From positions 16,317 through 80,316 of the forward strand of contig NDHY01000002.1 in NCBI GenBank assembly GCA_003574845.1: a stretch of DNA of 64,000 nt. Reading direction: 5' to 3'. The notes under the pieces are model-generated. The model did no database searches. It saw nothing but the letters and a program-made list of their open reading frames with translations, and had not been told where the DNA came from. Shown here piece by piece: positions 1-64,000 of this stretch; within the stretch, counting starts at the first letter, position 1, and each line of letters starts with the position of its first letter. Source of the stretch: a candidate division NPL-UPA2 bacterium Unc8. Its GTDB lineage: Bacteria > NPL-UPA2. A program made the translations under genes and the position numbers.

Positions 1-1
1 G

Positions 2-397
2 TCTTCCCTTGTGAGAGTTCCCGGATACAGGCCGGGCAAGGAAGAATCAATGCGCCTTGAAATGCGCAGTCCCGACCCCGCTTGTAATCCCTATCTCACC
101 TTCACGGTAATGCTTGCCGCCGGGCTGGAGGGAATTGAAAAAAATTATAAGCTTCCTCCACCAATAACAAACAACATATTTTCTATGACAGAAGAAGATA
201 GAGAAAAAGCAGGGATAGTATCTCTTCCTGATGACCTCTCGGAAGCAATTAAAATAACTGAGAAAAGCCCTCTGGTGAGAAATGCTCTTGGCGATAAGAT
301 ATTTGATTATTTTATCAAAAATAAGAAGATGGAGTGGGAGGAATACAGGTCACAGGTAACTGAGTATGAATTAAAGAAATACCTTCCGCTGCTATGA
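2..397 (+). CDS. glnA: Glutamine synthetase (type I), C-terminal fragment; 5' end lies upstream of the window
   Basis: ORF 11..397 is open to the window edge in the same frame. Translation (MRSPDPACNPYLTFTVMLAAGLEGI...) matches the conserved C-terminal region of GS-I. Confidence 0.8.
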   Translation, partial: SSLVRVPGYRPGKEESMRLEMRSPDPACNPYLTFTVMLAAGLEGIEKNYKLPPPITNNIFSMTEEDREKAGIVSLPDDLSEAIKITEKSPLVRNALGDKIFDYFIKNKKMEWEEYRSQVTEYELKKYLPLL

Positions 398-1678
398 AGT
401 TGGGAAGAGGTCTTCTATTCGGATCAGTGTTGATTTTTCCCTGATTACTGTTAGCTGGTCAATCAGCTTGAGTGCTCTATGAACATTCTCTTCTTTCGCT
501 TCATCAGTAGTCATAATAATTGGAGTAAAATTATGGTGACTTTCTTCCTTTTGCACTACAGTCTTGATGTTGACCTGATGCTTCCCTAAGAGAGATGCAA
601 TCCGGGCAAGGACACCAGGTTTATTTTCTGCATTAAAACGGATATAGTACTTAAATTTTACCGAATTCATTGGTTTTACTGATAATTTCTCTGAAGCTTC
701 CCGCGGCCAGATAGTGCTTTTCCCTTCAGCAATATCAATAAGGTCAGAAATAACGGCGCTGGCTGCCGGAGCACCTCCCGCCCCTTCAGCAAAAGATGCC
801 ACCTGACCTATTGAGCGGTCATTAATTTGAATGCCATTCTCTACCCCTTTTAAAAGAGATAATGGCGCTTCTTCGGGAAGAAGGCAGGGATGCACTCGCG
901 CTTCAATTTTATTACCATCGCGCCTGGCGATGCCCAGTAACCTTATTCTGTATTCCATCTCTCGTGCAAATTGAATATCCTGAAGTGCTATGCCACTTAT
1001 TCCTTCTATGTAGAGCTCATTCATTCCTAAAGTAGTAGCAAACGCCAGCCTGATAAGGATAATCAGCTTGTGAGCCGCATCTACTCCGCCGATGTCCAGC
1101 GATGGATTTTGCTCTGCGTAGCCATATTTCTGCGCTTTTTTTAAAATTTTCTCCATACTTTCATTAGCTTGCTCCATCCCACTCAGAATATAGTTTGAAG
1201 TGCTATTAAAGATGCCGGTGATTGATTGAATTGTGCTGGTGTGAGCCAGATAGTTTAATGTTTCATGGCAACCAGTAATTGCTGCCCTGAATCCCAGGTG
1301 GCAATTGTTTTTTTCCACTTCTCTTGCAATGCAGTTGCCATCCATAGCTAATAATGCTTTGTTTGCAGTAACTACATTCTTTCCAGCTTTAAGCGCTGTG
1401 AGGATTATTTTTTTTGCAGGGGAAACACTGCCTATAAGTTCAATTACGGTGTCTATTTCCGGGTCATTGAGGATGTCATCAGCTAAGGGTGTGAGTATGC
1501 TCTGCGGAACCATTTTTGCCTTCTCGCTATTCAGGTCTATTTCCACAATTCTTTTTAAGTGAAGTTCTATATTATAGCGCCGCTTAAGCTCTCTTCTCCC
1601 TTTTGCCAGTAACCCGACAACCTCACTTCCGACTGTGCCTAATCCAAACAACCCGATACTAAGTTTTCGTTTCTTCAT
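392..1678 (-). CDS. hom: Homoserine dehydrogenase with C-terminal ACT domain
   Basis: 428 aa. N-terminal Rossmann motif GLGTVGSEVV and the typical Hom catalytic region with a C-terminal ACT-like segment. Confidence 0.85.
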   Translation of the reverse strand: MKKRKLSIGLFGLGTVGSEVVGLLAKGRRELKRRYNIELHLKRIVEIDLNSEKAKMVPQSILTPLADDILNDPEIDTVIELIGSVSPAKKIILTALKAGKNVVTANKALLAMDGNCIAREVEKNNCHLGFRAAITGCHETLNYLAHTSTIQSITGIFNSTSNYILSGMEQANESMEKILKKAQKYGYAEQNPSLDIGGVDAAHKLIILIRLAFATTLGMNELYIEGISGIALQDIQFAREMEYRIRLLGIARRDGNKIEARVHPCLLPEEAPLSLLKGVENGIQINDRSIGQVASFAEGAGGAPAASAVISDLIDIAEGKSTIWPREASEKLSVKPMNSVKFKYYIRFNAENKPGVLARIASLLGKHQVNIKTVVQKEESHHNFTPIIMTTDEAKEENVHRALKLIDQLTVIREKSTLIRIEDLFPTS

Positions 1679-1938
1679 TTTCTATTTTCCCTGATAGATA
1701 CTCGTTATTATCTATCAGACAACAAGCAAATGTCAATAAAATCCTTGATACTAAGTTCATACTGTGTTAGTATACAATTCAGATACAGATAGGCTGAAGG
1801 CTGTAGAGATAAATTCAAAAATCAAAAGTCAAAATTACAATGCAAAATGCTATGGGCGTAGTATGTTAGGTGTTAGGCGGTGCGACCCCGATTTGCATCG
1901 GGGCATGTTTATCGCACATTGTTTCTGAAGGCTGAAGA

Positions 1939-3030
1939 ATGAATGATGAGAGATATATGAAAGCTGCCCTGAGGCTAGCGGTAAAGGGAAGAGGATATGT
2001 ATCTCCTAATCCAATGGTGGGAGCAGTTATTGTCTATGACGGGCAAATTGTGGGAAAGGGCTACCATAAAAAAGCAGGGCTCCCTCATGCCGAGATAAAT
2101 GCCTTAAAAGAGTCTGGTGAAGCTGCAAAGGGAGCTACTCTCTATGTAAATCTTGAGCCATGTAATCACCAGGGGAAGACCCCTCCATGCACAGACAAGA
2201 TTATAGAGGCAGGAATAAGCAAGGTAGTGGTAGCAATGGAGGACCCAAATCCGTTAAACTCAGGAGAAGGATTTCGTCGCCTTAAGTCTGCAGGAATAAA
2301 TGTGAAAACAAGCATTCTTGAAAATGAGGCGCGGCAACTGAATGAAGCCTTCATTAAGTTTATCAAAACAGGAGAGCCATTTATCACAGCGAAGATAGCT
2401 ATGAGTCTTGATGGGAAAATTGCTACCCGTACCGGGGAGTCAAAATGGATCACCGGTATAAAGGCGAGAAAGTATGTCCAGAAGCTCCGCTCAGAGGTAG
2501 ATGCCATCCTTGTTGGCATTAACACTATTATTAAAGATGACCCCGGGCTAAAGGCAGGGAACAGAAAAGAAAAGCCAATCAGGATCATTCTTGACAGCCA
2601 GGCAAGAATTCCCCTTAAAGCCAGAGTCCTTACAGGTAGACCAAAAACGATGATTGCTATCACAAAGTATGCTACAATAAGCAAAATAAATGAGCTAAAA
2701 AAAACAGGCGCTGAAGTCCTTATTACTGGCGAGAAGGGAGGGAAAATAGACCTCAAAGAACTTATGAAAAAGTTAGGAAAATTAGGAGTAACCAGTCTCT
2801 TACTTGAGGGTGGAGGAGAGGTTTTATCTTCAGCACTATCGGCAAGAGTGGTTGACAAGGCTCTCTTTTTTATTGCTCCAAAGATAATTGGTGGCAGGGA
2901 TGCTCCTACCACCGTTGGTGGTGAGGGAATAAAAAGTATCAGCGAGGCAGTATCTCTGAAAAGAATTAAGGTAAGGCGATTTGAGGAAGACGTACTGATT
3001 GAAGGATACTGTGTTTACAGGGTTGATTGA
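1939..3030 (+). CDS. ribD: Bifunctional riboflavin biosynthesis deaminase/reductase RibD
   Basis: 363 aa. CMP/dCMP-type deaminase motifs HAEINAL and LEPCNHQGKTPPC, followed by a RibG reductase domain. First gene of a rib operon. Confidence 0.9.
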   Translation: MNDERYMKAALRLAVKGRGYVSPNPMVGAVIVYDGQIVGKGYHKKAGLPHAEINALKESGEAAKGATLYVNLEPCNHQGKTPPCTDKIIEAGISKVVVAMEDPNPLNSGEGFRRLKSAGINVKTSILENEARQLNEAFIKFIKTGEPFITAKIAMSLDGKIATRTGESKWITGIKARKYVQKLRSEVDAILVGINTIIKDDPGLKAGNRKEKPIRIILDSQARIPLKARVLTGRPKTMIAITKYATISKINELKKTGAEVLITGEKGGKIDLKELMKKLGKLGVTSLLLEGGGEVLSSALSARVVDKALFFIAPKIIGGRDAPTTVGGEGIKSISEAVSLKRIKVRRFEEDVLIEGYCVYRVD

Positions 3031-3667
3031 AGAAGTGGGTAAGATAGGGGAGATAAGAAAGGGAAGTGACTCTACCTTTCTTACAGTCAAGGCGTCAGGA
3101 GTGCTGAAAGACATAAAAGTTGGAGATAGTATCTTGATTAACGGGGTATGCCTCACCGTAAAGGTAGTTAATTTAGATTCATTTTCAGTTGATATTATCT
3201 CAGAAACCCTCAAAAGAACTAACTTAGCTATGCTCTCAACGGGAGAGGCGGTAAATCTGGAGCGGGCGATGAAATTAGGTGAACGGTTGGGAGGGCATCT
3301 CCTCAGCGGGCACATTGATGAGGTTGGCACCATAGAGGAAAAGAGGGGAGTGAAGGATAATTTTATCCTCAGGATTAGTGCTTCACAAAAGATAATCAGG
3401 TATATAATTCCTCAGGGCTCAATTGCCATTGATGGAGTAAGTTTAACGGTAGTTGACTGCGGCTATCACAACTTCACTGTGGCAATCATTCCTCATACTG
3501 CACAAGCTACTACATTAGGAGTAAAAAAAAATGGAGAGGCAGTCAATTTGGAGGCAGACCTCATATCAAAATATGCAGAAAAATTATTGGGAAAACAGGG
3601 TGGTAATATTACAAATGATTTTTTGATTAAGCTTGGATATCAAGCAAACCAATCGGAGACCTTTTAA
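2999..3667 (+). CDS. ribE: Riboflavin synthase alpha subunit (true start may be the GTG near 3011)
   Basis: Translation (V)[14 protein letters not shown]... is the canonical riboflavin synthase N-terminus, with two lumazine-binding repeats. Overlaps the ribD stop at 3030. Confidence 0.85.
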
Positions 3668-3669
3668 CT

Positions 3670-4872
3670 ATGAAATTTAACTCTATTTCTCAAGCTATCA
3701 ACAGTATTCGTCAGGGGAAAATGATCATTATTGTTGATGATGAAAGGCGGGAAGACGAAGGAGACTTGGTTATAGCTGCAGAAAAGGTTACTCCTGAGGT
3801 AATAAATTTTATGGCGAAGCATGGACGGGGGCTTATCTGCCTTCCCATTACAGAGGAGAGATTAAATGAGCTCAGACTTTACCCAATGGTAAGTAATGGC
3901 GGCGATCGCTTTGGAAGTGCCTTCACTGTATCAGTTGATGCAAAAGAAGGGATAACGACAGGCATCTCTGCTTATGACCGGGCATTGACAGTAAAAGCCA
4001 TTGTCAACCCGGAGACAAAGCCGGAGGACCTGGTCAGTCCAGGGCACATTTTCCCCTTAAGAGCTCAGCAAGGAGGAGTGCTCAGGAGAGCCGGGCATAC
4101 TGAAGCCGCTGTTGATTTTGCCTTGCTTGCCGGGTTATATCCTGCCAGTGTGATCTGTGAGATTATGAATGATGATGGTATAATGGCCAGAGGTAAGGAG
4201 CTTATAGAATTTGCCGACAAACATAAACTTCACATTATAACCATTGCTAATATTATTGCCTATCGTCGTCAGACAGAGAAATTGATTAAAAAGGTCCTTA
4301 CTACCGACTTTCCTACAGAGTTTGGTGAATTTAAATTGATTATGTATGAGACAACCATTGACAAAGAACATCACCTTGCTCTTGTCAAAGGAGATGTAAA
4401 TAACAAAAAGGACGTTATGGTCAGGGTTCATTCAGAGTGCCTTACGGGAGACGTTTTTCATTCCAGGAGATGCGACTGTGGAGAGCAATTAACTGAGGCA
4501 TTAAAGAAAATTGCTGATGAGGGGGAAGGAGTTCTAATCTATATGCGGCAGGAAGGTAGAGGAGTTGGACTTCTCAACAAACTGCGCGCCTATGTGCTCC
4601 AGGATGATGGGCTGGATACCGTAGAGGCAAATAAGAAGTTAGGATTTGAGTCTGACTTAAGAGATTATGGAATTGGGGCGCAGATACTGGCTGATATTGG
4701 TCTATCAACAATCAGGCTGCTTACCAATAATCCCAAAAAGATTGTCGGGCTGGAGGGGTATGGACTTAAGGTGGTGAAAAGAATTCCCATTGAAATTCAC
4801 CCTCATGAGTTTAACCGGAAATACCTGATGACAAAGAAAGTAAAATTTGGTCACTTTCTGAAAGTTCATTGA
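3670..4872 (+). CDS. ribBA: Bifunctional 3,4-dihydroxy-2-butanone-4-phosphate synthase / GTP cyclohydrolase II
   Basis: 400 aa. DHBP synthase N-half (RREDEGDLV) and GTP cyclohydrolase II C-half ([20 protein letters not shown]). Confidence 0.9.
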
Positions 4873-4907
4873 AATAAAGGCGCAAAGGCACAAAGGGGAG
4901 GTAAATT

Positions 4908-5375
4908 ATGGTAAAGGTAATGAAAGGGCAGTTAGTTGTCACAGGGAAGAAATTTGGAATAGTGGGAGCAAGGTTTAACGAATTGATTACTGAAAAACTC
5001 ATTGATGGAGCCATTGATACTCTAATGAGACACGGCGCGAAGGAAAAAGAGATAGAAGTGGTCTGGGCTCCTGGCTCATTTGAAATTCCTTATGTAGCGC
5101 AGAAGATGGTGAAAAGCGGCAGGTATGATGCTGTTATCTGTCTCGGGGCAGTTATCAGAGGAGCAACACCACATTTCGAATATATTGCCAGCGAAGTTGC
5201 CAAAGGAATAGCAAATATTTCGCTTGATACCGGTGTCCCGACAATCTTTGGAATTATTACTGCCGATAATTTAGAACAGGCATTAGAAAGGGCAGGAGTA
5301 AAATCAGGGAACAAAGGAAGAGATGCTGCTCTTTCAGCCATTGAAATGGTAAACCTGTTTGAAGAAATGAAATAG
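4908..5375 (+). CDS. ribH: 6,7-dimethyl-8-ribityllumazine synthase
   Basis: 155 aa, GIVGARFNE...[18 protein letters not shown] is a typical RibH. GGGAGGT Shine-Dalgarno sequence upstream. Confidence 0.9.
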
Positions 5376-5377
5376 AG

Positions 5378-5800
5378 ATGGGCAGGCGCAGGCAGGCACG
5401 GGAGCTGGCACTGCAGGCTCTATATGAAATGGAGTTCAATAATATAGAGACAACTGTGGCGTTGACTAATTTCTGGAAGAGTCATCACTGTGGCAATGAA
5501 GTACGGGAGTTTGCAGATAAGCTGATTAATGGAACAAAAGAGAATTTACGCTCCATTGATGCTACTATCTCAAGTTATGCTGACAATTGGGAACTTAAAA
5601 GAATGGCTGTCGTAGATAAGAATATTTTAAGGTATGCCACCTATGAACTTCTTTTTATGGATGACATTCCTCCTGTAGTAACAATAAATGAGGCAGTTGA
5701 GATTGCCAAAAAGTTTTCCACTGAAGACTCTGGTGGATTTATTAATGGAATCCTTGATCGGATAAAAAAGATACATTATAAAGATAAAAATGGCAACTGA
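5378..5800 (+). CDS. nusB: Transcription antitermination factor NusB
   Basis: 140 aa with ARELALQALYEMEF, the NusB family signature. Classic position after ribH. Confidence 0.85.
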   Translation: MGRRRQARELALQALYEMEFNNIETTVALTNFWKSHHCGNEVREFADKLINGTKENLRSIDATISSYADNWELKRMAVVDKNILRYATYELLFMDDIPPVVTINEAVEIAKKFSTEDSGGFINGILDRIKKIHYKDKNGN

Positions 5801-6647
5801 AGCCTACGTTGATCTTCACCTCCACACTAACTTCTCCGATGGAACATTTTCTCCGAAAGAGGTCGTGGAACGCTCCATCAAGTGCGGACTGAGAGCAATC
5901 AGCATTACCGACCACGACAACACTGACGGGATTGCTCCGGCTATATCTGCCGCAAGAGGGTCCGGCCTGGAGATAGTCCCTGGAGTGGAGCTCTCCGCCG
6001 ATGGAAAGAATAATCAGGAAATGCACATTCTTGGTTATTATATCCAGTGGGAAAATAATCGGCTTCAGGATGAGTTAAGAAATCTTCAGGATACAAGGCA
6101 ATTACGCGCTAAAAAAATGCTCGGGCGGCTGGGACAACTAAAAATAAATATTCCTTTCAGGGAGGTGGAAGAACTTGCCGCTGGTGGGGTTCCAGGCAGG
6201 CTTCATATTGCCAGGCTTATGCTTCAACACGGTTATGTTTCCTCTACCGACGAGGCATTTGACAGATACATCGGCAATGGAAAGAGAGCTTACATTAAGA
6301 AGCATCGCCTCTCCTCACAGGAAGCAATAGAGCTCATCAGGGCTGTAGGGGGAATTCCTGTTCTTGCCCATCCACATCTTCTGTCCAATATCTCCAGCAC
6401 GGTCGCCAATCTCCTCGTTGAGGGGCTCATGGGGATAGAAGCATACTGCAATTGCCGCTGCCCTGGACCCTCACAGCAATATCTTAAACTTGCTAAAAAA
6501 CATCATCTGATTTCCACGGGTGGCTCTGATTGCCATGGACTGGCAAAAAATGAAGTTTTAATGGGGAAAACAAAAACACCTTACTCTACACTCAAAGAAT
6601 TAAAGAATGCCCTTAATTCCCACCGCGCTCTCCAGCGGTCCAATTAG
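5790..6647 (+). CDS. PHP-domain (polymerase/histidinol phosphatase) family phosphoesterase, TrpH/YciV-like
   Basis: Begins VDLHLHTNFSDGT, the PHP metal-binding motif. 285 aa. Confidence 0.7.
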   Translation: MATEAYVDLHLHTNFSDGTFSPKEVVERSIKCGLRAISITDHDNTDGIAPAISAARGSGLEIVPGVELSADGKNNQEMHILGYYIQWENNRLQDELRNLQDTRQLRAKKMLGRLGQLKINIPFREVEELAAGGVPGRLHIARLMLQHGYVSSTDEAFDRYIGNGKRAYIKKHRLSSQEAIELIRAVGGIPVLAHPHLLSNISSTVANLLVEGLMGIEAYCNCRCPGPSQQYLKLAKKHHLISTGGSDCHGLAKNEVLMGKTKTPYSTLKELKNALNSHRALQRSN

Positions 6648-7856
6648 AGCTAAATTTAAATTTTCATTCACAAAAACCCTGTTGGCTATTCTCTGCACAT
6701 CCTCTGCTTTTATTCTCTTGATTTTTTCCGTAACCTCAACAGGAGTAAGTGTCTTCTCCAAAAGGAGTTTATTTTCTCCCAGCCAGTGCATGTAAGCAGA
6801 GGTGCTCTCAAGACCAAGGACAATCTGTCCAGTAATAAATTCCTTTGCTCGTTCAAGCTCCTCATGAGAGACCGTCTCTTCTTTAAACCTACGCATCTCC
6901 TTTAAAATTATACTCACAGCTTCAGAGACTTTTCTGTTGTCAACTCCTGCAGAGATAACCAGCACACCAGTATCATAAAACCCGCTAATGCTTGAGTGAA
7001 TCTCATAAGCAAGCCCTCTTTTCTCCCTTACTTCATTAAAGAGTCTTGAACTCATATTCCCACCAAGAATTGTATTAAGCACCATAGCGGCATATTTGTC
7101 TGGATGGTCTCTACGAAGCGCTCTTCCTCCAAGACAGAGGTGCGTCTGCTCAGTATCCTTTGTTTTAACTTTTACCTCAGGCTCCGATTGCTTCTCCACC
7201 ACACTACTGAAGTGGTTACGTTGACCATCGGGAAGAGGTGAAAAAGCACTCTCTACTTTACTAACTATTTCTTCGTGGTTAATGTTTCCAGAAACAGCAA
7301 CCACTATATTAGCCGAATTATAGAGCTTGTTTTTATAGTCAAATATTTCGCCTCTTTTCAGCGAAGTAATCACTTCTTCTCTTCCGACAATCATAAAACC
7401 CAATGGCTGCTCTGGCCAGAGAAGTTCATCAAAAAGAGCATGAACGTATGCGGAAGGAAAGTCACGGTACATTTTAATCTCCTCCAGTATAACCATTCTT
7501 TCCCGTTCAATATGCTCATCCTCTAATAACGGATTAAGAATCATATCGGAGAGGACATTAATGGCTATGGGAAGATGGCGACTCATTACTCGTGCCAGAT
7601 AGCAAGTTGCCTCCTCGGAAGTAAAAGCATTGAGACTCCCACCCCTTCCTTCAATTTCTTCTTTAATTTGATAATGTGTCCTTTTTTGTGTTCCCTTAAA
7701 CAGCAGATGTTCAAGAAAGTGAGAGATGCCATTGTTTTCTCTTGTCTCAAATCTTCCTCCTGCTCTTATCCAGAAACCAATGCTCGCCGATGCGCTTTGC
7801 GGCATTCTATGAGTGATAATTGCAAGCCCACCACTCAAAGTTGTTTCCGAATACAC
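6600..7856 (-). CDS. M16 family (pitrilysin-like) zinc peptidase
   Basis: 418 aa with the inverted zinc motif HFLEHLLFKGT near the N-terminus. Confidence 0.75.
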   Translation of the reverse strand: MYSETTLSGGLAIITHRMPQSASASIGFWIRAGGRFETRENNGISHFLEHLLFKGTQKRTHYQIKEEIEGRGGSLNAFTSEEATCYLARVMSRHLPIAINVLSDMILNPLLEDEHIERERMVILEEIKMYRDFPSAYVHALFDELLWPEQPLGFMIVGREEVITSLKRGEIFDYKNKLYNSANIVVAVSGNINHEEIVSKVESAFSPLPDGQRNHFSSVVEKQSEPEVKVKTKDTEQTHLCLGGRALRRDHPDKYAAMVLNTILGGNMSSRLFNEVREKRGLAYEIHSSISGFYDTGVLVISAGVDNRKVSEAVSIILKEMRRFKEETVSHEELERAKEFITGQIVLGLESTSAYMHWLGENKLLLEKTLTPVEVTEKIKRIKAEDVQRIANRVFVNENLNLALIGPLESAVGIKGIL

Positions 7857-7866
7857 TGGTTCCCTC

Positions 7867-10305
7867 CTAAATCACAATATTTACTAATTTTCCCCGGGCA
7901 ACAATAACTTTTTTCACTTCTTTCCCGGCAAGCCATTTTTGAATGCGCTTATCATTGAGAGCATTTTCTCTTAAAACTTCCTCACTTGAGTTAGCAGGAA
8001 GTGTAATTCTTCCTCTTACTCTGCCATTGACCTGGATGATAACAGTTACTTCCTCTTCCTCAAGCGCCGTTCTGTCATAGGAAAGCCAGCGCTCATCAAA
8101 AACACTTCTCTTATGACCCGCCATTGTCCAGAGCTCCTCTCCAAGATGAGGAGCGAACGGTGCAATAAGAAGAAAAAGAGTTTCCATCTCTTTCTGCCAG
8201 TCGGATAGGACAATCTGCCGGCGCGCCTTTGCCAAATAGTTAACATACTCCATCAAGGCGCTAATTGCCGTATTGAAGTGAAATCTTTCCATCTCAGCGG
8301 TAACTCTTTTTATTGTATGGTGCTTTATCCTTTTTAACTCCTGAGAATTAGCCGTTATCTTCTGATGGTGACAGTCCTCACTTGCCATTTTCCAGATGCG
8401 GGTAAGGAAGCGGGAAATTCCCCTTATTCCATTATCATTCCATTCACCGCCTTCTTCGTATGGTCCCATAAACATAAGATACATCCTGAGGACATCAGAA
8501 CCATACTGATTGATTAGAGCGTCCGGATTGACAACATTTCCCCGCGACTTGGACATCTTTACACCTTTGTTTGTAATCACTCCCTGATGAACCAGTCTCA
8601 TAAAAGGCTCATCAAAATGAATTAACTTGAGGTCATAGAGAGCTCTGGTGATAAAGCGGGCATAGAGAAGGTGGAGTACTGCGTGCTCAGCCCCGCCAAC
8701 ATAGTGGTCTACCGGCAGCCAGTTTTTTACTGCTTTCGGGTCAAATGCCCCCTTTTCATAGTGAGGGCTTGGGAACCTCAGATAATACCAGGATGAACAG
8801 ACAAAAGTGTCCATCGTATCTACTTCGCGACGCGCTTTCTTTCCGCATTGAGGGCAGGGGGTATTGACAAAATCCGGAATGCTTGACAGAGGAGACTCTC
8901 CACTGCCATGTGTTTTTTTTAGGTCAATTTCAGATGGCAGGAGAACAGGAAGGTCATCTTCAGAAACAGGCACTTCTCCACAGGACTTGCAGTAAATTAT
9001 CGGTATTGGAGCGCCCCAATATCTCTGCCGCGAGATAAGCCAGTCACGCAGCCTGTAATTAATCTTCCGTTTCCCTTTTCCTTCTTTCTCCAGGCAATCA
9101 GCAATCCTTTCCCTGCCATCTCTGGATAAGAGTTCATTAAAGGAGCCGGAGTTAACCATTTTTCCTTCTCCAGTATATGCCTGCTCATTATTAGGGGCTT
9201 TCTCTGGAACAATTACCTGTCTGATAGGAAGATTAAATTTTTTAGCGAACTCAAAATCTCGCTGGTCATGGGCGGGAACCGCCATAACTGCCCCGGTACC
9301 ATAAGAGGTGAGGACATAATCAGCTATCCAGATGGGAATTCTCTCTCCACTTAATGGATGAGTAGCATAGCTGCCGGTAAAGATGCCTGTTTTCTCTCTG
9401 ATGATGGAGGCTCTTTCAATCTCAGTTTCCATTTTTGCCTCCTCAACGTATGCAGCAACTTTTTCTTTTCTTGAGTGAACAGTTAACTCATTCACCAGAG
9501 GATACTCAGGGGCAAGCACCAGATAAGTAACACCAAAAAGTGTATCAGCGCGAGTAGTAAAGACATCTATTGTCTTACTGCTTCTCTCAACAAAAAAGCT
9601 CATTTCTACCCCTTCACTCCTACCAATCCAATTTTTTTGCATAAGAACTGTCTTTTCCGGCCAGTCTATTTTCTTATACCCATGGAGGAGAGCGTCAGCA
9701 TACCTGGTGATTTTGAAGAACCACTGCACAAGGTCCTTTTTTGTTACTGCGGAACTGCATCTTTCACATCTTCCATCAATTACCTGTTCGTTAGCAAGGA
9801 CGGTATGGCATTTGGGGCACCAGTTGACCGGAGCTTTCTTGCGATAGGCAAGTCCATTTTTGTAAAGCTTTAAGAAAAGCCATTGTGTCCACCGGTAGTA
9901 CTGTGGAGAGCTGGTATCTATTTCTTTATCCTCAAAGTCATACATTGCCCCAATTGCCTTGAGTTGTTGTCTGATTTGCTTGATGTTTTCTGCTGTTGAA
10001 TGAGCAGGATGGACGCCTTTTTCAATGGCATAATTTTCTGCCGGCAGCCCGAAAGCATCGTATCCCATCGGTTCAAATACCCGGAATCCCTGCATTTTTT
10101 TATATCTTGCCCATGTATCCGTCGGACCATAGTTATACCAGTGCCCAATATGCAATTTATCAGAGGAAGGATAGTTAAACATAACAAGACAGTAGTACTT
10201 GTGCCTCTCCGGATGAGAAGTATCAATCCGGTGCGTGCCGCTTTCTTCCCACCGCCTTTGCCACTTTGCTTCAATCTCTTTAAACGGATACATAACCAGT
10301 CTCAT
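7867..10305 (-). CDS. leuS: Leucyl-tRNA synthetase
   Basis: 812 aa with HIGH-type motif (HIGHWYNY) and KMSKS. The LeuS-like 'MYPFKEIEAKWQRRW' begins at the fifth codon, so the true start may be 10293. Confidence 0.95.
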   Translation of the reverse strand: MRLVMYPFKEIEAKWQRRWEESGTHRIDTSHPERHKYYCLVMFNYPSSDKLHIGHWYNYGPTDTWARYKKMQGFRVFEPMGYDAFGLPAENYAIEKGVHPAHSTAENIKQIRQQLKAIGAMYDFEDKEIDTSSPQYYRWTQWLFLKLYKNGLAYRKKAPVNWCPKCHTVLANEQVIDGRCERCSSAVTKKDLVQWFFKITRYADALLHGYKKIDWPEKTVLMQKNWIGRSEGVEMSFFVERSSKTIDVFTTRADTLFGVTYLVLAPEYPLVNELTVHSRKEKVAAYVEEAKMETEIERASIIREKTGIFTGSYATHPLSGERIPIWIADYVLTSYGTGAVMAVPAHDQRDFEFAKKFNLPIRQVIVPEKAPNNEQAYTGEGKMVNSGSFNELLSRDGRERIADCLEKEGKGKRKINYRLRDWLISRQRYWGAPIPIIYCKSCGEVPVSEDDLPVLLPSEIDLKKTHGSGESPLSSIPDFVNTPCPQCGKKARREVDTMDTFVCSSWYYLRFPSPHYEKGAFDPKAVKNWLPVDHYVGGAEHAVLHLLYARFITRALYDLKLIHFDEPFMRLVHQGVITNKGVKMSKSRGNVVNPDALINQYGSDVLRMYLMFMGPYEEGGEWNDNGIRGISRFLTRIWKMASEDCHHQKITANSQELKRIKHHTIKRVTAEMERFHFNTAISALMEYVNYLAKARRQIVLSDWQKEMETLFLLIAPFAPHLGEELWTMAGHKRSVFDERWLSYDRTALEEEEVTVIIQVNGRVRGRITLPANSSEEVLRENALNDKRIQKWLAGKEVKKVIVARGKLVNIVI

Positions 10306-10306
10306 C

Positions 10307-10365
10307 TCTCTACTCTCTACTTATTTTGCATTTTGCATTTTTGATTTTCTTTGTGCCTCTGTGCC
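10307..10365. repeat. Modular dispersed repeat, copy 1: TCTCTACTCTCTAC + (TTTTGCA)n heptamer array + CTTTGTGCCTCTGTGCC, abutting the leuS start codon
   Basis: Direct reading. Same flanks and architecture as the copies at 46719-46783 (reverse orientation) and 55440-55522. Confidence 0.8.
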
Positions 10366-10400
10366 TTGTTTAAGTTTAATCTCACTTATTTTGATGTGGA

Positions 10401-10796
10401 TTAAAAGGATTTTTCTGCCCGGGGAGGGCCGAGAATCTCAGAGAGGACAATGCCATGACGAATTAAATCAAGATTCATCTCCTCTTTAAGTAACCTTTTC
10501 TTTTCACCAGCAATGATATCCTCTCGTGTTACCACCGGCCGTCGGCGAGGCTGTGGTGGAAAAGGGGGCTGCGGAAGGGGAACCGGCTGTGGTGGACGGG
10601 ATACCTCAGCCTTAGTTGGAGTTGGTATCACCGGTTGGGGTTGTTCCTCATCTGAGAATACTCCAAGGAGCCGTTCCAGTACCTGGTTTTTTTCTTCTCC
10701 CGGCTCTTCTTTCTCAGGTATCTTCTTCTTCGCTATAGAAGAGATTATTGAAAGAAGAATAATTATAACCCAGAAGATTAATACCAAATGTTCCAT
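10401..10796 (-). CDS. Hypothetical membrane-anchored proline-rich protein, last gene of the floA operon
   Basis: 131 aa. N-terminal transmembrane helix followed by PQPVPLPQPPFPPQP. No recognisable family. Confidence 0.4.
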   Translation of the reverse strand: MEHLVLIFWVIIILLSIISSIAKKKIPEKEEPGEEKNQVLERLLGVFSDEEQPQPVIPTPTKAEVSRPPQPVPLPQPPFPPQPRRRPVVTREDIIAGEKKRLLKEEMNLDLIRHGIVLSEILGPPRAEKSF

Positions 10797-10850
10797 TATA
10801 TCTCCTGTCTACTTCAGGTTGTTTTACCTGCAGCCTATTAGCCTAACAGT

Positions 10851-11861
10851 TTATTTACTTTTTTTCTTTTCTTCTGGGGAGATTCCAGCGATTGAGTCGC
10901 GCATTGAAGTATCAGACTGAATATTCTTCATCCGATAGTAATCTATTATTCCAAGATTTCCTTTGCGGAAAGCATCAGCTATTGCCCTGGGAACCTCTGC
11001 CTCTGCCTCAACTACTTTTGCTCTCATTTCCTGCTCTGCAGCAACTGCCATTGCCCGACGTTCTTCAGCCCTCGCCTTGGCAATCTGTAAATCAGCCTCC
11101 GCCTGCTGTTGCTGAAGCCTGGCTCCAATGTTTTCTCCGACATCAATATCGGCAATATCAATAGAGAGAATTTCAAATGCCGTTCCGGCATCAAGCCCCT
11201 TGGCAAGCACTTCTTTGGAAATCATATCAGGATTTTCCAGAATTTTCTTATGCGTCTCAGCAGAGCCAATAGTAGTAACAATCCCTTCACCAACGCGGGC
11301 GATGACTGTCTCGGTCCAGGCGCCTCCTACCAGTCGGTCAAGGTTTGCTCTGACCGTAACCCTTGCTTTTGCTCTTAATTCAATCCCATCCATTGCAATG
11401 GCAGAAACTTTTGCCATTTTCGGGTCGGCGTAGTCTTTTGGGTCCGGCGCATCAATCACCTCAGGTGTAACACTTATTCTTACTGCTTCAAGAATGTTTC
11501 TTCCTGCCAGGTCAATCGCGCAGGCGCGTTGAAATGTAAGCGGAATGTCGGCTTTGCTCGCAGAGATGAGCGCCGGGATAACTCTGAGCACTTCCTTGTG
11601 AACTATTATCTCACGGGAGCCGCCAGCCAGATAATGTGCCTCAAGATCATCGCTGGAAATATCAATTCCTGCCTTGTGAGCCATAATCATTGAATTAATG
11701 ATTACGGGCGGCGGCACACGACGCAACCTCATCGCAATAAGGTTAGTCATCCCCACCTTTACTCCTGCCGCAAGAGCAGAGATCCAGAGTTGCACTGGCA
11801 CCAACCATGTCAGGAGCAGCAAAGCAACAACTATTAAAACCGCAATTATCCACACTGTCAT
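10851..11861 (-). CDS. floA: Flotillin-like protein FloA (SPFH/band-7 domain)
   Basis: 336 aa. Near full-length similarity to Bacillus FloA/YqfA ([11 protein letters not shown]..., [15 protein letters not shown]..., [10 protein letters not shown]..., C-terminal DSIAGIS). Confidence 0.9.
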
Positions 11862-11890
11862 CTCTATCCTCCTTCCTTAAAAATTCCCCC

Positions 11891-12352
11891 CTATGTCTTC
11901 CTGACTACAACCCTATTTCCTGTGACAGCTACCACCTTTATTCGTGTGTGTTCAGGAATAAATACTCCTTCAGTAACTACATCTACTTTTTTTCCATCAA
12001 TCCTTGCTGCTCCTGCCGGGCGGAGCATTGTTATCGTCTCACCTTCTTTGTCTATTAATTCTGGATTAGCAGAGATAATATGGCTCTTATCCTGGGCGCT
12101 AAGACGAAGTTGCTTCCAACTGCTTGTCTTTGGAAAATAGAGGAAAAGAGCAATAATAACAACTATAGTAATGATAAGGGTGACTGCTCCCCATAGTGGG
12201 CTCAATCTTGTCCACGCTAAATAAGTGGCAAGCCCAAGGGTTGCCAACCCGGTAATCTCTGCCACCCCAAAGCCGGGAATGACAAAAAGCCCCACCAGCA
12301 TCAGGATAAAACCAGCAAGAAATAGCAAAATAACAATAAAATGTATTTCCAT
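11891..12352 (-). CDS. NfeD-like protein, short form (TM segments plus C-terminal OB-fold)
   Basis: 153 aa. Two to three transmembrane helices then a beta-rich C-terminus (RPAGAARIDGKKVDVVTEG) typical of YuaF/NfeD short forms. Directly upstream of floA. Confidence 0.75.
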   Translation of the reverse strand: MEIHFIVILLFLAGFILMLVGLFVIPGFGVAEITGLATLGLATYLAWTRLSPLWGAVTLIITIVVIIALFLYFPKTSSWKQLRLSAQDKSHIISANPELIDKEGETITMLRPAGAARIDGKKVDVVTEGVFIPEHTRIKVVAVTGNRVVVRKT

Positions 12353-12518
12353 TCAGGATCCTATCTTTACAAGTTAGATCGCTTCGCTCCTAACTTCCAT
12401 AGGGGCTCTCGCCCCTCTGGCGTTCCAAAAATGCCGTGATGAACATTTTTTCCACTGTCACCCCGCAGGGGAAAGCAGATTCTTTCCCCTACTACCCCTA
12501 ATCATTGTATCGGAATTT

Positions 12519-14033
12519 TTAAAATTCCGATGCAACAACAATAATTCTGTTTCCCACAACATTAATTATCTTTACTTTCTCGCCAACATTGATGAACTCT
12601 CCTTCAGTTACCACATTAAGTATGTCTTTGTCAAACTTCGCTCTTCCTGCCGGTCTGAGAATTGTCTCTGCTACTCCTTCTTTTCCTATGAGCTTCTCTT
12701 GAGTGACAGGAGTAGCGCGGTATCCAAGCTCCGAAGCCTGAGTGGGAACAAGAACAAGCCGATGTCTTACGTGCTTCCAAAGATTTGTCTGTGGTATAAA
12801 CCTTAGTGATAAAACAATGATAACAAAAGCAGCAATAAAAGAGTAGGAAATAATCTGGAGCGCTTCTATGTATTCTCTCCTTATGCCGGGAATTGGGGGA
12901 AGAGGGTCTCCAATAAGAGCAAGAAAGATACTAACAACGATTGCAATTATTCCACTGATGCCAGCGACACCAAAACCGGGAATGACGAAAATCTCAAGAG
13001 TAAGGAGTAATATCCCTCCAACAAAAAGAATAGGAATTAAAATCATTGCCCATTCTGCCATCCCTGCCAAAAACCGTCCTCCGAAGAAAAGGGCAAGGCT
13101 AACGAGTCCAATAGTTCCTCCCACTCCCCAGCCAGGAATTCTTAGCTCAAACACCAATCCTAACATCCCAAGTGTGAGCAAGAGACTACTGACGATGGGG
13201 TGGGTAAGGAAACGAACCAGATTTTCTGACCACGTAATGGTGGCTCTTGTAAGCAGGGCTTTCTCCATTCCAAAAAGTGGGGGAATATTCTCAATCTGTG
13301 CAACTTTATAATGAGCAAGCCCGAATCTGACTGCCTCATCGGCAGTAAGGGTAAGGAGCTTTCCCGCTGAAAAACCCTTTGGGATGCCTACCATTTCAAT
13401 TATTATCTCCTCTTCACCCAGCTTCTCTTTTTTCTCTACAACTTCTTCAGGAGTCAATATATAAAGTCTGCCATCAATAGTTACAGCTTTAAGCTCTATC
13501 CTTGGGTCAACCATTGCTTCAGCTAAATTCTTTGAGTGGTTGCTTTCCTCTGCCGTTGCCCTGAACTCAGCTCTTATAAAAGAGAGTGTTTTCTCATCCA
13601 TTGGTGGAGGCTCTTTTCCCTGCGGCGCAGGAGCAAAGGCAACCGGCGTGGCGGCTCCGATTGTGCTTCCTGGAGCCATCACAATCTCCTGAGTAGCAAG
13701 AGCAATGAGCGCTCCGGCAGAGATTCCACGTCTTATAAAGGCAATTGTTTTGAGTTCTGTCTCAAGGATAATATCTTTAATCTCAATGGCAGCGTCAACG
13801 CGGCCGCCAAATGTCTCAATGTCAAAAATTATTGCCGCTGCTTCTGCCTCTTCTGCCTCTCTTACAGCACGTTCAACGAAACTTGCGAGGCCAAGATCAA
13901 CTACAAAAATATGTCCATCCTGAACGGGAATGATACGGATTTCTTGTTTTTCTTCTTCGGCGGCGACAACTAACCCTGCGCAGGCAATAAGCGCTAATAA
14001 GGCAGAAATTACTTTTTTATTGCCTGACATCAT
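12519..14033 (-). CDS. NfeD family membrane-bound ClpP-class serine protease, long form
   Basis: 504 aa. Signal/transmembrane N-terminus, ClpP-like domain, multi-TM region and a C-terminal OB-fold (RPAGRAKFDKDILNVVTEG) that repeats the motif of the short paralog. Confidence 0.8.
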   Translation of the reverse strand: MMSGNKKVISALLALIACAGLVVAAEEEKQEIRIIPVQDGHIFVVDLGLASFVERAVREAEEAEAAAIIFDIETFGGRVDAAIEIKDIILETELKTIAFIRRGISAGALIALATQEIVMAPGSTIGAATPVAFAPAPQGKEPPPMDEKTLSFIRAEFRATAEESNHSKNLAEAMVDPRIELKAVTIDGRLYILTPEEVVEKKEKLGEEEIIIEMVGIPKGFSAGKLLTLTADEAVRFGLAHYKVAQIENIPPLFGMEKALLTRATITWSENLVRFLTHPIVSSLLLTLGMLGLVFELRIPGWGVGGTIGLVSLALFFGGRFLAGMAEWAMILIPILFVGGILLLTLEIFVIPGFGVAGISGIIAIVVSIFLALIGDPLPPIPGIRREYIEALQIISYSFIAAFVIIVLSLRFIPQTNLWKHVRHRLVLVPTQASELGYRATPVTQEKLIGKEGVAETILRPAGRAKFDKDILNVVTEGEFINVGEKVKIINVVGNRIIVVASEF

Positions 14034-14061
14034 AATTTTCCCTCTATTTATTTCTCTTGAT

Positions 14062-14411
14062 GGAGCTACTCATAAGCCGGGTTCTGTATAGTGGTGACTA
14101 TTTATCTGTTCATCAGATTGCTCTGATGAATCAAGCAGCCTACCCGGGGGTCAGACGGAACGGGCAATTCCTTCCCCCTTATTTGGCCTTGCTCCAGGTG
14201 GGGTTTACCATGCCCTGCCAGATCACTCCGGCAGGCGGTGAGCTCTTACCTCGCCTTTTCACCCTTACCCTTAACATCAGAGATGTCAAGTGCGGTATAT
14301 TTTCTGTGGCACTTTCCGTCAGGTCACCCTGCGTCGCCGTTAGCGACCACCTTGCCCTCTGGAGCCCGGACTTTCCTCCCGCCTAAGGCGAGCAGCCACC
14401 TGAGTAGCTCC
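14062..14411 (-). ncRNA. rnpB: RNase P RNA, bacterial type A
   Basis: Reverse complement contains near-verbatim conserved blocks of E. coli M1 RNA (GGAGGAAAGTCCGGGCTCC, GGTAAGAGCTCACC, GGTAAACCCCACCTGGAGCAAGGCCAAATAGG, CCCGGGTAGGCTGCTTG, ACAGAACCCGGCTTAT). The P1 helix is GGAGCTACTCA/TGAGTAGCTCC. The track's ORF 14057..14386 is spurious. Confidence 0.92.
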
Positions 14412-14413
14412 AA

Positions 14414-14860
14414 TTAAAGGCTTAAATCAATTGCTTTATTTGCTAACCGATCTGCTTCTTTGTTTTTTCCCCTGTCTATGCATTTGACAGTCAGCTTTTC
14501 AAATCCAGTGGAAAGATGCTTTATGAGAAGAAAAAGATTCTTCAAAAAATGATTTTTAATTTGATAGCGACCATCAACTTGCCGCACCAGAAGTTCGCTA
14601 TCGGTGTAAATTGTTAGATTTTTAGCTTTCCTGATAATCCCCTCCTGAAGCCCGTATATTACTGCAATGTACTCGGCAACGTTATTGGTGGCTTTTCCCA
14701 AGTATTGCGCCTCCTCCCATAAAACTTTTCCCTTGCTATCATAAATTATAATTCCAATCCCTGCGTTCCCTGGATTACCACGAGATGCCCCATCAACATA
14801 GATTACCAACTGCTTTTTATCCATTTTCCTTCCAGTATAGCATTCGCGAGCAGCGCTCAC
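14414..14860 (-). CDS. rnhA: Ribonuclease HI
   Basis: 148 aa. LVIYVDGASRGNPGNAGIGI is the RNase H fold DxS/G N-terminal motif. DSELLVRQ and ENKEADRLA are conserved C-terminal motifs. Confidence 0.8.
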   Translation of the reverse strand: MSAARECYTGRKMDKKQLVIYVDGASRGNPGNAGIGIIIYDSKGKVLWEEAQYLGKATNNVAEYIAVIYGLQEGIIRKAKNLTIYTDSELLVRQVDGRYQIKNHFLKNLFLLIKHLSTGFEKLTVKCIDRGKNKEADRLANKAIDLSL

Positions 14861-15527
14861 AGACGATGAGCTTATTACCCTTTATTACTTCATTCACCGT
14901 TTGATAGGGAATTTCAGTAAAGCAACCACAGCAAACGTTGCCTTCCACTGGAGTAAGTGCCATGCCTTTCTTTGCTTTTCGTATTCTCTCATAACTCTCA
15001 AGGAGTGGTTTTTCAATATTTCGGGATAGTCCTTCTCTTTTCTCTATTTCGGGCTCTCGTATTTTTTCTAACTCTTTTATCCGCTGGCAATTCTCTTCCT
15101 CTTTTCTTTTTAACCTTTCCCCATCAGCAGCTAACTTCATTTTCTCATCTTTGATGAGGTGCAGAAGCCCATCTCTTTCCTCCAAAAATGTTAGTATTTT
15201 ATCCTCAAGCTGAGAATTTTCCTGCTGAAGATTGTCTATCTCAATCATCAGAGCAGAATATTCTTTGTTGGTTTTTATTTCATGTATTTGTGAACGATAC
15301 TTGTTCAGGTCATTTTCTTTTGCCCGAAGAATCCGTTCATAATGCCGCTCCTCTTTCTCCGTCTCCTCCAATTTAGCTTCTATGCCGGCAAGGTTTTTTT
15401 TTATTTCTGCTATAATTTTTCTGAACTCCAATATATCCCCGGGAATTAAGGCTATATCTTTCTCTAACTTTTGAATCTTCATATCTATTTCTTGCAATTC
15501 AAGTAAAGACTTTATCTCTTTCTGCAT
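14817..15527 (-). CDS. C4-type zinc-ribbon / coiled-coil protein (COG1579-like)
   Basis: 236 aa. Long coiled-coil followed by CCGCF...CERCSRMLYW zinc ribbon. Overlaps the rnhA start by 44 nt. Confidence 0.65.
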   Translation of the reverse strand: MQKEIKSLLELQEIDMKIQKLEKDIALIPGDILEFRKIIAEIKKNLAGIEAKLEETEKEERHYERILRAKENDLNKYRSQIHEIKTNKEYSALMIEIDNLQQENSQLEDKILTFLEERDGLLHLIKDEKMKLAADGERLKRKEEENCQRIKELEKIREPEIEKREGLSRNIEKPLLESYERIRKAKKGMALTPVEGNVCCGCFTEIPYQTVNEVIKGNKLIVCERCSRMLYWKENG

Positions 15528-15533
15528 CTCTGT

Positions 15534-16409
15534 TCATAATCCAGCAACATCCAATACCCCCGGCACAATTTTCTCCCAGCCAATAGCCATAATATGCACC
15601 CCTTGACAGATGTCCCTCAGCTCCTTGATTAGGTTAGCAGCAATTTCTATCCCTGTCGCCGCTTTATCTTCAGCCTCAGCCATTTTGTTAATCAATTCTT
15701 CAGGGACGAAAACACCAGCCACATTTTTATTCATATATCGTGCCATACCAGCTGATTTCAAGGGTATTATTCCAACCAAGATAGGGATGCCAAATCCTTT
15801 CACCCTTTTCATAAATTTGGCGAAGGCTCCGGGCTCATAGACGGCCTGGGTTTGAAAGAACCTGGCCCCGGTTGCAATCTTTTTCTCCATCTTAATAAGC
15901 TGTAATTCAAAGGCAGCTTCACTACCCATCCCGGGATTTACTACTGCTCCAGGAAAGAAATTTGGCTTACCCTTGAGCTCATTATCAACCATATCGTAAC
16001 CTTCGTTTAACCTTTTTATGACCCACAAGAGCTGCACCGAGTCTAAGTCGAAAACTGGCTTGGCCTGGGGGTGGTCGCCGAGAGAGGGTAAATCGCCGGT
16101 GAGTGCCAGAACATTTTCAATCCCCAGGGCATAGGCACTCAACAGGTCTGATTGTAGCGCCAATCGGTTTCTATCGCGGCAGGTCATCTGTAATATCGGC
16201 TCGAGCCCGCTTTCTTTCAACAGGTGGCAGACAGCCAATGAGCCCATCCTCATCACCGAGCTTTGCTGGTCAGTAACATTGGCAGCATCCACCCTTCCCC
16301 GCAGAAGCTCAGCCACCTCCACAATCTCGGTGGTGTCGGTTCCCTTCAGCGGACCGACCTCAGCCGTCACCACAAACTTTCCTGCCTCAAGAAGTGATTG
16401 CAAACTCAT
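15534..16409 (-). CDS. metF: 5,10-methylenetetrahydrofolate reductase, short acetogen-type MetF
   Basis: 291 aa TIM-barrel MTHFR without a regulatory domain. Adjacent to metV. Confidence 0.85.
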   Translation of the reverse strand: MSLQSLLEAGKFVVTAEVGPLKGTDTTEIVEVAELLRGRVDAANVTDQQSSVMRMGSLAVCHLLKESGLEPILQMTCRDRNRLALQSDLLSAYALGIENVLALTGDLPSLGDHPQAKPVFDLDSVQLLWVIKRLNEGYDMVDNELKGKPNFFPGAVVNPGMGSEAAFELQLIKMEKKIATGARFFQTQAVYEPGAFAKFMKRVKGFGIPILVGIIPLKSAGMARYMNKNVAGVFVPEELINKMAEAEDKAATGIEIAANLIKELRDICQGVHIMAIGWEKIVPGVLDVAGL

Positions 16410-17062
16410 TTTAATCCTTCTCCTACCTTGAATGTGCGCGGTCTTTTCATCTTGGCATAATCCACCGACATAGCCATTTCTTTTAATTTATCCAACTCAC
16501 CCAGTTTCTTTAACCGATCATATATCAGTATCCAGGCACAGTCGTGCTCAGGCTCTTGCTCGCACTTATCTTCCTTAGTGCCTCCACACGGGCCATTTAA
16601 TAGTCCCTTGGAACACTGGGTCATAGGACATATGCCAGCTGTCTGCCCCAGGACACAATTTCCACATTGCATGCATATCTCAGTAAGACAGCCTGGGGTC
16701 TTTTCTTTGGCCATACATAAAGTATTTAATGCTGGATAAATACTCTTATCGGCATAGAGACTGACTGTTTGAACACCGAAGGCACAGGACATCACCAAGA
16801 TAGCGTTAGCTGCCTTGACCTTCCTGGCATTTATCTTCAGGGCATCCCCGGTAAGCTTGTCGCAAGCGGTAGGTATCATCATCCATCCGGTAACTTTTTT
16901 GCCGTCGGCTTCAAGCTTGTTTTTCATCTCCAGGACCTCGGATTTCCCGCCGGTGTGGAGCATGGTGGCACAGGTGCCACAGCCGATGATATACACTCTC
17001 TTACATTTCCCAAGACACTGCATAATTTCATCTAAAGGTTTTTGTTCTGTAATCGTTATCAT
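16406..17062 (-). CDS. metV: MTHFR small subunit MetV (MTHFR_C-type zinc-finger-like domain)
   Basis: 218 aa. Cys-rich C-terminus CTEICMQCGNCVLGQTAGICPMTQCSKGLLNGPCGG matches the MetV/MTHFR C-terminal domain. 4-nt overlap with metF. Confidence 0.8.
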   Translation of the reverse strand: MITITEQKPLDEIMQCLGKCKRVYIIGCGTCATMLHTGGKSEVLEMKNKLEADGKKVTGWMMIPTACDKLTGDALKINARKVKAANAILVMSCAFGVQTVSLYADKSIYPALNTLCMAKEKTPGCLTEICMQCGNCVLGQTAGICPMTQCSKGLLNGPCGGTKEDKCEQEPEHDCAWILIYDRLKKLGELDKLKEMAMSVDYAKMKRPRTFKVGEGLK

Positions 17063-17076
17063 ATCATTACACCACC

Positions 17077-18276
17077 TTAATTCTGTCGGATTCGGTTTTC
17101 ATAGACACTTCTAAAATACTGCAAACTATTTACTACCGGAATAGGAGCAGCTTGCCCCAGACCACATAGAGAAGAAAGCATCATGGCGCTGGCTACTTCC
17201 TCTAAAAGGCTAATGTCTGTCTCCAACCCCCCTCCCCGGGAAAACCTCTCCAGAATTTCAACCATTACTTCGGTCCCTTCTCGGCAGGGAGTGCATTTGC
17301 CGCAACATTCTTCAGCTAAAAACTCCATGACTCTATAGACGATATCTATTATGTCCCTGGTCTCATTAAATACAATGATGGCTCCCGCCCCAAGAATACT
17401 TTCAAAGGCAAGGGGCATATCTATCATCTCATAGGGTATAATTCTTCCCGTGGCACCACCCACCTGAACCATTTTAACCTTCTCGGCTAAGGCTAATCCT
17501 TCGACTAATTCCCTCAGCCGACTCCCCAGGACTAATTCATATACGCCAGGCTTTTTCACATCCCCACTCACCGAGAAAACTTTAGTGCCCTTGCTCTGCT
17601 CTGTTCCCAATTGACTAAACCAGTGACCTCCGTTAAAGATGATCTGAGGTATATTCATCAGGGTTTCTACATTATTGATAATAGTTGGTTTTCCCCACAA
17701 ACCTCTTGATGGCGGGAACGGAGGTCTATACCGAACCTCCCCCCGCTTACCTTCTATAGAATCCATTAGCGCTGACTCCTCACCACATATATAGGCGCCA
17801 GCACCTTCACGAATATCAATGTCAAATTGGTCTAAAAAACCCCCCTCTTTGGCTTGACCAATAGCATTTTTCAACAAATCAAGCAGACAATGATATTCGG
17901 CACGCAGATAGATGTAGCCCCTCTTTGCCCCAATGGCATAGCCAGCAATAGCCATAGCTTCAATCAGAGTGAACGGGTCCCTTTCCAGAATATATCTATC
18001 CTTAAATGTTCCTATCTCCCCTTCATCGGCATTGCAGATAACGTATTTCTCATCCACTTGAGCTTTTCCTGCCAACTCCCATTTCAATCCACAGGGGAAC
18101 CCAGCCCCTCCTCGACCCCGCAGCCCCGATAGCTTTATTTCGTCTATTATTTGTTCCTGAGTCACCCCAGCCAAAGCTTTTTTCAAAGCTTTAAAACCAT
18201 CCCTATCCAAATAAGTGGATATCTGCATCGGGTCGATAACCCCGCAATTTCTTAAGACAATCCGCTGCTGCGCCAT
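17077..18276 (-). CDS. NuoF-like NAD(H)-binding FMN/[4Fe-4S] subunit (51-kDa family), core form
   Basis: 399 aa. GRGGAGFPCGLKWE FMN-binding signature and a C-terminal Cys cluster (CGKCTPCREG). Confidence 0.85.
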   Translation of the reverse strand: MAQQRIVLRNCGVIDPMQISTYLDRDGFKALKKALAGVTQEQIIDEIKLSGLRGRGGAGFPCGLKWELAGKAQVDEKYVICNADEGEIGTFKDRYILERDPFTLIEAMAIAGYAIGAKRGYIYLRAEYHCLLDLLKNAIGQAKEGGFLDQFDIDIREGAGAYICGEESALMDSIEGKRGEVRYRPPFPPSRGLWGKPTIINNVETLMNIPQIIFNGGHWFSQLGTEQSKGTKVFSVSGDVKKPGVYELVLGSRLRELVEGLALAEKVKMVQVGGATGRIIPYEMIDMPLAFESILGAGAIIVFNETRDIIDIVYRVMEFLAEECCGKCTPCREGTEVMVEILERFSRGGGLETDISLLEEVASAMMLSSLCGLGQAAPIPVVNSLQYFRSVYENRIRQN

Positions 18277-18311
18277 CAGATAACCTCCTTGCCAGGGTTG
18301 TAATCAAGTTT

Positions 18312-18758
18312 TTATTTATGTGCCTTCAAAATCTGCGATATTTTGTTCGGGGTTAAATCAATATAAACTTCACTATTAATCATCATTGCCGGAGCTTTAT
18401 CGCAAACACCGATACAGTTAGTTAAATGAAAAGAGAATTTACCATTGGGAGTAGTTTCGCCGGGTTTAATCCCAATTTCTTTTTCAACGGTTTCAATTAT
18501 GACCTGCGAGTTTTTAAGAAAGCAGGGCACGCTTTTGCAAATCCTGATTATGTTCCTACCCTGTGGTCTGATTGAGAAAAAGGAGTAGAATGTGGCTACT
18601 CCATATACATCACTTATAGACATATCCAGGGATTCAGCTAGTTCAATCATAACTTTTTCAGACAGATAACCAAATTTGTTTTGTGCCTCTCCCAGCCGAA
18701 CTAATAGTTCTTTCTGTTCCTTGTTCTGCATATAAATTTCTCCATTGATTTTATTCAT
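18312..18758 (-). CDS. NuoE-like thioredoxin-fold [2Fe-2S] subunit (24-kDa family)
   Basis: 148 aa with conserved NuoE-type Cys spacing (ICKSVPCFL...NCIGVCDKAP). Confidence 0.85.
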   Translation of the reverse strand: MNKINGEIYMQNKEQKELLVRLGEAQNKFGYLSEKVMIELAESLDMSISDVYGVATFYSFFSIRPQGRNIIRICKSVPCFLKNSQVIIETVEKEIGIKPGETTPNGKFSFHLTNCIGVCDKAPAMMINSEVYIDLTPNKISQILKAHK

Positions 18759-18772
18759 TTTTCTTGTCCTGG

Positions 18773-19450
18773 TTAGCCGCTTATAATCAATGGCTCACCT
18801 TTCTTTTCTTCTCCTATTTCCCCGTGCTTGCTTAATGCACCGGTTGGGCAAAAGGAGATGCAGACATCGCAATCTCGGCAAACATCCTTATCTATTGGTT
18901 GGTCGAAATCAACCACAACCTTAGAATCAAAGCCTCGATAAGCTATGCCGAATACTTTCTCCTTTTTTATTTCATTACACGCACTTACGCATCTCCGACA
19001 TAAGATACACTTTGTTAAATCACGGACGATGAACGGACTTGCGTCTTCTACAGGATAATAACGTTTTTTCACCTGAAATCGGGGCAGCCCCACCTCTAAG
19101 TCAGTAGCAATACTGCGTAATTCACATATGTTAGCCTTATCGCACATAAAACAGTTCCCACAGTGACTGGCCAGTAAAAGCTCTACCATTGTCTTGCGGA
19201 CTTGCAAAACCTTCTTTGAATGGGTATGGATAACCATGCCCTGGGCGATTGGAGTATGGCAAGAGCCAACCAAAGTCTCGGACCTCTCTACTTCAACAAC
19301 GCAAATCCGACAAGCTCCAATAGGAGATAGTTCCTGTCTATAGCACAGAGCGGGAATATCTATACTATTTTCTTTGGCAACTTCGAGAATAGTCATCCCG
19401 GAGCTTGCGCTTAATTGACGGTCATTTATAGTTAAAGCTATCTGCTCCAT
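18773..19450 (-). CDS. NuoG N-terminal-like Fe-S protein: plant-type [2Fe-2S] + His-ligated [4Fe-4S] + two ferredoxin-type [4Fe-4S] clusters
   Basis: 225 aa. CYRQELSPIGACRIC, HCGNCFMCDKANIC, CILCRRCVSAC and CRDCDVCISFCP. Paralogous to the first ~220 aa of fdhA. Confidence 0.75.
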   Translation of the reverse strand: MEQIALTINDRQLSASSGMTILEVAKENSIDIPALCYRQELSPIGACRICVVEVERSETLVGSCHTPIAQGMVIHTHSKKVLQVRKTMVELLLASHCGNCFMCDKANICELRSIATDLEVGLPRFQVKKRYYPVEDASPFIVRDLTKCILCRRCVSACNEIKKEKVFGIAYRGFDSKVVVDFDQPIDKDVCRDCDVCISFCPTGALSKHGEIGEEKKGEPLIISG

Positions 19451-19475
19451 CTTTATATTGTACCACTTTCTGCAA

Positions 19476-20108
19476 TCACTCTGACATCTTCTCCTTCATC
19501 TTGTTAATAACATTAAGTAGCTTCCTGAGTTTATCCACCCCAGTATCTTGCAAGGTGATTACGGCATCTACATGGCCCGCGTGTCCGCATAGAGCAATTG
19601 TATAGCAAATAGTGCCATCTCTAACAATCTTCAACGCCACATCAGCATAGGGACAGTCTATTCCCACAAAGACAGAGACATCGTACTTATTGTGCCCGAT
19701 AACTAAATCGCCATGATAGGGATTAATTTCGGTGGCAGATCTCATCTTTGGATACTCGGGACGAATGTCGGTGATGGGAAGTATCTCCGCTCCTATTGCT
19801 TCTGCCAGTTCTCTTAACACCTCGGCTTTTTCTGGTGCTCCTTCTTTCCAGGGCCAGAGAATAATATACGCTGAGGTGAAAATAACGGGATTTTTAGCAT
19901 TTAGCACTTTTTCAGCAATTTTCTCTAAAGCCTCATCCTCAGAAACATCCTTTTCTTCCACCGTAGCTCTGCCTTTTCCGGGATGCGTCATCTTGGACAC
20001 CGCTTCTGGACCAAGAAGCCACCGATACCTGACCTTATCTATTTCTGCAATCACTCTGGCACCTCTTTTCCATTTACATAGGTTAAGCTTTCTCGATCCG
20101 AACGCCAC
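19476..20108 (-). CDS. Hypothetical protein in the FDH/Nuo-like cluster (start uncertain; overlaps fdhA 3' end)
   Basis: 210-aa ORF with no family recognised by eye. Sits between fdhA and the Fe-S subunit gene. Confidence 0.3.
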   Translation of the reverse strand: MAFGSRKLNLCKWKRGARVIAEIDKVRYRWLLGPEAVSKMTHPGKGRATVEEKDVSEDEALEKIAEKVLNAKNPVIFTSAYIILWPWKEGAPEKAEVLRELAEAIGAEILPITDIRPEYPKMRSATEINPYHGDLVIGHNKYDVSVFVGIDCPYADVALKIVRDGTICYTIALCGHAGHVDAVITLQDTGVDKLRKLLNVINKMKEKMSE

Positions 20109-22911
20109 AACTCTTAAGTCCGGAAGCCACCGACATGTTGCACACCGCCGGGTTCATCAGGACGTTAACCGGGGACTCGGCGAAATGGAAGCTCATACAG
20201 ACCAGACCCGGCGGAACGCGGTCGGTAAGATTTATCTTAGATTTAATTGAGCCGCGGCGGGAAGTCACTTTAACGGTATCCTCGGCATCTAACCCCAGTC
20301 CCTCTGCGTCCTGTGGATTTATTTCCATCCGCTCTTCTTTGATGAGGCTGTTCAAGCCATCGGATTTACCCGTCATGGTTCTGGTATGGTAATGGTAGAG
20401 CTTGCGTCCGGTTGTCAGGATGAAGGGATAGTCTTCATCGGTAGCATCAGCGGCCAGTGGTCGGTATTCTACAGTGGAGAACTGGCCTATGCCGCGGGCG
20501 AATTTGCTTTTGTGCAGTATGGGTGTGCCGGGATGGTCGATGGCGGTGCAGGGCCATTGGAGTCCGCCGGCATCAAGTCGCTCATAGCTCATGCCGCCAA
20601 AGTAGTGTGGTGTCAGCTCTCTTACCTCATCCCATATTTCTTCAGCAGAACTATAGTTCCAGTTAAGGCCGAACCTGTTGGCCAGTTCCTGGATGATTTC
20701 CCAGTCAGCTTTGCTGTCGCCGCGCGGTTTGATGGCACGGCGGATGAGCTGTACCCGTCTTTCTGTATTGATGAAGGTACCGTCTTTCTCGGCAAAGGAG
20801 GCTGCCGGCAAGACAACATCGGCGTATTGAGCGGTTTCGTTCAGGAAGATGTCTTGGACTACCACGAAGTCCATATCTTCTAAGGCTTCACGAACAAGTT
20901 CAGCCTGTGGGCTGGTAAGAACAGGGTTTTCTCCCATGATATACATGATGCGACTGCGCCTGTGAGGGAAATAGTGGAACATCTCAGCTATGGTGCGGCC
21001 GGGCACATCGGAGAGCTCCACTCCCCACGCCCTGGAGAACTTGGCGCGTATCGTATCGCTGACACTCATATTGAGTGATATAGGCTCATCAAACTCTATA
21101 CTTTCAATAACCGAGCTATCAGCCCCCGCCTCCTCCCGGCTGACGGCTGACGGCTGACGGCTGACGGCTCCCTTGAGCCGTTGCCAGTAGGTACCCGTGT
21201 CTCTGTCGCTGTGTACTGGCTGGTAACCGGTCAGGACGTTGGGCAGGCAACCCATATCGCAGGCGCCCTGCACGTTGTTTTGGCCGCGCAGCGGGTACAT
21301 GCCGGCATGTGGTTTACCCAGGTTGCCGGTGAGCAGGGAGAGGTTGGTTAGGGCGACGACATTTTCGGTACCGCAGGTATGCTGTGTTACGCCCATGGCG
21401 TAGAAGATGGAGCCGCTGTCAGCTTGAGCAAAGAGCCGGGCGGCGGTGATAATTTTTTCTGCCGCTACTCCGGTTATTTTGGCGACGTAGTCCGGTGTGT
21501 ATTTTTCAACCATTTTTTTTAGGTGTTGGAAATCCTGAGTGCGGGTCTCAATGTATTCCTGGTCTTGAAGCCCTTCTTTTATGATTACGTGCGCCAGAGC
21601 ATTGAAGAGGGCTATGTCTGTCCCGGGCTTGAATTGCAGGTGTACGTCGGCTATTTCTGCCAGCTGTATACGGCGCGGGTCGGCAACGATCAACTTAGCG
21701 CCATTCCTGACAGCCTGGCGTATTCTGTAACCAATAACAGGTTGACTTTCGGTGGGGTTAATGCCGGTTACTAAAATGGCCCCGGCGCCTGCTATCTCGT
21801 CAACAGTATTTGTCATTGCTCCGCTGCCTAATACGGTGGCCAGACCGACCACGGTGGGGGCATGTCAGAGGCGTGCGCAGCAATCAATACTGTTGGTGCC
21901 CAGAGAGCGCAATAACTTCTGGAAGAGGTAGTTTTCCTCGTTGGTTACCCTGGCTGAACTTAACCCGGCCAGGGCTTCGGGACCGTACTTCTCCTGCGCT
22001 TCCTTAAATTTGGCTGTCACCAGGTCGAGGGCTTCATCCCAGGTGGCTTCCACAAAGACACCGTTGCGCTTAATCAGAGGGGTGGTTAAGCGATCAGGAT
22101 GATTGACAAAGTCATAGCTAAAGCGCCCTTTCACGCAGAGCTGCCCTTTATTGACGACACTATCACGGTCGCCGCGGGCAGAGACTATTTTGTCTCCGCG
22201 TATGCCTAGATAAATCCCGCAACCGGTACCGCAGTAGGGACAGATACTCTTCACTTCACGCTCTGGCTTCCGCATATTTTGGGGGACTAAGGCGCCCACC
22301 GGACATCTCACAACACACTCTCCACAGGACTCACATCTGGATTCTACAATGGGTTTGTCCTTGAGGGTGCTGATTCTGGTATCAAGTCCCCGAAAGGCAA
22401 AGTCGATCGCACCGACTCCGTTAATCTCTTCACAGGTCCGCACGCAGATGCCACACAGAACACACTTATTGGGATCACGGATGAAGAAGGGATTTGAGTC
22501 ATCAAGGGGAAGGTCTCGGGCAGTTCGCTTCAAGCGCTGAAGACGTCCTTCCTCGATGCCGATATAGGCGGCGATATCCTGAAGCTTGCAATCCGTGTTC
22601 CGGGCACACTGGAGACACTCGGAGTAATGGTTTACGATGAGCAGTTCAGCGGCGACTCGACGCATCTTATCTATCTCCGGACCTTCCGTCCGCACCGCTA
22701 TCCCCTCCTCAACCGGCGCCTTACAGGAAATGGTGAGACCCCTTCCCTCGATCTCAACGACGCACAGACGGCACCCTCCGAAGGGCTTTAAGTCGGGGTG
22801 ATAGCAGAGATGCGGGATATAGATGCCATGATCGAGTGCCGCTTGAAGTATGGTATCCTCTTTGTTCGCCATAACCTCTAAGTCATCCAGCTTAAGAACA
22901 ACCTTATCCAT
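20083..22911 (-). CDS. fdhA: Formate dehydrogenase catalytic subunit (molybdo/tungstopterin, NuoG-like N-terminus), selenocysteine-containing; TGA at 21865-21867 is read through
   Basis: Track ORFs 21865..22950 and 20083..21852 are in the same frame, separated only by TGA. The junction reads [33 protein letters not shown], the canonical Sec active-site motif of FdhF/FdhA. An fdhF-like SECIS hairpin sits 12 nt downstream. The likely start is the ATG at 22911, overlapping the upstream NuoF-like stop as ATGGATAA. Confidence 0.85.
21138..21165. repeat. (GGCTGAC)x4 heptanucleotide tandem repeat inside the fdhA coding sequence
   Basis: Direct reading. Encodes the low-complexity segment GAVSRQPSAVSREE. 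The unit length is not a multiple of 3. Confidence 0.9.
21836..21852 (-). promoter_or_regulatory. Candidate SECIS element: hairpin GUGGUC-GGUCU-GGCCAC starting 12 nt 3' of the UGA
   Basis: 6-bp stem (one G-U pair) with the apical loop GGUCU, the same loop sequence and spacing as the E. coli fdhF SECIS. Confidence 0.55.
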
Positions 22912-24754
22912 GAATCTTAACCTCCCTTCCTGGAATAATTTCCACCGCACCGAAGCGCTCCGGGCATACGCTCAGACATACCCCGCACCTGGTGCACTTG
23001 TCCTGGTCAATTACATGAACCTCCTTCTTGCCGCCTTTGATTGCTTCGACGGGGCACTTGCGGAGGCAGATCATACAAGCCTTACATTTATCCGACACGA
23101 TAATATAGGAAATAAGCCCCTTGCACACCCTCGCTGGACACTTCTTTTCGAGGATATGGGACTCATATTCCTCGCGAAAATAACGAATGGTACTGAGGAC
23201 CGGGTTCGGTGCGCTCTGTCCCAGACCACAGATCGAGCCTATTTTAACGCTCTCACCCAGTTCAATGAGCAGGTCGATGTCCTCGATCCTGCCGTTCCCT
23301 TCCGTTATAGCGTTAAGGATCTCCAGCATTTGCACGCTTCCCAAGCGGCACAAAGAGCACTGTCCGCATGATTCCTTCTGGGTAAAGTCCAGGAAATAGC
23401 GGGCGAGATCAACCATGCAGGTATCCTCATCCACCACCACCATACCCCCGGAGCCCATCATCGAGCCAGCGGCGGTAAGCGAATCGAAATCAATGGGGGT
23501 ACCGAGCAGGCCTTCAGGCAGAACGCCCCCCGAAGGCCCCCCGGTCTGCACCGCCTTAAAAGTCCTGCCGCCGGGGACCCCTCCCCCGATGTCAAAGATA
23601 ATCTCACGAAGGGTGATTCCCATAGGCACCTCTATAAGCCCGCAGTTTGTTATCTTACCAGTCAGTGAAAAGATGGCCGTTCCTTTGCTCTTCTCAGTGC
23701 CCTGGCTGGCAAACCACTCCGCCCCTTTATTGATAATCCAGCGAATGTTGGCGAAGGTCTTAACGTTATTAAGAAGCGTAGGCCTACCCCACAATCCCAC
23801 CTCGGTGGTGCGGGGACGAGGGAGGGGCTTGGGCATTCCCCTCGCCCCCTCAAGGGAGAGAGTCAAAGCAGTGGACTCACCACAAACAAAAGCCCCTGCA
23901 CCCTGGAAAATCTCAATATCAAAACCGAATCCATTGCCTAAAACATTTTCCCCCAGAAAACCCCGCTCCCGAGCCTCGGCGATGGCAATCCCGAGACGTT
24001 TTACCGCCAGGGGATATTCCGCCCGGACGTAGACATAGCCTTTTGTCGCTCCCACGGCGTAGCCGGCAATGATCATCCCCTCTACGACTGAGTGAGGGTC
24101 GCCTTCCAGGACCGATCGGTCCTGGAAGGCCCCGGGGTCGCCTTCATCGGCATTGCAGACTACATACTTCTCGTCCCCCGGCACGCGGCGACAGGCCTCC
24201 CACTTCCGCCCGGCAGGAAAGCCGCCTCCTCCGAGTCCACGCAGCCCCGAGCGTTTTACCGCCTCGATAACCTGCTCCGGGGTCATCTCAGATAGAACCT
24301 TGCGTAGTGCTTGATAACCGCCGACGGCAAGATAGTCATCAATCTCCTCAGGGTCAATATAGCCGCAATTCTTGAGCACGGTGCGCTGCTGCTTGTTATA
24401 GAAGGTAATGTCGCGGTGATGAGGTATTGCTCTGTCAGTAACCGGATCGCGGTAGAACAGTCGCTCGATCGGCTGTCCCTGCGGCAGAAGCGACCGAGCA
24501 ATCTCCGGTGCATCGTCCACCTTGACCTCTGAGTAGAGAAGGCCCTCGGGCTCGATAATGACAACAGGATCTATTTGGCTGAAGCCACGGCAGCCGGTGT
24601 GCTTCACTTGAACGGTACCTGCCAAATCTAACCGTGCTATCTCCTCCCTCAGCGCGGCTGAAATTTGTTTGGCTCCTGCTGATATGCAGCATGTCCCCTG
24701 ACCGAGCAGGACAGTCCTAACCGGCATCTTGTCCCTCCTTTTTGGTGGAAGCAA
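22904..24754 (-). CDS. HydB/HndC/HylB-type NuoF-like subunit: N-terminal thioredoxin-like [2Fe-2S], FMN/NAD(P)H core, C-terminal 2x[4Fe-4S] ferredoxin
   Basis: 616 aa. N-terminal CxxC pair, GLGGGGFPAGRKWE, CGQCSLCRLG, then CKACMICLRKCP and CTRCGVCLSVCP. Confidence 0.85.
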   Translation of the reverse strand: MLPPKRRDKMPVRTVLLGQGTCCISAGAKQISAALREEIARLDLAGTVQVKHTGCRGFSQIDPVVIIEPEGLLYSEVKVDDAPEIARSLLPQGQPIERLFYRDPVTDRAIPHHRDITFYNKQQRTVLKNCGYIDPEEIDDYLAVGGYQALRKVLSEMTPEQVIEAVKRSGLRGLGGGGFPAGRKWEACRRVPGDEKYVVCNADEGDPGAFQDRSVLEGDPHSVVEGMIIAGYAVGATKGYVYVRAEYPLAVKRLGIAIAEARERGFLGENVLGNGFGFDIEIFQGAGAFVCGESTALTLSLEGARGMPKPLPRPRTTEVGLWGRPTLLNNVKTFANIRWIINKGAEWFASQGTEKSKGTAIFSLTGKITNCGLIEVPMGITLREIIFDIGGGVPGGRTFKAVQTGGPSGGVLPEGLLGTPIDFDSLTAAGSMMGSGGMVVVDEDTCMVDLARYFLDFTQKESCGQCSLCRLGSVQMLEILNAITEGNGRIEDIDLLIELGESVKIGSICGLGQSAPNPVLSTIRYFREEYESHILEKKCPARVCKGLISYIIVSDKCKACMICLRKCPVEAIKGGKKEVHVIDQDKCTRCGVCLSVCPERFGAVEIIPGREVKIHG

Positions 24755-25190
24755 AGATATCCGTCACCTTCTTAGGAGTCAATCGACCATGAACATCCTT
24801 GTTATTAATTATTATACAGGGCGCCAGCGCGCAACAACCAATACAGGCGACGGTTTCCAGGGTGTATTCCAGGTCGGATGTTGTCTCTCCCTCCTCCACA
24901 GCCAGTTGCCTCTTTACCTCATTGAGAATCTGTGGGGCACCTCGAACATGGCAAGCCGTTCCGCGGCAGACCATGACCCGGTTTCTGCCTATGGGGGTGA
25001 AACGAAATTGGGCATAGAAGGATGCTGCACCGAAGACTTTGCTTTCGGTTACTCCGCAAAGCTGGGCGACCTTGACCATCTCCTCTTCGGGAAGATAGCC
25101 GAATCTTTCCTGAATTTGCTGCAGAATCGGTATCAGCTTGCCTCTCCCTCTCTTATAGGATGATAAAATCTCTTTTAGACGGTCTTTCAT
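24717..25190 (-). CDS. NuoE-like [2Fe-2S] subunit (HydC/HylA-type), second copy
   Basis: 157 aa. VCRGTACHVRGA and ACIGCCALAPC are NuoE-family cysteine motifs. Confidence 0.8.
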   Translation of the reverse strand: MKDRLKEILSSYKRGRGKLIPILQQIQERFGYLPEEEMVKVAQLCGVTESKVFGAASFYAQFRFTPIGRNRVMVCRGTACHVRGAPQILNEVKRQLAVEEGETTSDLEYTLETVACIGCCALAPCIIINNKDVHGRLTPKKVTDIFASTKKEGQDAG

Positions 25191-25249
25191 AATCTTACTC
25201 CAGTTTTACCCATTACCTCTTCCTTCCCTCAGCCCGTCTTTTTCTCTTC

Positions 25250-26137
25250 CTAAGCCAGTCCAGCGGACAGCTTAGCGGCTCTTACTGTGTTTAGCATAAG
25301 CATGGTTATGGTCATCGGTCCCACCCCACCAGGTACCGGGCTAATAGCTTTAGCCTTCTCCTTAACCGCATCAAAGTCAACATCCCCAGCCAAAATAGCT
25401 TTGCCTTCCGCTGTTTTTCCAATTCGGTTAACGCCGACATCAATCACCACCACTCCTTCCTTAACCATATCAGCAGTTATCGCTTTAGCTCTACCAGCGG
25501 CTACAATCAGTATATCGGCTCGCCTGGTATGAAAAGCCATGTCCTTGGTTCGGGTGTGGCATATAGTCACCGTAGCATTAGCCCCCTCTTTCTTCTGGAG
25601 AAGGATATTGGCTATAGGTTTGCCCACGATGTTGCTTCTACCCACCACCACTACTTCCGCCCCTTCAATCTTAACCCCGGACCTGATTAGAAGCTCCTGA
25701 ATTCCGTGTGGGGTGCAGGGCAGGTAATCTGGCTCCCCTATCATTAATTTGCCCACATTCACCGGATGAAAGCCATCAACATCCTTTTTAGGGTCAATAG
25801 CGTAAAGAACCCTGTTCTCATTGATATGCTCGGGCAAAGGTAACTGAACCAGAATCCCGTGAATCCTGGGGGCTTTATTTAACTTATTAATTAGAGCCAG
25901 CAATTCTTCTTCACAGGTGTCGACCGAAAGGTCGTGTCTTTCCGAATAAACACCCAGGGCGTCACATGTCTTTCCTTTCGCTCCAACATAAACCTGGGAT
26001 GCCGGGTCTTCACCCACCAGAACGGTAGTTAGTCCTGGTATGAGATTATGCTTTTCCTTGAGTTCAGCGATTTCTTGCTTTAGCTCCTGGCGAATCTTCT
26101 TTGCAATCTCAGTGCCACTAATAATCTGTGCTGACAT
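25250..26137 (-). CDS. folD: Bifunctional methylene-THF dehydrogenase / methenyl-THF cyclohydrolase
   Basis: 295 aa with an FolD-typical N-terminus and NADP-binding region (VVVVGRSNIVGKP). Confidence 0.9.
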   Translation of the reverse strand: MSAQIISGTEIAKKIRQELKQEIAELKEKHNLIPGLTTVLVGEDPASQVYVGAKGKTCDALGVYSERHDLSVDTCEEELLALINKLNKAPRIHGILVQLPLPEHINENRVLYAIDPKKDVDGFHPVNVGKLMIGEPDYLPCTPHGIQELLIRSGVKIEGAEVVVVGRSNIVGKPIANILLQKKEGANATVTICHTRTKDMAFHTRRADILIVAAGRAKAITADMVKEGVVVIDVGVNRIGKTAEGKAILAGDVDFDAVKEKAKAISPVPGGVGPMTITMLMLNTVRAAKLSAGLA

Positions 26138-26170
26138 TTTTACCCCTCTTAAATTTAATCTAAGATTCTT

Positions 26171-26749
26171 TTATTTTGACCCGCTTCTTATGAGAGCAAT
26201 GGCTTCTGCTCTTGTTTTCTCATTCTTCTTAAATATTCCCCTCACAGCCGAAGTTGTAGTGAAAGTGCCTGGTTTTTGGATGCCGCGCATACTCATGCAA
26301 AGGTGCTCAGCTTCAATAATAACTATTACCCCGCGCGGTTTGAGTTTTTCCATAATTACATCAGCAATCTCAGAGGTAAGCCGCTCCTGAACCTGAAGTC
26401 GCCTGGAGAGAATCTCTACCACACGAGCCAATTTACTCAATCCTGTAACTCTTTTGCCTTGTGAAATATAGCCAACGTGTGCTTTTCCATAGAAAGGAAG
26501 AAGGTGATGTTCACAGATAGAATAGAGAGGAATGTCTTTTATTAGGATGATTTCATCATATTCTATTCCTGTGGTAATCTTTATCTCCTTGCCTGCGTCT
26601 CTACCTATGCCCGAGAAAATCTCTTCATACGTTCTGGCAACCCGCGCCGGCGTTTCAGCGAGTGCCAGACTTTTTGGGTCCTCTCCAATTGCCTTGAGGA
26701 TCATCTCAACTGCCTGTTCTATTTTATCTTTATCCATTTTTGCTACCAT
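26171..26749 (-). CDS. folE: GTP cyclohydrolase I
   Basis: 192 aa with the [16 protein letters not shown] active-site signature. Confidence 0.9.
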
Positions 26750-26846
26750 TAAAGCGTCAAATTTTACTGTTCCCCTCCACTATTTTGGCTCTTCCCTAAT
26801 TCTCGCAGCACGAAGCATATAAGTATTCTTTCTCTGCTTCAAGCAA

Positions 26847-26874
26847 GGGGTTCTGGTTTGCAAACCAGAACCCC
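26847..26874 (-). terminator. Perfect 12-bp-stem palindrome GGGGTTCTGGTTTGCAAACCAGAACCCC downstream of dodecin; probable (weak-U) intrinsic terminator
   Basis: Direct reading. Lies 68 nt 3' of the dodecin stop on the minus strand, followed by UUGCUU. Confidence 0.4.
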
Positions 26875-26896
26875 AGTGCTAACAGCCTACCTTTGT

Positions 26897-26932
26897 GTCT
26901 TTGTCTTTGTCTTTGTCTTTGTCTTTGTCTTT
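26897..26932. repeat. (GTCTTT)x6 hexanucleotide microsatellite in the dodecin 3' UTR
   Basis: Direct reading: gtctttgtctttgtctttgtctttgtctttgtcttt. Confidence 0.9.
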
Positions 26933-26941
26933 GACCTTAGA

Positions 26942-27148
26942 TTAAGCTTCTAAAACAAAGATAACCTCTATCCTGACCCTGTATTCCTCTATCTTATTTT
27001 CTTTAACATGAATTCTGGACTCAATAATCCGCAATCCAGTGATTCCTCTAAGGGTCTTAGTAGCTCTTTTAAATCCCGTTTTGATTGCATCATCAAAACT
27101 TACCGGTGACCCCGCGACAATTTCCGTAACCCTTGCTACTCTTCCCAT
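26942..27148 (-). CDS. Dodecin (small flavin-binding protein)
   Basis: 68 aa from the internal Met. RVTEIVAGSPVSFDDAIKTGFKRA...IEEYRVRIEVIFVLE matches the dodecin fold consensus (V.EIVG.S...DAI...R...L...V...V.F.LE). Confidence 0.7.
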   Translation of the reverse strand: MGRVARVTEIVAGSPVSFDDAIKTGFKRATKTLRGITGLRIIESRIHVKENKIEEYRVRIEVIFVLEA

Positions 27149-27219
27149 TTTCTCTTCCCTCCTATTCCTATTTGCCCACAACAACACAAAACATCCTCCT
27201 TCCGCTAAATTTTACTCAC

Positions 27220-27513
27220 TTACTCCAGACTTGCCTCAATATAAGCTATTAATTGCCCGATCTCAATTATTACTTTCTGGATTACTTTCATCTTGTCAGA
27301 TGGGTCAACTGAGGATGTATCCTCAAGCTCGGAGAAGGTAGCAATAAGGACATCATCTTCCTTCTTAAAGATTGTTTTTGCTTTTTCTAATAACCGATTA
27401 TACCTGTTCACGAATGGAGCGGCGCTATAGTATCCCGCTCCACGTTGCTGAATATTTTGCAAATCAGTAGCTAATGCTTTGACCATTCTTAAGAGCACTT
27501 TCTTCTCGTCCAT
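27220..27513 (-). CDS. Hypothetical protein (~97 aa from MDEKK...)
   Basis: ORF only, with a codon-usage-consistent frame. No family recognised. Confidence 0.35.
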   Translation of the reverse strand: MDEKKVLLRMVKALATDLQNIQQRGAGYYSAAPFVNRYNRLLEKAKTIFKKEDDVLIATFSELEDTSSVDPSDKMKVIQKVIIEIGQLIAYIEASLE

Positions 27514-27685
27514 TCCGGTATTCCTCCTTTGAAAGGTATTATAGCATATTTTTTCCGCTCCTGACAATCAAAAAATTATAAGATGGGCGAGTTTTTAATT
27601 TGTAGACCTTATCTTATTTTTGTGATATTATCAAGAAAAATAAACTTATGCGAAATCAAATAAAAGGAGGGGGTGGATTTTATTC

Positions 27686-29032
27686 ATGAAACTCTGGCAG
27701 AAGAATTATAAAATAAATAAAGAGGTAGAAAGATTTACCGTTGGGGAGGATACCATCCTTGATAATGAGCTTATTTTTGCTGACGTCCTGGGAAATATTG
27801 CTCATGCGACAATGCTTTCCAATATAAACATTCTTACCAAAAGTGAACTTAAGAAAATAAAAAAATCTTTACTGAAGATATTGGAACTTGAAAAAAGCGG
27901 CAAGTTTATCATCAGAGATGAGGATGAGGACATTCATACGGCAGTTGAGAACCATCTGACCAAAACGCTCGGAGAAGTAGGGAAAAAGATTCATACTGGC
28001 CGCTCCCGTAACGACCAGATAATGGTTGACCTGAGACTTTACAGCAAGGAAAAGCTGTTGAATATTGAGAAAGAGCTTCTTCTTTTCTGCCAAACTCTCC
28101 TGAAATTCTCTCGCAAAAATGAGAGGGTTGCTATGGCTGGCTATACCCACTCCCGCCATGCGATGCCTTCCTCAGTAGCACTATGGGGAGGCTCATTTAT
28201 GGAGTCCTTACTTGATGACCTCATTCTTCTCAAAGCTGCCTATGAGATAAATGACCAGTCTCCATTAGGGTCGGCTGCCTCATATGGAGTCCCCTTGAAC
28301 ATAGACCGCAAATTTGCCTCAGAGCTGCTTGGTTTTGGCAAAGTCCAGAACAACGTCCTGTATGTCAGTAATAGCAGGGGGAAAATAGAATCCATCATCC
28401 TGGGGACCCTTTCCCAGATAATGCTTGACCTTTCCCGTCTTTGTGAAGACTTGATTCTTTTCACGCGTGAGGAATTTAACTTTTTTTCACTCCCTGATGA
28501 GCTTTGTCCCGGCTCAAGCATAATGCCGCAAAAGAAGAACCCTGCACCTCTTGAAATTGTAAGAGCCAAATCCAGTACAGTTAGCTCTTATTTATTTCAG
28601 ATAACAAACATTGTGCAAAAGCTTCCCTCAGGTTACAGCAGCGATTTGCAACTCACCAAGGGATCGTTGATGAAAGGGATGAGGGATACGGAAGGTTCAA
28701 TAAAAATCTGTAATTTGATTATGTCAAACCTGATAGTGAATAAAGAAAAGCTGACCGCTGGACTCAGTGGAGAGATTTTTGCTACCGATGAGGTATATAA
28801 GCTTGTTAAAGAAGGGGTTCCTTTCCGTGATGCCTACCGCCAGATTGCAAAAAATATTAAGAAATTGAAAGTTAACGACCTTCAGGAAGCTCTTCTTTCC
28901 CGCAAACATATTGGCGGAACAGGAAATCTTGGATTAGCGCTTATTGAAAAAGAAATCAGAAAAAATCTGACACTCCTGACAAAAAGAAAAAACCAGTTTG
29001 AGGCAAAAAAGAAAGAACTACTTAATCTCTGA
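27686..29032 (+). CDS. argH: Argininosuccinate lyase (fumarate-lyase superfamily)
   Basis: 448 aa with HTGRSRNDQ and the lyase signature GSSIMPQKKNPAPLE. Confidence 0.75.
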   Translation: MKLWQKNYKINKEVERFTVGEDTILDNELIFADVLGNIAHATMLSNINILTKSELKKIKKSLLKILELEKSGKFIIRDEDEDIHTAVENHLTKTLGEVGKKIHTGRSRNDQIMVDLRLYSKEKLLNIEKELLLFCQTLLKFSRKNERVAMAGYTHSRHAMPSSVALWGGSFMESLLDDLILLKAAYEINDQSPLGSAASYGVPLNIDRKFASELLGFGKVQNNVLYVSNSRGKIESIILGTLSQIMLDLSRLCEDLILFTREEFNFFSLPDELCPGSSIMPQKKNPAPLEIVRAKSSTVSSYLFQITNIVQKLPSGYSSDLQLTKGSLMKGMRDTEGSIKICNLIMSNLIVNKEKLTAGLSGEIFATDEVYKLVKEGVPFRDAYRQIAKNIKKLKVNDLQEALLSRKHIGGTGNLGLALIEKEIRKNLTLLTKRKNQFEAKKKELLNL

Positions 29033-29036
29033 TTTA

Positions 29037-29849
29037 ATGATAAATCTTCTTCTCTTTGTCATTACTATTGGTTCCACTCTCTTTGTCGGTGCAATAGGTG
29101 CCAATGGTAATCCAATTAGGAATATTGGTGATATTCTCCTGGGAATACCATTTTCTTTTAGCATTATGAGCATCCTCTCCTTCCATGAGCTTGCTCACTA
29201 TGTCGCTGCTCGATTTCATCGGGTAAAAGCAAGTCTTCCTTACTTTATTCCTGCTCCCACACTCATTGGAACACTTGGTGCGGTTATTGTAATGAAATCA
29301 CCTATGCCCAATCGAAGGAGCCTTCTGGATATAGGAATAGCAGGTCCCATAGGAAGCTTTGTTCTTTCAATTATATTTCTGATTATTGGACTTAACCTGT
29401 CAACGGTAAATATTACCGCACCGGAACCAGAAAGAATTGCACTTGGAAGCTCAATTCTTTTCTCATTTATAGCAGATCTGATAAAAGGGCAATTACCCGA
29501 TGGTTATCACATCATGCTTCATCCCATTGCCTTTGCTGGCTGGATTGGGCTGCTGGTAACAGGATTAAATCTTATCCCTGTCGGACAGCTTGACGGAGGG
29601 CACATCGCTTATGCACTGTTAGGTAGATGGCACGCTACAGTTGCTAAGATTGTATTTGTTTCTCTCCTTCTTCTTGGTTTTTTTACATCCCGCATCTGGC
29701 TCTTCTGGGCATTCTTAATATTTTTTATGGGGCTGGAGCATTCTCCACCCATTGATAACATAACATCACTGGACGGAAAAAGAAAAATACTGGCTATCTT
29801 TGGTCTAATAATGCTTATCGTGAGCTTTGTTCCCGCGCCGATAAAATGA
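29037..29849 (+). CDS. Site-2 protease-like M50 family membrane metalloprotease
   Basis: Polytopic membrane protein with HELAHY (HExxH) in a transmembrane helix. Start chosen at the Met just after the argH stop. Confidence 0.7.
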   Translation: MINLLLFVITIGSTLFVGAIGANGNPIRNIGDILLGIPFSFSIMSILSFHELAHYVAARFHRVKASLPYFIPAPTLIGTLGAVIVMKSPMPNRRSLLDIGIAGPIGSFVLSIIFLIIGLNLSTVNITAPEPERIALGSSILFSFIADLIKGQLPDGYHIMLHPIAFAGWIGLLVTGLNLIPVGQLDGGHIAYALLGRWHATVAKIVFVSLLLLGFFTSRIWLFWAFLIFFMGLEHSPPIDNITSLDGKRKILAIFGLIMLIVSFVPAPIK

Positions 29850-31570
29850 AGAATAAAGAAATAGCACAGATTTTCAGTCAGATAGCTGATATTTTAGAAA
29901 TAAATGATGAGAATCCATTTCGGATACGTGCTTATCAGAATGCCGCCCGCATTGTGGAAGGACTCCCTGAAGAAGTGGAAAAGATTGAACAGCGTGGAGG
30001 AATAGGGGAGATATCTGGAATTGGCGCCGGTATTGCTGATAGGATAAGTGAGCTCGTCAGGACAAATCGTCTTTCTTATTATGAAGAGTTAAAAGCAAAG
30101 ACCCCGGAAGGTCTCGTCAGAATGCTTGACATTCCAGACCTTGGCCCCAAAACGGTAGCTCTTCTCAAGCAGAAATTAGGTATTGAAAACATTGAACAGT
30201 TGGAGAAAGCAGCCCGGGAAGGCATCTTGCGAAACCTTCCCGGAATGGGAGAGAAAACTGAGGAGAATATCCTTTCGGGAATAGAGTTTCTCAAGTATCA
30301 CCGTGAAAGAATTCTCCTTGGAAAGGCTTATCCTTTGTCACAATCAATCATTATTCTCTTGAATAAAATTTCTTCAGTTAAGCGGATAAGTGCGGCGGGT
30401 AGTCTGAGGCGAATGCGGGAAACAATTGGCGATATTGACATTCTTGCTACCTCAGAGGAGCCGCAACAGGTAATGAAAGTATTTACTGGTATGCCGTCAG
30501 TAACCAGTGTTCTGGCTATGGGAGAAACGAAGTCCAGCGTTTACATAGAAGAAAATATTCAGATTGACCTGCGCGTGGTGGCGGAGGAAAGCTTTGGAGC
30601 GGCGCTCCAGTACTTTACCGGCTCAAAATCTCACAACATAAAACTGCGGGAACTTGCGCATAAACGTGGATTAAAAATTAACGAGTATGGAGTTTTTAGA
30701 ATAAGCGGAGAGAGGATAGGGGGAAGAGAAGAAGATGATATCTACAAGGTTCTTGCCCTCCATTATATTCCCCCGGAACTCAGGGAGGGTCTGGGTGAGA
30801 TCGAGGCTGCCCAGCAGGGTAGGGGACTGCCCGAGCTGATTACGCATGAAAAAGTAAGAGGAGATTTCCATGTTCACTCTAACTGGAGCGATGGCGCAAA
30901 TAGCATCCCGGAGTTAGCCGCAGCAGCAAGGAGGCTCGGATATGAGTATCTGGCAATCTGCGACCATTCAAAGTCTCTTGGTATTGCCGGGGGCTTAAGT
31001 GAAGAAAGATTACGAAAACAGATTAAAGAAATCAAGGCGCTCAACAAGAGTTTCAGTAATTTTCAGATTCTCTGCGGAACTGAAGTGGATATTGACAGTG
31101 ATGGAGAGCTTGATTTTAGCGATGATTTACTATCCGAGCTGGATATTGTCATCGCCGCTATTCATACAGGATTTAAACAAGAAGGTTCCAGGATTACTGA
31201 GCGTATCATCAGCGCAATGGAAAATAAATTCGTCAACATAATTGCCCATCCAACGGGGAGACTGCTTGGAGAGAGGGAAGGGTATGAGCTTGATATGGAG
31301 AGGTTAATTGGAGAGGCAAAGAGGACGGGAACAGCTCTGGAACTTAATGCCCTTCCACAACGGCTGGACCTGAGCGACGTTCATTGCCACATGGCAGGCA
31401 GCGCAGGAGTGTTAATTGCTCTTGGGACGGATGCCCACAATGCGGCACAATTAGAGGTAATGCAATATGGGGTAGCTACTGCCCGTCGCGGCTGGCTGGA
31501 AGAAAAGAATGTCATCAACACGCTTTCCTTGAGCAAACTATTAAAAAAGCTCAACAATGGAAAAACATAA
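29846..31570 (+). CDS. polX: DNA polymerase X family protein with C-terminal PHP domain
   Basis: 574 aa. N-terminal HhH/Pol-beta region (NPFRIRAYQNAARIV), nucleotidyltransferase core and a PHP domain (GDFHVHSNWSDG). Confidence 0.85.
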   Translation: MKNKEIAQIFSQIADILEINDENPFRIRAYQNAARIVEGLPEEVEKIEQRGGIGEISGIGAGIADRISELVRTNRLSYYEELKAKTPEGLVRMLDIPDLGPKTVALLKQKLGIENIEQLEKAAREGILRNLPGMGEKTEENILSGIEFLKYHRERILLGKAYPLSQSIIILLNKISSVKRISAAGSLRRMRETIGDIDILATSEEPQQVMKVFTGMPSVTSVLAMGETKSSVYIEENIQIDLRVVAEESFGAALQYFTGSKSHNIKLRELAHKRGLKINEYGVFRISGERIGGREEDDIYKVLALHYIPPELREGLGEIEAAQQGRGLPELITHEKVRGDFHVHSNWSDGANSIPELAAAARRLGYEYLAICDHSKSLGIAGGLSEERLRKQIKEIKALNKSFSNFQILCGTEVDIDSDGELDFSDDLLSELDIVIAAIHTGFKQEGSRITERIISAMENKFVNIIAHPTGRLLGEREGYELDMERLIGEAKRTGTALELNALPQRLDLSDVHCHMAGSAGVLIALGTDAHNAAQLEVMQYGVATARRGWLEEKNVINTLSLSKLLKKLNNGKT

Positions 31571-32489
31571 ATTTTTAGTTAAGGACGAATCGGCACGGCT
31601 GGATGTATTCCTGTCTCAGCAAGGTCTTTCCCTTTCTCGCGCGGCAATCCAGAAATTGATTAAAAACAAAAATGTTCTGGTCAATGGATGCCCGCTAAAA
31701 CGCAACCATTTGGTAAAATCAGGAGACGAGATAGCCGTTGAGATACCGAAGACAAATTTTAATATGGCTGAAAATATCCCGCTTGACATTCTATATGAGG
31801 ATGAAAGCATTCTTGTTATCAATAAACCTGCCGGTATGGTCGTGCACCCCGCTGCCGGTCATCACCAGGGAACATTGGTTAATGCCCTCCTGGGCTATAC
31901 CGAGCGCCTCTCTTCCCAGGATTGCCACCGCCCTGGGATTGTTCATCGGCTGGATAAAGACACATCAGGAGCACTGCTCATTGCCAGAACTGACGCTGTT
32001 CACCTTGATTTGACCAGACAAATGAAAGAAAGAAGTATCAAAAAAATTTATATAGCTCTGGTCCATGGAAAGGTTGAACCCGAAAAAGGAGAAATTATTG
32101 CTCCTATTGGAAGGCACTGCCAGCGGCGAGGAAAAATGGCAATACGCTATGCAGGCGGAAGAGAAGCAGTAAGCTATTATCGTGTTTTAGAAAGGCAGAA
32201 GACAACAACTCTTCTTGAGATAACCCTCTCTACAGGCAGGACGCACCAGATAAGAGTGCATTTATCATATATTGGCTATCCGATAGTCGGAGATAAGATT
32301 TATGGGCGTGACAGCGGGCAAAAAAGGAGCAAAGAGCTTTTACTAATTGATTCTTTTCCGCGCCAGGCGCTCCACGCCTACAAGTTAGGATTCATTCATC
32401 CTGCAAAAAAAGAATATGTAGAGTTCACTGCCCCTTTGCCGGAAGATATGAAAATGCTGCTTCTATGTCCCTGCCTCCCAGGAGACTAA
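31557..32489 (+). CDS. rluD: RluA-family 23S rRNA pseudouridine synthase (RluD-like) with N-terminal S4 domain
   Basis: 310 aa. [16 protein letters not shown] catalytic motif. Confidence 0.85.
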
Positions 32490-33719
32490 GTATTTTTTTT
32501 GCTCGGAGGTAAGGTTGTCTATTTCTACTCCCATAGATTTTAATTTTAGTTTGGCTATTTGTTTATCTATTTTTTCCGGAACAGGATATACTTTTTTCTT
32601 CAGTGTTTGACTTTTTTGTACTATAAACTCTGCCGATAAAGCCTGATTGGCAAAACTCATATCCATAACACAAGCCGGATGGCCTTCTGCCGCCGCTAAA
32701 TTTACTAATCGTCCCTGACACAAGATATTAATGCGTGGACCATTTTTAATGGTGTATTCTTCAACAAATTCCCTGACTATTCTTTTTTTAACCGATATCT
32801 TCTCAAGAGCGTCCAGATCAAGTTCAACATTAAAATGACCGCCATTAGCCACAATAGCCCCGTCTTTCATTAGCTTGAAATGCTCTTCCGAGATTACTTT
32901 AGTGTCGCCGGTAAGGGTGATAAACACATTGCCTTTGGGGGCGGCTTCTTTGATGGGCATAACCTCATATCCATCCATAATCGCTTCAAGTGCTTTCAAT
33001 GAGTCCGTCTCAGTTACAATTACCCGAGCGCCCATACCCCGGGCGCGCATAGCCACACCCCTGCCGCACCATCCGTAACCACAGATAACAACATTAGCTC
33101 CGGCAAAAAGTATATTAGTAGCTCTGATAATACCATCAACCGTAGACTGACCGGTCCCATAACGATTATCAAAAAAACATTTGGTTTGTGCATTGTTAAT
33201 TGCTATTATAGGAAAAAGCAAAAGTTCTTTTTGCTCAAGACTCTTCAGTCGGATAACACCAGTTGTGGTTTCTTCAGTTCCGCCTAAAATATCTTTAACC
33301 AAATCTTTTCTTTTCTGATGAATAGCCGAGACTAAGTCCGCACCATCATCCATAGTGATATGAGGATGGACATCAAGAACTTTGTTGATATGCTGATAAT
33401 AGGTGCTGTTATTCTCACCATTAATAGCAAATACAGGTATTTTATGATTTTTAACCAATGAAGCAGCCACATCATCCTGAGTGCTTAAAGGATTAGAGGC
33501 GCATAAATTTACTTTGGCGCCACCTTGCTTTAAAGTAATCATCAGATTGGCTGTCTCAGTAGTTACATGAAGACAGCAACTAATGCAGGTGCTTTTTAAT
33601 GGTTTTTCTTTACTAAATCTATCGCGAATGATTTGCAGAACAGGCATATTCCGAGCTGCCCATTCAATGCGCAATTTACCTTTTTTTGCCAATCCGATAT
33701 TAGCAATGTCGTAATCCAT
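32463..33719 (-). CDS. ahcY: S-adenosyl-L-homocysteine hydrolase
   Basis: 418 aa. AhcY N-terminus ([20 protein letters not shown]) and NAD-binding region [10 protein letters not shown]. Confidence 0.9.
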
Positions 33720-33784
33720 ACTGCCTTCACACTTTTATACCTTTACACCTTGCTGCTGACTGCTGACCGCTGACCGCTTACTTG

Positions 33785-34933
33785 CTACTCCTTTTCAGCT
33801 TCTTTTCTCAGAGTATCTACTTTATCTGTTTTCTCCCATGTAAATCCTTCTTCATCGCGGCCAAAGTGTCCATAGACTGCAGTTTGTTTATAGATAGGGC
33901 GGCGCAGATTAAGATGCTCAATGATTCCCAGAGGTGTAAGATTAAATACGCGCCGAACCACTCTGGTAAGCTTTTCATCAGAAATTTTTTGCGCATCAAA
34001 TGTATCCAGGAAAAAAGAAATCGGCTCAACGATACCAATGGCATAAACAAGTTGTACTTCACACCGCTCGGCAAGTCCGGCAGCAATGATATTTTTGGCA
34101 ATGTACCTTGCCATATATGAAGCTGAGCGGTCTACTTTTGTTGGGTCTTTTCCGGAAAAAGCACCGCCGCCATGACTGCCAACCCCTCCGTATGTATCGG
34201 CAATTATCTTTCTTCCAGTTAATCCCGTATCTCCCTGGGGGCCGCCAATTTCAAATATTCCTGTTGGATTGATAAATATTTTCATCTCCTTACTTATTAA
34301 TTCAGCGGGAAGAGTAGCCATAATTACCTTTTCTCTAATCTCTTCCCGAAGTCTTTCCATCTTGATACCCGAATCATGGTGAGCAGAAACAACAACTGAT
34401 TTTATTTCTATCGGCTTTCCATTATTGTACTGCACGGTAACCTGAGTTTTTCCATCTGGCCTCAGATAGGTTATTTCCTTATTATTTCTTACCTCGGCCA
34501 ACCGACGCGCCAGCTTATGAGCCAATACAATAGGAAGCGGCATCATCTCAGGAGTCTCATTTGTAGCATAACCAAACATCATTCCCTGATCGCCAGCTCC
34601 TCCCTGGTCGACACCAATGGCAATGTCGGGAGATTGCTCTTGAATTGCAGTCATTACGCCACAGGTCTGATAATGAAATCCGTATTCCGGCTTCGTATAT
34701 CCTGCCTCTCTGATTGTTTCACGGGCAATAGTCGGAATATCAATATAACACTTTGTCGTTATTTCTCCAGCGATAAATACAAACCCTGTTGTCACCAGTG
34801 TCTCGCAGGCGACTCTTCCATTCGGGTCCTCCTTCATCACTGCATCCAGAATTGCATCGGATACCTGGTCAGCAATTTTGTCTGGATGTCCTATTCCCAT
34901 GGACTCAGAAGTAGATAGATAACTCTTGCTCAT
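33785..34933 (-). CDS. metK: S-adenosylmethionine synthetase
   Basis: 382 aa with [12 protein letters not shown] and [16 protein letters not shown] signatures. Confidence 0.95.
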
Positions 34934-34969
34934 TTTTTTCCCCTCTACAATCTTTAAGCTGCTTTTTCA

Positions 34970-35713
34970 TTACTGGTCAGACTCACTGTATTTTTTATTT
35001 ACAAACCGATAGAGGTCTGCATCGCCAATATCATACCAGTTTCCTGTAAATGTAAAGCCGTATACCGGCCGATGGCGATGGAGCCAGGCAATATAAAAGC
35101 CCGTTGCGTCAGGATTTCCTCCTTCCTTAATGTAATTTGCAACAAAACCCAGCTCTTTCTCAGGAAAGATATACATACAGATAGCGATAAGGGTCGTTAC
35201 AGGATTCTCCGGCTTTTCTTCAAAACCAACAATTCTTTTCTCACTGTTAAGTGTCACAACACTATATTTTTTGATTTCTTCTCTGTCGTCTACATTGTAA
35301 AGCGCTACCGTTGCTCTTTTTTTTATATTAAAGAAGCGGATAAAATCAGTAAGAGAAAAATCAAAGAGATTGTCTCCGCCAATGATGAGCAGCTCATCAT
35401 TAATTTTTTCCTTATCAATCACGAATTTTATGTCACCAATTGCTCCTAATTTTTCATCATCTGAGAATGTTTCATCGTTTATAATTTTTAGCTGTTTTTT
35501 TCCCTGATAGCCTTCGCCCCACCTGCGAAAGTGCTTAGAAAATTTACCATTTGTTACTATGTAAACTTTGTCTATATCTTCTATCTCCTCAACTCGCTCC
35601 AAAATGTATTCAATCATTGGTTTCTTACCAACAGGGAGAAGAGATTTTGGCCTATCTTTTGTTAGAGGATAGAGGCGCGTGGCATAACCAGCACACAAAA
35701 TAAGAGCTTTCAT
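34970..35713 (-). CDS. Sugar-phosphate nucleotidyltransferase (NTP_transferase family)
   Basis: 247 aa. N-terminus MKALILCAGYATRLYPLTKDRPKSLLPVG is the classical G-x-G-T-R nucleotidyltransferase motif. Confidence 0.7.
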   Translation of the reverse strand: MKALILCAGYATRLYPLTKDRPKSLLPVGKKPMIEYILERVEEIEDIDKVYIVTNGKFSKHFRRWGEGYQGKKQLKIINDETFSDDEKLGAIGDIKFVIDKEKINDELLIIGGDNLFDFSLTDFIRFFNIKKRATVALYNVDDREEIKKYSVVTLNSEKRIVGFEEKPENPVTTLIAICMYIFPEKELGFVANYIKEGGNPDATGFYIAWLHRHRPVYGFTFTGNWYDIGDADLYRFVNKKYSESDQ

Positions 35714-35732
35714 TTTTTATTATCTTTTTTTG

Positions 35733-36113
35733 TCATTCTTGAGTAACGATAAAATTTACAAATCCAACATCAATGCCAAGTGAATCCATAAACCAGTATT
35801 GACCTTCTTCAAAAATAGGAGCGAGTTGAAAAGGAAAGGAGCCATGCCTTCCCCTCGTAGTAAAAAACTCACGCAAATTTCTATGTCTGTCCCGGCATAC
35901 CAACACCACAAAATTGCTGGGAGCATTGAAATTTGTTATTTTATCACCAGGATATTTAATTTTGTCGCGCTGAGAATGTAATTCCAGGCGCCTCTCAAGT
36001 GTGGCAATATTTTCATCTGTTCCTCTTGTAATTATAATTCCATAATCAAGAATCCAGAAAAACACACCCACCGCCCCTAAGATTATTCCTAAAAATAAAC
36101 CAAGCAACTTCAT
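35733..36113 (-). CDS. Hypothetical small membrane/secreted protein
   Basis: 126-aa ORF with an N-terminal hydrophobic segment. No family recognised. Confidence 0.35.
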   Translation of the reverse strand: MKLLGLFLGIILGAVGVFFWILDYGIIITRGTDENIATLERRLELHSQRDKIKYPGDKITNFNAPSNFVVLVCRDRHRNLREFFTTRGRHGSFPFQLAPIFEEGQYWFMDSLGIDVGFVNFIVTQE

Positions 36114-36186
36114 TTTTCCCTCCCTAATGTATACTTATTTAGTAGTTTTGTAATTTTATATCATCAATAATTTTATGACAAGGAAA

Positions 36187-37476
36187 TTAATATTGCAACT
36201 GACTGTTGAAATATTGTTTTGCTTCGCCAACGAGGTAAAGGGACCCTGTAATACAAACTGGAGCCTGAGAAGAAGATTTAGTTAAAGCGTAAGAGATGGC
36301 ATCTCTTGTATTTTCTCTAATAGTGACATTTGAAATGTGTTTTTTTGCCTCATTTGCCAGCTCATGTGGCTTTATCGCTCGTTTTGTCTGTGGCTGAGTT
36401 ACCACAACCTCAGTCGCCAGAGGAGCTAACTTTGCTATTATTCCCGGGGCGTCCTTATCATTAAGAATGCCAATAACCATGATAAAATTGCTCAAGCCAA
36501 GGTCAGCGAGCGTCTTTCTTAAAGCATTAGCAGCAGAGGGGTTATGAGCGCCATCCAGCACAATAAGTGGCTTTTTCCTGATTATCTCAAATCTTCCTTC
36601 CCATTTTGCTCTCTTCAATCCTTCCCTTATACTTGCCGGAGAGATGGGAATACCATAGTTCCTGAGAGCCTCTACTGCGCCAATAGCCGTTGTTGCGTTG
36701 ACAACCTGATGCATTCCTATCAAAGTAGTTTGCAGCCGAGAATATTTTCGGTATGTTCCTTTCACTGTGAAAGTTTCACCTCCAAGATTATACTTAAGTC
36801 GGGTGTATTTCAAATTCTCGCCAACGGCAAGTAAAGTCGCCCCTTTTTTCCGACATATCTCCTTTAGTATTGACAATGCTTTCTGCCGGGAGGCAGTAAC
36901 AAGAATGCTGTCTTTTCTGATTATCCCTATTTGCTCCCGGGCAATTTTAGCAACAGTTTTTCCCAGCTCGTTTGTGTGGTCAAGCTCAACATTGGTAACT
37001 ACCGAGATGATAGACCTCAGGACAACTGTAGCATCAAATTTACCCTCAATACCAACTTCGCATACAAGAAAGTCTACCTTCTGCCGGGCAAAAAAAAGAA
37101 AGGCAATAATGGTAACAGTTTCAAAAAAAGTCAGCCGTTCTGCTTTTGAGAGCAGATGGAGTGCACCTCTAACCTCCGCTACTAATTTAGCAAGCTGTCG
37201 TCTGGAAATAAGAACGCCATTAATGGCAATTCTTTCCCTTAATTTAGTAAGATGAGGAGAGGTGTAGGTTCCAACTTTGTACCCGGCACTACGAAGAATT
37301 GAGGAAATAAAAGATGCTGTGGAGCCTTTTCCATTAGTTCCACTGACGTGAATTGACCTTAACTTGAGGTGTGGATTTCCAAATAGCCCGAGGGCGGTTC
37401 TAATGCTTGTAAGCCGAAACTTTTGATTTCTCCCTCCAAGGCTATAAAGATAGACAATTGCCTCTTCATACTTCAT
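36187..37476 (-). CDS. folC: Folylpolyglutamate synthase / dihydrofolate synthase
   Basis: 429 aa. HVSGTNGKGST P-loop of the Mur-ligase family, with an FolC-like C-terminus. Confidence 0.85.
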   Translation of the reverse strand: MKYEEAIVYLYSLGGRNQKFRLTSIRTALGLFGNPHLKLRSIHVSGTNGKGSTASFISSILRSAGYKVGTYTSPHLTKLRERIAINGVLISRRQLAKLVAEVRGALHLLSKAERLTFFETVTIIAFLFFARQKVDFLVCEVGIEGKFDATVVLRSIISVVTNVELDHTNELGKTVAKIAREQIGIIRKDSILVTASRQKALSILKEICRKKGATLLAVGENLKYTRLKYNLGGETFTVKGTYRKYSRLQTTLIGMHQVVNATTAIGAVEALRNYGIPISPASIREGLKRAKWEGRFEIIRKKPLIVLDGAHNPSAANALRKTLADLGLSNFIMVIGILNDKDAPGIIAKLAPLATEVVVTQPQTKRAIKPHELANEAKKHISNVTIRENTRDAISYALTKSSSQAPVCITGSLYLVGEAKQYFNSQLQY

Positions 37477-37486
37477 GCCAGACTAC

Positions 37487-38296
37487 TCAAAACTTATCCA
37501 GCAGTTCAGAAAGAACTTTCTTTAGCTCTCCGCGAGAGACAATCATATCAATTAACCCTCGCTTGAAGAGAAATTCTGCCCTTTGAAATCCTTGCGGGAG
37601 CTCTCTATGTATTGTTTCCTTGATAACGCGTGGACCGGCGAAGCCAATCAGTGCTCGTGGTTCAGCAATGATAATATCGCCAAGGGAAGCAAAACTGGCA
37701 GCAACCCCTCCCATCGTTGGGTCCGTGAGAATGGAAATAAAGAGAAGCTTCTCTTTATTGAGTTTGGCAATAACTGAGCTGGTTTTTGCCATTTGCATAA
37801 GAGAAAGCATTCCTTCCTGCATGCGAGCGCCACCACCAGAGCCAGATATAGTTAAAAGCGGAAGCCTCTTTTCAATCGCTCTTTCAGCTGCCCGCGTTAT
37901 CTTTTCCCCAACAACTGAGCCCATAGAACCCATCATAAACCGAGAATCGGTAACTGCGATGACAATGGGGTGATTATCCAGATATCCCTCCCCGGTGATA
38001 ACAGCTTCAGTGAGTCCTGTTTTCTTTTGCTCCTCAACTATTTTATCCCGGTACAGTTCTAATCCCTGAAAATTAAGTGGATCGTGGGAAGTCATCTGCG
38101 AATCACATTCCTCAAAAGTGCCGTCTTTAAGTAGTAGACTTATCCTTTCTCTTGCTCCGAGTCGGAAGTGATAATTGCATTTCGGGCAAACCTTTAGCAT
38201 TTTCTCTAATTTTTTGCCAAGTATAAACTCGCCGCAATCATTGCACCTCATCCCGAGACCATTAGTTCTTTCAACTTGCTTGCGTGGCCAGATCAT
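37487..38296 (-). CDS. accD: Acetyl-CoA carboxylase carboxyltransferase beta subunit
   Basis: 269 aa. N-terminal zinc ribbon (CNDCGEF...CPKCNYHFR) and the carboxyltransferase domain. Confidence 0.9.
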   Translation of the reverse strand: MIWPRKQVERTNGLGMRCNDCGEFILGKKLEKMLKVCPKCNYHFRLGARERISLLLKDGTFEECDSQMTSHDPLNFQGLELYRDKIVEEQKKTGLTEAVITGEGYLDNHPIVIAVTDSRFMMGSMGSVVGEKITRAAERAIEKRLPLLTISGSGGGARMQEGMLSLMQMAKTSSVIAKLNKEKLLFISILTDPTMGGVAASFASLGDIIIAEPRALIGFAGPRVIKETIHRELPQGFQRAEFLFKRGLIDMIVSRGELKKVLSELLDKF

Positions 38297-38306
38297 TTTT
38301 TTTGCC

Positions 38307-38927
38307 TCAACTGCCTTCAGCGCGCTTTTTTATTGCCTCAAGAAGTACAAGTGGAGGAGATAAGTTTAATGCAAGGTCTGCTCCTGGTATTATTCTTACC
38401 ATAGCAGCAACTAGCCCTCCCATCTCTTCAAGACAGGGTGCCTGCTCTGAGACAATAAGCAGGGTTTTCTCCCCTACGGAGAGGACGCTATAGAAACCGG
38501 TTTCCTCCGACTTTTCCGGACAACGAATGAATAATTTTGGCTTCTCCGGTCTGAATATAGTAGTATATGAAAAGGAAAATGGAATCATCATAAATCTCAT
38601 TGCAAGGGTAAAATCAACCGTTACTGTGTCTTCTTTTGTTTGAACAATTTTTGATGACCTCATCATTGGCACAAACTCAGACCATCTCTCAAAATCGGTG
38701 AGCACCTCCCAGACTTTCTCGAGGGGAGCATCAATTAGTATTGAGCCTATTCTGTGAACTCTTTCCGGCTCTGCTTTCTCAAGGATCATCATCTGGCCCC
38801 CTCTTTCAAGGCTTTCTCTAAGGAGAATGTTAAACTCTTCTGGAAGAGGTTCTGATGAAAAGGCAGAACCCCCCTGGAGGAGAACAATGCTCAATAACAC
38901 CAATCCTATAACAACCTTCTTCACCAT
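38307..38927 (-). CDS. Secreted SRPBCC (START/Bet v1-like) domain protein
   Basis: Real gene likely starts at MVKKVVIGLVLLSIVLL (signal peptide). The upper 214 codons of track ORF 38307..39569 are antisense to the 39115..39579 gene and probably not coding. Confidence 0.5.
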   Translation of the reverse strand: MVKKVVIGLVLLSIVLLQGGSAFSSEPLPEEFNILLRESLERGGQMMILEKAEPERVHRIGSILIDAPLEKVWEVLTDFERWSEFVPMMRSSKIVQTKEDTVTVDFTLAMRFMMIPFSFSYTTIFRPEKPKLFIRCPEKSEETGFYSVLSVGEKTLLIVSEQAPCLEEMGGLVAAMVRIIPGADLALNLSPPLVLLEAIKKRAEGS

Positions 38928-39114
38928 TATCAATTTCCTCCTTTCACCAATCACCAATTTTAGAATATCACATTGCGCAGAATTTGCGCAACAAATTTCT
39001 TCATGTCTGTCAAAATTAACAAGGCACAGAGGCACATATAATAAAAACTTTGTTGACTTGATTCGAGAGTTTTCAGTAGAATAAGAGTATGTGCAAAGAT
39101 CAGGAGTAATCAGC

Positions 39115-39579
39115 ATGCAAATCGGGGTTATTGGTTCTAACAGATGTTCAGAAGAGATAGTTAAGATTGCTACCGATGTTGGCAGGGAGATTGCCAGGAG
39201 CGGAGCAACTCTGGTCTGTGGTGGTATGGAAGGAGTTATGGAGGCAGCCGCCAGAGGAGCGAAAGAGGAAGGCGGAAGGACAATCGGAATTCTCCCGGGA
39301 TTTAACAAGAAACAGGCAAATAAATACATAGACTTTTTTATCGTTACGGGAATGGGAGAAGGAAGAAATGTCATTGTCGTCAAATCTTCAGATGCGATAA
39401 TTGCCATTGCAGGCGGCTCCGGAACGCTCTCTGAGATTGCTTTTGCCCTAAATGCTTCCATTCCTGTAGTTGGACTAAACACCTGGGATTTAAGAATTTC
39501 GGGCAGGAAACCGGAAGGGATAATCAGGGCAAGAAGTGCAAAAGATGCTGTGAAAAAGGCACTCACCATGATTAAATAG
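39115..39579 (+). CDS. TIGR00725/LOG-like (SLOG) Rossmann-fold protein
   Basis: MQIGVIGS...LVCGGMEGVMEAAARGA...GGRTIGILPG are characteristic of the TIGR00725 / YvdD-LOG family. Confidence 0.7.
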   Translation: MQIGVIGSNRCSEEIVKIATDVGREIARSGATLVCGGMEGVMEAAARGAKEEGGRTIGILPGFNKKQANKYIDFFIVTGMGEGRNVIVVKSSDAIIAIAGGSGTLSEIAFALNASIPVVGLNTWDLRISGRKPEGIIRARSAKDAVKKALTMIK

Positions 39580-39657
39580 GAAATACTTTGCTTTTCTTCA
39601 ACAGCTTATGATAAAATTATTATCGTAAGGAAAGGATTCAAGAGGTAAGGAGGGACA

Positions 39658-40818
39658 ATGGGAGGAGCTGAACTGATTGGCGGAGAAGAAAAAGATGCTA
39701 TAGCTGAAGTTATTGACCGCGGGGCGGTTCTTTTTCGATATGGATTTGATAAGCAGCGCCACAGCATCTACAAAGTAAGTGAGTTTGAAAAGAAGTTTGC
39801 CGAATACTCAGGGGTAAGATATGCTCTTGGAGCCTCTTCAGGAACAGCGGCATTAAGGATAGCATTGGCTGCTCTGGGCATCAGGCGCGGGGATGAAGTG
39901 ATTATGCCGGCATTTACTTTTGTTGCCACTGCGGAGGCGATAATTGAAAGCGGAGCAACACCGGTTATTGCCGAGATTGATAGTTCGCTAAACCTGAACC
40001 CTGATGATTTTGAGAATAAGATTACAGAGAAAACAAAGGCAGTCGTTCCTGTGCATATGCTCGGCGTCGCAGCAAAAATGGATCGGGTGATGGAGATAGC
40101 AAAAAAACACCGACTCCGGGTCTTAGAAGACGCAGCTCAAGCTTGTGGTTCAAGTTTTAGGGGAAAAAAGGTAGGAACAATCGGAGACATTGGCATTTAT
40201 AGTTTTGACTATGTCAAGACAATAACTACCGGAGAAGGTGGAATGCTTGTTACCAACGATGAGGATTTATATTTGAAAGCGAGTTCCTTTCACGACCACG
40301 GGCACGAGCACCAAACGGACGTTCCGCGAGGAAAGGACTTAAGGAGAGAACATGGGTTTAACTTTCGCATGTCAGAATTGCAAGGAGCAATGGGAATCGT
40401 TCAGTTAGGACGGCTTGATTATGTCATCTCCGAGCAAATAAAAAACAAAGAATCAATAAAAGAAGCTATTAAAGAAATAAGAGCTATCAGGTTCCGGGAA
40501 CTCCCTGATGCGGCGGGGGACGGAGGAGATACGCTTGTCTTCTTTCTTCCCAATAAAGGAATGGCAAGTAATTTTGAAGAAGGATTGACACAAGAGGGAA
40601 TAGGAACAAAAATCCTTCCATCCGCACTTAACTGGCACTATGTTGCCTACTGGGACCATATCCGATTAAAGATAAAAAACCCCAACGCTACCTGGCCATC
40701 TACCGACAGCATCCTCCGCCAGGCAATTGCCATTCCTATCTCAGTAAAGATGGCTGAGGCGGAGATAGAAAAAATAATATCCGCGGTCAAAAGAGTGGCA
40801 GGAGATGTCCTTTTATAG
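39658..40818 (+). CDS. DegT/DnrJ/EryC1/StrS family PLP-dependent aminotransferase
   Basis: 386 aa. ALGASSGTAALRIAL...DEVIMPAFTFVAT is the family-typical N-terminus. Confidence 0.8.
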   Translation: MGGAELIGGEEKDAIAEVIDRGAVLFRYGFDKQRHSIYKVSEFEKKFAEYSGVRYALGASSGTAALRIALAALGIRRGDEVIMPAFTFVATAEAIIESGATPVIAEIDSSLNLNPDDFENKITEKTKAVVPVHMLGVAAKMDRVMEIAKKHRLRVLEDAAQACGSSFRGKKVGTIGDIGIYSFDYVKTITTGEGGMLVTNDEDLYLKASSFHDHGHEHQTDVPRGKDLRREHGFNFRMSELQGAMGIVQLGRLDYVISEQIKNKESIKEAIKEIRAIRFRELPDAAGDGGDTLVFFLPNKGMASNFEEGLTQEGIGTKILPSALNWHYVAYWDHIRLKIKNPNATWPSTDSILRQAIAIPISVKMAEAEIEKIISAVKRVAGDVLL

Positions 40819-40836
40819 GCCCTATACTCCGGAGGT

Positions 40837-41115
40837 TTATTCCCAGCCGCGAATGGAGAAGGAATTAAACGTTCCCTGATGGGGGAGCCATTCTACCTCC
40901 ACGTTATGAACAACTGCCCCCGGAGGACCCTGATGACACCAGGAGATAAGCCTTTTTACCGACTCTTCTTTTCCTTCAAGAAGAGCTTCAACCTTTCCAT
41001 CCAATCTATTCCTCACCCAGCCACCAATTCCTTCTTTCTCCGCCTCTCTTGACATCATAAAACGAAAGAATACTCCTTGCACTCTTCCTGAGACGAGAAC
41101 CCTTGCTCCTACCAT
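40837..41115 (-). CDS. acyP: Acylphosphatase
   Basis: 92 aa with VSGRVQGVFFR and GWVRNRLDGKVE signatures. Confidence 0.85.
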   Translation of the reverse strand: MVGARVLVSGRVQGVFFRFMMSREAEKEGIGGWVRNRLDGKVEALLEGKEESVKRLISWCHQGPPGAVVHNVEVEWLPHQGTFNSFSIRGWE

Positions 41116-41195
41116 TTACTTTAGTATCTCCAGTGTTAGCGTTTGGATATCAACGATTAACCTTTATTGCACAGCTTTTTTATCTATTCCACAAC

Positions 41196-41204
41196 TTATC
41201 CACA
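41196..41204 (+). promoter_or_regulatory. Perfect DnaA-box TTATCCACA in the tyrS upstream region
   Basis: Direct reading. Confidence 0.35.
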
Positions 41205-41300
41205 GGAAGAAAGGGCTTGTTTAACTGCGGTAATTTTAGCCATGAAATACAGGATAACGATGGGTAGCCGTCATTTTTATCAGAGAAGCTCATCCTGCAT

Positions 41301-41319
41301 TTATCCCGATTTATCCACA
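41301..41319 (+). promoter_or_regulatory. Tandem DnaA-box-like pair TTATCCCGA-T-TTATCCACA
   Basis: Direct reading: second perfect TTATCCACA preceded by a 7/9 match. Confidence 0.35.
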
Positions 41320-41480
41320 GGGTCTTCAAATATCTCCTAATACCACTAATATCTGAGGTAGGTGACTACATATTTATTTTGTCAAATAATTCATCATCAG
41401 GCAACAATTTCTTTAATATGCATAAATTGACAAGTTATGAGTAATTATGTCATTATTGTATTGAAAAGTAAGGAGAGAAT

Positions 41481-42686
41481 ATGAAGCCTGAAAAACAATT
41501 AGAGATTTTCAGAAGAGGAGCGGTTGAAGTTATCCCGGAGGAAGAGCTCCTCGCCAAAATTGAGAACGCTCGCAGAAAGAAACGAGGGCTACGGATAAAG
41601 TTTGGCGCTGACCCATCAGCGCCTGATATTCATCTTGGGCATACCGTCTGCCTGCACAAGCTGAAAGAACTGCAGGACCTCAAGCATGAGATAATTTTTG
41701 TGATTGGGGACTTTACCGCCACAATTGGCGACCCCAGCGGACAGACAAAGACAAGGAAGCCGCTCAGCAGAGAGGAAATAATGAAGAACGCAGAGACCTA
41801 CCAGAACCAGGCCTTTAAGATACTCAGTCCCTCTCAGACAAAGGTTGTCTATAATAGCCAGTGGTGTGATAGATTAGCGCTTGCTGAGGTGTGTGAGTTG
41901 GCTTCTAAATATACCGTTGCCAGAATGATAGAAAGGAACGACTTCCAAAAACGTTATCAAAGTGGGCAGGAGATAGGCATCCATGAGTTTTTGTATCCTC
42001 TCATTCAAGCGTATGACTCCATTGCCCTGAAGTCAGATGTGGAGGTTGGCGGGACAGACCAGAAATTTAATTTTCTTGTTGCCAGGGAGCTCCAGCATCG
42101 CTATGGGCAGGAGCCGCAGGTAGTACTTACTCTGCCCATTCTTCCAGGAACAGACGGAGTGCGGAAGATGAGCAAAAGCATGGGAAACTACATTGGTATA
42201 ACCGAGCCGCCGCAGGAAATATTTGGCAAAATTATGTCCATCTCAGATGAACTGATGTTCACATATTATGAGCTGCTCACATCCATATCTTCTGCCGGAT
42301 TGAAGAGGATGAGGAAAGGAAGTTCTCACCCTCGTGATTTGAAAAAGAGTCTGGCAAAAGAGATTGTGGCGCTTTATTATGGAAATAAGCTGTCATTACG
42401 AGCCGAGGAGGAATTTGAAAATGTTTTTAAGAAAGGAAGAGCGCCGGAAGAGATTCCATCTTTAATGCTATCAAAAAGTGAACTGAAAGATGGGAAAATG
42501 GAACTTGTAAAAATTTTACTTCTATCGTCTATGGCGAAGAGCAAAAGCGAGGCAAAGCGACTCATTCAAGCAGGAGCAGTCAAGATAAACAATGAAAAGT
42601 GCAGCAATTCAGAGATAGAAATAAGGAAAGGAATGGTTATCAGAACAGGCAAGCGAAAATTTGCGGTGATTGATATCTCGGATTGA
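41481..42686 (+). CDS. tyrS: Tyrosyl-tRNA synthetase (with C-terminal S4 domain)
   Basis: 401 aa with HLGH and KMSKS motifs and a TyrS-specific core. Confidence 0.95.
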
Positions 42687-42704
42687 ACAAAAATCAAAAC
42701 AAAA

Positions 42705-43424
42705 ATGAGTAAGTTAGATAGTTTTAAAATAGGAGGAGAGCCGGCGCTGGTAGCAGTTATCTGGGGTGAGAACATAGGGGAGTTAGGAGCAAAAGCAAAA
42801 GAAGAAGGAGCCGACATTTTAGAGCTCAGGCTTGATAAATTCAGGCAGCTAAACCAGTCATTACTTTTGGAGTCCATCGGAGAAATAAAAAAACTCGGCT
42901 TACCTCTCATTGCCACCGTAAGACGCATAGATGAGGGAGGAGAAAGAGAGATTAAAGAAGAAGAAAGGCTTCGTCTTTTGCAGTCTATTTTCCCATATGT
43001 AGATGCCATAGATATAGAGCTAAGGTCATCATCTATTATTAATGAGATTGTCTCTCGTGGGCAGGAGTTAGAAAAAACAATAATTGTATCCTACCATAAT
43101 CTAAAGGAAACCACGACGGAGAAAGAGCTTCATAAGATAGCTGAGAAGGCAAAAGCGACTGGAGCTGATATTGTCAAGATTGCCGCCTTTGCCAGAGAGG
43201 CAGACGATATTGCCCGCCTGATGAATTTTACCTACCACTCTTCCATTAAACCAATTGCCTCTATTTCAATGGGAGTAATTGGCACTATTTCCCGGATTAT
43301 TGCCCCTTTATTTGGCTCCTGTTTTGGCTATGCTTACCTGCATCAGAGCGCTGCTTCCGGCCAGCTCAGCGTTTCTAAGTTAAGAAGCGAGTGGAGAAAG
43401 TATAAGATTTCTTATAGGCCTTAA
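42705..43424 (+). CDS. aroD: 3-dehydroquinate dehydratase, type I
   Basis: 239 aa. ELRLD and TVRR...EGG motifs typical of type I DHQase. Confidence 0.7.
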   Translation: MSKLDSFKIGGEPALVAVIWGENIGELGAKAKEEGADILELRLDKFRQLNQSLLLESIGEIKKLGLPLIATVRRIDEGGEREIKEEERLRLLQSIFPYVDAIDIELRSSSIINEIVSRGQELEKTIIVSYHNLKETTTEKELHKIAEKAKATGADIVKIAAFAREADDIARLMNFTYHSSIKPIASISMGVIGTISRIIAPLFGSCFGYAYLHQSAASGQLSVSKLRSEWRKYKISYRP

Positions 43425-43463
43425 CGAAGAAAACAGGGCAGACCATATTCGCGGCCGTTCGCA

Positions 43464-44522
43464 TTATTGAAAGGTATGGATTGCGGTGGACTTGAAAGCG
43501 AGGTAGATGGAGGCTCCCTCCCTTAAGTCTAACTCAGAGAGAGCATTCCCGGTTATCAATACCTTGAATATAACCCAGCCCACTTTTACCTGAACTTCAT
43601 AATAGAATCCCTCTCTGATGATTTTAGAAATCACGCCTCTGAAGTTGTTACGCATACTTGAGGAGAGTCTCTCCCTGCTTATCACTATATCCTCTGGTCT
43701 AATAGCCAGATACCCTTGAGCATCCTTCATCTCCCTTCCCAGTTCCACCTCCAAATTCTGAAGCCATGCCTTGCTACCCTTAAATTCCACCAAAAAGATG
43801 TTCTTCATACCCACGAACTCCGCCACCTCTCTATCTCTGGGGAAAGCAAATACCTCACTCCGCTCCCCGACCTGATGGACCTCACCATTTATGAGCACAA
43901 CTATCCTATCCGCCAGGCGCTGGCCCTGGGCCATATCATGCGTCGTCATTACTATCGTGGTGCCATACCGATGGATAATATTTGTTATGAGTTCTTCAAT
44001 TCTTGATGTTGAAATCGGATCAAGGTTTGCCGTAGGTTCATCCAGTAGTAATACCTCTGGCTCAACCGCTATCGCTCTGGCTATTGCCACCCTTTGTGCT
44101 TCGCCACCAGACAGTGTTCCGGCATTTCTATTCTTATGGTCTGAGAGATTAACCATCTCCAGAATATTATCAACTTTTTGGCGAATACTACTTTTCCCCA
44201 CCCCTCGCCATTTCAGCCCATAGGCAATATTATTATAGACAGTAGTGTTAAATACCACTGGTTTCTGACTTACAAACGCCATTCGTCGCCGTGTCTCTAA
44301 TCCAACCTTCCCAAGCTGGGTAACATCGGTGTCATCAAAATATATCCTCCCCGATGTAGGCATATCAAGCAGGTCAATCAGGCGTAAAAGCGTAGTTTTA
44401 CCAGCACCAGTGGGACCAATCAGGGCAAGAACCTCACCACTTTCCACCTTGATATTGATATTTTTCAGGGATTCTTTCTCGCCAAATCTCTTAGATAGGT
44501 TTCTCACTTCTACTATGACCAT
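43464..44522 (-). CDS. tupC: ABC transporter ATP-binding protein with C-terminal TOBE domain (tungstate/molybdate type)
   Basis: 352 aa. Walker A GPTGAGKTT, LSGGEAQRVAIARA, and a TOBE-like C-terminus. Confidence 0.8.
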   Translation of the reverse strand: MVIVEVRNLSKRFGEKESLKNINIKVESGEVLALIGPTGAGKTTLLRLIDLLDMPTSGRIYFDDTDVTQLGKVGLETRRRMAFVSQKPVVFNTTVYNNIAYGLKWRGVGKSSIRQKVDNILEMVNLSDHKNRNAGTLSGGEAQRVAIARAIAVEPEVLLLDEPTANLDPISTSRIEELITNIIHRYGTTIVMTTHDMAQGQRLADRIVVLINGEVHQVGERSEVFAFPRDREVAEFVGMKNIFLVEFKGSKAWLQNLEVELGREMKDAQGYLAIRPEDIVISRERLSSSMRNNFRGVISKIIREGFYYEVQVKVGWVIFKVLITGNALSELDLREGASIYLAFKSTAIHTFQ

Positions 44523-44524
44523 TA

Positions 44525-45211
44525 TTACCTCTGCTGTATTCTATTCAGGACTACGTTGACTATGAAAGATAGCGACAGGAGAATAATCCCCAGAGCTATT
44601 GCCATCTCTAACTCACCCTTTTGTGATTCCAGCGCTATCGCCGAAGTAAGCACTCTGGTGAACCCCCTTATATTCCCACCGACCATAAGAGCGATTCCCA
44701 ACTCTGAGACGGCTCGTCCGAAACCCATTATGATAGCGGCGACAATGGCGAACCTTGCCTCTTTTGAGATAATTATAACAGCCTGAAAGTCGCTGGCGCC
44801 AAGCGATAGCGCCGTATCCTTAATCGCTTTATCTACACCACTGAGAGCCGAAATGGTTAGACCGAGCAATATCGGTGTGATTAACATCATGTGCCCGATG
44901 ACCATAGTAGTTGGCGTGAAGAGTAGATTTAAGCCACCGATCGGACCGGCCCGAGAAAAGAGGACAAAGACAAGTAAGCCAATACAGACCGAGGGGATAC
45001 TGAATAATGTCTGGATGACATTTATCAAAACTCTCTTGCCCGGGAAACGGTAAAAGTGGATGAGACCGCCAAGCGGTAGGCAAATAAGAGAGGCGAGGAT
45101 AACGGAGGTCGCTGAAATCCCCAGCGACCTCCCGGCTATCTCCATAACCTCTGGGTCAAGCGAGACGATAAGCTCGATAGCTTTGATAAAGGCGTGCCAT
45201 ACTTCAATCAA
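44525..45211 (-). CDS. tupB: ABC transporter permease (tungstate/molybdate type)
   Basis: 228-aa polytopic membrane protein with an EAA-like loop, located between the binding-protein and ATPase genes. Confidence 0.8.
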   Translation of the reverse strand: MIEVWHAFIKAIELIVSLDPEVMEIAGRSLGISATSVILASLICLPLGGLIHFYRFPGKRVLINVIQTLFSIPSVCIGLLVFVLFSRAGPIGGLNLLFTPTTMVIGHMMLITPILLGLTISALSGVDKAIKDTALSLGASDFQAVIIISKEARFAIVAAIIMGFGRAVSELGIALMVGGNIRGFTRVLTSAIALESQKGELEMAIALGIILLSLSFIVNVVLNRIQQR

Positions 45212-45223
45212 TGGATCTTACTC

Positions 45224-46153
45224 CTATTCTTTAGGTTCTGCCCCGGCACAAGGGATGAATAGCGGCATCCCAAACTCCTCAACGCCGTAATTGCCGATGA
45301 GTTCCTGTATTTCAGGTGAGGTGAGGAATTCTATGAGGTTATTGGCCATCTCAATATTGGTTTTGGGATGCCTTTCTGGATTTATGGCAATGGCGGAGTA
45401 AACATTGAGCAATATAGCTCCTTCATCCACGAGCGGCACCAAATCCACTTCACCCCCGAAAGCGAGAAAAGTCCCCATATCAACCAGAGTATAGGCCTGC
45501 TTCTCACTGGCCATAAGGAGGGTTGGACCCATTCCTCTTCCCGCTTCTATATACCACTTCCCGGCTCTTCGAACTGCTTCATAATCATAGCCCGCTCCTC
45601 TCCAGATTGCCTTCTCCTTGCCATGGGTCCCAGAAGCATCTCCTCTGGAAACAAAGCGCCCGAGGCCGGTTTCCATCAATCTCTTGAAAGCTGCCTCTGG
45701 GCTTAGACCTTTAATGCCTGCCGGGTCATCTGGTGGTCCCACAATGAGGAAATAGTTGTAAGCAAAGACAACTCGCTGGACACCATAACCCTCGGCGACG
45801 AATTTCTTCTCATAGGCTTTGGCATGAGTAGCGATAACATCTACATCTCCTCTCCTTCCCCACGCCAAGGCTATCCCGGTTCCGGCATAAATGATATCTA
45901 ACTCTACATTGAATTCCTTCTCAAACATCGGTTCCAGGTGCCCCCACAGACCGGTGTCATAAAGGCTGGTGGTAGTAGCTACTCTCATTCTTTCCACGGG
46001 CCGCAGTGCCTCAACCGTTGGTGGTGCGGGAGGCAGTACCTCAACCGGTGGTGGTACAGGAGCACGTCCCACCCTACCTATAAACAGGCCAAGGAGTACT
46101 ATTACTACCAGTCCTCCTATCATCTTACCTATTCTTTTACCTCTTTTACCCAT
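45224..46153 (-). CDS. tupA: Periplasmic tungstate-binding protein, TupA family (start taken at the internal Met MGKRGKRIG...)
   Basis: The TTTSLYDTGLW motif (TTTS..D[T/S]GL) is the TupA/WtpA-type oxyanion-binding signature. A signal/transmembrane segment precedes it. Confidence 0.75.
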   Translation of the reverse strand: MGKRGKRIGKMIGGLVVIVLLGLFIGRVGRAPVPPPVEVLPPAPPTVEALRPVERMRVATTTSLYDTGLWGHLEPMFEKEFNVELDIIYAGTGIALAWGRRGDVDVIATHAKAYEKKFVAEGYGVQRVVFAYNYFLIVGPPDDPAGIKGLSPEAAFKRLMETGLGRFVSRGDASGTHGKEKAIWRGAGYDYEAVRRAGKWYIEAGRGMGPTLLMASEKQAYTLVDMGTFLAFGGEVDLVPLVDEGAILLNVYSAIAINPERHPKTNIEMANNLIEFLTSPEIQELIGNYGVEEFGMPLFIPCAGAEPKE

Positions 46154-46301
46154 TATTTTTCTCCTTATTTTTTCATTTACCCTCATTTTTCCCGCTGAAC
46201 AACAGTCCCTTAATGACTTTGAAATTTTAACATTTTCCCCAACATTTTCCCCTCCTTGTCTTTTTTTATTTACCCTCATTTTTACGGTCTGCTTTCACAA
46301 C

Positions 46302-46339
46302 ATAAAAAAACCAGCTCCCATGAATTTAGAGAGCTGGTT
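46302..46339 (-). terminator. Intrinsic terminator/attenuator: 9-bp stem AACCAGCTC / GAGCTGGTT with a 13-nt loop, followed by UUUUUUUAUG, about 150 nt upstream of the tupA start
   Basis: Direct reading of the minus strand: GGCGAUAACCAGCUCUCUAAAUUCAUGGGAGCUGGUUUUUUUAUG. Confidence 0.7.
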
Positions 46340-46608
46340 ATCGCCGAGACGCCAAAGCCTGCTGAGACGCTGAATTATTTCCTGCGTTTCTGCGGCCAAA
46401 GGGTTCTGCGTTTGCTCCTTTCCAAACACGGGAGGTATCCCGATTTCTCAAAATGCCCTATCGCTCCGATGCCATATCTCATTATTAAGACTTAGGCGCC
46501 CGGAGTCGGAGCCATATTTAATTGTTAAAGCATATCATGCCACAATATTAGGGGATGTCAAGAAAAATCTTAGGAAGAGAAAACATGGTCAGACCTCAAC
46601 AAAATGAG

Positions 46609-47024
46609 TGGGTAGTAGGTAGTAGGTAGTGAGCAGGTAACAAGTCATTAGCTAAAGTAAAGTATGAGCAAAGTAATGTTAACATATTGAATTTCAATCT
46701 CCTACATTAGTAAATAAAGGCACAAAGAATTAAGTTGTAAGTTGTAAGTTGTAAGTCGTAAGTTGTAAGTAGAGAGTAGAGAGAAAAGAGAGATGAAATT
46801 GGAAATTAGAAATTGGAAATTGGGTGTAGTGTAGCCCTTTATGGGCGTAGAGAGTAGAGAGAAGAGAGTAGAGAGAGATGAAAATGGAAATTGGAAATTG
46901 GAAATTAGTAAGTGGTGGGTAGTAGGTAGTAAGTAGTTTAGGGTTTAGGGTTTAGGGTTTAGGGTTTAGGATTTGTAATTGATAACTGGTGTTCTGGTGC
47001 TCTGGTGATCTGGTGATCTGGTAA
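46609..47024. repeat. Repeat island of consecutive different short tandem arrays: (GGTAGTA)n, GGCACAAAG, (TTGTAAG)x5, GTAGAGAGTAGAGAG, (GAAATTG)x3-4 (twice), (TTTAGGG)x4.7, (CTGGTGNT)x4
   Basis: Direct reading. It includes two tandem copies of the modular element at 46719-46783 and 46841-46935 and two mini-ORFs at 46793-46834 and 46878-46922. Confidence 0.9.
46719..46783. repeat. Modular dispersed repeat, copy 2 (reverse orientation): GGCACAAAG-AATTAAG-(TTGTAAG)n-TAGAGAGTAGAGAG
   Basis: Its reverse complement, CTCTCTACTCTCTAC-(TTACAAC)n-TTAATTCTTTGTGCC, has the same architecture as 55440-55496. Confidence 0.85.
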
Positions 47025-47125
47025 GTTATTTTTTGTGTTCCCTACTAAGGATACATAATATATCTTATGTCAAGTAAGCAAAAAAACTAAAGAGGATAAC
47101 ACCAAAATACAAAACAAACCTCCCA

Positions 47126-47479
47126 TTAACCAATTTTACCATCAAAAACTTCCTGAAAATCATATCTACTTTTAAAGTCATCCTTACTATCCTGATCAGT
47201 CTTACTCATAAGTCCCATTTCAATCATGTTGAATACAATCTCTCCAAAGTCCTCTGTTTTCCTTATTCCCCAATGTTCAAAAACAGTTCGGGTCATCAAG
47301 CCAAACTGCTGCAAGCCATATTCCCTGATTCCATCCAGAAGTTCCTGTCCACTTACATGCAGCTTCTTCAGCCTGCTTTGGGTAAAATTAAGAGCATCCA
47401 TTGTAAAGCTATATGCATCAGGATGATAGCGATTATCTTTTTCAGCAAGTTCTTCTATTTTTCTGAAAAAATCAACCAT
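47126..47479 (-). CDS. Hypothetical conserved small protein downstream of ilvD
   Basis: 117-aa ORF with no recognised family. Tightly linked to the ilvD stop. Confidence 0.4.
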   Translation of the reverse strand: MVDFFRKIEELAEKDNRYHPDAYSFTMDALNFTQSRLKKLHVSGQELLDGIREYGLQQFGLMTRTVFEHWGIRKTEDFGEIVFNMIEMGLMSKTDQDSKDDFKSRYDFQEVFDGKIG

Positions 47480-47487
47480 TTTAAACT

Positions 47488-49137
47488 TTATCTCATTGCT
47501 GCTCCATGACTTGCATCAAGACAACCTTGTTCATACCAGCTCAAACACCCCTTAATGTCTCTTTCCCGTGGTTGCCATTTTTTTATCCGTGTTTCAAGTT
47601 CATCCCTGCTAATATCCAGGTTAAGTTTTCTATTGGGAATATCTATTGAAATATAATCTCCCTCGCAAACAACTGCTATTGGGCCTCCAACCGCTGCCTC
47701 CGGCACTATATGACCAATACAAGGCCCTCGCGTACCTCCAGAGAATCGCCCATCGGTAATCAGCGCTACTGAATCTGACAAACCCCGCCCGCAGATAGCG
47801 GCAGTCGGAGCAAGCATCTCACGCATTCCAGGGCCACCCCTTGGCCCTTCATATCTGATGACTACCACATCTCCTTCTTTTATTTTATCTGAGGTAATTG
47901 CTTCATAAGCATCCTCTTCACATTCAAAGACGCGCGCCGGCCCACGTACTTTGAGCATTACATCTGCTACTGCAATTTGTTTTACCACTGCTCCATCAGG
48001 AGCCAGTGACCCTTTTAGTATGGCAATGCCGCCTTCCTTGTGCACAGGATTGGCGAGAGGACGAATTACATCTTCATTTGATACAGAAACATCAAAAATA
48101 TTGTCCACTACCCTCTTTCCGTTGACAGTGAGGCAATTTAAGTTAAGCAATGTTTGTAATTGCTTCATTACTGCAGGCACCCCGCCAGCATTTTCCATAT
48201 CAATCATAAAGTATTTGCCACCTGGCCTCATATCACAAAGATGAGGAGTATCCCGACTTAACTCATCAAAGGTTTCAAGGGGAATATCAATCCCTGCCTC
48301 GCGGGCAATCGCCAGCACCTCGAGCGTATCATTGGTAGAGCCTCCTATTGAAAGAGACACTCTTATCCAGTTCAGGAATGCCTTTTTAGTCATTATTTTC
48401 CTTGCATTAATGTCATTCTTAATAAGATTGACGACTTGCCTGCCACTCATCTCTGCTAAATGCACCTTTCTCTCGCTAGCAGCATGAGAAGTAGCGCATC
48501 CCGGGAGAGATAATCCCAGTGCCTCTGTTCCACAAGCTAAGGTATTGGCGCTGAACATCCCGGCACAGCTTCCTGCCCCGGGACAAGCACACTCCTCCAG
48601 TTCGCGGAGCTCATCCTCCCTCATCTCGCCGCCAGATGCCTTACCTACTGCCTCAAAGACACTGATTATATCTACCCTATCTCCCTGAAAATTTCCAGGA
48701 AACATAGGGCCACCCGTAACGACAATAGTTGGAATGTCCAATCGACCAGCCGCCATCAGGTGACCGGGAACGACCTCATCACATGCAGCGATAAGAACCA
48801 TTCCATCAAGAGCATGCGCCTCAATCATTATTTCAATAGAGTTAGCAATTACATCTCGGGATGGCAAAGAATACTTCATTCCCTTATGTCCTATTGCCAG
48901 CCCATCGCAGACGGCAATAGTACTGAATTCAAATGGCATTCCACCGGATTTCCTTATTCCCTTTTTCACCGCATCTGAGAGTTCTCTCAGGTGAATATGA
49001 CCAGGCACAATCTCCGTCCAGGAATTAACCACTGCAATGAACGGCTTGGTCATATCCTTTCTTGTTACTCCACACGCCTTTAAGAGAGAGCGGTGAGGTG
49101 CTCGTTCCAACCCATCCTTAATTAAATTGCTTCTCAT
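47488..49137 (-). CDS. ilvD: Dihydroxy-acid dehydratase
   Basis: 549 aa with IlvD/EDD family motifs ([15 protein letters not shown], Cys ligands for the Fe-S cluster). Confidence 0.95.
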
Positions 49138-49344
49138 TTTTACTCCTATTTTCTATTTAGCATCTAACATTTCCCTTTGGTAAATAGTAAATATTGCCTT
49201 GTGGCATCCTTTCAGCAATCATAGCACCGTATTTGGGTGACTGACAAGGGAAAGCTATCAAAAGGTTGACTTATTTTTCCAATTTTGTTAGAAGCATACA
49301 ATAAGTGAACGAGTAAACTCCGCCAGAAGAGGCATGAGTTTCTA

Positions 49345-49409
49345 GCTGTAGTCACGCTAATCCGCTGACAATTATATCTGACAGAGAAAGGAAGATAGGT
49401 ATTGCAAAG
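49345..49409 (+). repeat. 65-bp direct repeat, left copy (GCTGTAGTCACGCTAATCCGCTGACAATTATATCTGACAGAGAAAGGAAGATAGGTATTGCAAAG)
   Basis: 64/65 identical to 50438..50502. Confidence 0.9.
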
Positions 49410-49416
49410 GGGTCAT

Positions 49417-50336
49417 GGGGTCAGGTCTTGCAATATAACAAAAGATATGCTATATTGGCAACATGACCAGACCATTACGGATAGAATTTAACGGAGCAGT
49501 TTATCATATCACTTCCAGAGGAAATGCTAAGCAGACGATCTTCCTTGATGAGAAAGACTTTGCTGATTTCCTTGGAGTCTTATGTCAGGTGGTAAAAAGA
49601 TATCACCTCATATTACATGCCTTCTGTCTGATGAATAACCATTATCATCTGCTTATTGAAACCCCTGAAGGTAACTTATCAAGAGGGATGAGACAATTAA
49701 ATGGTCTATATACCCAACGATTCAACCAAAGACATCAGAGAGTTGGGCATCTTTTACAGGGCAGGTACAAAGCGATTCTGGTAGATAAAGATAATTATTT
49801 ACTGGAACTTTGTCGCTATGTGGTGTTAAATCCGGTAAGGGCAAAAATAGTAAAAGACCCCAAAGACTGGAAATGGAGTGCTTATCGGGCAACTATAGGC
49901 TATAAAGGAATTCCCTGTTTAACGACAGATTGGATACTTTCTCAATTTGGCAACGAGAAAAAAGCAGCCTCCAGACAATATCAAGAATTTGTCTACTCCG
50001 GGATAAAAGCAGAATCACCCTTAAAAGTGGTAAAGGGGCAATTGTTTCTTGGCCAGGATAATTTTATGGATAAGATGAAATCCTTGATTGCAGGCAAAGA
50101 AAAATTAAAAGAGATACCGAGAGAGCAGCGCTATATAACCAGGCCACCCTTAAAGGAAATTTTTGATTATAAGGACAAGGAGTCAAAAGATCAAGCAATG
50201 TATGAGGCTTGCTTACAGTATGGCTATACCTTAAAAGATATAGCAGAATATATTGATGTGCATTATACTACAGTGAGCAGAGTGATTAAAAAAATTGAGG
50301 GGGAAAATGAAAAGTGATATTGCAAGACCTGACCCC
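49417..50336 (+). mobile_element. Candidate minimal insertion element: Y1/HUH transposase-like gene bounded by 20-bp perfect inverted repeats (49417-49436 GGGGTCAGGTCTTGCAATAT; 50317-50336 ATATTGCAAGACCTGACCCC)
   Basis: Inverted repeats read directly. A sigma70-like promoter (TTGCAA-17-TATATT, 49428-49456) lies in the left end and predicts a leaderless transcript starting at the ATG at 49463. Confidence 0.45.
49463..50317 (+). CDS. IS200-like (Y1 HUH) transposase-family protein with C-terminal DnaA-C-like HTH (COG1943-type, 'transposase and inactivated derivatives')
   Basis: N-terminus MTRPLRIEFNGAVYHITSRGN...HAFCLMNNHYHLLIE has the HUH-type HxH and YH motifs. The C-terminus YTLKDIAEYIDVHYTTVSRVIKKIE is an HTH. 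Confidence 0.7.
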   Translation: MTRPLRIEFNGAVYHITSRGNAKQTIFLDEKDFADFLGVLCQVVKRYHLILHAFCLMNNHYHLLIETPEGNLSRGMRQLNGLYTQRFNQRHQRVGHLLQGRYKAILVDKDNYLLELCRYVVLNPVRAKIVKDPKDWKWSAYRATIGYKGIPCLTTDWILSQFGNEKKAASRQYQEFVYSGIKAESPLKVVKGQLFLGQDNFMDKMKSLIAGKEKLKEIPREQRYITRPPLKEIFDYKDKESKDQAMYEACLQYGYTLKDIAEYIDVHYTTVSRVIKKIEGENEK

Positions 50337-50437
50337 TTCACAACACAAGGTAAAAAAAGGAAATAAAAAGATAAGTCTTATGATTTGGAGTAATAAAACC
50401 AAAAGATTATTTAGACTAAAAATGCTAACTCAGAGTG

Positions 50438-50502
50438 GCTGTAGTTACGCTAATCCGCTGACAATTATATCTGACAGAGAAAGGAAGATAGGTATTGCAA
50501 AG
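50438..50502 (+). repeat. 65-bp direct repeat, right copy; immediately upstream of the methyltransferase RBS/ATG
   Basis: 64/65 identical to 49345..49409. Confidence 0.9.
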
Positions 50503-50514
50503 AAGGAAAGGCTT

Positions 50515-51036
50515 ATGGCTACATTGGCATTATTAGAGGGAAAAACCTTAGATGTGGGCTGCGGGAAGAACGAGTTAATTAATATCTATAGACAACAAGG
50601 GGGAAATGGGATAGGGGTTGATATCTTTCCATTTGAAGGCGTTGACCAGGTCCTTGACACTGCAAACCTGCCATTTAGAGACGAGGAGTTTGATACTGTT
50701 ACTATGATTGCCTGCCTTAATCATATTCCTATCAGGAAAAGAGATAAAGTTTTATCTGAGGCTAACAGGGTTTTAAGTAAGAGAGGAAGATTGATATTGA
50801 CAATGGTCGGTGGTTTCTCCGGCTGGCTCTGCCACAAGCTCTGTCTGCAAGATTTTGACCAGGATGAACGAGGAATGGACCTCCAGGAAGAACATTATGG
50901 GTTGCCGAGGAAATATGTTATTGAAATAGCAAGTAAAAATGGATTTACAATGGTCCACCACAGACGATTCTGTTATGGTTTAAATAATTTATTTATCTTT
51001 AAAAAAAATCTTAATAAGAAGTCGTCCAGAACGTGA
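50515..51036 (+). CDS. Class I SAM-dependent methyltransferase (Methyltransf_11-like)
   Basis: Start at MATLALLEG after an AAGGAAAGG RBS. LDVGCGKNE is motif I (GxGxG). Confidence 0.7.
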   Translation: MATLALLEGKTLDVGCGKNELINIYRQQGGNGIGVDIFPFEGVDQVLDTANLPFRDEEFDTVTMIACLNHIPIRKRDKVLSEANRVLSKRGRLILTMVGGFSGWLCHKLCLQDFDQDERGMDLQEEHYGLPRKYVIEIASKNGFTMVHHRRFCYGLNNLFIFKKNLNKKSSRT

Positions 51037-51081
51037 TGCCCTTATCTATAAGAGATTACGAAAGAACAGGTTTCATAAAAA

Positions 51082-52449
51082 ATGAAGTATAAGAATATTA
51101 AGAATGCCTTGTGTATCTATCCCTACAGAATAGAACTTGGTAGACAGGGATGGGGATTCTGCCCTCCGTTAGGGTTAGAGTGCATCGCTGCCTCTATAAA
51201 AGAAATAGTAAGTAAAATAACAATCGTTGATATGAGATTTGAAGATACCGTCGCAGAATTTATCAATGATGAAATTGACCTTGTTTGCATCAGTAAGAAT
51301 TGGGATTTTGAAGAGGACCTTTTCTGTGAGATTTTGAGTAAGATTCCCGAGTATATCATGACTATTGTTGGAGGAAGAAATGCCACGGAAAATGTCATTG
51401 AGTTATTTAATAATCATACAAATATAGATGTAATTATAAGGGGAGATGGCGAAGAGACAATCAGGGAATTATTTGAGAGTGGCTCACCTCGCAACATAGG
51501 AGGGCTCTCTTACCGAGAAAACGGAAAAATTATTCACAATCAGAACAGATTATCTTCCTCAATTAGTGATACAATTTATCCAGACAGGAAGCTACGTCGT
51601 TATAAATATAAAATTAAGGGAATTGGGACAGAGTTTGACACCATCTCTGGTTCTCGGGGATGCCCCTTCAACTGTAAATTCTGCACCTTAAAGCTAAATC
51701 CCTATGGGACGAGGAGAGAATGGTCGGGACGCAGCCCGGAATCTGTAGTAACAGAAATAAAAACTATTAATGCAGACTTAATCGGTTTTACTGATGAAAA
51801 TCTCACCCATGACATGGATAGGATGGGTAAGATCTGTGACCTGATATTGAAAGAAAAGATAAAAAAGAAGTTTATTGCCAACGCAAGAATAGACATTGCC
51901 AGACGACCTGATGTGCTTTTCAAGATGTATAGGGCGGGATTCAGAGTTCTCTTATTGGGGATTGAGTCAACTTGCGATGAGACATTGAGATTCTTGAACA
52001 AGGGATTCACTACATCTCAGATTAAAGAAGCTTTCCGAACTCTAAGAAAATTTGGCATTTTCTACCATGGTTATTTCATTATCGGAAACATTGGCGAGGA
52101 TGAAAAAGACATGCTCCGCATTTCAGAATTTGCCAGGGAGATAGGATTGGATTCAATAGCTTTGTGTCGACTGAGAGTTGACAAATACTCACCATTGCGT
52201 GAGACAATTAAAGAAAGAAATGGCTATCACATTGGAGAGGATACCAGGGTTTATTCAGATAGATACAGCGTAGAAAAATTAGGAAAGATTACCAGCCAGA
52301 TTAACTACCGCTTTTATAGTTTTTTTCATATATTAAAAATCTCAAGAAAATTAATCGCCGGAAGAATAGTTACGGCAAACACAATTTGTCGTCTGGTATG
52401 GCATTCTATTGCATCTGCTGGTAAGCGACGCTTAAGGCGACGGCTGTAG
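51082..52449 (+). CDS. B12-binding-domain radical SAM protein
   Basis: 455 aa. N-terminal cobalamin-binding-like domain and a radical SAM CxxxCxxC motif (GCPFNCKFC). Confidence 0.85.
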   Translation: MKYKNIKNALCIYPYRIELGRQGWGFCPPLGLECIAASIKEIVSKITIVDMRFEDTVAEFINDEIDLVCISKNWDFEEDLFCEILSKIPEYIMTIVGGRNATENVIELFNNHTNIDVIIRGDGEETIRELFESGSPRNIGGLSYRENGKIIHNQNRLSSSISDTIYPDRKLRRYKYKIKGIGTEFDTISGSRGCPFNCKFCTLKLNPYGTRREWSGRSPESVVTEIKTINADLIGFTDENLTHDMDRMGKICDLILKEKIKKKFIANARIDIARRPDVLFKMYRAGFRVLLLGIESTCDETLRFLNKGFTTSQIKEAFRTLRKFGIFYHGYFIIGNIGEDEKDMLRISEFAREIGLDSIALCRLRVDKYSPLRETIKERNGYHIGEDTRVYSDRYSVEKLGKITSQINYRFYSFFHILKISRKLIAGRIVTANTICRLVWHSIASAGKRRLRRRL

Positions 52450-52469
52450 TGGGTTACGCACATCACTAA

Positions 52470-53759
52470 TTATTTTTTAAATGGATATTTAAGGAATATA
52501 ATAAGCCCGATAAAAGTTATGATTCCTGCTATTGGTCCAACTATTATGATTCCAAGTGGCTCTTCTATGGTTTTTCCAAAATGATGCAGAAGTTGAGTAA
52601 GAGCAAACATAGAGATACCAATCGCTATCTTGGTTATTAATCCATTGGCGCCAAAATAGATTGCTTCTCTTCTAAATCCTGTTAAAGTTTCATCGTAGTC
52701 AATCACATCAGCAATTATCGCATTTTGTAAAACCAACAGCCCGGAAACCGGTATTCCGAGCATAGCAACAATAAACAACCCATAATAAAAAGGTGAAAAC
52801 GGCAGTTTCCCAATAGTTGCCAGTAAAAACAAGAAAAAGATAAAAAGACCAAAAACAGTTATATAGACTACTCGCTTACCAAACCTCTTTGCAGAATAAT
52901 TAATCAAAGGAAAGGACAGAGCAGCTACTGCCATCATTATTCCTAATGCATATCCTGCCCACCCTGCAGTCGCCCCCATTAATACCGTTACCATAAAAGG
53001 GACAACCCCAGTCACCATGCCAAACCCTAAGAAGAAAATGCCAGTTGCAGAGACATAATAAAGGAACGGCTTGTTCTTGAAACACTGTGTCAGTGCTTTG
53101 AACGGGGACAAGGTTACTTCCTTTGCGGAAGACCAGGAAGTTTCCCTGATAAATATTACCGGAAAACAAAAACTAACAAGAGTAATGCCCCCCATAACAA
53201 TAGCCATCACTCTGAAGCCAAACTGGTCTATCAGATAACCCGAGCCCAAAAAAGCAATAAAAAGCCCTAAAATACCAAAACTGGCAAGATAGGTTGATAA
53301 GTTTATTCGCTGGCGGTGAGTAGAAGTAATTTCAGGGAGAAGCGCTAAATACGGGGCAACTGTAACAGTAAAGAAAAACCAGAAAAAACCCAATACTACT
53401 GCCAAATATAAAGCATTACCCATTACTTTATCGGCAACAGGTGGATAAAAAAGAAGGGTCCATGCTACAACTAAAAAGGGAGCCCCCAGTGCAATAAATG
53501 GAATTCTTCTCCCAAAACGGCTTCTATGTTTATCACTAAAATATCCGATCAACGGATCGGCAATGGCATCTACGATCCTGCCAAAAAGCATGGCATATCC
53601 TACAAATATGATAGGAGCATAAATTATTCCTTTTCCTTCTGGTGGCGCATAGAAAAAAACTATCCACATTGGAATAAGCTGACTAACGAGCAATGAACCT
53701 AGATTGCCACTACTGTAAGCAAGGCTCTTAAACAAACCCAGATTTTTCTCTTTATCCAT
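52470..53759 (-). CDS. MFS transporter, GPH (glycoside-pentoside-hexuronide:cation symporter) / MFS_2 family
   Basis: 429 aa, 12 predicted transmembrane segments. N-terminus GRIVDAIADPLIGYFSDKHRSRFGRRIPF is the GPH-family signature loop. Confidence 0.75.
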   Translation of the reverse strand: MDKEKNLGLFKSLAYSSGNLGSLLVSQLIPMWIVFFYAPPEGKGIIYAPIIFVGYAMLFGRIVDAIADPLIGYFSDKHRSRFGRRIPFIALGAPFLVVAWTLLFYPPVADKVMGNALYLAVVLGFFWFFFTVTVAPYLALLPEITSTHRQRINLSTYLASFGILGLFIAFLGSGYLIDQFGFRVMAIVMGGITLVSFCFPVIFIRETSWSSAKEVTLSPFKALTQCFKNKPFLYYVSATGIFFLGFGMVTGVVPFMVTVLMGATAGWAGYALGIMMAVAALSFPLINYSAKRFGKRVVYITVFGLFIFFLFLLATIGKLPFSPFYYGLFIVAMLGIPVSGLLVLQNAIIADVIDYDETLTGFRREAIYFGANGLITKIAIGISMFALTQLLHHFGKTIEEPLGIIIVGPIAGIITFIGLIIFLKYPFKK

Positions 53760-53824
53760 TCCCGATTCTCTTCCCGATTCTTCTTTTTTGCTTTTTTCCT
53801 TTCTTGATAGAATTTATTCCACCA

Positions 53825-55423
53825 TTACGTATGACATACCCTGTTTCGTCCTTCATATTTGGCTTTATACAATTGTTTATCTGCTTGAGATATTAAGCTA
53901 TCTTCATCTGTTACTTCTTGAGATGGGAATGTTGCCACACCCAAACTGATAGTTACTTTAAGCGGACTGTCCTGTCCGGGAAAAGGATGTTTTTCCACTA
54001 AAGTGCGCAATCGCTCAGCAGCAACAGCAGCCAGTTCAGTATCAGTATAAGGATATATCACTACGAACTCCTCACCGCCATAGCGTGCCGCTACATCTCC
54101 TGCCCGCAGGCCTTTCTTTAGTAATTCAGCTATCTCCTTCAGTACAATATCTCCCTGAGGATGACCATAGGTATCGTTGACTTTTTTGAAATGGTCTATA
54201 TCAATCATAATTAGAGACAGTAGATAGTCATATCGTCTGGCACGACTTATATCTTCAGTTAACTTTGTCCCGAAATGACGACGATTAAACAGCCCGGTTA
54301 GTCCATCAGTTATGGAAAGAAGTTCAATTTTTTCATATAACTGAGCACTTTCCAGTACTGCAGCAATCTGATGAGTCAGAGTTTCCAGAGTACGTATCAT
54401 AGAGGGCTCTGGCTGACCAACTGTATCCGTTCCCACTGCAACCACTCCTTCAAGTTTATCCTTGACTATCAGTGGACTAAAAAGGTGAACGCTGTAGCGG
54501 TCTTTTCTTCTGAGGATCTTCTTCTGCAAAAAGTTCTTTTTATTTGATAAGGGACGGATAGCTAATTGAGGATTTTTCTCCTGAATCACCTTGTTGAGCG
54601 CTTTCTCATCTACCTGCCAGTCGGTTCTGTCCTCATTAGAAGGATAGGTCTTTTCCTGAAGCTTTCCACCCATAGCAAGAAAAAGCTTTAATCTGGAATA
54701 TCCAAGTTTATTAGCAATACCCTCCAGCATTGAGTTTAATATCTCATCTATTTTCAGAAAGCCAGAAACCTTCGTGCCTATCTCGTACAGAGCAAGGAGG
54801 TCCACATTGAGCTTCTCAAGTTCCTTCTCTTTTATCTTTATCTTGCTGGCTACCTGGCCGGTAGAATATGTGATTAAACTCAGAAACCCCGACAATGCAA
54901 CAATGCTCATCACAATGTGAGGAACACTCTGAAAAATAGGTAAATCTCCTACCATTATTTCCGGCCCAAGATAGGGAATTACCTCAAAGTATGTCCACCC
55001 AAGAAGGGTACTGTAAAGCATTATTGACAACATACTCATTATTACGCTCAGCCTGTAATTAGCATGAAGAGCGGTCCCGGAGGCTTGAAGTATATAGCCA
55101 ATGATGATTGGACTGAGCAATCCACCTGTGAGGTAGATTATGATGGTTAAGACAATAATATCTATCGTAATGATAATATTGGTAACGAGGTCAAGATGCA
55201 ATCCTTTTCTGAAAAAGTAATATGCCCCACAGTTAGCTAAAAGATACAGGAGAATTACTACAGAAGCCACCCGCGGATAAAAGAGCAGACCAAAGTAAAA
55301 GAATAGAACTATCGCAAAAAGTGTCAGGAAAGTTGCTACAAAGCGGAATATTGCAGCCCAGACGAGCTTCTGTTGTTTTTCAGCAAATTCTATGTCCATC
55401 GCTTTATCCATCGTCTTCCCCAT
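53825..55423 (-). CDS. Membrane-anchored diguanylate cyclase (multi-TM sensor + GAF-like + GGDEF)
   Basis: GGDEF domain with RYGGEEFVVIY. Five to six N-terminal transmembrane helices. First ATG (MGKTMD) is preceded by GGAGGTG. Confidence 0.85.
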   Translation of the reverse strand: MGKTMDKAMDIEFAEKQQKLVWAAIFRFVATFLTLFAIVLFFYFGLLFYPRVASVVILLYLLANCGAYYFFRKGLHLDLVTNIIITIDIIVLTIIIYLTGGLLSPIIIGYILQASGTALHANYRLSVIMSMLSIMLYSTLLGWTYFEVIPYLGPEIMVGDLPIFQSVPHIVMSIVALSGFLSLITYSTGQVASKIKIKEKELEKLNVDLLALYEIGTKVSGFLKIDEILNSMLEGIANKLGYSRLKLFLAMGGKLQEKTYPSNEDRTDWQVDEKALNKVIQEKNPQLAIRPLSNKKNFLQKKILRRKDRYSVHLFSPLIVKDKLEGVVAVGTDTVGQPEPSMIRTLETLTHQIAAVLESAQLYEKIELLSITDGLTGLFNRRHFGTKLTEDISRARRYDYLLSLIMIDIDHFKKVNDTYGHPQGDIVLKEIAELLKKGLRAGDVAARYGGEEFVVIYPYTDTELAAVAAERLRTLVEKHPFPGQDSPLKVTISLGVATFPSQEVTDEDSLISQADKQLYKAKYEGRNRVCHT

Positions 55424-55439
55424 CTTATTAATCACCTCC

Positions 55440-55570
55440 TCTCTACTCTCTACTTACCACTTACCACTTACGACTTACGACTTAATTCTTTGTGCCTTTG
55501 TGCCTTTGTGCCTTTGTGCCTCTCTCTACTCTCTACTTACCACTTACTACTTACTACCTACTATCTACTC
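55440..55570. repeat. Modular dispersed repeat, copies 3 and 4 in tandem: [TCTCTACTCTCTAC-(TTACCAC/TTACGAC)n-TTAATTCTTTGTGCC(TTTGTGCC)3][CTCTCTACTCTCTAC-(TTACTAC)n], abutting the GGDEF gene RBS
   Basis: Direct reading. Reverse complement of motif blocks in 46719-46935. Same flanks as 10307-10365. Confidence 0.85.
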
Positions 55571-55681
55571 ATTTTACCTCTATTCATACCAGCTAAGTCA
55601 GTTGGTGTCAAACTTTTATGAAGCGAGAATCACTTAATTGTGATATAAATAAAAAAGCATTCAGTATTTGACCGGGGTTTA

Positions 55682-56440
55682 ATGCATAATATTAAGTTGA
55701 TAATTGAATATGATGGAACGGATTATCACGGCTGGCAGCTTCAGACAGAGTTACCCACAGTACAAGGAGAGTTGGAAAAGGCACTGAAGAGCATTCTCCA
55801 GGAAAAAGTAAAACTTATCTCAGCCAGCAGAACAGATGCCGGCGTTCATGCCAGAGGACAGGTCGCCAACTTCAAAACCAGGACCACCATTCCCACCAAT
55901 GGCTTAATGTCAGGACTTAACAGTGCTCTTCCTTGCAGTATAGCAATAAAGAGTTGTGTAAGAGTGAAGAGCTCTTTTCAGGCGCGCCGCTCGGCAAAGC
56001 AAAAACTATACCGCTACACAATTTTAAATAGTCCTTGCCCTTCACCACTACTGAGGAATTATGCCTATTTCTTCCCGCGTCATCTTGACTTAATAAAGAT
56101 GAGAGAAGGAGCAATAATACTCACTGGAAGGCACAATTTTTCCTCATTTTGTGCCTCTGCCGAGACAAGAGAGAAACGAATATGCCACCTATTGAGCCTT
56201 CAGGTAAAAAGAAGAGGAGCCCTTATTTATATTGACATAGAAGCCGATTATTTTCTCCACAATATGGCACGAATCGTTAGTGGAACGCTCCTTGACATTG
56301 GCAGAGGAAAAATTTCTCCTCAGGAACTACAGAAGATACTGCTCGCTCGTGACCGCCGTCAGGCCGGGCCTACCCTGCCACCACACGGTCTCTGCCTGAT
56401 AAAAGTAAAATATCCCTCACTTCGTTCGGGAAAGGCCTGA
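55682..56440 (+). CDS. truA: tRNA pseudouridine(38-40) synthase
   Basis: 252 aa beginning MHNIKLIIEYDGTDYHGWQLQ, with the RTDAGVHA catalytic motif. Confidence 0.9.
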   Translation: MHNIKLIIEYDGTDYHGWQLQTELPTVQGELEKALKSILQEKVKLISASRTDAGVHARGQVANFKTRTTIPTNGLMSGLNSALPCSIAIKSCVRVKSSFQARRSAKQKLYRYTILNSPCPSPLLRNYAYFFPRHLDLIKMREGAIILTGRHNFSSFCASAETREKRICHLLSLQVKRRGALIYIDIEADYFLHNMARIVSGTLLDIGRGKISPQELQKILLARDRRQAGPTLPPHGLCLIKVKYPSLRSGKA

Positions 56441-56452
56441 GGGTGAAAGGTA

Positions 56453-58024
56453 TCAAGCTACTTCTTTAAGACTCAGCCCGATCTTTCTCTCTTCCAGGCT
56501 CACCTTCAAAACTCTGGTTTTTATCACATTGCCAACGGAAACTGCATTAGAAGATGAGACGTTCTCAGCAGGCAGTTCTGAATTATGAGCTAATCCCTCA
56601 ATACCATCCTCCAGTTTAATGAATATCCCAAAGTCAGTGATTTTGGTAACCTCCCCCGAGACAACATCGTCTATCTTATATCTTTCATCAACGGTCAGCC
56701 ACGGGTCAGGAGTAAGCTGCTTCAGTCCAAGAGAAATCTTCTTTCGTTCAGAGCTAACTTCAAGCACTATAGCCTTTACATTCTTGCCCTTTTCTACAAT
56801 CTCAGATGGATGCTGTATCTTTTTACTCCAGGAAAGATCCGAGATATGAATCAGCCCATCAAGTCCTCCCTCAAGTTCAATAAAGGCTCCATAATCTGTA
56901 AGATTGCGAATTTTCCCTTCAAGTATAGTTCCTACTGGATACTTCTCCTCTATGGTTTTCCATGGGTTAGATTCTAATTGCTTTATCCCCAGAGAGATTT
57001 TTTTCTCTTCTTTATTGATGTTTAAAATCACAACAGCCACTGTCTCTTCCATTGCCAGTGTTTCTGAAGGATGATTGATCCGTTTTGTCCAGGACATCTC
57101 TGATATATGTAGTAGCCCCTCTATTCCCTCCTCAAGCTTAATAAAACTTCCATATGGAGTAATGTTGACAACCTTGCCCTTTGCTGTTGATCCGATAGGG
57201 TATTTCCCCTCTATCTTGTCCCATGGATCCTCCGTCTTTTGTTTCAACCCCAAGGAGACCCTCTTTTTTTCTTTGTCAAAGTCAAGAACTACTACTTCTA
57301 TTTCATCTCCAACGGCAACTATTTCTGATGGGTGAGAAGTACGATCCCATGACATGTCTGTTATATGTAAGAGCCCATCAAGTCCTCCCAGATCAATAAA
57401 AGCACCAAAGTTAGTAATGCCTCTTACCTTGCCGCGACGCAGTTGACCCACCTCCAACTCAGCAAGGAGCTTATCCCTTGCTTTTCTCTCTGTCTCTTCC
57501 TTAACTATCCTGGAAGAAACAATGACATTTCGCTGAGCCCTGTTAAGATTGATAATCTTAAATGAAAGTTCCTTTCCAACGAGCCGGTTGAGATCTGATG
57601 ATGGACGGGATTGCACCTGGGAAGACGGAAGAAATGCTTCAACTCCAATATCTACATTAAACCCTCCTTTAATTTGCCTACTCACGGTCCCTTTAACAAC
57701 CTCGCCTTTTTCAAAAGATTGAGTTACATGCTCCCATCCTTCAAGCTGGTCAGCCTTCCACTTTGAAAGAATGACACAACCGTTCTGGTCCTCTATTTTC
57801 TCAATTAAAACGTTGACCTCGTCCCCAACTTTTATCTCCGGCTTATTGCCAAATTCTCTGATGGGAACAGCTCCTTCTGATTTGAAACCGATATCAATAA
57901 GAACATCCGCACTGCTTATTTTGACCACTTTTCCTTTAAGAATTTCTCCTTCAGCAATACTTCCGAGCGTCTTTTCATAAAGACTTGCCATTTCTACTTT
58001 ATCCAATTTAACCTCTTCCACCAT
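56453..58024 (-). CDS. rpsA: 30S ribosomal protein S1 (multiple S1 domains)
   Basis: 523 aa. Repeated S1-domain pattern (G.V..I..FGAFI.L...GL.HISE.SW). Confidence 0.9.
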   Translation of the reverse strand: MVEEVKLDKVEMASLYEKTLGSIAEGEILKGKVVKISSADVLIDIGFKSEGAVPIREFGNKPEIKVGDEVNVLIEKIEDQNGCVILSKWKADQLEGWEHVTQSFEKGEVVKGTVSRQIKGGFNVDIGVEAFLPSSQVQSRPSSDLNRLVGKELSFKIINLNRAQRNVIVSSRIVKEETERKARDKLLAELEVGQLRRGKVRGITNFGAFIDLGGLDGLLHITDMSWDRTSHPSEIVAVGDEIEVVVLDFDKEKKRVSLGLKQKTEDPWDKIEGKYPIGSTAKGKVVNITPYGSFIKLEEGIEGLLHISEMSWTKRINHPSETLAMEETVAVVILNINKEEKKISLGIKQLESNPWKTIEEKYPVGTILEGKIRNLTDYGAFIELEGGLDGLIHISDLSWSKKIQHPSEIVEKGKNVKAIVLEVSSERKKISLGLKQLTPDPWLTVDERYKIDDVVSGEVTKITDFGIFIKLEDGIEGLAHNSELPAENVSSSNAVSVGNVIKTRVLKVSLEERKIGLSLKEVA

Positions 58025-58049
58025 GATAAAAAAATCTTTCTCTTCTTAT

Positions 58050-58874
58050 TCAGTGTCTTAATTTATCTAAGACCTCTTCAATTATCCAGTCGGGGGTTGA
58101 CGCTCCTGCGCTTACCCCTATTCTTTTCTTTCCATTAAGCCAATTATACTCAATCTCAGCAGCTTCTTCTATCTGATAGGTTTGGCAGCCTGTTTCCTGG
58201 CTAATCCGGGAAAGTCTTTGCGTGTTGGCGCTCTCCAATCCACCGACAACGAACATAAGATCAGCTTTCCGAGATAGTGCGGCAGTCTCCTCCTGCCGAG
58301 ATTGCATTGCCTCACATATCGTATTAAAAGCCCTTACCTCTTCGGCTATTGCTACTGCCCTGCTAACAACTCTGCAAAAATTATCTACCGACTGTGTCGT
58401 CTGAGAGAGAATGCCAAGTTTTTTTTCTCCTATCTTCCTCAGTCCTTCCGGACTTTTAACCACCCTTGCGCCCTTACCGGCAAATCCAAGAATAGATTTT
58501 ACTTCATAATGATTGCGATCTCCAACAATAATAACTACATAGCCATCACTATGGAGGAGTTGTGCCACGTTCTGCGCTCTTTTCACGATTGGACAAGTGG
58601 CATCAATCACGTTTAACCGTCTCTTCTGCGCCTGCAGAATAACAGATGGAGGCACACCGTGGGAGCGAATAATAACTGTTCCCTTATTAATCTGATCCAG
58701 GCGATGCACTACCTCTACTCCTTCTTGATGCAGTCTCTCTATCACCTGCGAATTATGGATAATGGGTCCCAGGGAGTAAACTTTCCCATTTTCCCTTGCT
58801 GCTTGTGAGGCGAGTTCAACTGCCCTTTTCACACCAGAGCAGAACCCTGCATGAGGAATAAGCATAATCTCCAT
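58050..58874 (-). CDS. ispH: 4-hydroxy-3-methylbut-2-enyl diphosphate reductase
   Basis: 274 aa. N-terminus GFCSGVKRAVE and conserved Cys ligands. Confidence 0.9.
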   Translation of the reverse strand: MEIMLIPHAGFCSGVKRAVELASQAARENGKVYSLGPIIHNSQVIERLHQEGVEVVHRLDQINKGTVIIRSHGVPPSVILQAQKRRLNVIDATCPIVKRAQNVAQLLHSDGYVVIIVGDRNHYEVKSILGFAGKGARVVKSPEGLRKIGEKKLGILSQTTQSVDNFCRVVSRAVAIAEEVRAFNTICEAMQSRQEETAALSRKADLMFVVGGLESANTQRLSRISQETGCQTYQIEEAAEIEYNWLNGKKRIGVSAGASTPDWIIEEVLDKLRH

Positions 58875-58913
58875 TTTCGTATCATATCATTCATTACTTG
58901 ATACGTCATCATT

Positions 58914-59579
58914 TTAACGACTAACATTTTCAAGCACTGCTTTTACTACCTCTTTAATGCTCATCATAGTAGTATCAATAATAGTGGCTCCCTGAGCTAT
59001 CTTCAAAGGAGCAATTTTTCTTCCCCTATCCAAGCTATTTCTGAGATGCATCTCATCAGCAATTTCTCCTAATACTACTTTATGCCCTTTGGCAACTAAT
59101 TCTTCGTAGCGCCGCTGTGCTCTTTCTTCAAGTGAGGCATCTAAATAAAATTTATAATCAGCGTCAGGAAAGACCACTGTCCCAATATCTCTTCCCTCAG
59201 CAACAACTCCACTATTTCTACCCATCTCTCTTTGTAGGTTTGTCATTAGCTCTCTCACACCAGATAAAGCAGCAAGGTATGAAACATTTCTGGTTACTTC
59301 AGGTGTCCTGATCTTTTCACTAACATCCTTACCATCAAGATAAACGTTTGACCCACGACGGTCACCCCTAAACCAAATCCTTGCTCCATTAGCAAGCCTG
59401 ACCAGTGCTGCTTCATCTTCAAAGTTAACTCCATCCTGCATTGCCTTATATGTAATGGCGCGGTAGATAGCACCTGTATCAATATAAGTGTAATTTAGTT
59501 TCTGTGCCACCAGCCGCGCAATTGTGCTTTTCCCGGAGCCAGATGGCCCATCAATGGCAATAACTAATTTCTTATTCAC
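58914..59579 (-). CDS. cmk: Cytidylate kinase
   Basis: 221 aa with P-loop IAIDGPSGSGKST. Confidence 0.9.
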   Translation of the reverse strand: MNKKLVIAIDGPSGSGKSTIARLVAQKLNYTYIDTGAIYRAITYKAMQDGVNFEDEAALVRLANGARIWFRGDRRGSNVYLDGKDVSEKIRTPEVTRNVSYLAALSGVRELMTNLQREMGRNSGVVAEGRDIGTVVFPDADYKFYLDASLEERAQRRYEELVAKGHKVVLGEIADEMHLRNSLDRGRKIAPLKIAQGATIIDTTMMSIKEVVKAVLENVSR

Positions 59580-61638
59580 CTTTGCCTATTCCAAGTACCC
59601 TGCGCGGTTTATTCCCATCAAGAGGCCCAATCATTTTTTCTTCCTCCATGCGATCAATGAGACGGGCAGCACGATTATATCCTATTCGGAATCTTCTCTG
59701 AAGGGTAGATGCTGAAGCAATGCCTGTCTCCATCACAAAATGCACCGCTTTCTCAAACAGTTCATCGCTTTCCTCTGATTCAGGAGAAGGATAAATGTCT
59801 TCCCTGAATACTTCCCTGTGACACTCCGATTTTCCCCATCGCATCTTTAAAAAGCTAACTGTTCTTTCCACTTCTTGATCGGTAACTAATGGGCATTGAC
59901 ACCTGATTGGCCGTGCCAGCCCAGCAGGAAGAAAAAGCATGTCTCCTTTCCCTAATAGCCTCTCTGCTCCTATTGCATCAAGCACAGTACGAGAATCAAC
60001 TCTGGATGCAACCTGGAATGAGATACGGCAAGGAAGATTGGCTTTAATTACCCCGGTAACTACATCTACCGACGGGCGCTGAGTAGCTAAGATAAGATGG
60101 ATGCCAACCGCCCGTGAGAGTTGAGCAAGCCTGGTTACTGCATCTTCAACGGACACCCGCGCCACCGCCATCAAATCAGCTAATTCATCAATAACTACAA
60201 TTACATATGGAAAAGGGGTTTCCTCGCTTAACTGATTGTACCTTTCAATATTTTTTACTCCAACGCTGGCAAGCTGGCGATACCTCTCCTCCGTCTCATC
60301 AATGACCCATCTAAGAGCTGTAGCAACCTTCTTCGGATCAGTGATTACATCACTAATTAGATGCGGCAGGGCATTGTAGCAGGAAAGTTCCACCATTTTA
60401 GGGTCTATCATTAAAAATTTTACTTCAAACGGAGTCGCTTTATACAAAATACTAAGAATAAGAGAGTTAAGACAGACGCTTTTCCCGGACCCCGTTGTTC
60501 CGGCTATGAGTAGATGAGGCATGTCCCTGAGATCGCCAATAATGGGATTCCCTTTGATATCCTTTCCAATTGCTATGGTTAACTTTGAAGCCGCCTTATG
60601 AAATTCATTACTACTGAGCAGCTCACGCAGATAGACAAGGCGAGGCTTCTTATTGACAATTTCTATTCCGACTGCCGCCTTTCCAGGAACAGGAGCCTCA
60701 ATGCGCACACTCGGACTCTTCAGAGCAAGAGAAATATCATCAGCAAGAGAAACTATGCTATGCACCCTTACTCCACTTGCCGGCTGCACCTCATAACTGG
60801 TAATTATAGGTCCTTCATTTACTTCAACTACCCTTGTTTCTAACCCAAAATTCTTAAGCGTCCGTTCAAGGAGCTCTGCATTACCTGCTATATCTTCTTT
60901 CTCCGATTCTATTGCGGGAGTTGGATCAAGCAGAGAAAGCGGTGGAAGTTGAACCTTGCTTTCTTCCTCACTTTGCATCGCTATCCTTTCTTGTATCCTA
61001 ACTCTTTTCTTTTCTTTCTTTCTAAACAGTGAGATAGCCACTCGTAGAATTTTCATCAAAAGGATACCAAGCAACTTTACTGCTCTCAAAATGTATTTCG
61101 GAAGCGAGGTAAGAGAAAAATCCATCATCAATCCTAAGCCAATGACAAGAAGAAATGCTATGACAAGATATGTTCCAGTTGCCCCAAAGAGATGAGAGAT
61201 GCCCGTTGCAAGAAAATATCCCACCCCACCCCCTGTTATTCCTGGATGAGATTTCAAAAAGGAAAATTCCCGAAAGGCGAGGAGCACGGAAAATCCTACC
61301 AGCAAAGCAAAGAGACCACCCGACTTAAGCAGCGACTTCTGGAGAGGTGCTCCCGCAAACTTACCAGTTGACCAGACCAGGACCAACGCGGGGATAAAAT
61401 AACCTGCCCAGCCAAAGACACGGTAAATGCCTTCTGCTAAGGAGTATCCGACCGGGCCGGTGAGCATAGTCGGAGGGTCCATGAAAAAAGAGACAAGGCT
61501 CAGGATAGCAAAAAAAGTAACAACAAGGAGAGATAAGCCCCACATCTCATTCTTTTTTTTCTGACTGATGAATGAGAAGCGCCTCCCCTTACTGTCCTGT
61601 GTAGCCAAATCCTCTCTTATTACGCTCGGTTTCTTCAA
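59572..61638 (-). CDS. ftsK: DNA translocase FtsK/SpoIIIE (with C-terminal gamma domain)
   Basis: 688 aa. N-terminal transmembrane helices, motor domain with Walker A GTTGSGKSV, and a C-terminal winged-helix gamma domain. Confidence 0.9.
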   Translation of the reverse strand: MKKPSVIREDLATQDSKGRRFSFISQKKKNEMWGLSLLVVTFFAILSLVSFFMDPPTMLTGPVGYSLAEGIYRVFGWAGYFIPALVLVWSTGKFAGAPLQKSLLKSGGLFALLVGFSVLLAFREFSFLKSHPGITGGGVGYFLATGISHLFGATGTYLVIAFLLVIGLGLMMDFSLTSLPKYILRAVKLLGILLMKILRVAISLFRKKEKKRVRIQERIAMQSEEESKVQLPPLSLLDPTPAIESEKEDIAGNAELLERTLKNFGLETRVVEVNEGPIITSYEVQPASGVRVHSIVSLADDISLALKSPSVRIEAPVPGKAAVGIEIVNKKPRLVYLRELLSSNEFHKAASKLTIAIGKDIKGNPIIGDLRDMPHLLIAGTTGSGKSVCLNSLILSILYKATPFEVKFLMIDPKMVELSCYNALPHLISDVITDPKKVATALRWVIDETEERYRQLASVGVKNIERYNQLSEETPFPYVIVVIDELADLMAVARVSVEDAVTRLAQLSRAVGIHLILATQRPSVDVVTGVIKANLPCRISFQVASRVDSRTVLDAIGAERLLGKGDMLFLPAGLARPIRCQCPLVTDQEVERTVSFLKMRWGKSECHREVFREDIYPSPESEESDELFEKAVHFVMETGIASASTLQRRFRIGYNRAARLIDRMEEEKMIGPLDGNKPRRVLGIGKGE

Positions 61639-62029
61639 GACTATCTACCATTTCCAGCTTGGCTCTCGCAACGGGTGAGATAACAAGCTGCGCTATCCTA
61701 TCTTTTCTTCTTATGATAAATGGCTTTGACCCATGATTAACAAGAATTATTCCTACCTCTCCGCGGTAATCAGAATCAATCGTCCCCGGACTATTAACAA
61801 TACTAATTCCATTTTTTAAAGCAAGTCCACTGCGCGGACGAATCTGACCTTCAAAGCCGGAAGGAATAGCTAATCGGATAGCGGTAGGAATTAGCCTTAC
61901 CTCCCCTACTCCAAGGGTAACTTCGCCTTCTACGGCAGCATAAAGGTCAACTCCACTTGCCCCTGCACTCATATATTCAGGGAGAGGAAGATCGCTATTT
62001 CCCGGAATCCTGGCAACTTTTACCTTCAT
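61589..62029 (-). CDS. dut: dUTP diphosphatase
   Basis: 146 aa with conserved dUTPase motifs (AGASGVDLYA, GTIDSDYRGE). Confidence 0.85.
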   Translation of the reverse strand: MKVKVARIPGNSDLPLPEYMSAGASGVDLYAAVEGEVTLGVGEVRLIPTAIRLAIPSGFEGQIRPRSGLALKNGISIVNSPGTIDSDYRGEVGIILVNHGSKPFIIRRKDRIAQLVISPVARAKLEMVDSLEETERNKRGFGYTGQ

Positions 62030-64000
62030 TCTTTCCTACTGCTTTGCGACTCAGGCTGATTTTACCATCTGCATCTATCCTGATTACCTTAACCGGAAAC
62101 TCATCATGCACTTTTACCTCATCTTCAACTCTTTTTACATGATAATCAGCCAACTGCGAAATATGAAGCAAGCCTTCCTGCTTTGGCAGAATCTCAACAA
62201 AGGCACCAAAGTCCATTATCTTTTTCACCTTCCCGGGGTAGACCACGCCAACCTCTGCACTACTGGTAAGAGCTTTGACCATCTCTAATGTCTGCTGCGC
62301 TCGCTCGCTATCCGGTGCCGAGATGGAGACCTCCCCGCTATCATCAACATTTATCTCGGAATCTGTCCGCGCCATTATTTCCCTGATATTTTTTCCTCCA
62401 GGACCAATTAAATCTCCAATCCTATTCTTGTCAATACAGGTGAGTACTATCGTGGGGGCAAACTGAGAAACAGACGACCTGGGAGAAGAAATTGCCTCAT
62501 CCATTTTATCAAGAATTGACATTCTGGCAGATTGCGCTCGCGAGAGTACCTCCTTCATAATTTTAGCATCTACTCCATCAACTTTTAGGTCCATCTGGAT
62601 TGCCGTAATTCCATTTCGCGTACCAGCTATCTTGCAATCCATATCACCAAAATAGTCTTCGGCTCCACTAATATCAGTAAGGATTTTAAAATCATTACCC
62701 TCTTTGATAAGCCCCATCGCTACCCCGGCGACAGCAGACTTTACTAATACCCCAGCATCCATCAAGGATAACGATCCACCGCAGACAGTCGCCATTGACG
62801 ATGAGCCATTAGATTCTAAAATATCGGAGACGATGCGAATCGTATAAGGGAAATCCTTCCCTGAAGGAATAACCGCTCTGAGTGCCCGCTCTGCCAATGC
62901 TCCATGCCCGATCTCTCTTCTTCCAGGACCTCTCATTGGCTTGACCTCACCAGTACTAAAAGGAGGAAAATTATAATGGAGCATAAAAGCTTTTTTGTAC
63001 TCTCCTGCTAATTCATCCATTCTTTGCTCATCACGAGAGGTGCCAAGAGTGGTGATAACAAGACTTTGTGTCTGCCCGCGAGTAAAGAGCGCGGAACCAT
63101 GGGTGCGAGGTAAAACTCCCACCTCGCAACTTATTGGCCTGATTTCCTCAATACTTCTTCCATCAATCCTTTTGCTCTCTGCCAGCACCTGCTGACGTAT
63201 GCTGCGCTTTTCTACCTGCTCAATAGCAGCCATAATTTCTGCTTTTTTCCCAGGATACAGGGCTATGCAACAATTTAGTATATCACCATTGAGTATACGT
63301 CTTTTTTCTTGCCTTTTCTGCCGCTCAGTAATAGCAACAATTTCAGTCATTTTTCCATTAGTAAGTTCTTCTACTTTGAGTTTGATTTCCTCACCAATTT
63401 CAAATATGTTCAATCTACGCTTCTCTTTGGAACCAGCTTGTTCAATCAACGTTTCAATAAGCGAAATAATACCTTTCAGCGCTTCATGTCCAAAAAGGAG
63501 CGCATCCAAAACAATCTCTTCGCTTACCTCTCCAATGGCTCCCTCAACCATATTGATTCCATCAACTGTTCCTGCAACAACAAGGTCCATATTCCCTTCA
63601 GCAATCTGGAGGTTAGTCGGATTAACAATAAAATTGCCATCCTTTGATGCACTTAAACGACCAATCCGCACTGCTCCCATTAACTTCTGATATGGAGCGC
63701 CCGAGAGTCCCATAGCGGCAGAAGCACCAATAACGGCTAAAATATCAGAGTCGTTCTCGGCATCTGCAGAGAGAACAGTAGATATTATTTGAATATCATT
63801 TCTCATTCCAGATGGCAATAGTGGACGTATTGGTCTATCAATAAGCCGCGATGTTAAAATTTCTTTTTCAGTCGGCCTGCCTTCTCTTCTAAAGAATCCA
63901 CCAGGAATTCTCCCCGCTGCATAAGTCCTCTCCCGATAGTCAACAGAAAGAGGAAGATGGTCTATATCACTCCCTGCAGATGCCCCGGTAACAACAGTTG
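61995..64000 (-). CDS. pnp: Polyribonucleotide nucleotidyltransferase (PNPase), 5' end beyond window
   Basis: RNase PH domains, KH and C-terminal S1 domain. The track ORF starts at an internal Met and the frame stays open to the window edge. Confidence 0.9.
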   Translation of the reverse strand, partial: TVVTGASAGSDIDHLPLSVDYRERTYAAGRIPGGFFRREGRPTEKEILTSRLIDRPIRPLLPSGMRNDIQIISTVLSADAENDSDILAVIGASAAMGLSGAPYQKLMGAVRIGRLSASKDGNFIVNPTNLQIAEGNMDLVVAGTVDGINMVEGAIGEVSEEIVLDALLFGHEALKGIISLIETLIEQAGSKEKRRLNIFEIGEEIKLKVEELTNGKMTEIVAITERQKRQEKRRILNGDILNCCIALYPGKKAEIMAAIEQVEKRSIRQQVLAESKRIDGRSIEEIRPISCEVGVLPRTHGSALFTRGQTQSLVITTLGTSRDEQRMDELAGEYKKAFMLHYNFPPFSTGEVKPMRGPGRREIGHGALAERALRAVIPSGKDFPYTIRIVSDILESNGSSSMATVCGGSLSLMDAGVLVKSAVAGVAMGLIKEGNDFKILTDISGAEDYFGDMDCKIAGTRNGITAIQMDLKVDGVDAKIMKEVLSRAQSARMSILDKMDEAISSPRSSVSQFAPTIVLTCIDKNRIGDLIGPGGKNIREIMARTDSEINVDDSGEVSISAPDSERAQQTLEMVKALTSSAEVGVVYPGKVKKIMDFGAFVEILPKQEGLLHISQLADYHVKRVEDEVKVHDEFPVKVIRIDADGKISLSRKAVGKNEGKSCQDSGK

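Follow-up and report, generated by a model that had tools for sequence, protein, structure and literature searches.

Heptanucleotide tandem arrays have been known in cyanobacteria since 1990 and are also known in a few other lineages, and their function is not agreed upon. The contingency loci of host-adapted pathogens carry shorter units of 1-5 nt, located inside reading frames or promoter spacers. Units of 5-11 nt are given for the STRR/long SSR class (Mrazek 2007, as summarised in PMC4679880), and TAACTGA direct repeats occur in marine Beggiatoaceae and in some Cyanobacteria and Bacteroidetes (MacGregor 2015, PMC4679880). The GGGNATC heptamers of Xanthomonas and Nostoc form G-quadruplexes (Rehm 2015, PMC4692102), while Geobacter metallireducens has paired intergenic sites of 3-5 tandem 7-9-nt units that were proposed to bind global regulators (Aklujkar 2009, PMC2700814).

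Here we analyze an island of 7-8-nt arrays in candidate division NPL-UPA2 bacterium Unc8 from The Cedars, which has a ~1 Mb genome. Unc8 is uncultured, and its habitat is an energy-starved serpentinising spring of pH 11-12. The island lies in a 64-kb stretch of the genome (the window, to which all positions refer). It has the attributes of long-SSR/STRR-type repeats: arrays in excess, dispersed and non-coding, with copy-number variation among close relatives. As in the cyanobacterial STRR, heptamers are dominant, many units adjoin and nearly all arrays are intergenic; unlike the STRR, they reside in a small NPL-UPA2 genome rather than a large cyanobacterial one, have other units, and are arranged in order as a composite cassette whose exact junctions are common to several loci. 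The locus does not belong to STRR1-3 in the strict sense, since its host is not a heterocystous cyanobacterium and none of the units reported by Tandem Repeats Finder (TRF) is known to be one of theirs.

The other systems offer partial parallels. Like the TAACTGA repeats, (TAGAGAG)2 of Unc8 abuts a start codon (leuS ATG) and a ribosome-binding site (that of a GGDEF gene), but TAACTGA is absent among the arrays, there are many unit types instead of one, and the G-rich strand of the island precedes no annotated gene. The (TTTAGGG) array resembles the GGGNATC repeats in being a G3N4 heptamer with four G3 tracts, predicted to be able to form a G-quadruplex on the + strand, and in its intergenic position between co-directional genes; in contrast to those repeats, it is a single array present in one strain type only. 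The island shares with the Geobacter sites the character of multicopy intergenic elements made of short tandem units, yet it differs from their opposite-strand pairs in having no inverted partner, whereas metagenome (GGCACAAA)n arrays do pair. As in phase-variable loci, SSR copy number differs between close strains, although the units are 7-8 nt long and lie outside the promoter and any supported reading frame. A literature search with the octamer sequence itself gave nothing relevant, and the word ‘repeat’ is absent from the text of two genome papers on Unc8 and its neighbours.

Organization of the island and its flanks

The window is ~94% coding, and its largest gap, rightly singled out in the preliminary description as the outstanding non-coding feature, separates tupA from the gene for a 117-aa Minf_1886-family protein (B9J77_01370; 47126..47479, minus strand). 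The latter is the last gene of the ilvD unit and forms the upstream flank of the island. Its product matches NCBIfam TIGR04138 (146.7 bits, cut-off 60), and its position agrees with Contig_2 63442-63795 in the genome paper's supplement. Matches of the 117-aa protein to genome contigs were limited to homologues of ~50% identity from other phyla, with its own species not among them. A scan of the window for tRNA and tmRNA genes found none.

Nine 7-8-nt tandem arrays stand back to back between 46600 and 47025 according to TRF, which recovers the arrays of the preliminary description where it had placed them: (AGTAGGT) x3.4 at 46607-46630, (TAAGTTG) x5.7 at 46731-46770, (AGTAGAG) x2.3 at 46768-46783, (GAAATTG) x4.1 at 46795-46823, (GTAGAGA) x4.1 at 46847-46875, (GAAATTG) x3.9 at 46880-46906, (TAGTAAG) x4.6 at 46906-46937, (GTTTAGG) x5.6 at 46936-46974 (+ strand, score 71, with four full TTTAGGG units) and (CTGGTGAT) x4.6 at 46986-47022 (+ strand, score 60), the last within a strain-specific distal half. 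The arrays account for only ~420 bp of the gap, which had been described as 850 bp to 1 kb of repeats. The remainder is made up of the tupA leader with its intrinsic terminator, Moco/Tuco riboswitch and promoter (46124-46600) and of two unique blocks conserved across species (46646-46708 and 47036-47125).

Read along the + strand, the island begins with a cassette head in which AAAATGAG is followed by (TGGGTAG/TAGGTAG) x3.4 (46601..46636, TRF). The cassette core (46720..46770) consists of a GCACAAAG-AATTAAG junction and (TTGTAAG) x5.7. It overlaps a 63-nt module that is indeed tandemly duplicated, with two gap-free copies that are 84% identical: copy 1 (46761..46823) is composed of (TAGAGAG)2, AAAAGAGAG, an ATG and (GAAATTG)4.1, and copy 2 (46846..46908) of (GTAGAGA)4, an ATG and (GAAATTG)3.9. 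Between the modules lies GCCCTTTATGGGC (46834..46846), the sole C-containing piece of the array block, which shows as a small hairpin (4-bp, GC) in folds of both strands and is kept in two further assemblies, L002 and L008. Beyond copy 2, (TAGTAAG/TAGGTAG) x4.6 (46902..46937, + strand, TRF) repeats the cassette head (46602-46636) at 80% identity, forming direct-repeat family D2. The two mini-ORFs noted earlier exist, both on the + strand: mini-ORF1 (MKLEIRNWKLGVV, then a stop) at 46793-46834 in module copy 1, and mini-ORF2 (MKMEIGNWKLVSGG, then a stop) at 46878-46922 in copy 2.

Between 46731 and 47022, over 292 nt, the + strand contains 11 C. Its fold is not better than those of shuffled sequences, and the minus strand of the island is almost unstructured (-32 kcal/mol over 431 nt). 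An Rfam search of 46250-47200 at a permissive E-value returned the riboswitch and one chance-level match, and no family in the island.

The two unique blocks are all that the gap retains across species. Block 1 (47036..47125, minus strand) is the 3' flank of the 117-aa gene and contains a weak hairpin followed by a T-run, as well as an ACATAA-N6-TTATGT inverted repeat; L019-L021 match it at 89% identity, and L022 and L023 at 85-89%. As a terminator it offers only the weak hairpin, with a fold not better than shuffles. Block 2 (46646..46708, 63 nt) precedes the tup -35 hexamer by ~85 nt and has a minus-strand core, TTTGCTCATACTTTACTTTA, with the palindromes TTGAAATTCAA and ATGTTAACAT, as well as a weak promoter-like site on the + strand (TTAACA-18-TACATT, 46679-46708). 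It is 94% identical in L019-L021 and 84-85% in L022, where there are two copies; conserved RNA structure is absent on both strands.

Control of tupABC

The tungstate-binding protein TupA (299 aa with the PGAP start; 45224..46123, minus strand) is followed on the same strand by tupB (44525-45211) and tupC (43464-44522). Its best NCBIfam match is TupA NF041772 (E=2.4e-51), at 174.7 bits below the 400-bit cut-off, and it has the Pfam domain PBP_like_2. The gene is annotated K05772 and expressed in situ (Unc8 genome paper supplement).

A full-length match to the Moco/Tuco riboswitch aptamer RF01055 lies upstream of tupA (46523-46399, minus strand; 72.2 bits, gathering score 36, E=1.8e-15). The P3 columns of the model are deleted in the alignment, and the P3-less Moco/Tuco class has been linked to tungsten cofactor genes (Regulski 2008); with the P3 stem missing and tupABC downstream, the element groups with the Tuco-type subclass. 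Directly upstream of it, a consensus scan predicts a sigma-70-type promoter (46561-46534, minus strand; TTGACA, 16-nt spacer, TG-CATGAT; 10/12 positions plus the extended -10 TG), the -10 region of which appears by eye to be conserved in L019. A predicted intrinsic terminator (46304..46339, minus strand; CCAGCUC...GAGCUGG + U7) would serve as the expression platform; folding of 46530-46285 gives its 11-bp hairpin in the MFE structure and again in the centroid. Placed between the island and tupA, these three elements would attenuate transcription when the tungsten cofactor is sufficient. As judged from the sequence, the control device of tupABC is this putative promoter, riboswitch and terminator, not the repeats or the mini-ORFs. 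The earlier proposal of a leader-peptide device for the tup operon is not supported, as tupA and the mini-ORFs are encoded on different strands, and the mini-ORFs lie upstream of the tupA promoter in a region that has no stable structure.

A dispersed repeat family with a shared cassette

Arrays are far more numerous in the window than expected by chance, with 42 observed against 9.5 ± 2.8 in 30 dinucleotide-preserving shuffles. For periods 7 and 8 together there are 23 arrays, versus 2.5 ± 1.6 in the shuffles, a 9-fold excess, and 21 of these are intergenic, though only ~6% of the window is. The arrays occupy at least seven separate intergenic sites in the 64 kb. The density of 7/8-nt arrays per kb is 0.36 in the window and 0.56 at sister-species loci, compared to 0.02 at unrelated control loci. 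In the sister species (IlvD 85-90% identical), synteny and the two blocks are kept, and the arrays, while likewise dispersed and intergenic, have other units; the syntenic equivalents that the preliminary description proposed to look for in relatives therefore exist, but not with the same repeat units. The sister species have a cassette of their own, which recurs upstream of lytB and the GGDEF gene. Their units contain C, and C-depletion therefore fails as a general rule.

Two other islands of the window share sequence with the one described here. Island B (55439..55575, minus strand) is the 5' leader of a GGDEF gene (53825-55435), has the same cassette order, and stops at GGAGGTGA, the ribosome-binding site of that gene. 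Island C (10306..10375, minus strand), with (GCACAGAG/GCACAAAG), (AAAATGC)n and (TAGAGAG)2, abuts the ATG of leuS (7867-10305, identified by TIGR00396 with 1051 bits). The order common to the islands is AAAATGAG-(TAGGTAG)n ... (GCACAAAG)n-AATTAAG-(TNGTAAG)n-(TAGAGAG)n-start. An exact 22-nt junction of the 46720-46770 core recurs at 55495-55474, and a 24-nt pattern of the cassette head at 55575-55552, both on the minus strand; the exact 18-mer TAAGTAGAGAGTAGAGAG (46766-46783) has four copies in the window, with 0.01 expected. TAAGTAGAGAGTAGAGAG also precedes the leuS ATG, in a context identical to that of the cassette-end ATG in our island. These exact, same-order junctions shared with the GGDEF and leuS leaders indicate that what lies here is one copy of a composite, dispersed cassette. 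In all seven other leader islands, the sense strand is the G-rich one. In islands B and C and in other leaders a forward array stands right before a start codon, whereas here only the starts of the unsupported mini-ORFs follow.

The preliminary description had also suggested that a mobile element landed here or left a remnant. The stretch 46560-47060 is free of inverted repeats and the gap holds no transposase, which leaves a MITE or IS remnant without direct support; the junctions common to other islands do suggest that sequence moved between loci by duplication or recombination. The nearest transposase-like gene encodes a REP-associated tyrosine transposase (RAYT, 49463-50317), and a link to it was likewise discarded, the repeats that flank it being unrelated to the arrays. 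Outside the lineage, (GGCACAAA)n, one of the units of the cassettes, is common to array-rich contigs of many unrelated environmental bacteria. In these it frequently makes up the stem of hairpin elements able to carry four-helix-bundle or GxxExxY genes. A general tie between arrays and such mini-elements was not upheld, with none in the window, a degraded copy in the sister species and 7 of 120 metagenome loci.

Variation among strains

The distal half of the island is wholly different between strains, yet the ilvD-side flank is 99.7% identical and the tup-side flank 98%. The alternative allele has, in place of 145 nt (47022-46877), 202 nt of other arrays, the units of which hold both G and C (GTCACCA, TGGTAAA, CTTTGTGC); 49 nt of this sequence match island B at 96% identity. 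This allele is found in five same-species contigs (L002, L008, L006, L007 and L009), some of which only begin with it, and it is without the (CTGGTGAT) array, the TTTAGGG array and mini-ORF2. Only data from the GPS1 spring (the window and L001) show the distal half as it is in the window. Looking for further alleles from the tup side with tupB, tupC and the window's last gene brought up none on record.

Among 145 loci, the TTTAGGG array occurs only in L001. It had been likened to a telomere, a comparison that does not hold for an internal, strain-specific array of four full units between two operons, one unit among many. Mini-ORF1 is kept in every same-species strain read through at its position. 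Mini-ORF2 is missing in all 2-3 assemblies that read through (the rest of the five start with the alternative allele), and in L002 and L008 module copy 2 lacks the ATG and the (GAAATTG) part. The sister species have no counterpart of either mini-ORF.

Length polymorphism, which the preliminary description had proposed as a check, is present in one proximal array: (TTGTAAG)/ACTTACA has five units in the window and three in L002 and L008, a 14-nt indel. The window sequence is a manually gap-closed MAG contig and many contigs break at the island, so exact copy numbers are uncertain. This change and the swap of the distal half bear out the earlier view of the region as hypervariable. They do not turn it into a contingency locus of the classical kind: the arrays that vary are placed ~45 to 460 nt from the tup -35 hexamer, on its upstream side, and in neither a promoter spacer nor a reading frame.

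Origin of the island and alternative explanations

Arrays of 7-8-nt units fill intergenic DNA throughout the ~1-Mb Unc8 genome and in its sister species. We consider it probable that the island is a non-coding, hypervariable array of arrays of the STRR/long-SSR class, generated by slippage and ectopic recombination, with tupABC controlled elsewhere. Whole units would be gained or lost by slipped-strand mispairing, and whole blocks would be swapped among dispersed islands by ectopic recombination or gene conversion; it is because blocks swap between islands that same-order multi-array junctions would be common to other leaders. At other sites the G-rich, C-depleted strand is the mRNA sense strand, and the cassette ends at the ribosome-binding site or start codon of a real gene. 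The island described here would hold two cassette copies in orphan orientation, antisense to both neighbouring genes, and the mini-ORFs may be a by-product of cassette-terminal ATGs that read into the next heptamer array. Both the mini-ORFs and the telomere resemblance are most likely incidental. Some observations run counter to this reading. With a start context that matches that of leuS, the mini-ORFs could be translated if the + strand is transcribed, and pure neutrality does not readily explain an 850-1000-bp gap where the genome has 1 Mb and is 94% coding. The C-containing units of the sister species, the manual closure of the MAG and the breakage of short-read assemblies at this site also count against it.

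The base composition of the island raises the possibility that it is an orientation-dependent RNA module acting as a Rho-dependent insulator, which would keep transcription of the ilvD/117-aa unit from reading on to the riboswitch-controlled tup promoter; the C-free strand would provide an unstructured leader on which Rho cannot load, and its C-rich, G-free complement a strong rut tract for Rho loading. Over about 300 nt, 78-nt windows of the minus strand have C 23-30 and G 0-4, the RNA of that strand is nearly unstructured, a weak hairpin alone follows the 117-aa stop codon, and Unc8 encodes and expresses rho (B9J77_02115). The uniform G-rich sense strand of the other leader islands points the same way, although general purine richness of leaders could account for that bias. 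The argument is one from base composition, however, and since the arrays of the alternative strain allele contain G and C and those of the sister species are not C-depleted, we regard an insulator as unlikely. It is distinctly improbable that the cassettes at large are portable orientation-dependent RNA modules, Rho-resistant leaders in sense (C-free, structure-free and ending in a start site) and Rho-loading insulators in antisense, spread and homogenised from locus to locus by gene conversion. On that reading, the sharing of (GGCACAAA)n with unrelated bacteria would hint that one undescribed mechanism, common to them, makes 7-8-nt arrays or puts them to use. A similarly slim chance attaches to a + strand unit divergent from the tup promoter, which would start in block 2, continue through a cassette leader to micro-peptide(s) or an sRNA, and overlap the 117-aa/ilvD unit in antisense at its 3' end. 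The TTAACA-18-TACATT site does lie inside a block conserved across species, the cassette and ATG context are those of real genes, and mini-ORF1 persists among strains; but the site matches 9/12 positions, such scan sites are no more numerous than in shuffles, no + strand terminator was found, and there is no RNA structure or Rfam family. The peptide sequence, moreover, is dictated by the heptamer array, mini-ORF2 is absent from the alternative allele, and the sister species have no counterpart.

The variability of the island could alternatively tune tup expression in the manner of a contingency locus, with unit changes shifting the spacing or helical phase between a factor site (in block 2 or 1) and the promoter. 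A preprint on Nostoc describes modulation of expression by contiguous heptamers located near promoters, the island is polymorphic in copy number and content, and a (TACCTAC)3 array does separate block 2 from the -35 hexamer. That array has three units in every strain seen, however, while the polymorphic ones lie on the upstream side of block 2 and well away from the promoter; no binding factor is known and the operon already has a riboswitch, which together make such tuning very unlikely. The module duplication and array order might also be a mis-join from manual gap closure. The MAG was manually extended and joined, five of nine same-species contigs run out at the island, within 80-210 bp past the stop codon of the 117-aa gene, L001 crosses it only via an N gap with an extra partial copy, and island B is collapsed in L003, gapped in L001, or truncated in other assemblies. 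An artefact is nevertheless extremely unlikely, given that the proximal half (46560-46877) is reproduced in the separately deposited L002 and L008 bar the 14-nt indel, that L001 has the distal half without a break as far as 46852, and that the arrays themselves occur in many assemblies and species.

Implications

Recognition of the riboswitch corrects the local annotation by placing tupABC under a Tuco-type element, and Tuco-type control suits an acetogen whose formate dehydrogenase seems to contain selenocysteine. The islands are points at which short-read assemblies of the NPL-UPA2 lineage break. An old repeat puzzle gains a new host, in which the arrays are abundant within a streamlined genome where spare DNA should be costly. 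With its small genome, ordered cassettes, natural spring alleles and metatranscriptomes, Unc8 offers a workable test case for arrays in leaders.

Short tandem arrays of the island and of the lineage

Between the gene for a 117-aa Minf_1886-family protein (47126-47479, minus strand) and tupA, Tandem Repeats Finder and a reading of 45900-47700 resolved nine adjoining arrays at 46607-47022 (the flagged island), in line with the back-to-back arrays of the preliminary description: (AGTAGGT) x3.4, (TAAGTTG) x5.7, (AGTAGAG) x2.3, (GAAATTG) x4.1, (GTAGAGA) x4.1, (GAAATTG) x3.9, (TAGTAAG) x4.6, (GTTTAGG) x5.6 and (CTGGTGAT) x4.6. Its gap of almost 1 kb is right in size (846 bp to the longest ORF, 1002 bp to the PGAP start) but not in being all repeat, since repeat DNA covers only ~420 bp. 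The duplicated module is real, with two 63-nt copies of (TAGAGAG)n, ATG and (GAAATTG)n (46761-46823 and 46846-46908, 84% identity), and both mini-ORFs have exactly the sequences noted (46793-46834 and 46878-46922, plus strand). The island head (46602-46636) recurs at 46902-46936 with 80% identity.

The repeats are not due to chance: the window holds 42 arrays versus 9.5 ± 2.8 in 30 dinucleotide-preserving shuffles, and 23 of period 7 or 8 versus 2.5 ± 1.6 in the same shuffles. The window is ~94% coding, yet 21 of the 23 period-7/8 arrays are intergenic. Arrays occupy the short spacers 5’ of leuS (10306-10375), of a GGDEF gene (55439-55575) and of genes starting at 4908, 33719 and 53759, with one more array-bearing leader directly beyond the window (L144, 13763-13788). 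Sister-species loci (L019-L023; IlvD 85-90% identical) keep the synteny S1, truA, GGDEF, radical-SAM, ilvD and 117-aa gene, with no tupABC downstream of the last. These syntenic loci are likewise rich in 7/8-nt arrays, their units mostly other than those of the window, and have neither mini-ORF. Densities of such arrays are 0.36 per kb in the window, 0.56 in relatives and 0.02 in unrelated control loci.

Among the strong heptamer arrays only (CGGCTGA) x4.7 (21137-21169) falls within a long ORF; its surroundings are GC-rich (52-56% GC at 20-25 kb). A short way upstream of it, near 21870, a TGA that is in frame and has a C-A-R-L-U-H-like context points to a selenocysteine formate dehydrogenase, which would suit the tungstate transporter.

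An ordered cassette shared between islands

Three long exact junction strings are common to the flagged island and other islands: TAAGTAGAGAGTAGAGAG, with four exact occurrences in the window versus 0.01 expected, and GCACAAAGAATTAAGTNGTAAG and AAAATGAGTRGRTAGTAGGTAGTA, with two each. On the G-rich strand the cassette order is AAAATGAG-(TAGGTAG)n ... (GCACAAAG)n-AATTAAG-(TNGTAAG)n-(TAGAGAG)n. Its end is the GGAGGTGA ribosome-binding site of the GGDEF gene in that gene’s leader (island B), and the leuS ATG in the leuS leader (island C). The sister-species locus L019 carries a different cassette, (GGTTCAGA)n-(GAACCCA/GAACGGT)n, upstream of both lytB and the GGDEF gene. Judged by its sequence, the flagged island is a copy of the ordered cassette. 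All seven other leader islands have their G-rich strand in sense orientation to the downstream gene. In the flagged island the G-rich strand is the plus strand, which no annotated gene follows, so that both modules have the look of orphaned cassette ends; the module ATGs would read into the next heptamer array, giving rise to the mini-ORFs.

Turnover between strains and assembly quality

The same-species contig L002 is 99.7% identical to the window on the ilvD side of the island and 98% on the tup side, and window positions 47022-46877 are unalignable to it. Opposite them, L002 and L008 have 202 nt made up of different arrays (GTCACCA, TGGTAAA/TGGTCAA, AATCACT and CTTTGTGC x4), and L006, L007 and L009 end within this alternative allele. 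As 49 nt of it, an array-to-array junction included, match the window’s island B at 96% identity, the alleles are mosaics of common building blocks. The proposed hypervariability is borne out by this replacement of distal arrays between strains and by length polymorphism of the proximal (ACTTACA)n array (5 units in the window, 3 in L002 and L008). Across the rest of the window and 144 other loci, (TTTAGGG)n and (GAAATTG)n arrays recur only in L001; a telomere relic, which the former unit might evoke, is rejected on the internal position and strain-specificity of the array.

Exact protein matches assign the DNA to candidate division NPL-UPA2 bacterium Unc8, which inhabits serpentinising springs at The Cedars; its MAG (996 kb, 24 contigs) was joined manually (Unc8 genome paper), and gene coordinates in that paper’s supplement place the window at Contig_2 16317-80316. 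Five of nine same-species contigs stop 80-210 bp past the 117-aa stop codon, L001 crosses the island only via an N gap and with an extra partial copy, and other assemblies show island B (55439-55569) in collapsed, gapped or truncated form; this leaves exact copy numbers uncertain. The separately deposited L002 and L008 agree with the window over the proximal half (46560-46877), except for one 14-nt indel.

Conserved blocks and control of tupABC

Across species only two unique blocks persist in the gap: block 1 (47135-47036, 85-89% identity) and block 2 (46708-46646, 84-94% identity). The 3’ non-coding flank of the 117-aa gene (47036-47125) is 89% identical over 100 nt, with IlvD only 90% identical, and includes a run of ~43 nt (CTTACTTGACATAAGATATATTATGTATCCTTAGTAGGGAACA) that by eye is identical across species; in block 1 neither a convincing promoter nor a convincing terminator was seen, and Rfam gave no match. 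Block 2 contains an unstructured 50-60-nt motif with core TTTGCTCATACTTTACTTTA and adjoining palindromes TTGAAATTCAA and ATGTTAACAT, present at window 46646-46708, L019 12669-12731 and twice in L022 (3374-3421 and 3953-4001). A search for conserved RNA structure in block 2 found none, and by eye 3 of the 4 copies have a promoter-like sequence 60-90 nt downstream; block 2 is therefore more likely a DNA-level site, and may bind a protein.

All flanking genes lie on the minus strand, running from ilvD (47488-49137) through the 117-aa gene to tupA, tupB and tupC. Between island and tupA lie a predicted sigma-70-like promoter (46561-46534, minus; TTGACA, 16-nt spacer, TG-CATGAT), a Moco/Tuco riboswitch (46523-46399, minus; Rfam, 72.2 bits versus a gathering score of 36) and a predicted terminator (46339-46304, minus; long hairpin then U7). 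By their position these three most likely constitute the tupABC control device, and the proposal that the island regulates the operon is not supported. The riboswitch aligns to the Rfam model with the P3 stem deleted, and P3-less representatives are associated with tungsten-cofactor genes (Regulski et al. 2008).

The tupA start region (46034-46290) is polymorphic, with 75 nt in L001 versus 207 nt in the window. The L001 version encodes a different N-terminal signal peptide (MLKLKVTGLLFSGLL...), at whose equivalent position the window has an in-frame stop. The window’s tupA leader contains direct repeats (AAAAATGAGGGTAAAT x2, GGGGAAAATGTT x2), and tupA a 30-nt tandem duplication (46003-46062).

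Octamer arrays and other repeats

The unit of (GGCACAAA)n, at 4876-4896, 10350-10370, 46720-46727 and 55488-55521, is the only one common to window, alternative allele and sister species; (GGCACAAA)2.4 served as query for a metagenome scan. Such arrays occur in at least 120 metagenome contigs (L024-L143) of 32-72% GC from many habitats, so that NPL-UPA2 is not alone in having the octamer array. Among the matches listed, these contigs are array-rich as a group (0.45 period-7/8 arrays per kb), and 44 of 120 have an inverted array within 600 nt past (GGCACAAA)n (X...rc(X) order 41:3). Several long spacers of inverted pairs encode four-helix-bundle (TIGR02436) or GxxExxY (TIGR04256) proteins; only 7 of the 120 listed have such a gene anywhere in the locus. 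In L019 (2235-2645), inverted (AGGCACAA)n and (TGTGCCTT)n arrays surround ~400 nt with a degraded four-helix-bundle gene and repeats of the cattccgaacgaagtgaggaatc and ctcagaatgacaag type.

A REP-associated tyrosine transposase gene (49463-50317; NF047646, 86.6 bits versus a cut-off of 80) is flanked by 98% identical 65-nt direct repeats (49345-49409 and 50438-50502) and by the inverted pair GGGGTCAGGTCTTGCAATAT/ATATTGCAAGACCTGACCCC; the radical-SAM-ilvD interval of L019-L021 is free of this gene, a methyltransferase and an MFS gene. Class A bacterial RNase P RNA lies at 14058-14411 (302 bits); a 109-aa ORF overlapping it on the other strand is spurious.

Origin and possible function of the island

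The island is best read as a hypervariable STRR/long-SSR island that would grow and shrink by slippage and exchange blocks with other islands by recombination. The earlier suggestion of a landing site or remnant of a mobile element is not supported, no mobile-element ends having been found in the island. The mini-ORFs are most likely by-products, because they lie on the wrong strand relative to the tup operon to be attenuation leader peptides, one is strain-specific and neither occurs in the sister species, and the repeat unit fixes their peptide sequence. Some function may nevertheless exist: cassette and ATG context match real starts, block 2 includes a weak plus-strand promoter-like site, and the minus-strand transcript would be a nearly unstructured tract of ~300 nt whose 78-nt windows contain 23-30 C and 0-4 G, a composition expected of a Rho-loading site in an organism whose rho gene is present and expressed. 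Against this, C-depletion is absent from the sister-species arrays.

According to Mrazek 2007, as summarised in PMC4679880, no class of long SSR is commoner in prokaryotes than heptanucleotide arrays. Beggiatoaceae have TAACTGA repeats directly 5’ of start codons (PMC4679880), Xanthomonas and Nostoc carry G-quadruplex-forming GGGNATC heptamers (PMC4692102), Geobacter has multicopy paired 7-9-nt arrays (PMC2700814), and a preprint describes an effect of contiguous heptamers on the expression of recF and recO in Nostoc. The island fits among these systems. Neither the genome paper on NPL-UPA2 nor the later study of The Cedars and Hakuba uses the word ‘repeat’. New here are the lineage of the host, the very small size of its genome and the fact that the cassettes are ordered and shared.

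Follow-up and report, generated by a model that had tools for sequence, protein, structure and literature searches.

REPtrons, in which RAYT/TnpA_REP genes are flanked by REPs and in which REPINs are the mobilised units, are reportedly known from the work of Nunvar in 2010, of Bertels and Rainey in 2011 and of Ton-Hoang and Messing in 2012, the last with the structure PDB 4ER8. The element described here resembles them in its enzyme class and in the arrangement of a gene framed by a repeat in inverted orientation, further copies of which are dispersed with no gene; its inverted gene-less pairs, which form hairpins, resemble REPINs, and the gene is usually single-copy in both. In contrast to REPtrons, no terminal inverted repeat (TIR) of the present element is a palindrome by itself or has a GTAG or CGTC tag, and the protein has an extra helix-turn-helix (HTH) domain. 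The unit of gene and repeats also occurs in numerous unrelated contexts and in many phyla; for RAYTs, in contrast, mainly vertical inheritance is reported.

The elements of the IS200/IS605 group (IS608, ISDra2) are likewise small and compact, produce no target-site duplication (TSD) and use the Y1 HUH chemistry that would be expected here. They differ in lacking TIRs and in having distinct left and right subterminal hairpins. Their TnpA, of ~130-150 aa, consists of the core only and has no HTH, compared with 284 aa in the present protein. They often carry tnpB as well, and they insert 3' of a defined tetra- or pentanucleotide.

The closest described architecture was named TIRtron, and its enzyme TIRYT, in 2013 (Di Nocera, De Gregorio & Rocco 2013, BMC Genomics 14:522), and TIRYTs were assigned to TnpA_REP subclass 2.1 by Quentin et al. 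2018, BMC Genomics 19:475. GGGGWSAS is the TIR motif of the main TIR group (PMC3733652, PMC6006769) and 3' TIRs overlapping the gene are on record for TIRtrons under the label 3'ov (PMC3733652). A count of 20/26 is given for TIRYTs in subclass 2.1 with HTH_23/HTH_28/Bac_DnaA_C tails, and the subclass occurs in ~15% of strains (PMC6006769). TIRtrons and the present element have in common a RAYT-like Y1/HUH protein that is longer than the TnpA of IS200 and ends in an HTH, and a gene that lies between long TIRs in place of REP hairpins, with the GGGGWSAS start and a 3' TIR overlapping the gene end. They also share TIRs that form moderately abundant families of dispersed repeats, often as dimers or clusters, and a patchy taxonomic distribution that suggests horizontal transfer. 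No class-defining feature differs from the TIRtrons. The present element is a further member of the already described TIRtrons, a poorly studied kind, and the novelty as a minimal insertion sequence (IS) that the original prediction had considered must be given up, because the architecture, with the same repeat start, was named in 2013.

Layout of the locus

The window, that is, the whole stretch of 64 kb that was analysed, covers about 6% of the ~1-Mbp genome of its NPL-UPA2 host. Very probably, positions 49417-50336 of this window are a TIRtron of ~920 bp, in which one TIRYT gene of TnpA_REP-like class 2, subclass 2.1 type is bracketed by cognate 20-bp TIRs, for which we infer TIR recognition and HUH chemistry, and the 65-bp repeats around it represent a separate, secondary duplication. 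The features are as follows.

49345..49409, + strand: left 65-bp direct repeat copy (repeat finder, 64/65 identical to the right copy)
49410..49416, + strand: GGGTCAT 'tip stutter', GGGTCA plus T, a partial duplicate of the TIR tip just outside the real tip (sequence)
49417..49436, + strand: TIR-L, GGGGTCAGGTCTTGCAATAT, which holds the -35 hexamer (repeat finder and 20-mer search)
49428..49456, + strand: promoter-like site, TTGCAA, 17-nt spacer, TGnTATATT with extended -10 (promoter scan 9/12, TG present)
49432..49461, - strand: outward promoter-like site toward ilvD, TTGCCA, 18 nt, TATATT (promoter scan 10/12, TG)
49463..50317, + strand: TIRYT gene, 284 aa (ORF, Pfam Y1_Tnp and NF047646)
50317..50336, - strand: TIR-R, overlapping the last base of the TGA stop at 50315-50317 (repeat finder and 20-mer search)
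50337..50437, no strand: A/T-rich spacer of 101 bp from TIR-R to the right direct repeat (strain comparison)
50438..50502, + strand: right 65-bp direct repeat copy, directly upstream of the methyltransferase RBS (repeat finder)
50515..51036, + strand: SAM-dependent methyltransferase, a neighbouring host gene outside the element (Pfam Methyltransf_11)

The repeat finder returned inverted arms of 28 nt at 49412-49439 and 50314-50341, matching at 25/28 positions, and the perfect 20-mer lies inside them once on each strand. Both the perfect inverted repeats flanking the gene and the 65-bp direct repeats had been predicted at these coordinates and were recovered. By chance, the 20-mer with up to three mismatches is expected 0.01 times per window, and a 33-nt core taken from the direct repeat 0.00 times. 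The rest of the 64-kb window has no further copies of the 20-bp inverted repeat or of the 65-bp direct repeat. The right direct repeat, ending at 50502, is followed by AAGGAAAGG and then by ATG 50515, so that it ends at the methyltransferase RBS as described originally.

The TIRYT protein

The 284-aa product was taken for a Y1/HUH protein from the outset, and the profile searches agree: it matches Pfam Y1_Tnp at 2.2e-12 and the NCBIfam model NF047646, REP-associated tyrosine transposase, with 86.6 bits against a cutoff of 80. The class-2 signatures are HuH and Y---NP according to PMC6006769, and the core residues of the present protein are H60-Y61-H62 and Y119-x3-N123-P124 (Y119-V-V-L-N123-P124). 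H60-Y61-H62, Y119, N123 and P124 are invariant across 33 relatives. The HUH and Y-x3-NPV motifs align with those of E. coli TnpA_REP (4ER8) in a search against the sequences of solved structures, with a marginal E of 0.25 for which the alignment was used for the motif register only. The database annotation wrongly names the gene 'addiction module toxin RelE'.

A C-terminal HTH domain, of the HTH_23/HTH_28/Bac_DnaA_C type that belongs to subclass 2.1.2, lies at about residues 240-283, with weak Pfam matches at residues 250-278. In the window protein, HTH_23 has an E of 3.5e-4 and is below Pfam's cutoff; in the close relatives, HTH_23 is found in 33/33 (best 8e-8), HTH_28 in 25/33 and Bac_DnaA_C, weakly, in 21/33. 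Of the 'DnaA-C-like HTH' in the original prediction, the C-terminal HTH is thus retained, and the DnaA-C label is dropped because Bac_DnaA_C is absent from the protein's own matches up to E=1. A structure prediction made from the 33 close relatives was poor (mean pLDDT 54, pTM 0.35), with the C-terminal helices (pLDDT 74-88) as the sole confident part of the model. The protein has no close paralogues in the collection, because its 90% cluster spans only two contigs there.

Terminal inverted repeats

The TIR starts with GGGGTCAG, in agreement with the GGGGWSAS motif of the literature. Neither arm is self-complementary, and the right end folds no better than shuffled sequences (z +0.6 and +1.3). 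Within the TIR there is no internal palindrome and no GTAG; the only GTAG is a chance occurrence where the 65-bp repeat, which is unrelated, begins. At the left end, an imperfect subterminal palindrome at 49427-49460, overlapped by the outward promoter-like site, gives a hairpin with z -2.6 as DNA and -3.4 as minus-strand RNA.

Between elements whose proteins are 49-57% identical, the TIR is identical at 16-20 of 20 positions, a conservation that is partly biased in the loci of the genome scan, which were found via an exact 19-mer. In the loci that were found via the protein (L043, L045 and L053), the first 15-16 nt of the TIR are still common. Judged from these comparisons, the TIR is more conserved than the TIRYT protein. 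Since 16-20 of the 20 positions are kept at only ~50% protein identity, the perfect arms reflect constraint and not a recent insertion, and the earlier reading of perfect repeats as the sign of a recent event does not hold.

Promoter and expression

In the sequence and in the promoter scan, TTGCAA at 49428-49433 is followed by a 17-nt spacer, TATATT at 49451-49456 and, after 6 nt, ATG 49463. The 6 nt between the -10 and the ATG are GGCAAC, with no Shine-Dalgarno. Among 35 distinct left ends, 30 keep the 17-nt spacer, and in 29 the start codon follows the -10 after exactly 6 nt. The TIRYT mRNA is therefore predicted to be leaderless and to start at the ATG; the promoter placement proposed originally can be read directly from the sequence, and its geometry is conserved across the family. 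The promoter/terminator scan of the locus returned no terminator-like site.

The TIRYT gene is transcribed in situ in the present host. Its RPKM was 1510 and 1213 in two springs, and its expression rank was 142, compared with ranks of 955 and 980 for two other COG1943 genes of the same expression table.

Spread of the unit and its repeats

We found 32 distinct complete copies of the unit, 900-935 bp long, whose flanks are unrelated and diverge exactly at the TIR tips, so that the unit occupies at least 32 unrelated contexts. A TIR-bounded gene in dozens of unrelated contexts and in many phyla must have been inserted as a discrete unit and transferred horizontally; the inverted repeats are the ends of this Y1/HUH-gene unit, and the view that the element is atypical for IS200/IS605 is upheld. 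The phyla with the unit or the TIR include Bacillota, Nitrospirota and Patescibacteria, together with an Asgard archaeon MAG. The genome scan gave at least 120 stretches with at least 218 TIR copies, and the copies among the matches listed comprise 11 full elements, 10 internally deleted ones, 22 mini pairs and 132 solo TIRs. The gene-less mini pairs are inverted TIR pairs of 48-93 bp that fold into perfect hairpins (-19.1 kcal/mol and z -8 in one of them). The TIR is also present as solo copies and arrays and is multi-copy in several genomes; two or more contigs with a TIR were found in at least 14 assemblies, and no genome has two full TIRtron copies among the matches listed. Desulfobulbus alkaliphilus DSM 24258 and Peptococcaceae SCADC1_2_3 are examples of genomes with many TIR copies. 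A single TIR match was found in 2.9 million viral contigs, and the sequences gave no sign of phage carriage of the TIR.

No TSD was found in 84 two-ended elements, and flank matches of 2-6 nt were as frequent as expected from shuffled sequences. Of the ends, 83% have A or T at position -1, directly outside the TIR tip, and TATTAW adjoins one end in the closest relatives. Duplications of the flank plus the tip, like the tip stutter in the present locus, occur at 69 of 312 distinct TIR ends (22%) vs 3.2% of control windows. A search for empty sites with the joined flanks of 94 elements, in all fetched loci, gave self-matches only, and no circle junction was recovered. The TIR tip is also the target of an IS110-family element.

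The element in its host lineage

Five near-identical host assemblies with identical ilvD genes all carry the TIRtron at the same site together with both 65-bp copies, and the strain indels in the interval between ilvD and the methyltransferase lie directly outside both TIR tips. The element looks single-copy and fixed in the ~1-Mbp host genome. Because the five assemblies are near-identical, this fixation covers very little evolutionary time, and it is equally compatible with a domesticated gene. A sister lineage, found via a radical-SAM cluster and ~90% identical, has no TIRYT gene; a deletion of approximately 49305-50968 left a methyltransferase remnant of 33 nt, and the lineage is uninformative on the empty site because the whole interval was deleted. 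No empty site was found among the five assemblies and the diverged relatives.

The 65-bp direct repeats and the methyltransferase

In the flanks of 31 other TIRtron contexts, the longest flank-to-flank repeat is 8-11 nt. The 65-bp repeats are therefore not borne by the element, long flank repeats as a property of the family are rejected, and the doubt raised at the beginning that 65 bp could be a TSD was justified. On the strength of these comparisons, we regard the 65-bp repeats as lying outside the TIRtron and as a duplication that would be specific to the host lineage. It may be, as the original prediction had it in its second option, that the insertion went into a 65-bp element that was already there and became duplicated; the five assemblies, all with both copies, and the only diverged relative found, with its interval deleted, speak neither for nor against this. 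The last 7 nt of the left copy are deleted in L083 and L003, and the one mismatch of the left and right copies, C/T, is shared by all assemblies. No other copy of the 65-mer was found in the window or in any fetched locus, Rfam gave no match on 49000-50700 at E up to 1, and the RNA structure of the 65-mer gave no signal on either strand or together with the methyltransferase leader (z about 0).

The 101-bp spacer is hypervariable between near-identical strains, with a 52-bp deletion in L083 and L003 and a rewritten stretch in L085. A similarity of the spacer to DNA downstream of another TIRtron (L026; 75% over 79 nt) was discarded as A/T-rich low complexity after direct alignment and tblastx. 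The real start of the methyltransferase is most likely ATG 50515 and not the database GTG 50314; Methyltransf_11 matches from residue 12 of the 173-aa form (2.3e-13), and with the strain indels of 14 and 52 nt, which lie in the putative N-terminal extension, the called lengths become 225 and 204 aa. The database call would then be over-extended through the repeat.

Proposed mechanism

By analogy with TnpA_REP and IS200/IS605, on which the cleavage site, the strand, the dependence on single-stranded DNA and the role of the HTH are all modelled here, the TIRYT would recognise the TIRs, for which it probably uses its HTH domain. Cleavage probably takes place at the GGGG tip or close to it, and the enzyme probably nicks and rejoins single-stranded DNA through the covalent 5'-phosphotyrosine chemistry of its relatives. 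Once the DNA is single-stranded, the TIRs at both ends of an element, full or mini, could pair into a hairpin or panhandle that brings the tips together. The TIRYT may mobilise its own gene and, in trans, the gene-less TIR pairs, as has been proposed for RAYT/REPIN systems. Because the -35 lies within the TIR, binding of the TIRYT probably autoregulates the leaderless transcript. The 65-bp repeats would stem from a separate duplication, specific to the lineage, in which the leader region of the methyltransferase downstream was copied; this duplication may have arisen at or after the insertion by a secondary event, for which unequal recombination and repair at nicked ends are candidates, and would not be a product of the transposition chemistry.

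Alternative explanations

Two further readings seem possible to us, and we favour neither. In this host, the TIRYT may have been domesticated, as has been argued for RAYTs, in which case it would be an immobile, vertically inherited host nuclease or regulator and the repeats its binding or regulatory sites only. The common site and repeats of the five assemblies, the lack of close paralogues in the collection and of extra TIR copies within the 64-kb window, and the high expression rank of the gene in a streamlined genome, compared with the two other COG1943 genes, would all fit, and RAYT-type genes are typically single-copy (PMC5581495). However, the identical unit in at least 32 unrelated contexts and in distant phyla requires recent mobility of the whole unit, the concentration of strain indels at both tips suggests that the ends are still processed, and the constancy of the site comes from near-identical assemblies, whereas the ~90%-identical sister lineage is without the gene. 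A tentative reading in the opposite direction is that the GGGGTCAGGTCTTG-type TIRtron lineage could be a currently active, autonomous, cross-phylum IS of an unrecognised family, with a Y1/HUH enzyme that would use true TIRs, read by the added HTH, in place of subterminal hairpins. The tip duplications and strain indels would then be footprints of a distinct cleavage/repair chemistry, and the same processing of the ends could, in an extreme case, have produced the 65-bp duplication.

The remaining explanations have less in their favour. It is unlikely that the 65-bp repeats are a genuine long TSD, formed when the TIRtron together with 101 bp of transduced flank (49410-50437) went into nicks staggered by 65 bp. 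Both copies abut such a segment exactly, and the smaller tandem duplications of flank plus tip could likewise come from staggered nicking and fill-in; against this, there is no such duplication in the 31 other contexts or the 84 two-ended elements, the right copy is 101 bp away from TIR-R and does not adjoin it, and the spacer has no demonstrable foreign origin. We consider it highly improbable that the element is an ordinary IS200/IS605 IS with overlooked subterminal hairpins. The Y1_Tnp domain, the absence of a TSD, the A/T-biased flank with TATTAW by one end in the closest relatives and the modest palindrome at the left end agree with that assignment, but the right end has no hairpin and the protein is of class 2 (Y---NP, 284 aa, HTH tail) and not a class 1 TnpA of ~150 aa. 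Moreover, tnpB is absent, and the true inverted-repeat ends are lacking in IS200/IS605, according to PMC6006769. Hardly credible at all is an action of the inverted repeats in RNA, by pairing of the 5' and 3' ends of the mRNA for stability or termination and not as DNA recombination sites. The arms could form a perfect 20-bp duplex, but the conserved promoter embedded in the TIR predicts a transcript from the ATG and so places TIR-L outside the mRNA, many genomes have the same repeats as solo copies or as pairs without a gene, and the scan returned no terminator-like site.

Significance

Several observations go beyond the published TIRtron descriptions in the portions accessible: the spread of the whole 920-bp unit over many phyla in unrelated contexts, the measured absence of a TSD, the conserved leaderless geometry embedded in the TIR, the recurrent duplications of flank plus tip and the targeting of the tip by an IS110-family element. 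The recurrent duplications of the flank plus the repeat tip are the most intriguing by-product of the analysis. A large part of the Y1/HUH superfamily consists of TIRYTs, and the literature searched held no biochemical characterisation of any of them. The present lineage offers a convenient model: its unit is self-contained at 920 bp, its ends hardly vary, mini-substrates of 48-93 bp exist naturally and the gene is expressed in situ. It could show how a single-strand HUH nuclease makes use of an HTH together with inverted repeats, and whether units of this kind give rise to REP/REPIN-like repeat families.

Results

The repeats, the 284-aa Y1/HUH ORF, the promoter spacing and the adjacent methyltransferase gene of the original prediction were all present in the sequence.

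Features of the window locus
49345-49409 and 50438-50502: direct repeats of 65 nt (65-mers), 64/65 identical (repeat finder)
49412-49439 and 50314-50341: inverted arms, 25/28 identical (repeat finder)
49417-49436 (+) and 50317-50336 (-): perfect 20-mer GGGGTCAGGTCTTGCAATAT within the arms, the terminal inverted repeats TIR-L and TIR-R
49463-50317: transposase ORF, 284 aa, Pfam Y1_Tnp 2.2e-12 and weak C-terminal HTH matches
50515: ATG of the SAM methyltransferase, separated by AAGGAAAGG from the end of the right direct repeat at 50502

Upstream of the transposase, the sequence and a promoter scan gave the order TTGCAA, 17 nt, TATATT, 6 nt, ATG. Both repeats were far above chance (expected matches 0.01 for the 20-mer and 0.00 for a 33-nt core of the direct repeat), and no further copy of either was found within the 64-kb window. 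The predicted DnaA-C-like HTH held only as a weak C-terminal HTH, as the window protein had no match to Bac_DnaA_C. The database name of this protein, 'addiction module toxin RelE', is an annotation problem. The methyltransferase is started in the database at GTG 50314 (240 aa), so that the call includes TIR-R, the spacer and the right 65-mer; because strain indels in this stretch give called lengths of 225 and 204 aa, the start is probably ATG 50515 (173 aa).

Over 8000 relatives of the window protein were found, and the best 120 are 67-87% identical to it. We fetched 80 related metagenome loci (L numbers) for comparison, and GGGGTCAGGTCTTGMAATAT bracketed nearly all of the full-length relatives among them, with the left TIR about 26 nt upstream of the start codon and the right TIR overlapping the stop codon. 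The DNA beyond the TIR tips, the outer G-run ends, was unrelated from locus to locus. Because identical tips bound unrelated contexts, the inverted repeats mark both ends of one discrete unit that was inserted repeatedly; 32 different complete copies, 900-935 bp long, were counted. Distant relatives (43-57% identity) had an equal layout with different but mutually matching termini.

Termini of distant relatives
L043-45: GGGGTCAGGTCTTGACATGACAG
L060: GGGGTCAGGCCGTGAATTGAGAATTT
L067/69/80: GGTGGTGTCAGG...CCATTCTTCA

RAYT-like genes bounded by long terminal inverted repeats with no relation to GTAG repeats form units named TIRtrons, their proteins are called TIRYTs, and their traits are a common TIR motif, GGGGWSAS, gene ends overlapped by TIRs, and TIR families that are moderately abundant, dispersed and arranged as dimers or clusters (Di Nocera et al. 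2013, PMC3733652). The window TIR begins GGGGTCAG, in agreement with the published motif. According to Quentin et al. (2018, PMC6006769), 20 of 26 TIRYTs belong to TnpA_REP subclass 2.1, which has C-terminal HTH_23/HTH_28/Bac_DnaA_C-like domains and no REPs nearby, and subclass 2.1.2 has the patchy distribution expected of horizontally moving elements. In 33 relatives, H60-Y61-H62 and Y119-x3-N123-P124 of the window protein were invariant; HTH_23 matched all 33 and Bac_DnaA_C 21, weakly. The window protein passed the NCBIfam model of REP-associated tyrosine transposases (86.6 bits; cutoff 80), and its HUH and Y-NPV motifs aligned with those of E. coli TnpA_REP (4ER8) in a marginal match (E 0.25). 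The window element is a TIRtron, with every testable defining feature of the class. The suggestion of an atypical minimal IS was right in spirit, as the unit is TIR-bounded and occurs in many contexts; however, this kind of element had already been described (PMC3733652). Later work on TIRYTs was searched for in the literature and not found.

There was no target-site duplication in 84 two-ended elements, in which flank-to-flank matches of 2-6 nt equalled the shuffled expectation. Of 312 distinct ends, 83% had A or T as the base adjoining the G-run, and TATTAW on the bottom strand adjoined the 3' end of the gene in the closest relatives. The TIRs had no self-complementarity; by folding, a modest subterminal palindrome was present at the left end only (49427-49460) and absent at the right.

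At 69 of the 312 ends (22%, compared to 3.2% of control windows) an extra partial tip was located no more than 45 nt beyond the real one; 44 of these ends had the 6 nt of flank before it duplicated too. Such tandem duplications consisted of flank (6-14 nt) followed by the initial 6-16 nt of the TIR, and some were in three copies (for example, loci L008, L012, L020, L027, L030, L113 and L127). The window has an extra partial tip of this kind:

49410-49425: GGGTCA-T-GGGGTCAGG, extra part 49410-49416

The available text of the two TIRYT papers (PMC3733652, PMC6006769) does not mention these duplications. Among near-identical host assemblies, the ilvD-methyltransferase interval had indels directly outside both tips, a 7-nt deletion at the left and a 52-nt deletion or rewritten stretch at the right.

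The -35 hexamer (TTGAAA, TTGCAA or TTGACA) lay within the TIR in 35 distinct left ends; the spacer to the -10 was 17 nt in 30 of them, and the -10 was exactly 6 nt from the start codon (GRCAAC, without Shine-Dalgarno) in 29. The diverged elements L043/45 keep this geometry (TTGACA, 17 nt, TAATCT, 6 nt, ATG). A second promoter-like site at 49432-49461 (-) (TTGCCA, 18 nt, TATATT; 10/12 with TG) points out of TIR-L toward ilvD, and it arises with the inward promoter from one partly palindromic segment.

Unc8 is a metagenome-assembled genome of about 1 Mbp and 985 CDS from hyperalkaline serpentinising springs (PMC6305446). The window TIRYT gene (B9J77_01380, COG1943 RayT) is transcribed in situ: in Supplementary Data 1 of that study it ranked 142, with RPKM values of 1510 and 1213 for two springs, while the downstream methyltransferase ranked 24 and ilvD 451. 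The gene table holds at least five COG1943 entries, including two shorter genes on Contig_1 outside the window, B9J77_00015 (224 aa, rank 980) and B9J77_00050 (149 aa, rank 955), which are near-silent compared to the window gene.

Scanning one genome per species for exact GGGTCAGGTCTTGMAATAT matched at least 120 stretches with at least 218 TIR copies.

Forms of the TIR among the stretches listed
Full elements: at least 11
Internally deleted elements retaining both gene ends: at least 10 (e.g. L130, 181 bp; L121, 384 bp)
Inverted TIR pairs of up to 100 bp: at least 22
Solo TIR copies: at least 132

The hosts among these stretches included Nitrospirota, Desulfobacterota, Bacillota, Atribacterota, Planctomycetota, Patescibacteria, Chlamydiota, Beta- and Gammaproteobacteria, Bacteroidota and one Asgard archaeon MAG. 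More than one TIR-bearing contig was present in at least 14 assemblies, among them that of the isolate Desulfobulbus alkaliphilus DSM 24258. A single match came from 2.9 million viral contigs. A 48-bp TIR pair was predicted to form a perfect hairpin (-19.1 kcal/mol, z -8). A full TIRtron of 923 bp (L143), with a protein 52% identical to that of the window, was on a contig binned to the Promethearchaeota archaeon MAG JL_US_07_7 (Asgard); because its coverage was very low (0.43), mis-binning is possible. An IS110-family element (L007:3912-5117 (-), 401 aa; DEDD_Tnp_IS110 4.6e-21, Transposase_20 4.1e-17) was joined by one and the same end sequence to either TIR at GGGG|TCAGGTCTTG in five loci (L007, L025, L051, L062, L063), and it appears to target the TIRtron tip specifically, as IS110/IS1111 elements do REPs.

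Discussion

A recent insertion had been deduced from the perfect arms. In 11 elements at 49-57% protein identity, the TIR was still identical to that of the window at 16-20 of 20 positions, with the first 14 nt almost invariant; selection by exact match favours high TIR conservation in the scanned loci, and L043/45/53, found by protein, agree nonetheless. Judged on sequence, the TIR is conserved more strongly than the protein. Because it outlasts protein divergence, the perfect arms reflect constraint and are no sign of recency.

The 65-bp direct repeats are not a property of the TIRtron, because the longest repeat common to both 400-nt flanks was only 8-11 nt in 31 other contexts. No other copy was found in the window or any fetched locus, and the 65-mer had no RNA structure signal by folding and no Rfam match. 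Both copies, with an identical C/T difference between them, were in every host assembly covering both positions (contig L086 ends before the right copy). We searched for an empty site on contigs that carry more distant proteins of the radical-SAM cluster. In a sister lineage (L208:4862-5237, L209, L210), ilvD and the radical-SAM gene, about 90% identical, are adjacent with a 376-bp spacer, and TIRYT, TIR and 65-mer are absent. The methyltransferase is missing but for a 33-nt 3'-end remnant, 94% identical to window 50969-51001, and because this remnant is retained the gene is ancestral. By its sequence, the sister state is a deletion over about 49305-50968 and no clean empty site. This lineage also lacks the MFS transporter gene (window 52470-53759 compared) and has a palindromic insert of about 65 nt, GTTAGAGATAGG...CTTATCTCTAAC, upstream of the radical-SAM gene. 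The 65-mers, a local by-product, might have originated by unequal recombination between two nearby insertions, by homology-driven integration of a circle with element, spacer and 65-mer, or by fill-in at staggered nicks.

The promoter and start geometry predicts a leaderless TIRYT transcript, and because the -35 sits inside the TIR, autoregulation by the enzyme is suggested. Same-orientation arrays of TIR-like copies occurred in L135:1-8000 (a Deltaproteobacteria MAG, 7 in 8 kb), L113 (9 in 2.6 kb) and L146. The L135 array is interspersed among successive toxin-antitoxin cassettes (HicA, HigB with HTH antitoxin, DUF4160, DUF4258), from which solo TIRs could act as promoters or cassette boundaries. 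The flank-plus-tip duplications and the tip indels may result from end-processing by the enzyme, through nicking and then slippage or fill-in. Both these duplications and the spread of a single TIR lineage across phyla merit follow-up.

Follow-up and report, generated by a model that had tools for sequence, protein, structure and literature searches.

STRR-like composite heptamer repeats fill intergenic spacers of an NPL-UPA2 bacterium and probably turn over by slippage and recombination

The STRR1, STRR2 and STRR3 repeats of cyanobacteria are built from the heptanucleotide units CCCCAGT, TTGGTCA and CAACAGT. More generally, the long simple sequence repeats of many bacteria are predominantly of the heptanucleotide type (Mrazek et al., 2007, in the account of that work given in PMC4679880). 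MacGregor (2015) described heptamer arrays just upstream of start codons, Microcystis arrays in which TAACTGA is mixed with further heptamers, Cyanothece strains that differ by 7-nt-step indels, nearly identical multi-heptamer assemblages at two Elizabethkingia loci, and contigs ending in the repeats (PMC4679880), and Rehm (2015) reported intergenic G-quadruplex heptamers of the form GGGNATC between aligned ORFs in Xanthomonas and Nostoc (PMC4692102). An earlier note drew attention to dispersed heptamer arrays in DNA of the NPL-UPA2 bacterium ‘Unc8’, a metagenome-assembled genome (MAG) of roughly 1 Mb from The Cedars springs (PMC6305446). Its comparison with the cyanobacterial STRR heptamers is apt, since tandem 7-nt units occur here at many intergenic sites, but its view that the element had not been described is not: mixed intergenic heptamer assemblages, strain indels in 7-nt steps and contig breaks at the repeats have all been published (PMC4679880, PMC4692102). 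What we report is a known class of intergenic heptamer repeats in a new lineage, and no new principle is involved.

The DNA of this organism sampled here comprises a 64-kb window, by which we mean the whole stretch under analysis, and ∼40 kb of flanks. The window contains 14 exact period-7 arrays, where Markov-1 simulations of the same window predict 0.28 and never gave more than 1, and two period-8 arrays where 0.05 are expected; an excess of this size is found in the window at period 7 only. Non-coding DNA makes up 6.5% of the window and contains 13 of the 14 period-7 arrays. The arrays are strand-asymmetric and are present in eight spacers. Within the window we thus see both the hallmark of long simple sequence repeats, i.e., units of 5–11 nt in tandem more often than the Markov-1 expectation, and those of STRRs, i.e., a heptanucleotide tandem unit at dispersed intergenic sites.

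The most complete composite module lies at 55439–55521(+) and reads (CTCTCTA)2 (CTTACCA)2 (CTTACGA)2 CTTAATT (CTTTGTGC)4 C. Read on the minus strand, its end overlaps and supplies the GGAGGTG ribosome-binding site of a GGDEF gene with its ATG at 55423. It is followed in tandem at 55522–55570(+) by (CTCTCTA)2 CTTACCA (CTTACTA)2 CCTACTA TCTACTC, a copy that has the left flank only. A paralogue of the first module is found in inverted orientation at 46719–46783(−) as (CTCTCTA)2 CTTACAA CTTACGA (CTTACAA)3 CTTAATT CTTTGTGC C, and is part of a 430-nt mosaic at 46600–47030, to which no single strand is assigned and which contains at least nine different 7- and 8-nt arrays with the units AGTAGGT, TTGTAAG, GTAGAGA (twice), GAAATTG (twice), TAGTAAG, GTTTAGG and CTGGTGAT. 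Within the same mosaic, (TTTAGGG)5 at 46936–46970 corresponds to the plant-type telomere unit and, having four GGG tracts, could form a G-quadruplex. In the spacer between a yqfB-like gene and leuS, at 10306–10365(+), the order is (CTCTCTA)2 CTT (ATTTTGC)2.7 ATTTTTGATTTT CTTTGTGC CTCTGTGC C. This copy is related to the module through its end arrays, which are those of the other modules: it has the left flank and CTTTGTGCCTCTGTGCC but lacks TTAATT, and its core is (ATTTTGC)n.

Motif counts in the window support the earlier note's description of a dispersed family with related copies in several spacers, and every sequence quoted there was found within 1 nt of its position. The left flank CTCTCTACTCTCTAC occurs exactly five times, at 10306(+), 55439(+), 55522(+), 46769(−) and 46847(−), and eight times with up to two mismatches (0.13 expected), while (CTTTGTGC)n-type or CTTTGTGCCTTTGTGCC-type matches number six (0.11 expected). 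The junction TTAATTCTTTGTGCC is found exactly only at 55482(+) and 46719(−). That at least three loci share the full architecture was too generous a count, however: the complete order (CTCTCTA)2-(CTTACNA)n-CTTAATT-(CTTTGTGC)n, with both flanks, is present at two loci, 55439–55521 and 46719–46783(−), and the others are partial. The picture of fixed flanks around a hypervariable core also needs to be redrawn. According to Tandem Repeats Finder the flanks are themselves tandem arrays, (CTCTCTA)2 and (CTTTGTGC)n, as short as the core and of the same kind. The core, in turn, is mostly one unit, CTTACNA, because CTTACCA, CTTACGA, CTTACAA and CTTACTA differ at a single position, where all four bases are found across different arrays. 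Flanks and core together form a single mosaic of 7- and 8-nt repeats.

Further arrays occupy other spacers. A partial copy, (CTTTGTGC/CTTTGCGC)2.6 with the same CCTTTATTT end as the inverted copy, takes up the ribBA–ribH spacer at 4873–4896(−) as far as the GGGGAGG ribosome-binding site. A degenerate mosaic at 1796–1880(+), in the hom–ribD spacer upstream of ribD, consists of GTAGAGA, (AAAATCA)3.4, TGCAAAATGC, TATGGGCGTAG and (GTGTTAG)2. This mosaic, together with a hairpin, CCCCGAT-TTGC-ATCGGGG, lies between GGCTGAAGGCTG (1793–1804) and CTGAAGGCTGAAG (1924–1936), and the region upstream of ribD has the appearance of a (GGCTGAA)n array interrupted by an insertion. The metK–ahcY spacer is filled entirely by (CCTTTACA)3.5 and (CTGCTGA/CCGCTGA)4.3 at 33724–33782(+); the dodecin–folE spacer carries CCTACCTTTGTG followed by (TGTCTT)6.3 at 26896–26933(+), and the GGDEF–MFS spacer carries (TTCCCGATTCTC)2 and (CTTTTTTG)3 at 53759–53806(+), abutting the MFS start codon. 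The sole period-7 array in coding DNA, (CGGCTGA)4.7 at 21137–21169(+), is in frame in the gene for the alpha subunit of a selenocysteine-containing formate dehydrogenase. Its translation is an insertion (...GAVSRQPSAVSREEAG...) within the molybdopterin domain, identical in another assembly of this organism (L115). The gene itself appears as two ORFs, 21865–22950 and 20083–21852, split by a TGA that is likely to encode selenocysteine; fdhA adjoins nuoEF-like genes, and an acylphosphatase gene is also present in the window. These features, like the type IV pilus genes beside leuS in two relatives (see below), agree with the description of the Unc8 MAG in PMC6305446.

How do these arrays compare with the described systems? 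They resemble STRRs in having 7-nt tandem units at many intergenic sites with several unit types often side by side, and loci in Rivularia show CTCTCTA-CTTACTA-CTTGCTA runs like those of the window. However, none of the window arrays has the STRR1–3 units, the host is not cyanobacterial (among named organisms, KSB1, Calditrichota and Zixibacteria come closest in LeuS, at ∼60% identity), and inverted pairs or hairpins are absent from the arrays of this organism. With the TAACTGA system of Beggiatoaceae, Microcystis, Cyanothece and Elizabethkingia they have in common mixed heptamers, 7-nt indels, repeated assemblages and contigs that end in the repeats, but there are no TAACTGA arrays in the window, and lineage and habitat are different. 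Arrays stand just before start codons at some genes here, as in that system, but neither the position nor the orientation holds for all of them. Because both units and host differ, the arrays belong to neither the STRR1–3 nor the TAACTGA sequence families, although they behave alike. The long simple sequence repeats of Mrazek et al., so far as they are represented in PMC4679880, are similar in their tandem-repeat excess, the dominance of 7 nt, the non-coding location and the slippage proposed for them; relative to that account, the arrays here are short (2–6 copies), concatenate many units in a recurring order, and have a composite that is duplicated between loci. The GGGNATC repeats likewise form intergenic arrays between co-oriented ORFs, <50 bp from starts or stops, and (TTTAGGG)5 has four GGG tracts, but most units here cannot form G-quadruplexes. 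A CRISPR array, with repeats of 23–50 nt and unique spacers of similar length, was rejected, the units here being 6–8 nt, head to tail and spacerless.

The arrays could be fixed features of the genome or could be changing, and independent assemblies of nearly identical organisms allow the two to be compared. Proteins identical to those of the window are found in the GPS1 and BS5 metagenomes of The Cedars and in the MAGs QLUF, QLUG and QLUH. An exact-protein look-up of the GGDEF protein, with either GTG or ATG start, gave no match, and neighbouring genes were used instead. The flanks are 99.7–99.9% identical between assemblies, except for ∼98% in 37145–46877. Against this background the spacer between the GGDEF gene and truA has two alleles, each supported by four independent assemblies. 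One is 258 nt long (the window, BBPD, QLUH and DRR093101), the other 182 nt (BBPF, QLUF, DRR093103 and DRR093104). They differ by precisely the 83-nt first module, which the 182-nt allele lacks, minus one CTTACTA unit, so that the tandem copy has (CTTACTA)3 in the other populations where the window has (CTTACTA)2. The 83-nt module is bounded by 21-nt direct repeats, CTCTCTACTCTCTACTTACCA. As a consequence, the leader of the GGDEF gene differs by 76 nt between spring populations.

The mosaic upstream of modA has three structural alleles, of 540 nt (the window), 583 nt and 667 nt. The 583-nt allele has (TTGTAAG)3 where the window has five copies, i.e., only three CTTACAA units in the inverted copy as read on its own strand, and its right half is replaced by (GGCACAGAG)2(GGCACAAAG)2-AAAGTGCAAAATGCA-(GTGATTG)n plus additional arrays. 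This replacing block opens with 34 nt that match the (CTTTGTGC)n arrays of the GGDEF and leuS loci; the sampled DNA yielded no donor for the block (in the L097 allele). The 667-nt allele contains an internal duplication and a scaffold gap. In contrast to these two loci, the leuS, ribH, ribD and fdhA arrays are unchanged across assemblies, apart from one SNP in the ribD-upstream mosaic in six other assemblies. The comparison between strains that the earlier note had proposed therefore bears out its expectation of expandable, recombinogenic arrays: near-identical strains have different alleles at two loci, distinguished by whole modules and by single 7-nt units. The copy-number changes, (CTTACTA)2 versus 3, (TTGTAAG)5 versus 3 and gain or loss of a module, are of the kind that characterizes phase-variable loci. 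A separate observation concerns the tract 37145–46877, from modABC to the folC side, which is ∼98% identical rather than 99.7–99.9% as elsewhere; the mosaic stands at its boundary, which suggests a recombination breakpoint.

Differences of this kind could in principle reflect assembly artefacts, chimeric joins or adaptor sequence, since short-read contigs often end in or next to arrays and some scaffolds have N gaps there. Several contigs do end in or beside arrays, three of them ∼24 nt from the point at which the mosaic alleles diverge, and these ends near the divergence point suggest that individual samples contain both alleles. However, different assemblers applied to separate samples from several years (BBPD, BBPF, QLUF/G/H, Logan) yield the same array sequences within unique flanks, and both alleles of the GGDEF spacer are backed by four assemblies each. 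These independent assemblies refute an artefact for practical purposes, and we give it next to no credence.

The explanation we prefer, and consider probably correct, is that these are STRR-like composite simple-sequence repeats that fill spacers, turn over by slippage and recombination, and are not mobile. Judging from the structure of the alleles, the arrays most likely evolve by slippage together with unequal or ectopic recombination. Replication slippage within an array would change the number of units, and a point mutation in one unit followed by local spread through slippage would create the CTTACNA variants. Unequal or ectopic homologous recombination between arrays with common units would do the rest, and could explain both the recurrent order and the recurrent junctions. 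The module would then be a higher-order repeat, with a tandem copy at 55439–55570 and an ectopic inverted copy at 46719–46783. The single-unit steps, the indel between internal direct repeats and the exchange of blocks all point to slippage and recombination, and not to a mobile element.

Mobility was nevertheless part of the original proposal, and a non-autonomous mobile element, MITE-, REP- or BIME-like and mobilized by a RAYT-type Y1 transposase, has some features in its favour. Dispersed copies have common ends, AAATAAAGGC(A/G)CAAAG at the inverted copy and the ribH copy, and a RAYT gene lies 2.4 kb from the large mosaic. As in REPs and BIMEs, the loci are mosaics of short intergenic motifs in recurring order, and many of the units contain GTAG, which is the tetranucleotide conserved in E. 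coli REPs. The RAYT-type gene is at 49463–50317 (NF047646, 86.6 bits against a cutoff of 80) and encodes a C-terminal HTH. It is bracketed by perfect 20-nt inverted repeats, GGGGTCAGGTCTTGCAATAT, at 49417–49436 and 50317–50336, outside which stand 65-nt direct repeats, 98% identical, at 49345–49409 and 50438–50502. The region looks like a cassette of ∼1.1 kb that would have entered the DNA upstream of a methyltransferase gene; the start annotated for that gene is not the same in all assemblies.

Little of this extends to the arrays themselves. Whereas REPs are palindromic, the arrays have no inverted symmetry: no inverted repeats of at least 10 nt were found in the three main loci, and there are neither inverted repeats or hairpins in or around the modules nor target-site duplications. 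The repeats that flank the RAYT gene are different from the arrays and unrelated to them, and no RAYT homologue is present in the 80 heptamer loci listed from other genomes (see below). The indel between populations is bounded by array-internal 21-nt direct repeats, as expected for unequal recombination. We therefore reject, as the main explanation, both a MITE, for want of terminal inverted repeats and a target-site duplication, and a REP/BIME–RAYT system, for want of a palindromic unit and of a RAYT gene flanked by the same repeats, and we consider mobilization of the module very improbable. An equally improbable variant is that the arrays are written or reshuffled by an enzyme, e.g., a HUH/Y1 nuclease like RAYT that would act on GTAG-containing single-stranded heptamers during replication. 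If true, it would account for the recurrence of CTCTCTA, CTTACTA and CCTACTA, which are of the GTAG/CTAC type, in more than ten phyla, for the period of 7 and for the exchange of whole blocks among strains.

The recurrence across phyla was seen when 185,579 species genomes were scanned for exact matches to CTCTCTACTCTCTACTTA, which gave at least 80 loci. None of the 80 matches listed is from the source organism; they come from Omnitrophota, Acidobacteriota, Planctomycetota, Cyanobacteria, Chloroflexota, Bacteroidota, Bacillota and CPR bacteria. Almost all of those listed fall within (CTCTCTA)n arrays, with CTTACTA-type units often coming next, so that among the matches listed (CTCTCTA)n arrays are found in more than ten phyla, in loci that are rich in other period-7 arrays: the listed loci contain 193 arrays of period 7 against 54 of period 4, the next most frequent, and at most 30 for any other period from 5 to 12. 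Of the 62 period-7 arrays that lie >300 nt away from the seed in the listed foreign loci, a biased sample, 19 contain CTAC or GTAG. Several of the Acidobacteriota, Planctomycetota and Bacteroidales loci (L007–L086) carry (TAGAGAG)n and (CTCTCTA)n as inverted pairs, forming hairpins that stand immediately 5′ of starts or are followed by T-runs as in terminators. When a metagenome collection was queried for the full composite pattern, with the left array, 10–40 nt and CTTTGTGCC, it occurred only at the leuS locus of this organism itself, which is one more point against a mobile module, although absence elsewhere is weak evidence given that the same scan missed the known GGDEF copy in BBPD.

A different type of explanation is that the arrays are selected cis-regulatory elements. 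As leader or intercistronic RNA tracts they might offer ribosomes a standby site or act as enhancers; they might be bound by a protein that recognizes RNA or DNA, which has been proposed for the TAACTGA repeats; or they might be contingency loci in which a change in length tunes expression, for example of the GGDEF cyclase. Position gives this explanation its main appeal. Arrays abut the ribosome-binding site or start of leuS, the GGDEF gene, ribH, ahcY and the MFS gene, standing a few nt 5′ of each; at leuS the first in-frame ATG is in contact with the array, and 12 nt separate the array's end from the conserved start at 10293 (MYPFKEIE, an N-terminus also present in the relatives). As read from the window sequences, the mRNA-sense strand is purine-rich in 7/7 start-proximal arrays, and the leaders are unstructured. 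Further points in favour are the 76-nt difference in GGDEF leader between spring populations, the persistence of arrays in the same spacers at 81% LeuS identity, and reporter data from Nostoc which suggest that heptamer repeats affect expression (10.1101/2022.06.06.494920).

Much of the positional evidence is weakened by the architecture of the genome. The window is 93.5% coding, so spacers are mostly short and anything that fills a spacer will abut a start codon. The claim that the elements usually abut start codons stands for leuS and the GGDEF gene, but fails for 46719–46783, which is upstream of the promoter-like site of the Moco-riboswitch operon. Specifically, the large mosaic extends between the stop codon (47126) of a 117-aa Minf_1886-family gene and a promoter-like TTGACA-16-CATGAT at 46561–46534, which is followed by the Moco riboswitch and then the modA operon; being upstream of the promoter-like site, it is not in a leader. 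It also has the opposite strand orientation, and both relatives described below, in which arrays are not positioned a few nt 5′ of starts either, break the purine-sense rule as well. We therefore give that rule little weight. Nor were start codons enriched next to (CTCTCTA)n in the 80 listed foreign loci, being found in 14/78 and 15/61 cases on the two sides against 19% of random positions, a crude control.

The promoter role suggested at first is not supported either, as neither the arrays nor the DNA directly upstream of them yielded a sigma-70-like promoter or a terminator, and the largest mosaic precedes its promoter-like site. A structured RNA was likewise rejected since the leaders fold no better than shuffles: a 166-nt array RNA has −7.7 kcal/mol and an open centroid structure, i.e., is essentially unfolded, as is the array DNA, and the folding z-score of −2.3 for the large mosaic stems from its flanks and a 4-bp hairpin. 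A search of the window with Rfam returned two families only, a class A RNase P RNA at 14058–14411(−) (302 bits), which has no heptamer insert, and the Moco/tungsten riboswitch at 46399–46523(−) (72 bits) upstream of the modA-type ABC transporter operon.

The relatives provide a further comparison. Among organism-named matches, including KSB1, Calditrichota and Zixibacteria, LeuS identity does not exceed 62%, but two relatives with 81% LeuS identity and common gene order have 7- or 8-nt arrays in the same spacers; in both, type IV pilus genes adjoin leuS. No exact unit with at least two copies is common to the window and these relatives, and the idea of a common ‘vocabulary’ was dropped because near matches by eye (TTTAGGG/TTTAGGA, ATTTTGC...ATTTTTG) include no exact unit. 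A third relative, with 67% LeuS identity, has compact spacers and no arrays. One relative (L111) has (TTTAGGA/TTTAGGG)n at 6639–6715, directly 5′ of leuS. In another relative (L112, ENA ERZ3623437; 5740–6090), octamers ACTCCAnT and their complement GGAGTnAT flank a tRNA-Leu upstream of leuS; the arrays of this relative occur as inverted pairs, unlike those of the window, and could form a long stem enclosing the tRNA-Leu, like a processing stem. Arrays in the same spacers with different units indicate that the tendency to have arrays is a lineage trait while the sequences turn over quickly: as far as these genomes can tell, the propensity is conserved among relatives and the sequences are ephemeral. 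That the units are not conserved argues against a specific binding protein.

The arrays might act on expression by way of leaders that are purine-rich and unstructured, or their length might tune the GGDEF gene, but we find it unlikely that the arrays as a class are selected cis-regulatory elements. Under turnover by slippage and recombination, effects on expression would be a by-product of altered spacer or 5′-leader length and of unstructured purine-rich RNA, without a dedicated promoter. At the same time, pure mutational drift does not predict the 7/7 purine-rich sense strands, from which the two relatives deviate, and a 430-nt mosaic kept in a 93.5%-coding genome of possibly ∼1 Mb is not obviously neutral.

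For those who assemble this organism from short reads, the practical consequence is that the arrays coincide with many contig ends and scaffold gaps. More broadly, the question of why bacteria accumulate intergenic heptamer repeats has been open since the 1990s, and the present case adds a non-cyanobacterial and probably very small genome in which arrays still occupy whole spacers at 93.5% coding. The neighbouring serpentinizing, alkaline springs of The Cedars offer a natural series of alleles, and thus a test bed for slippage and recombination against selection on leaders.
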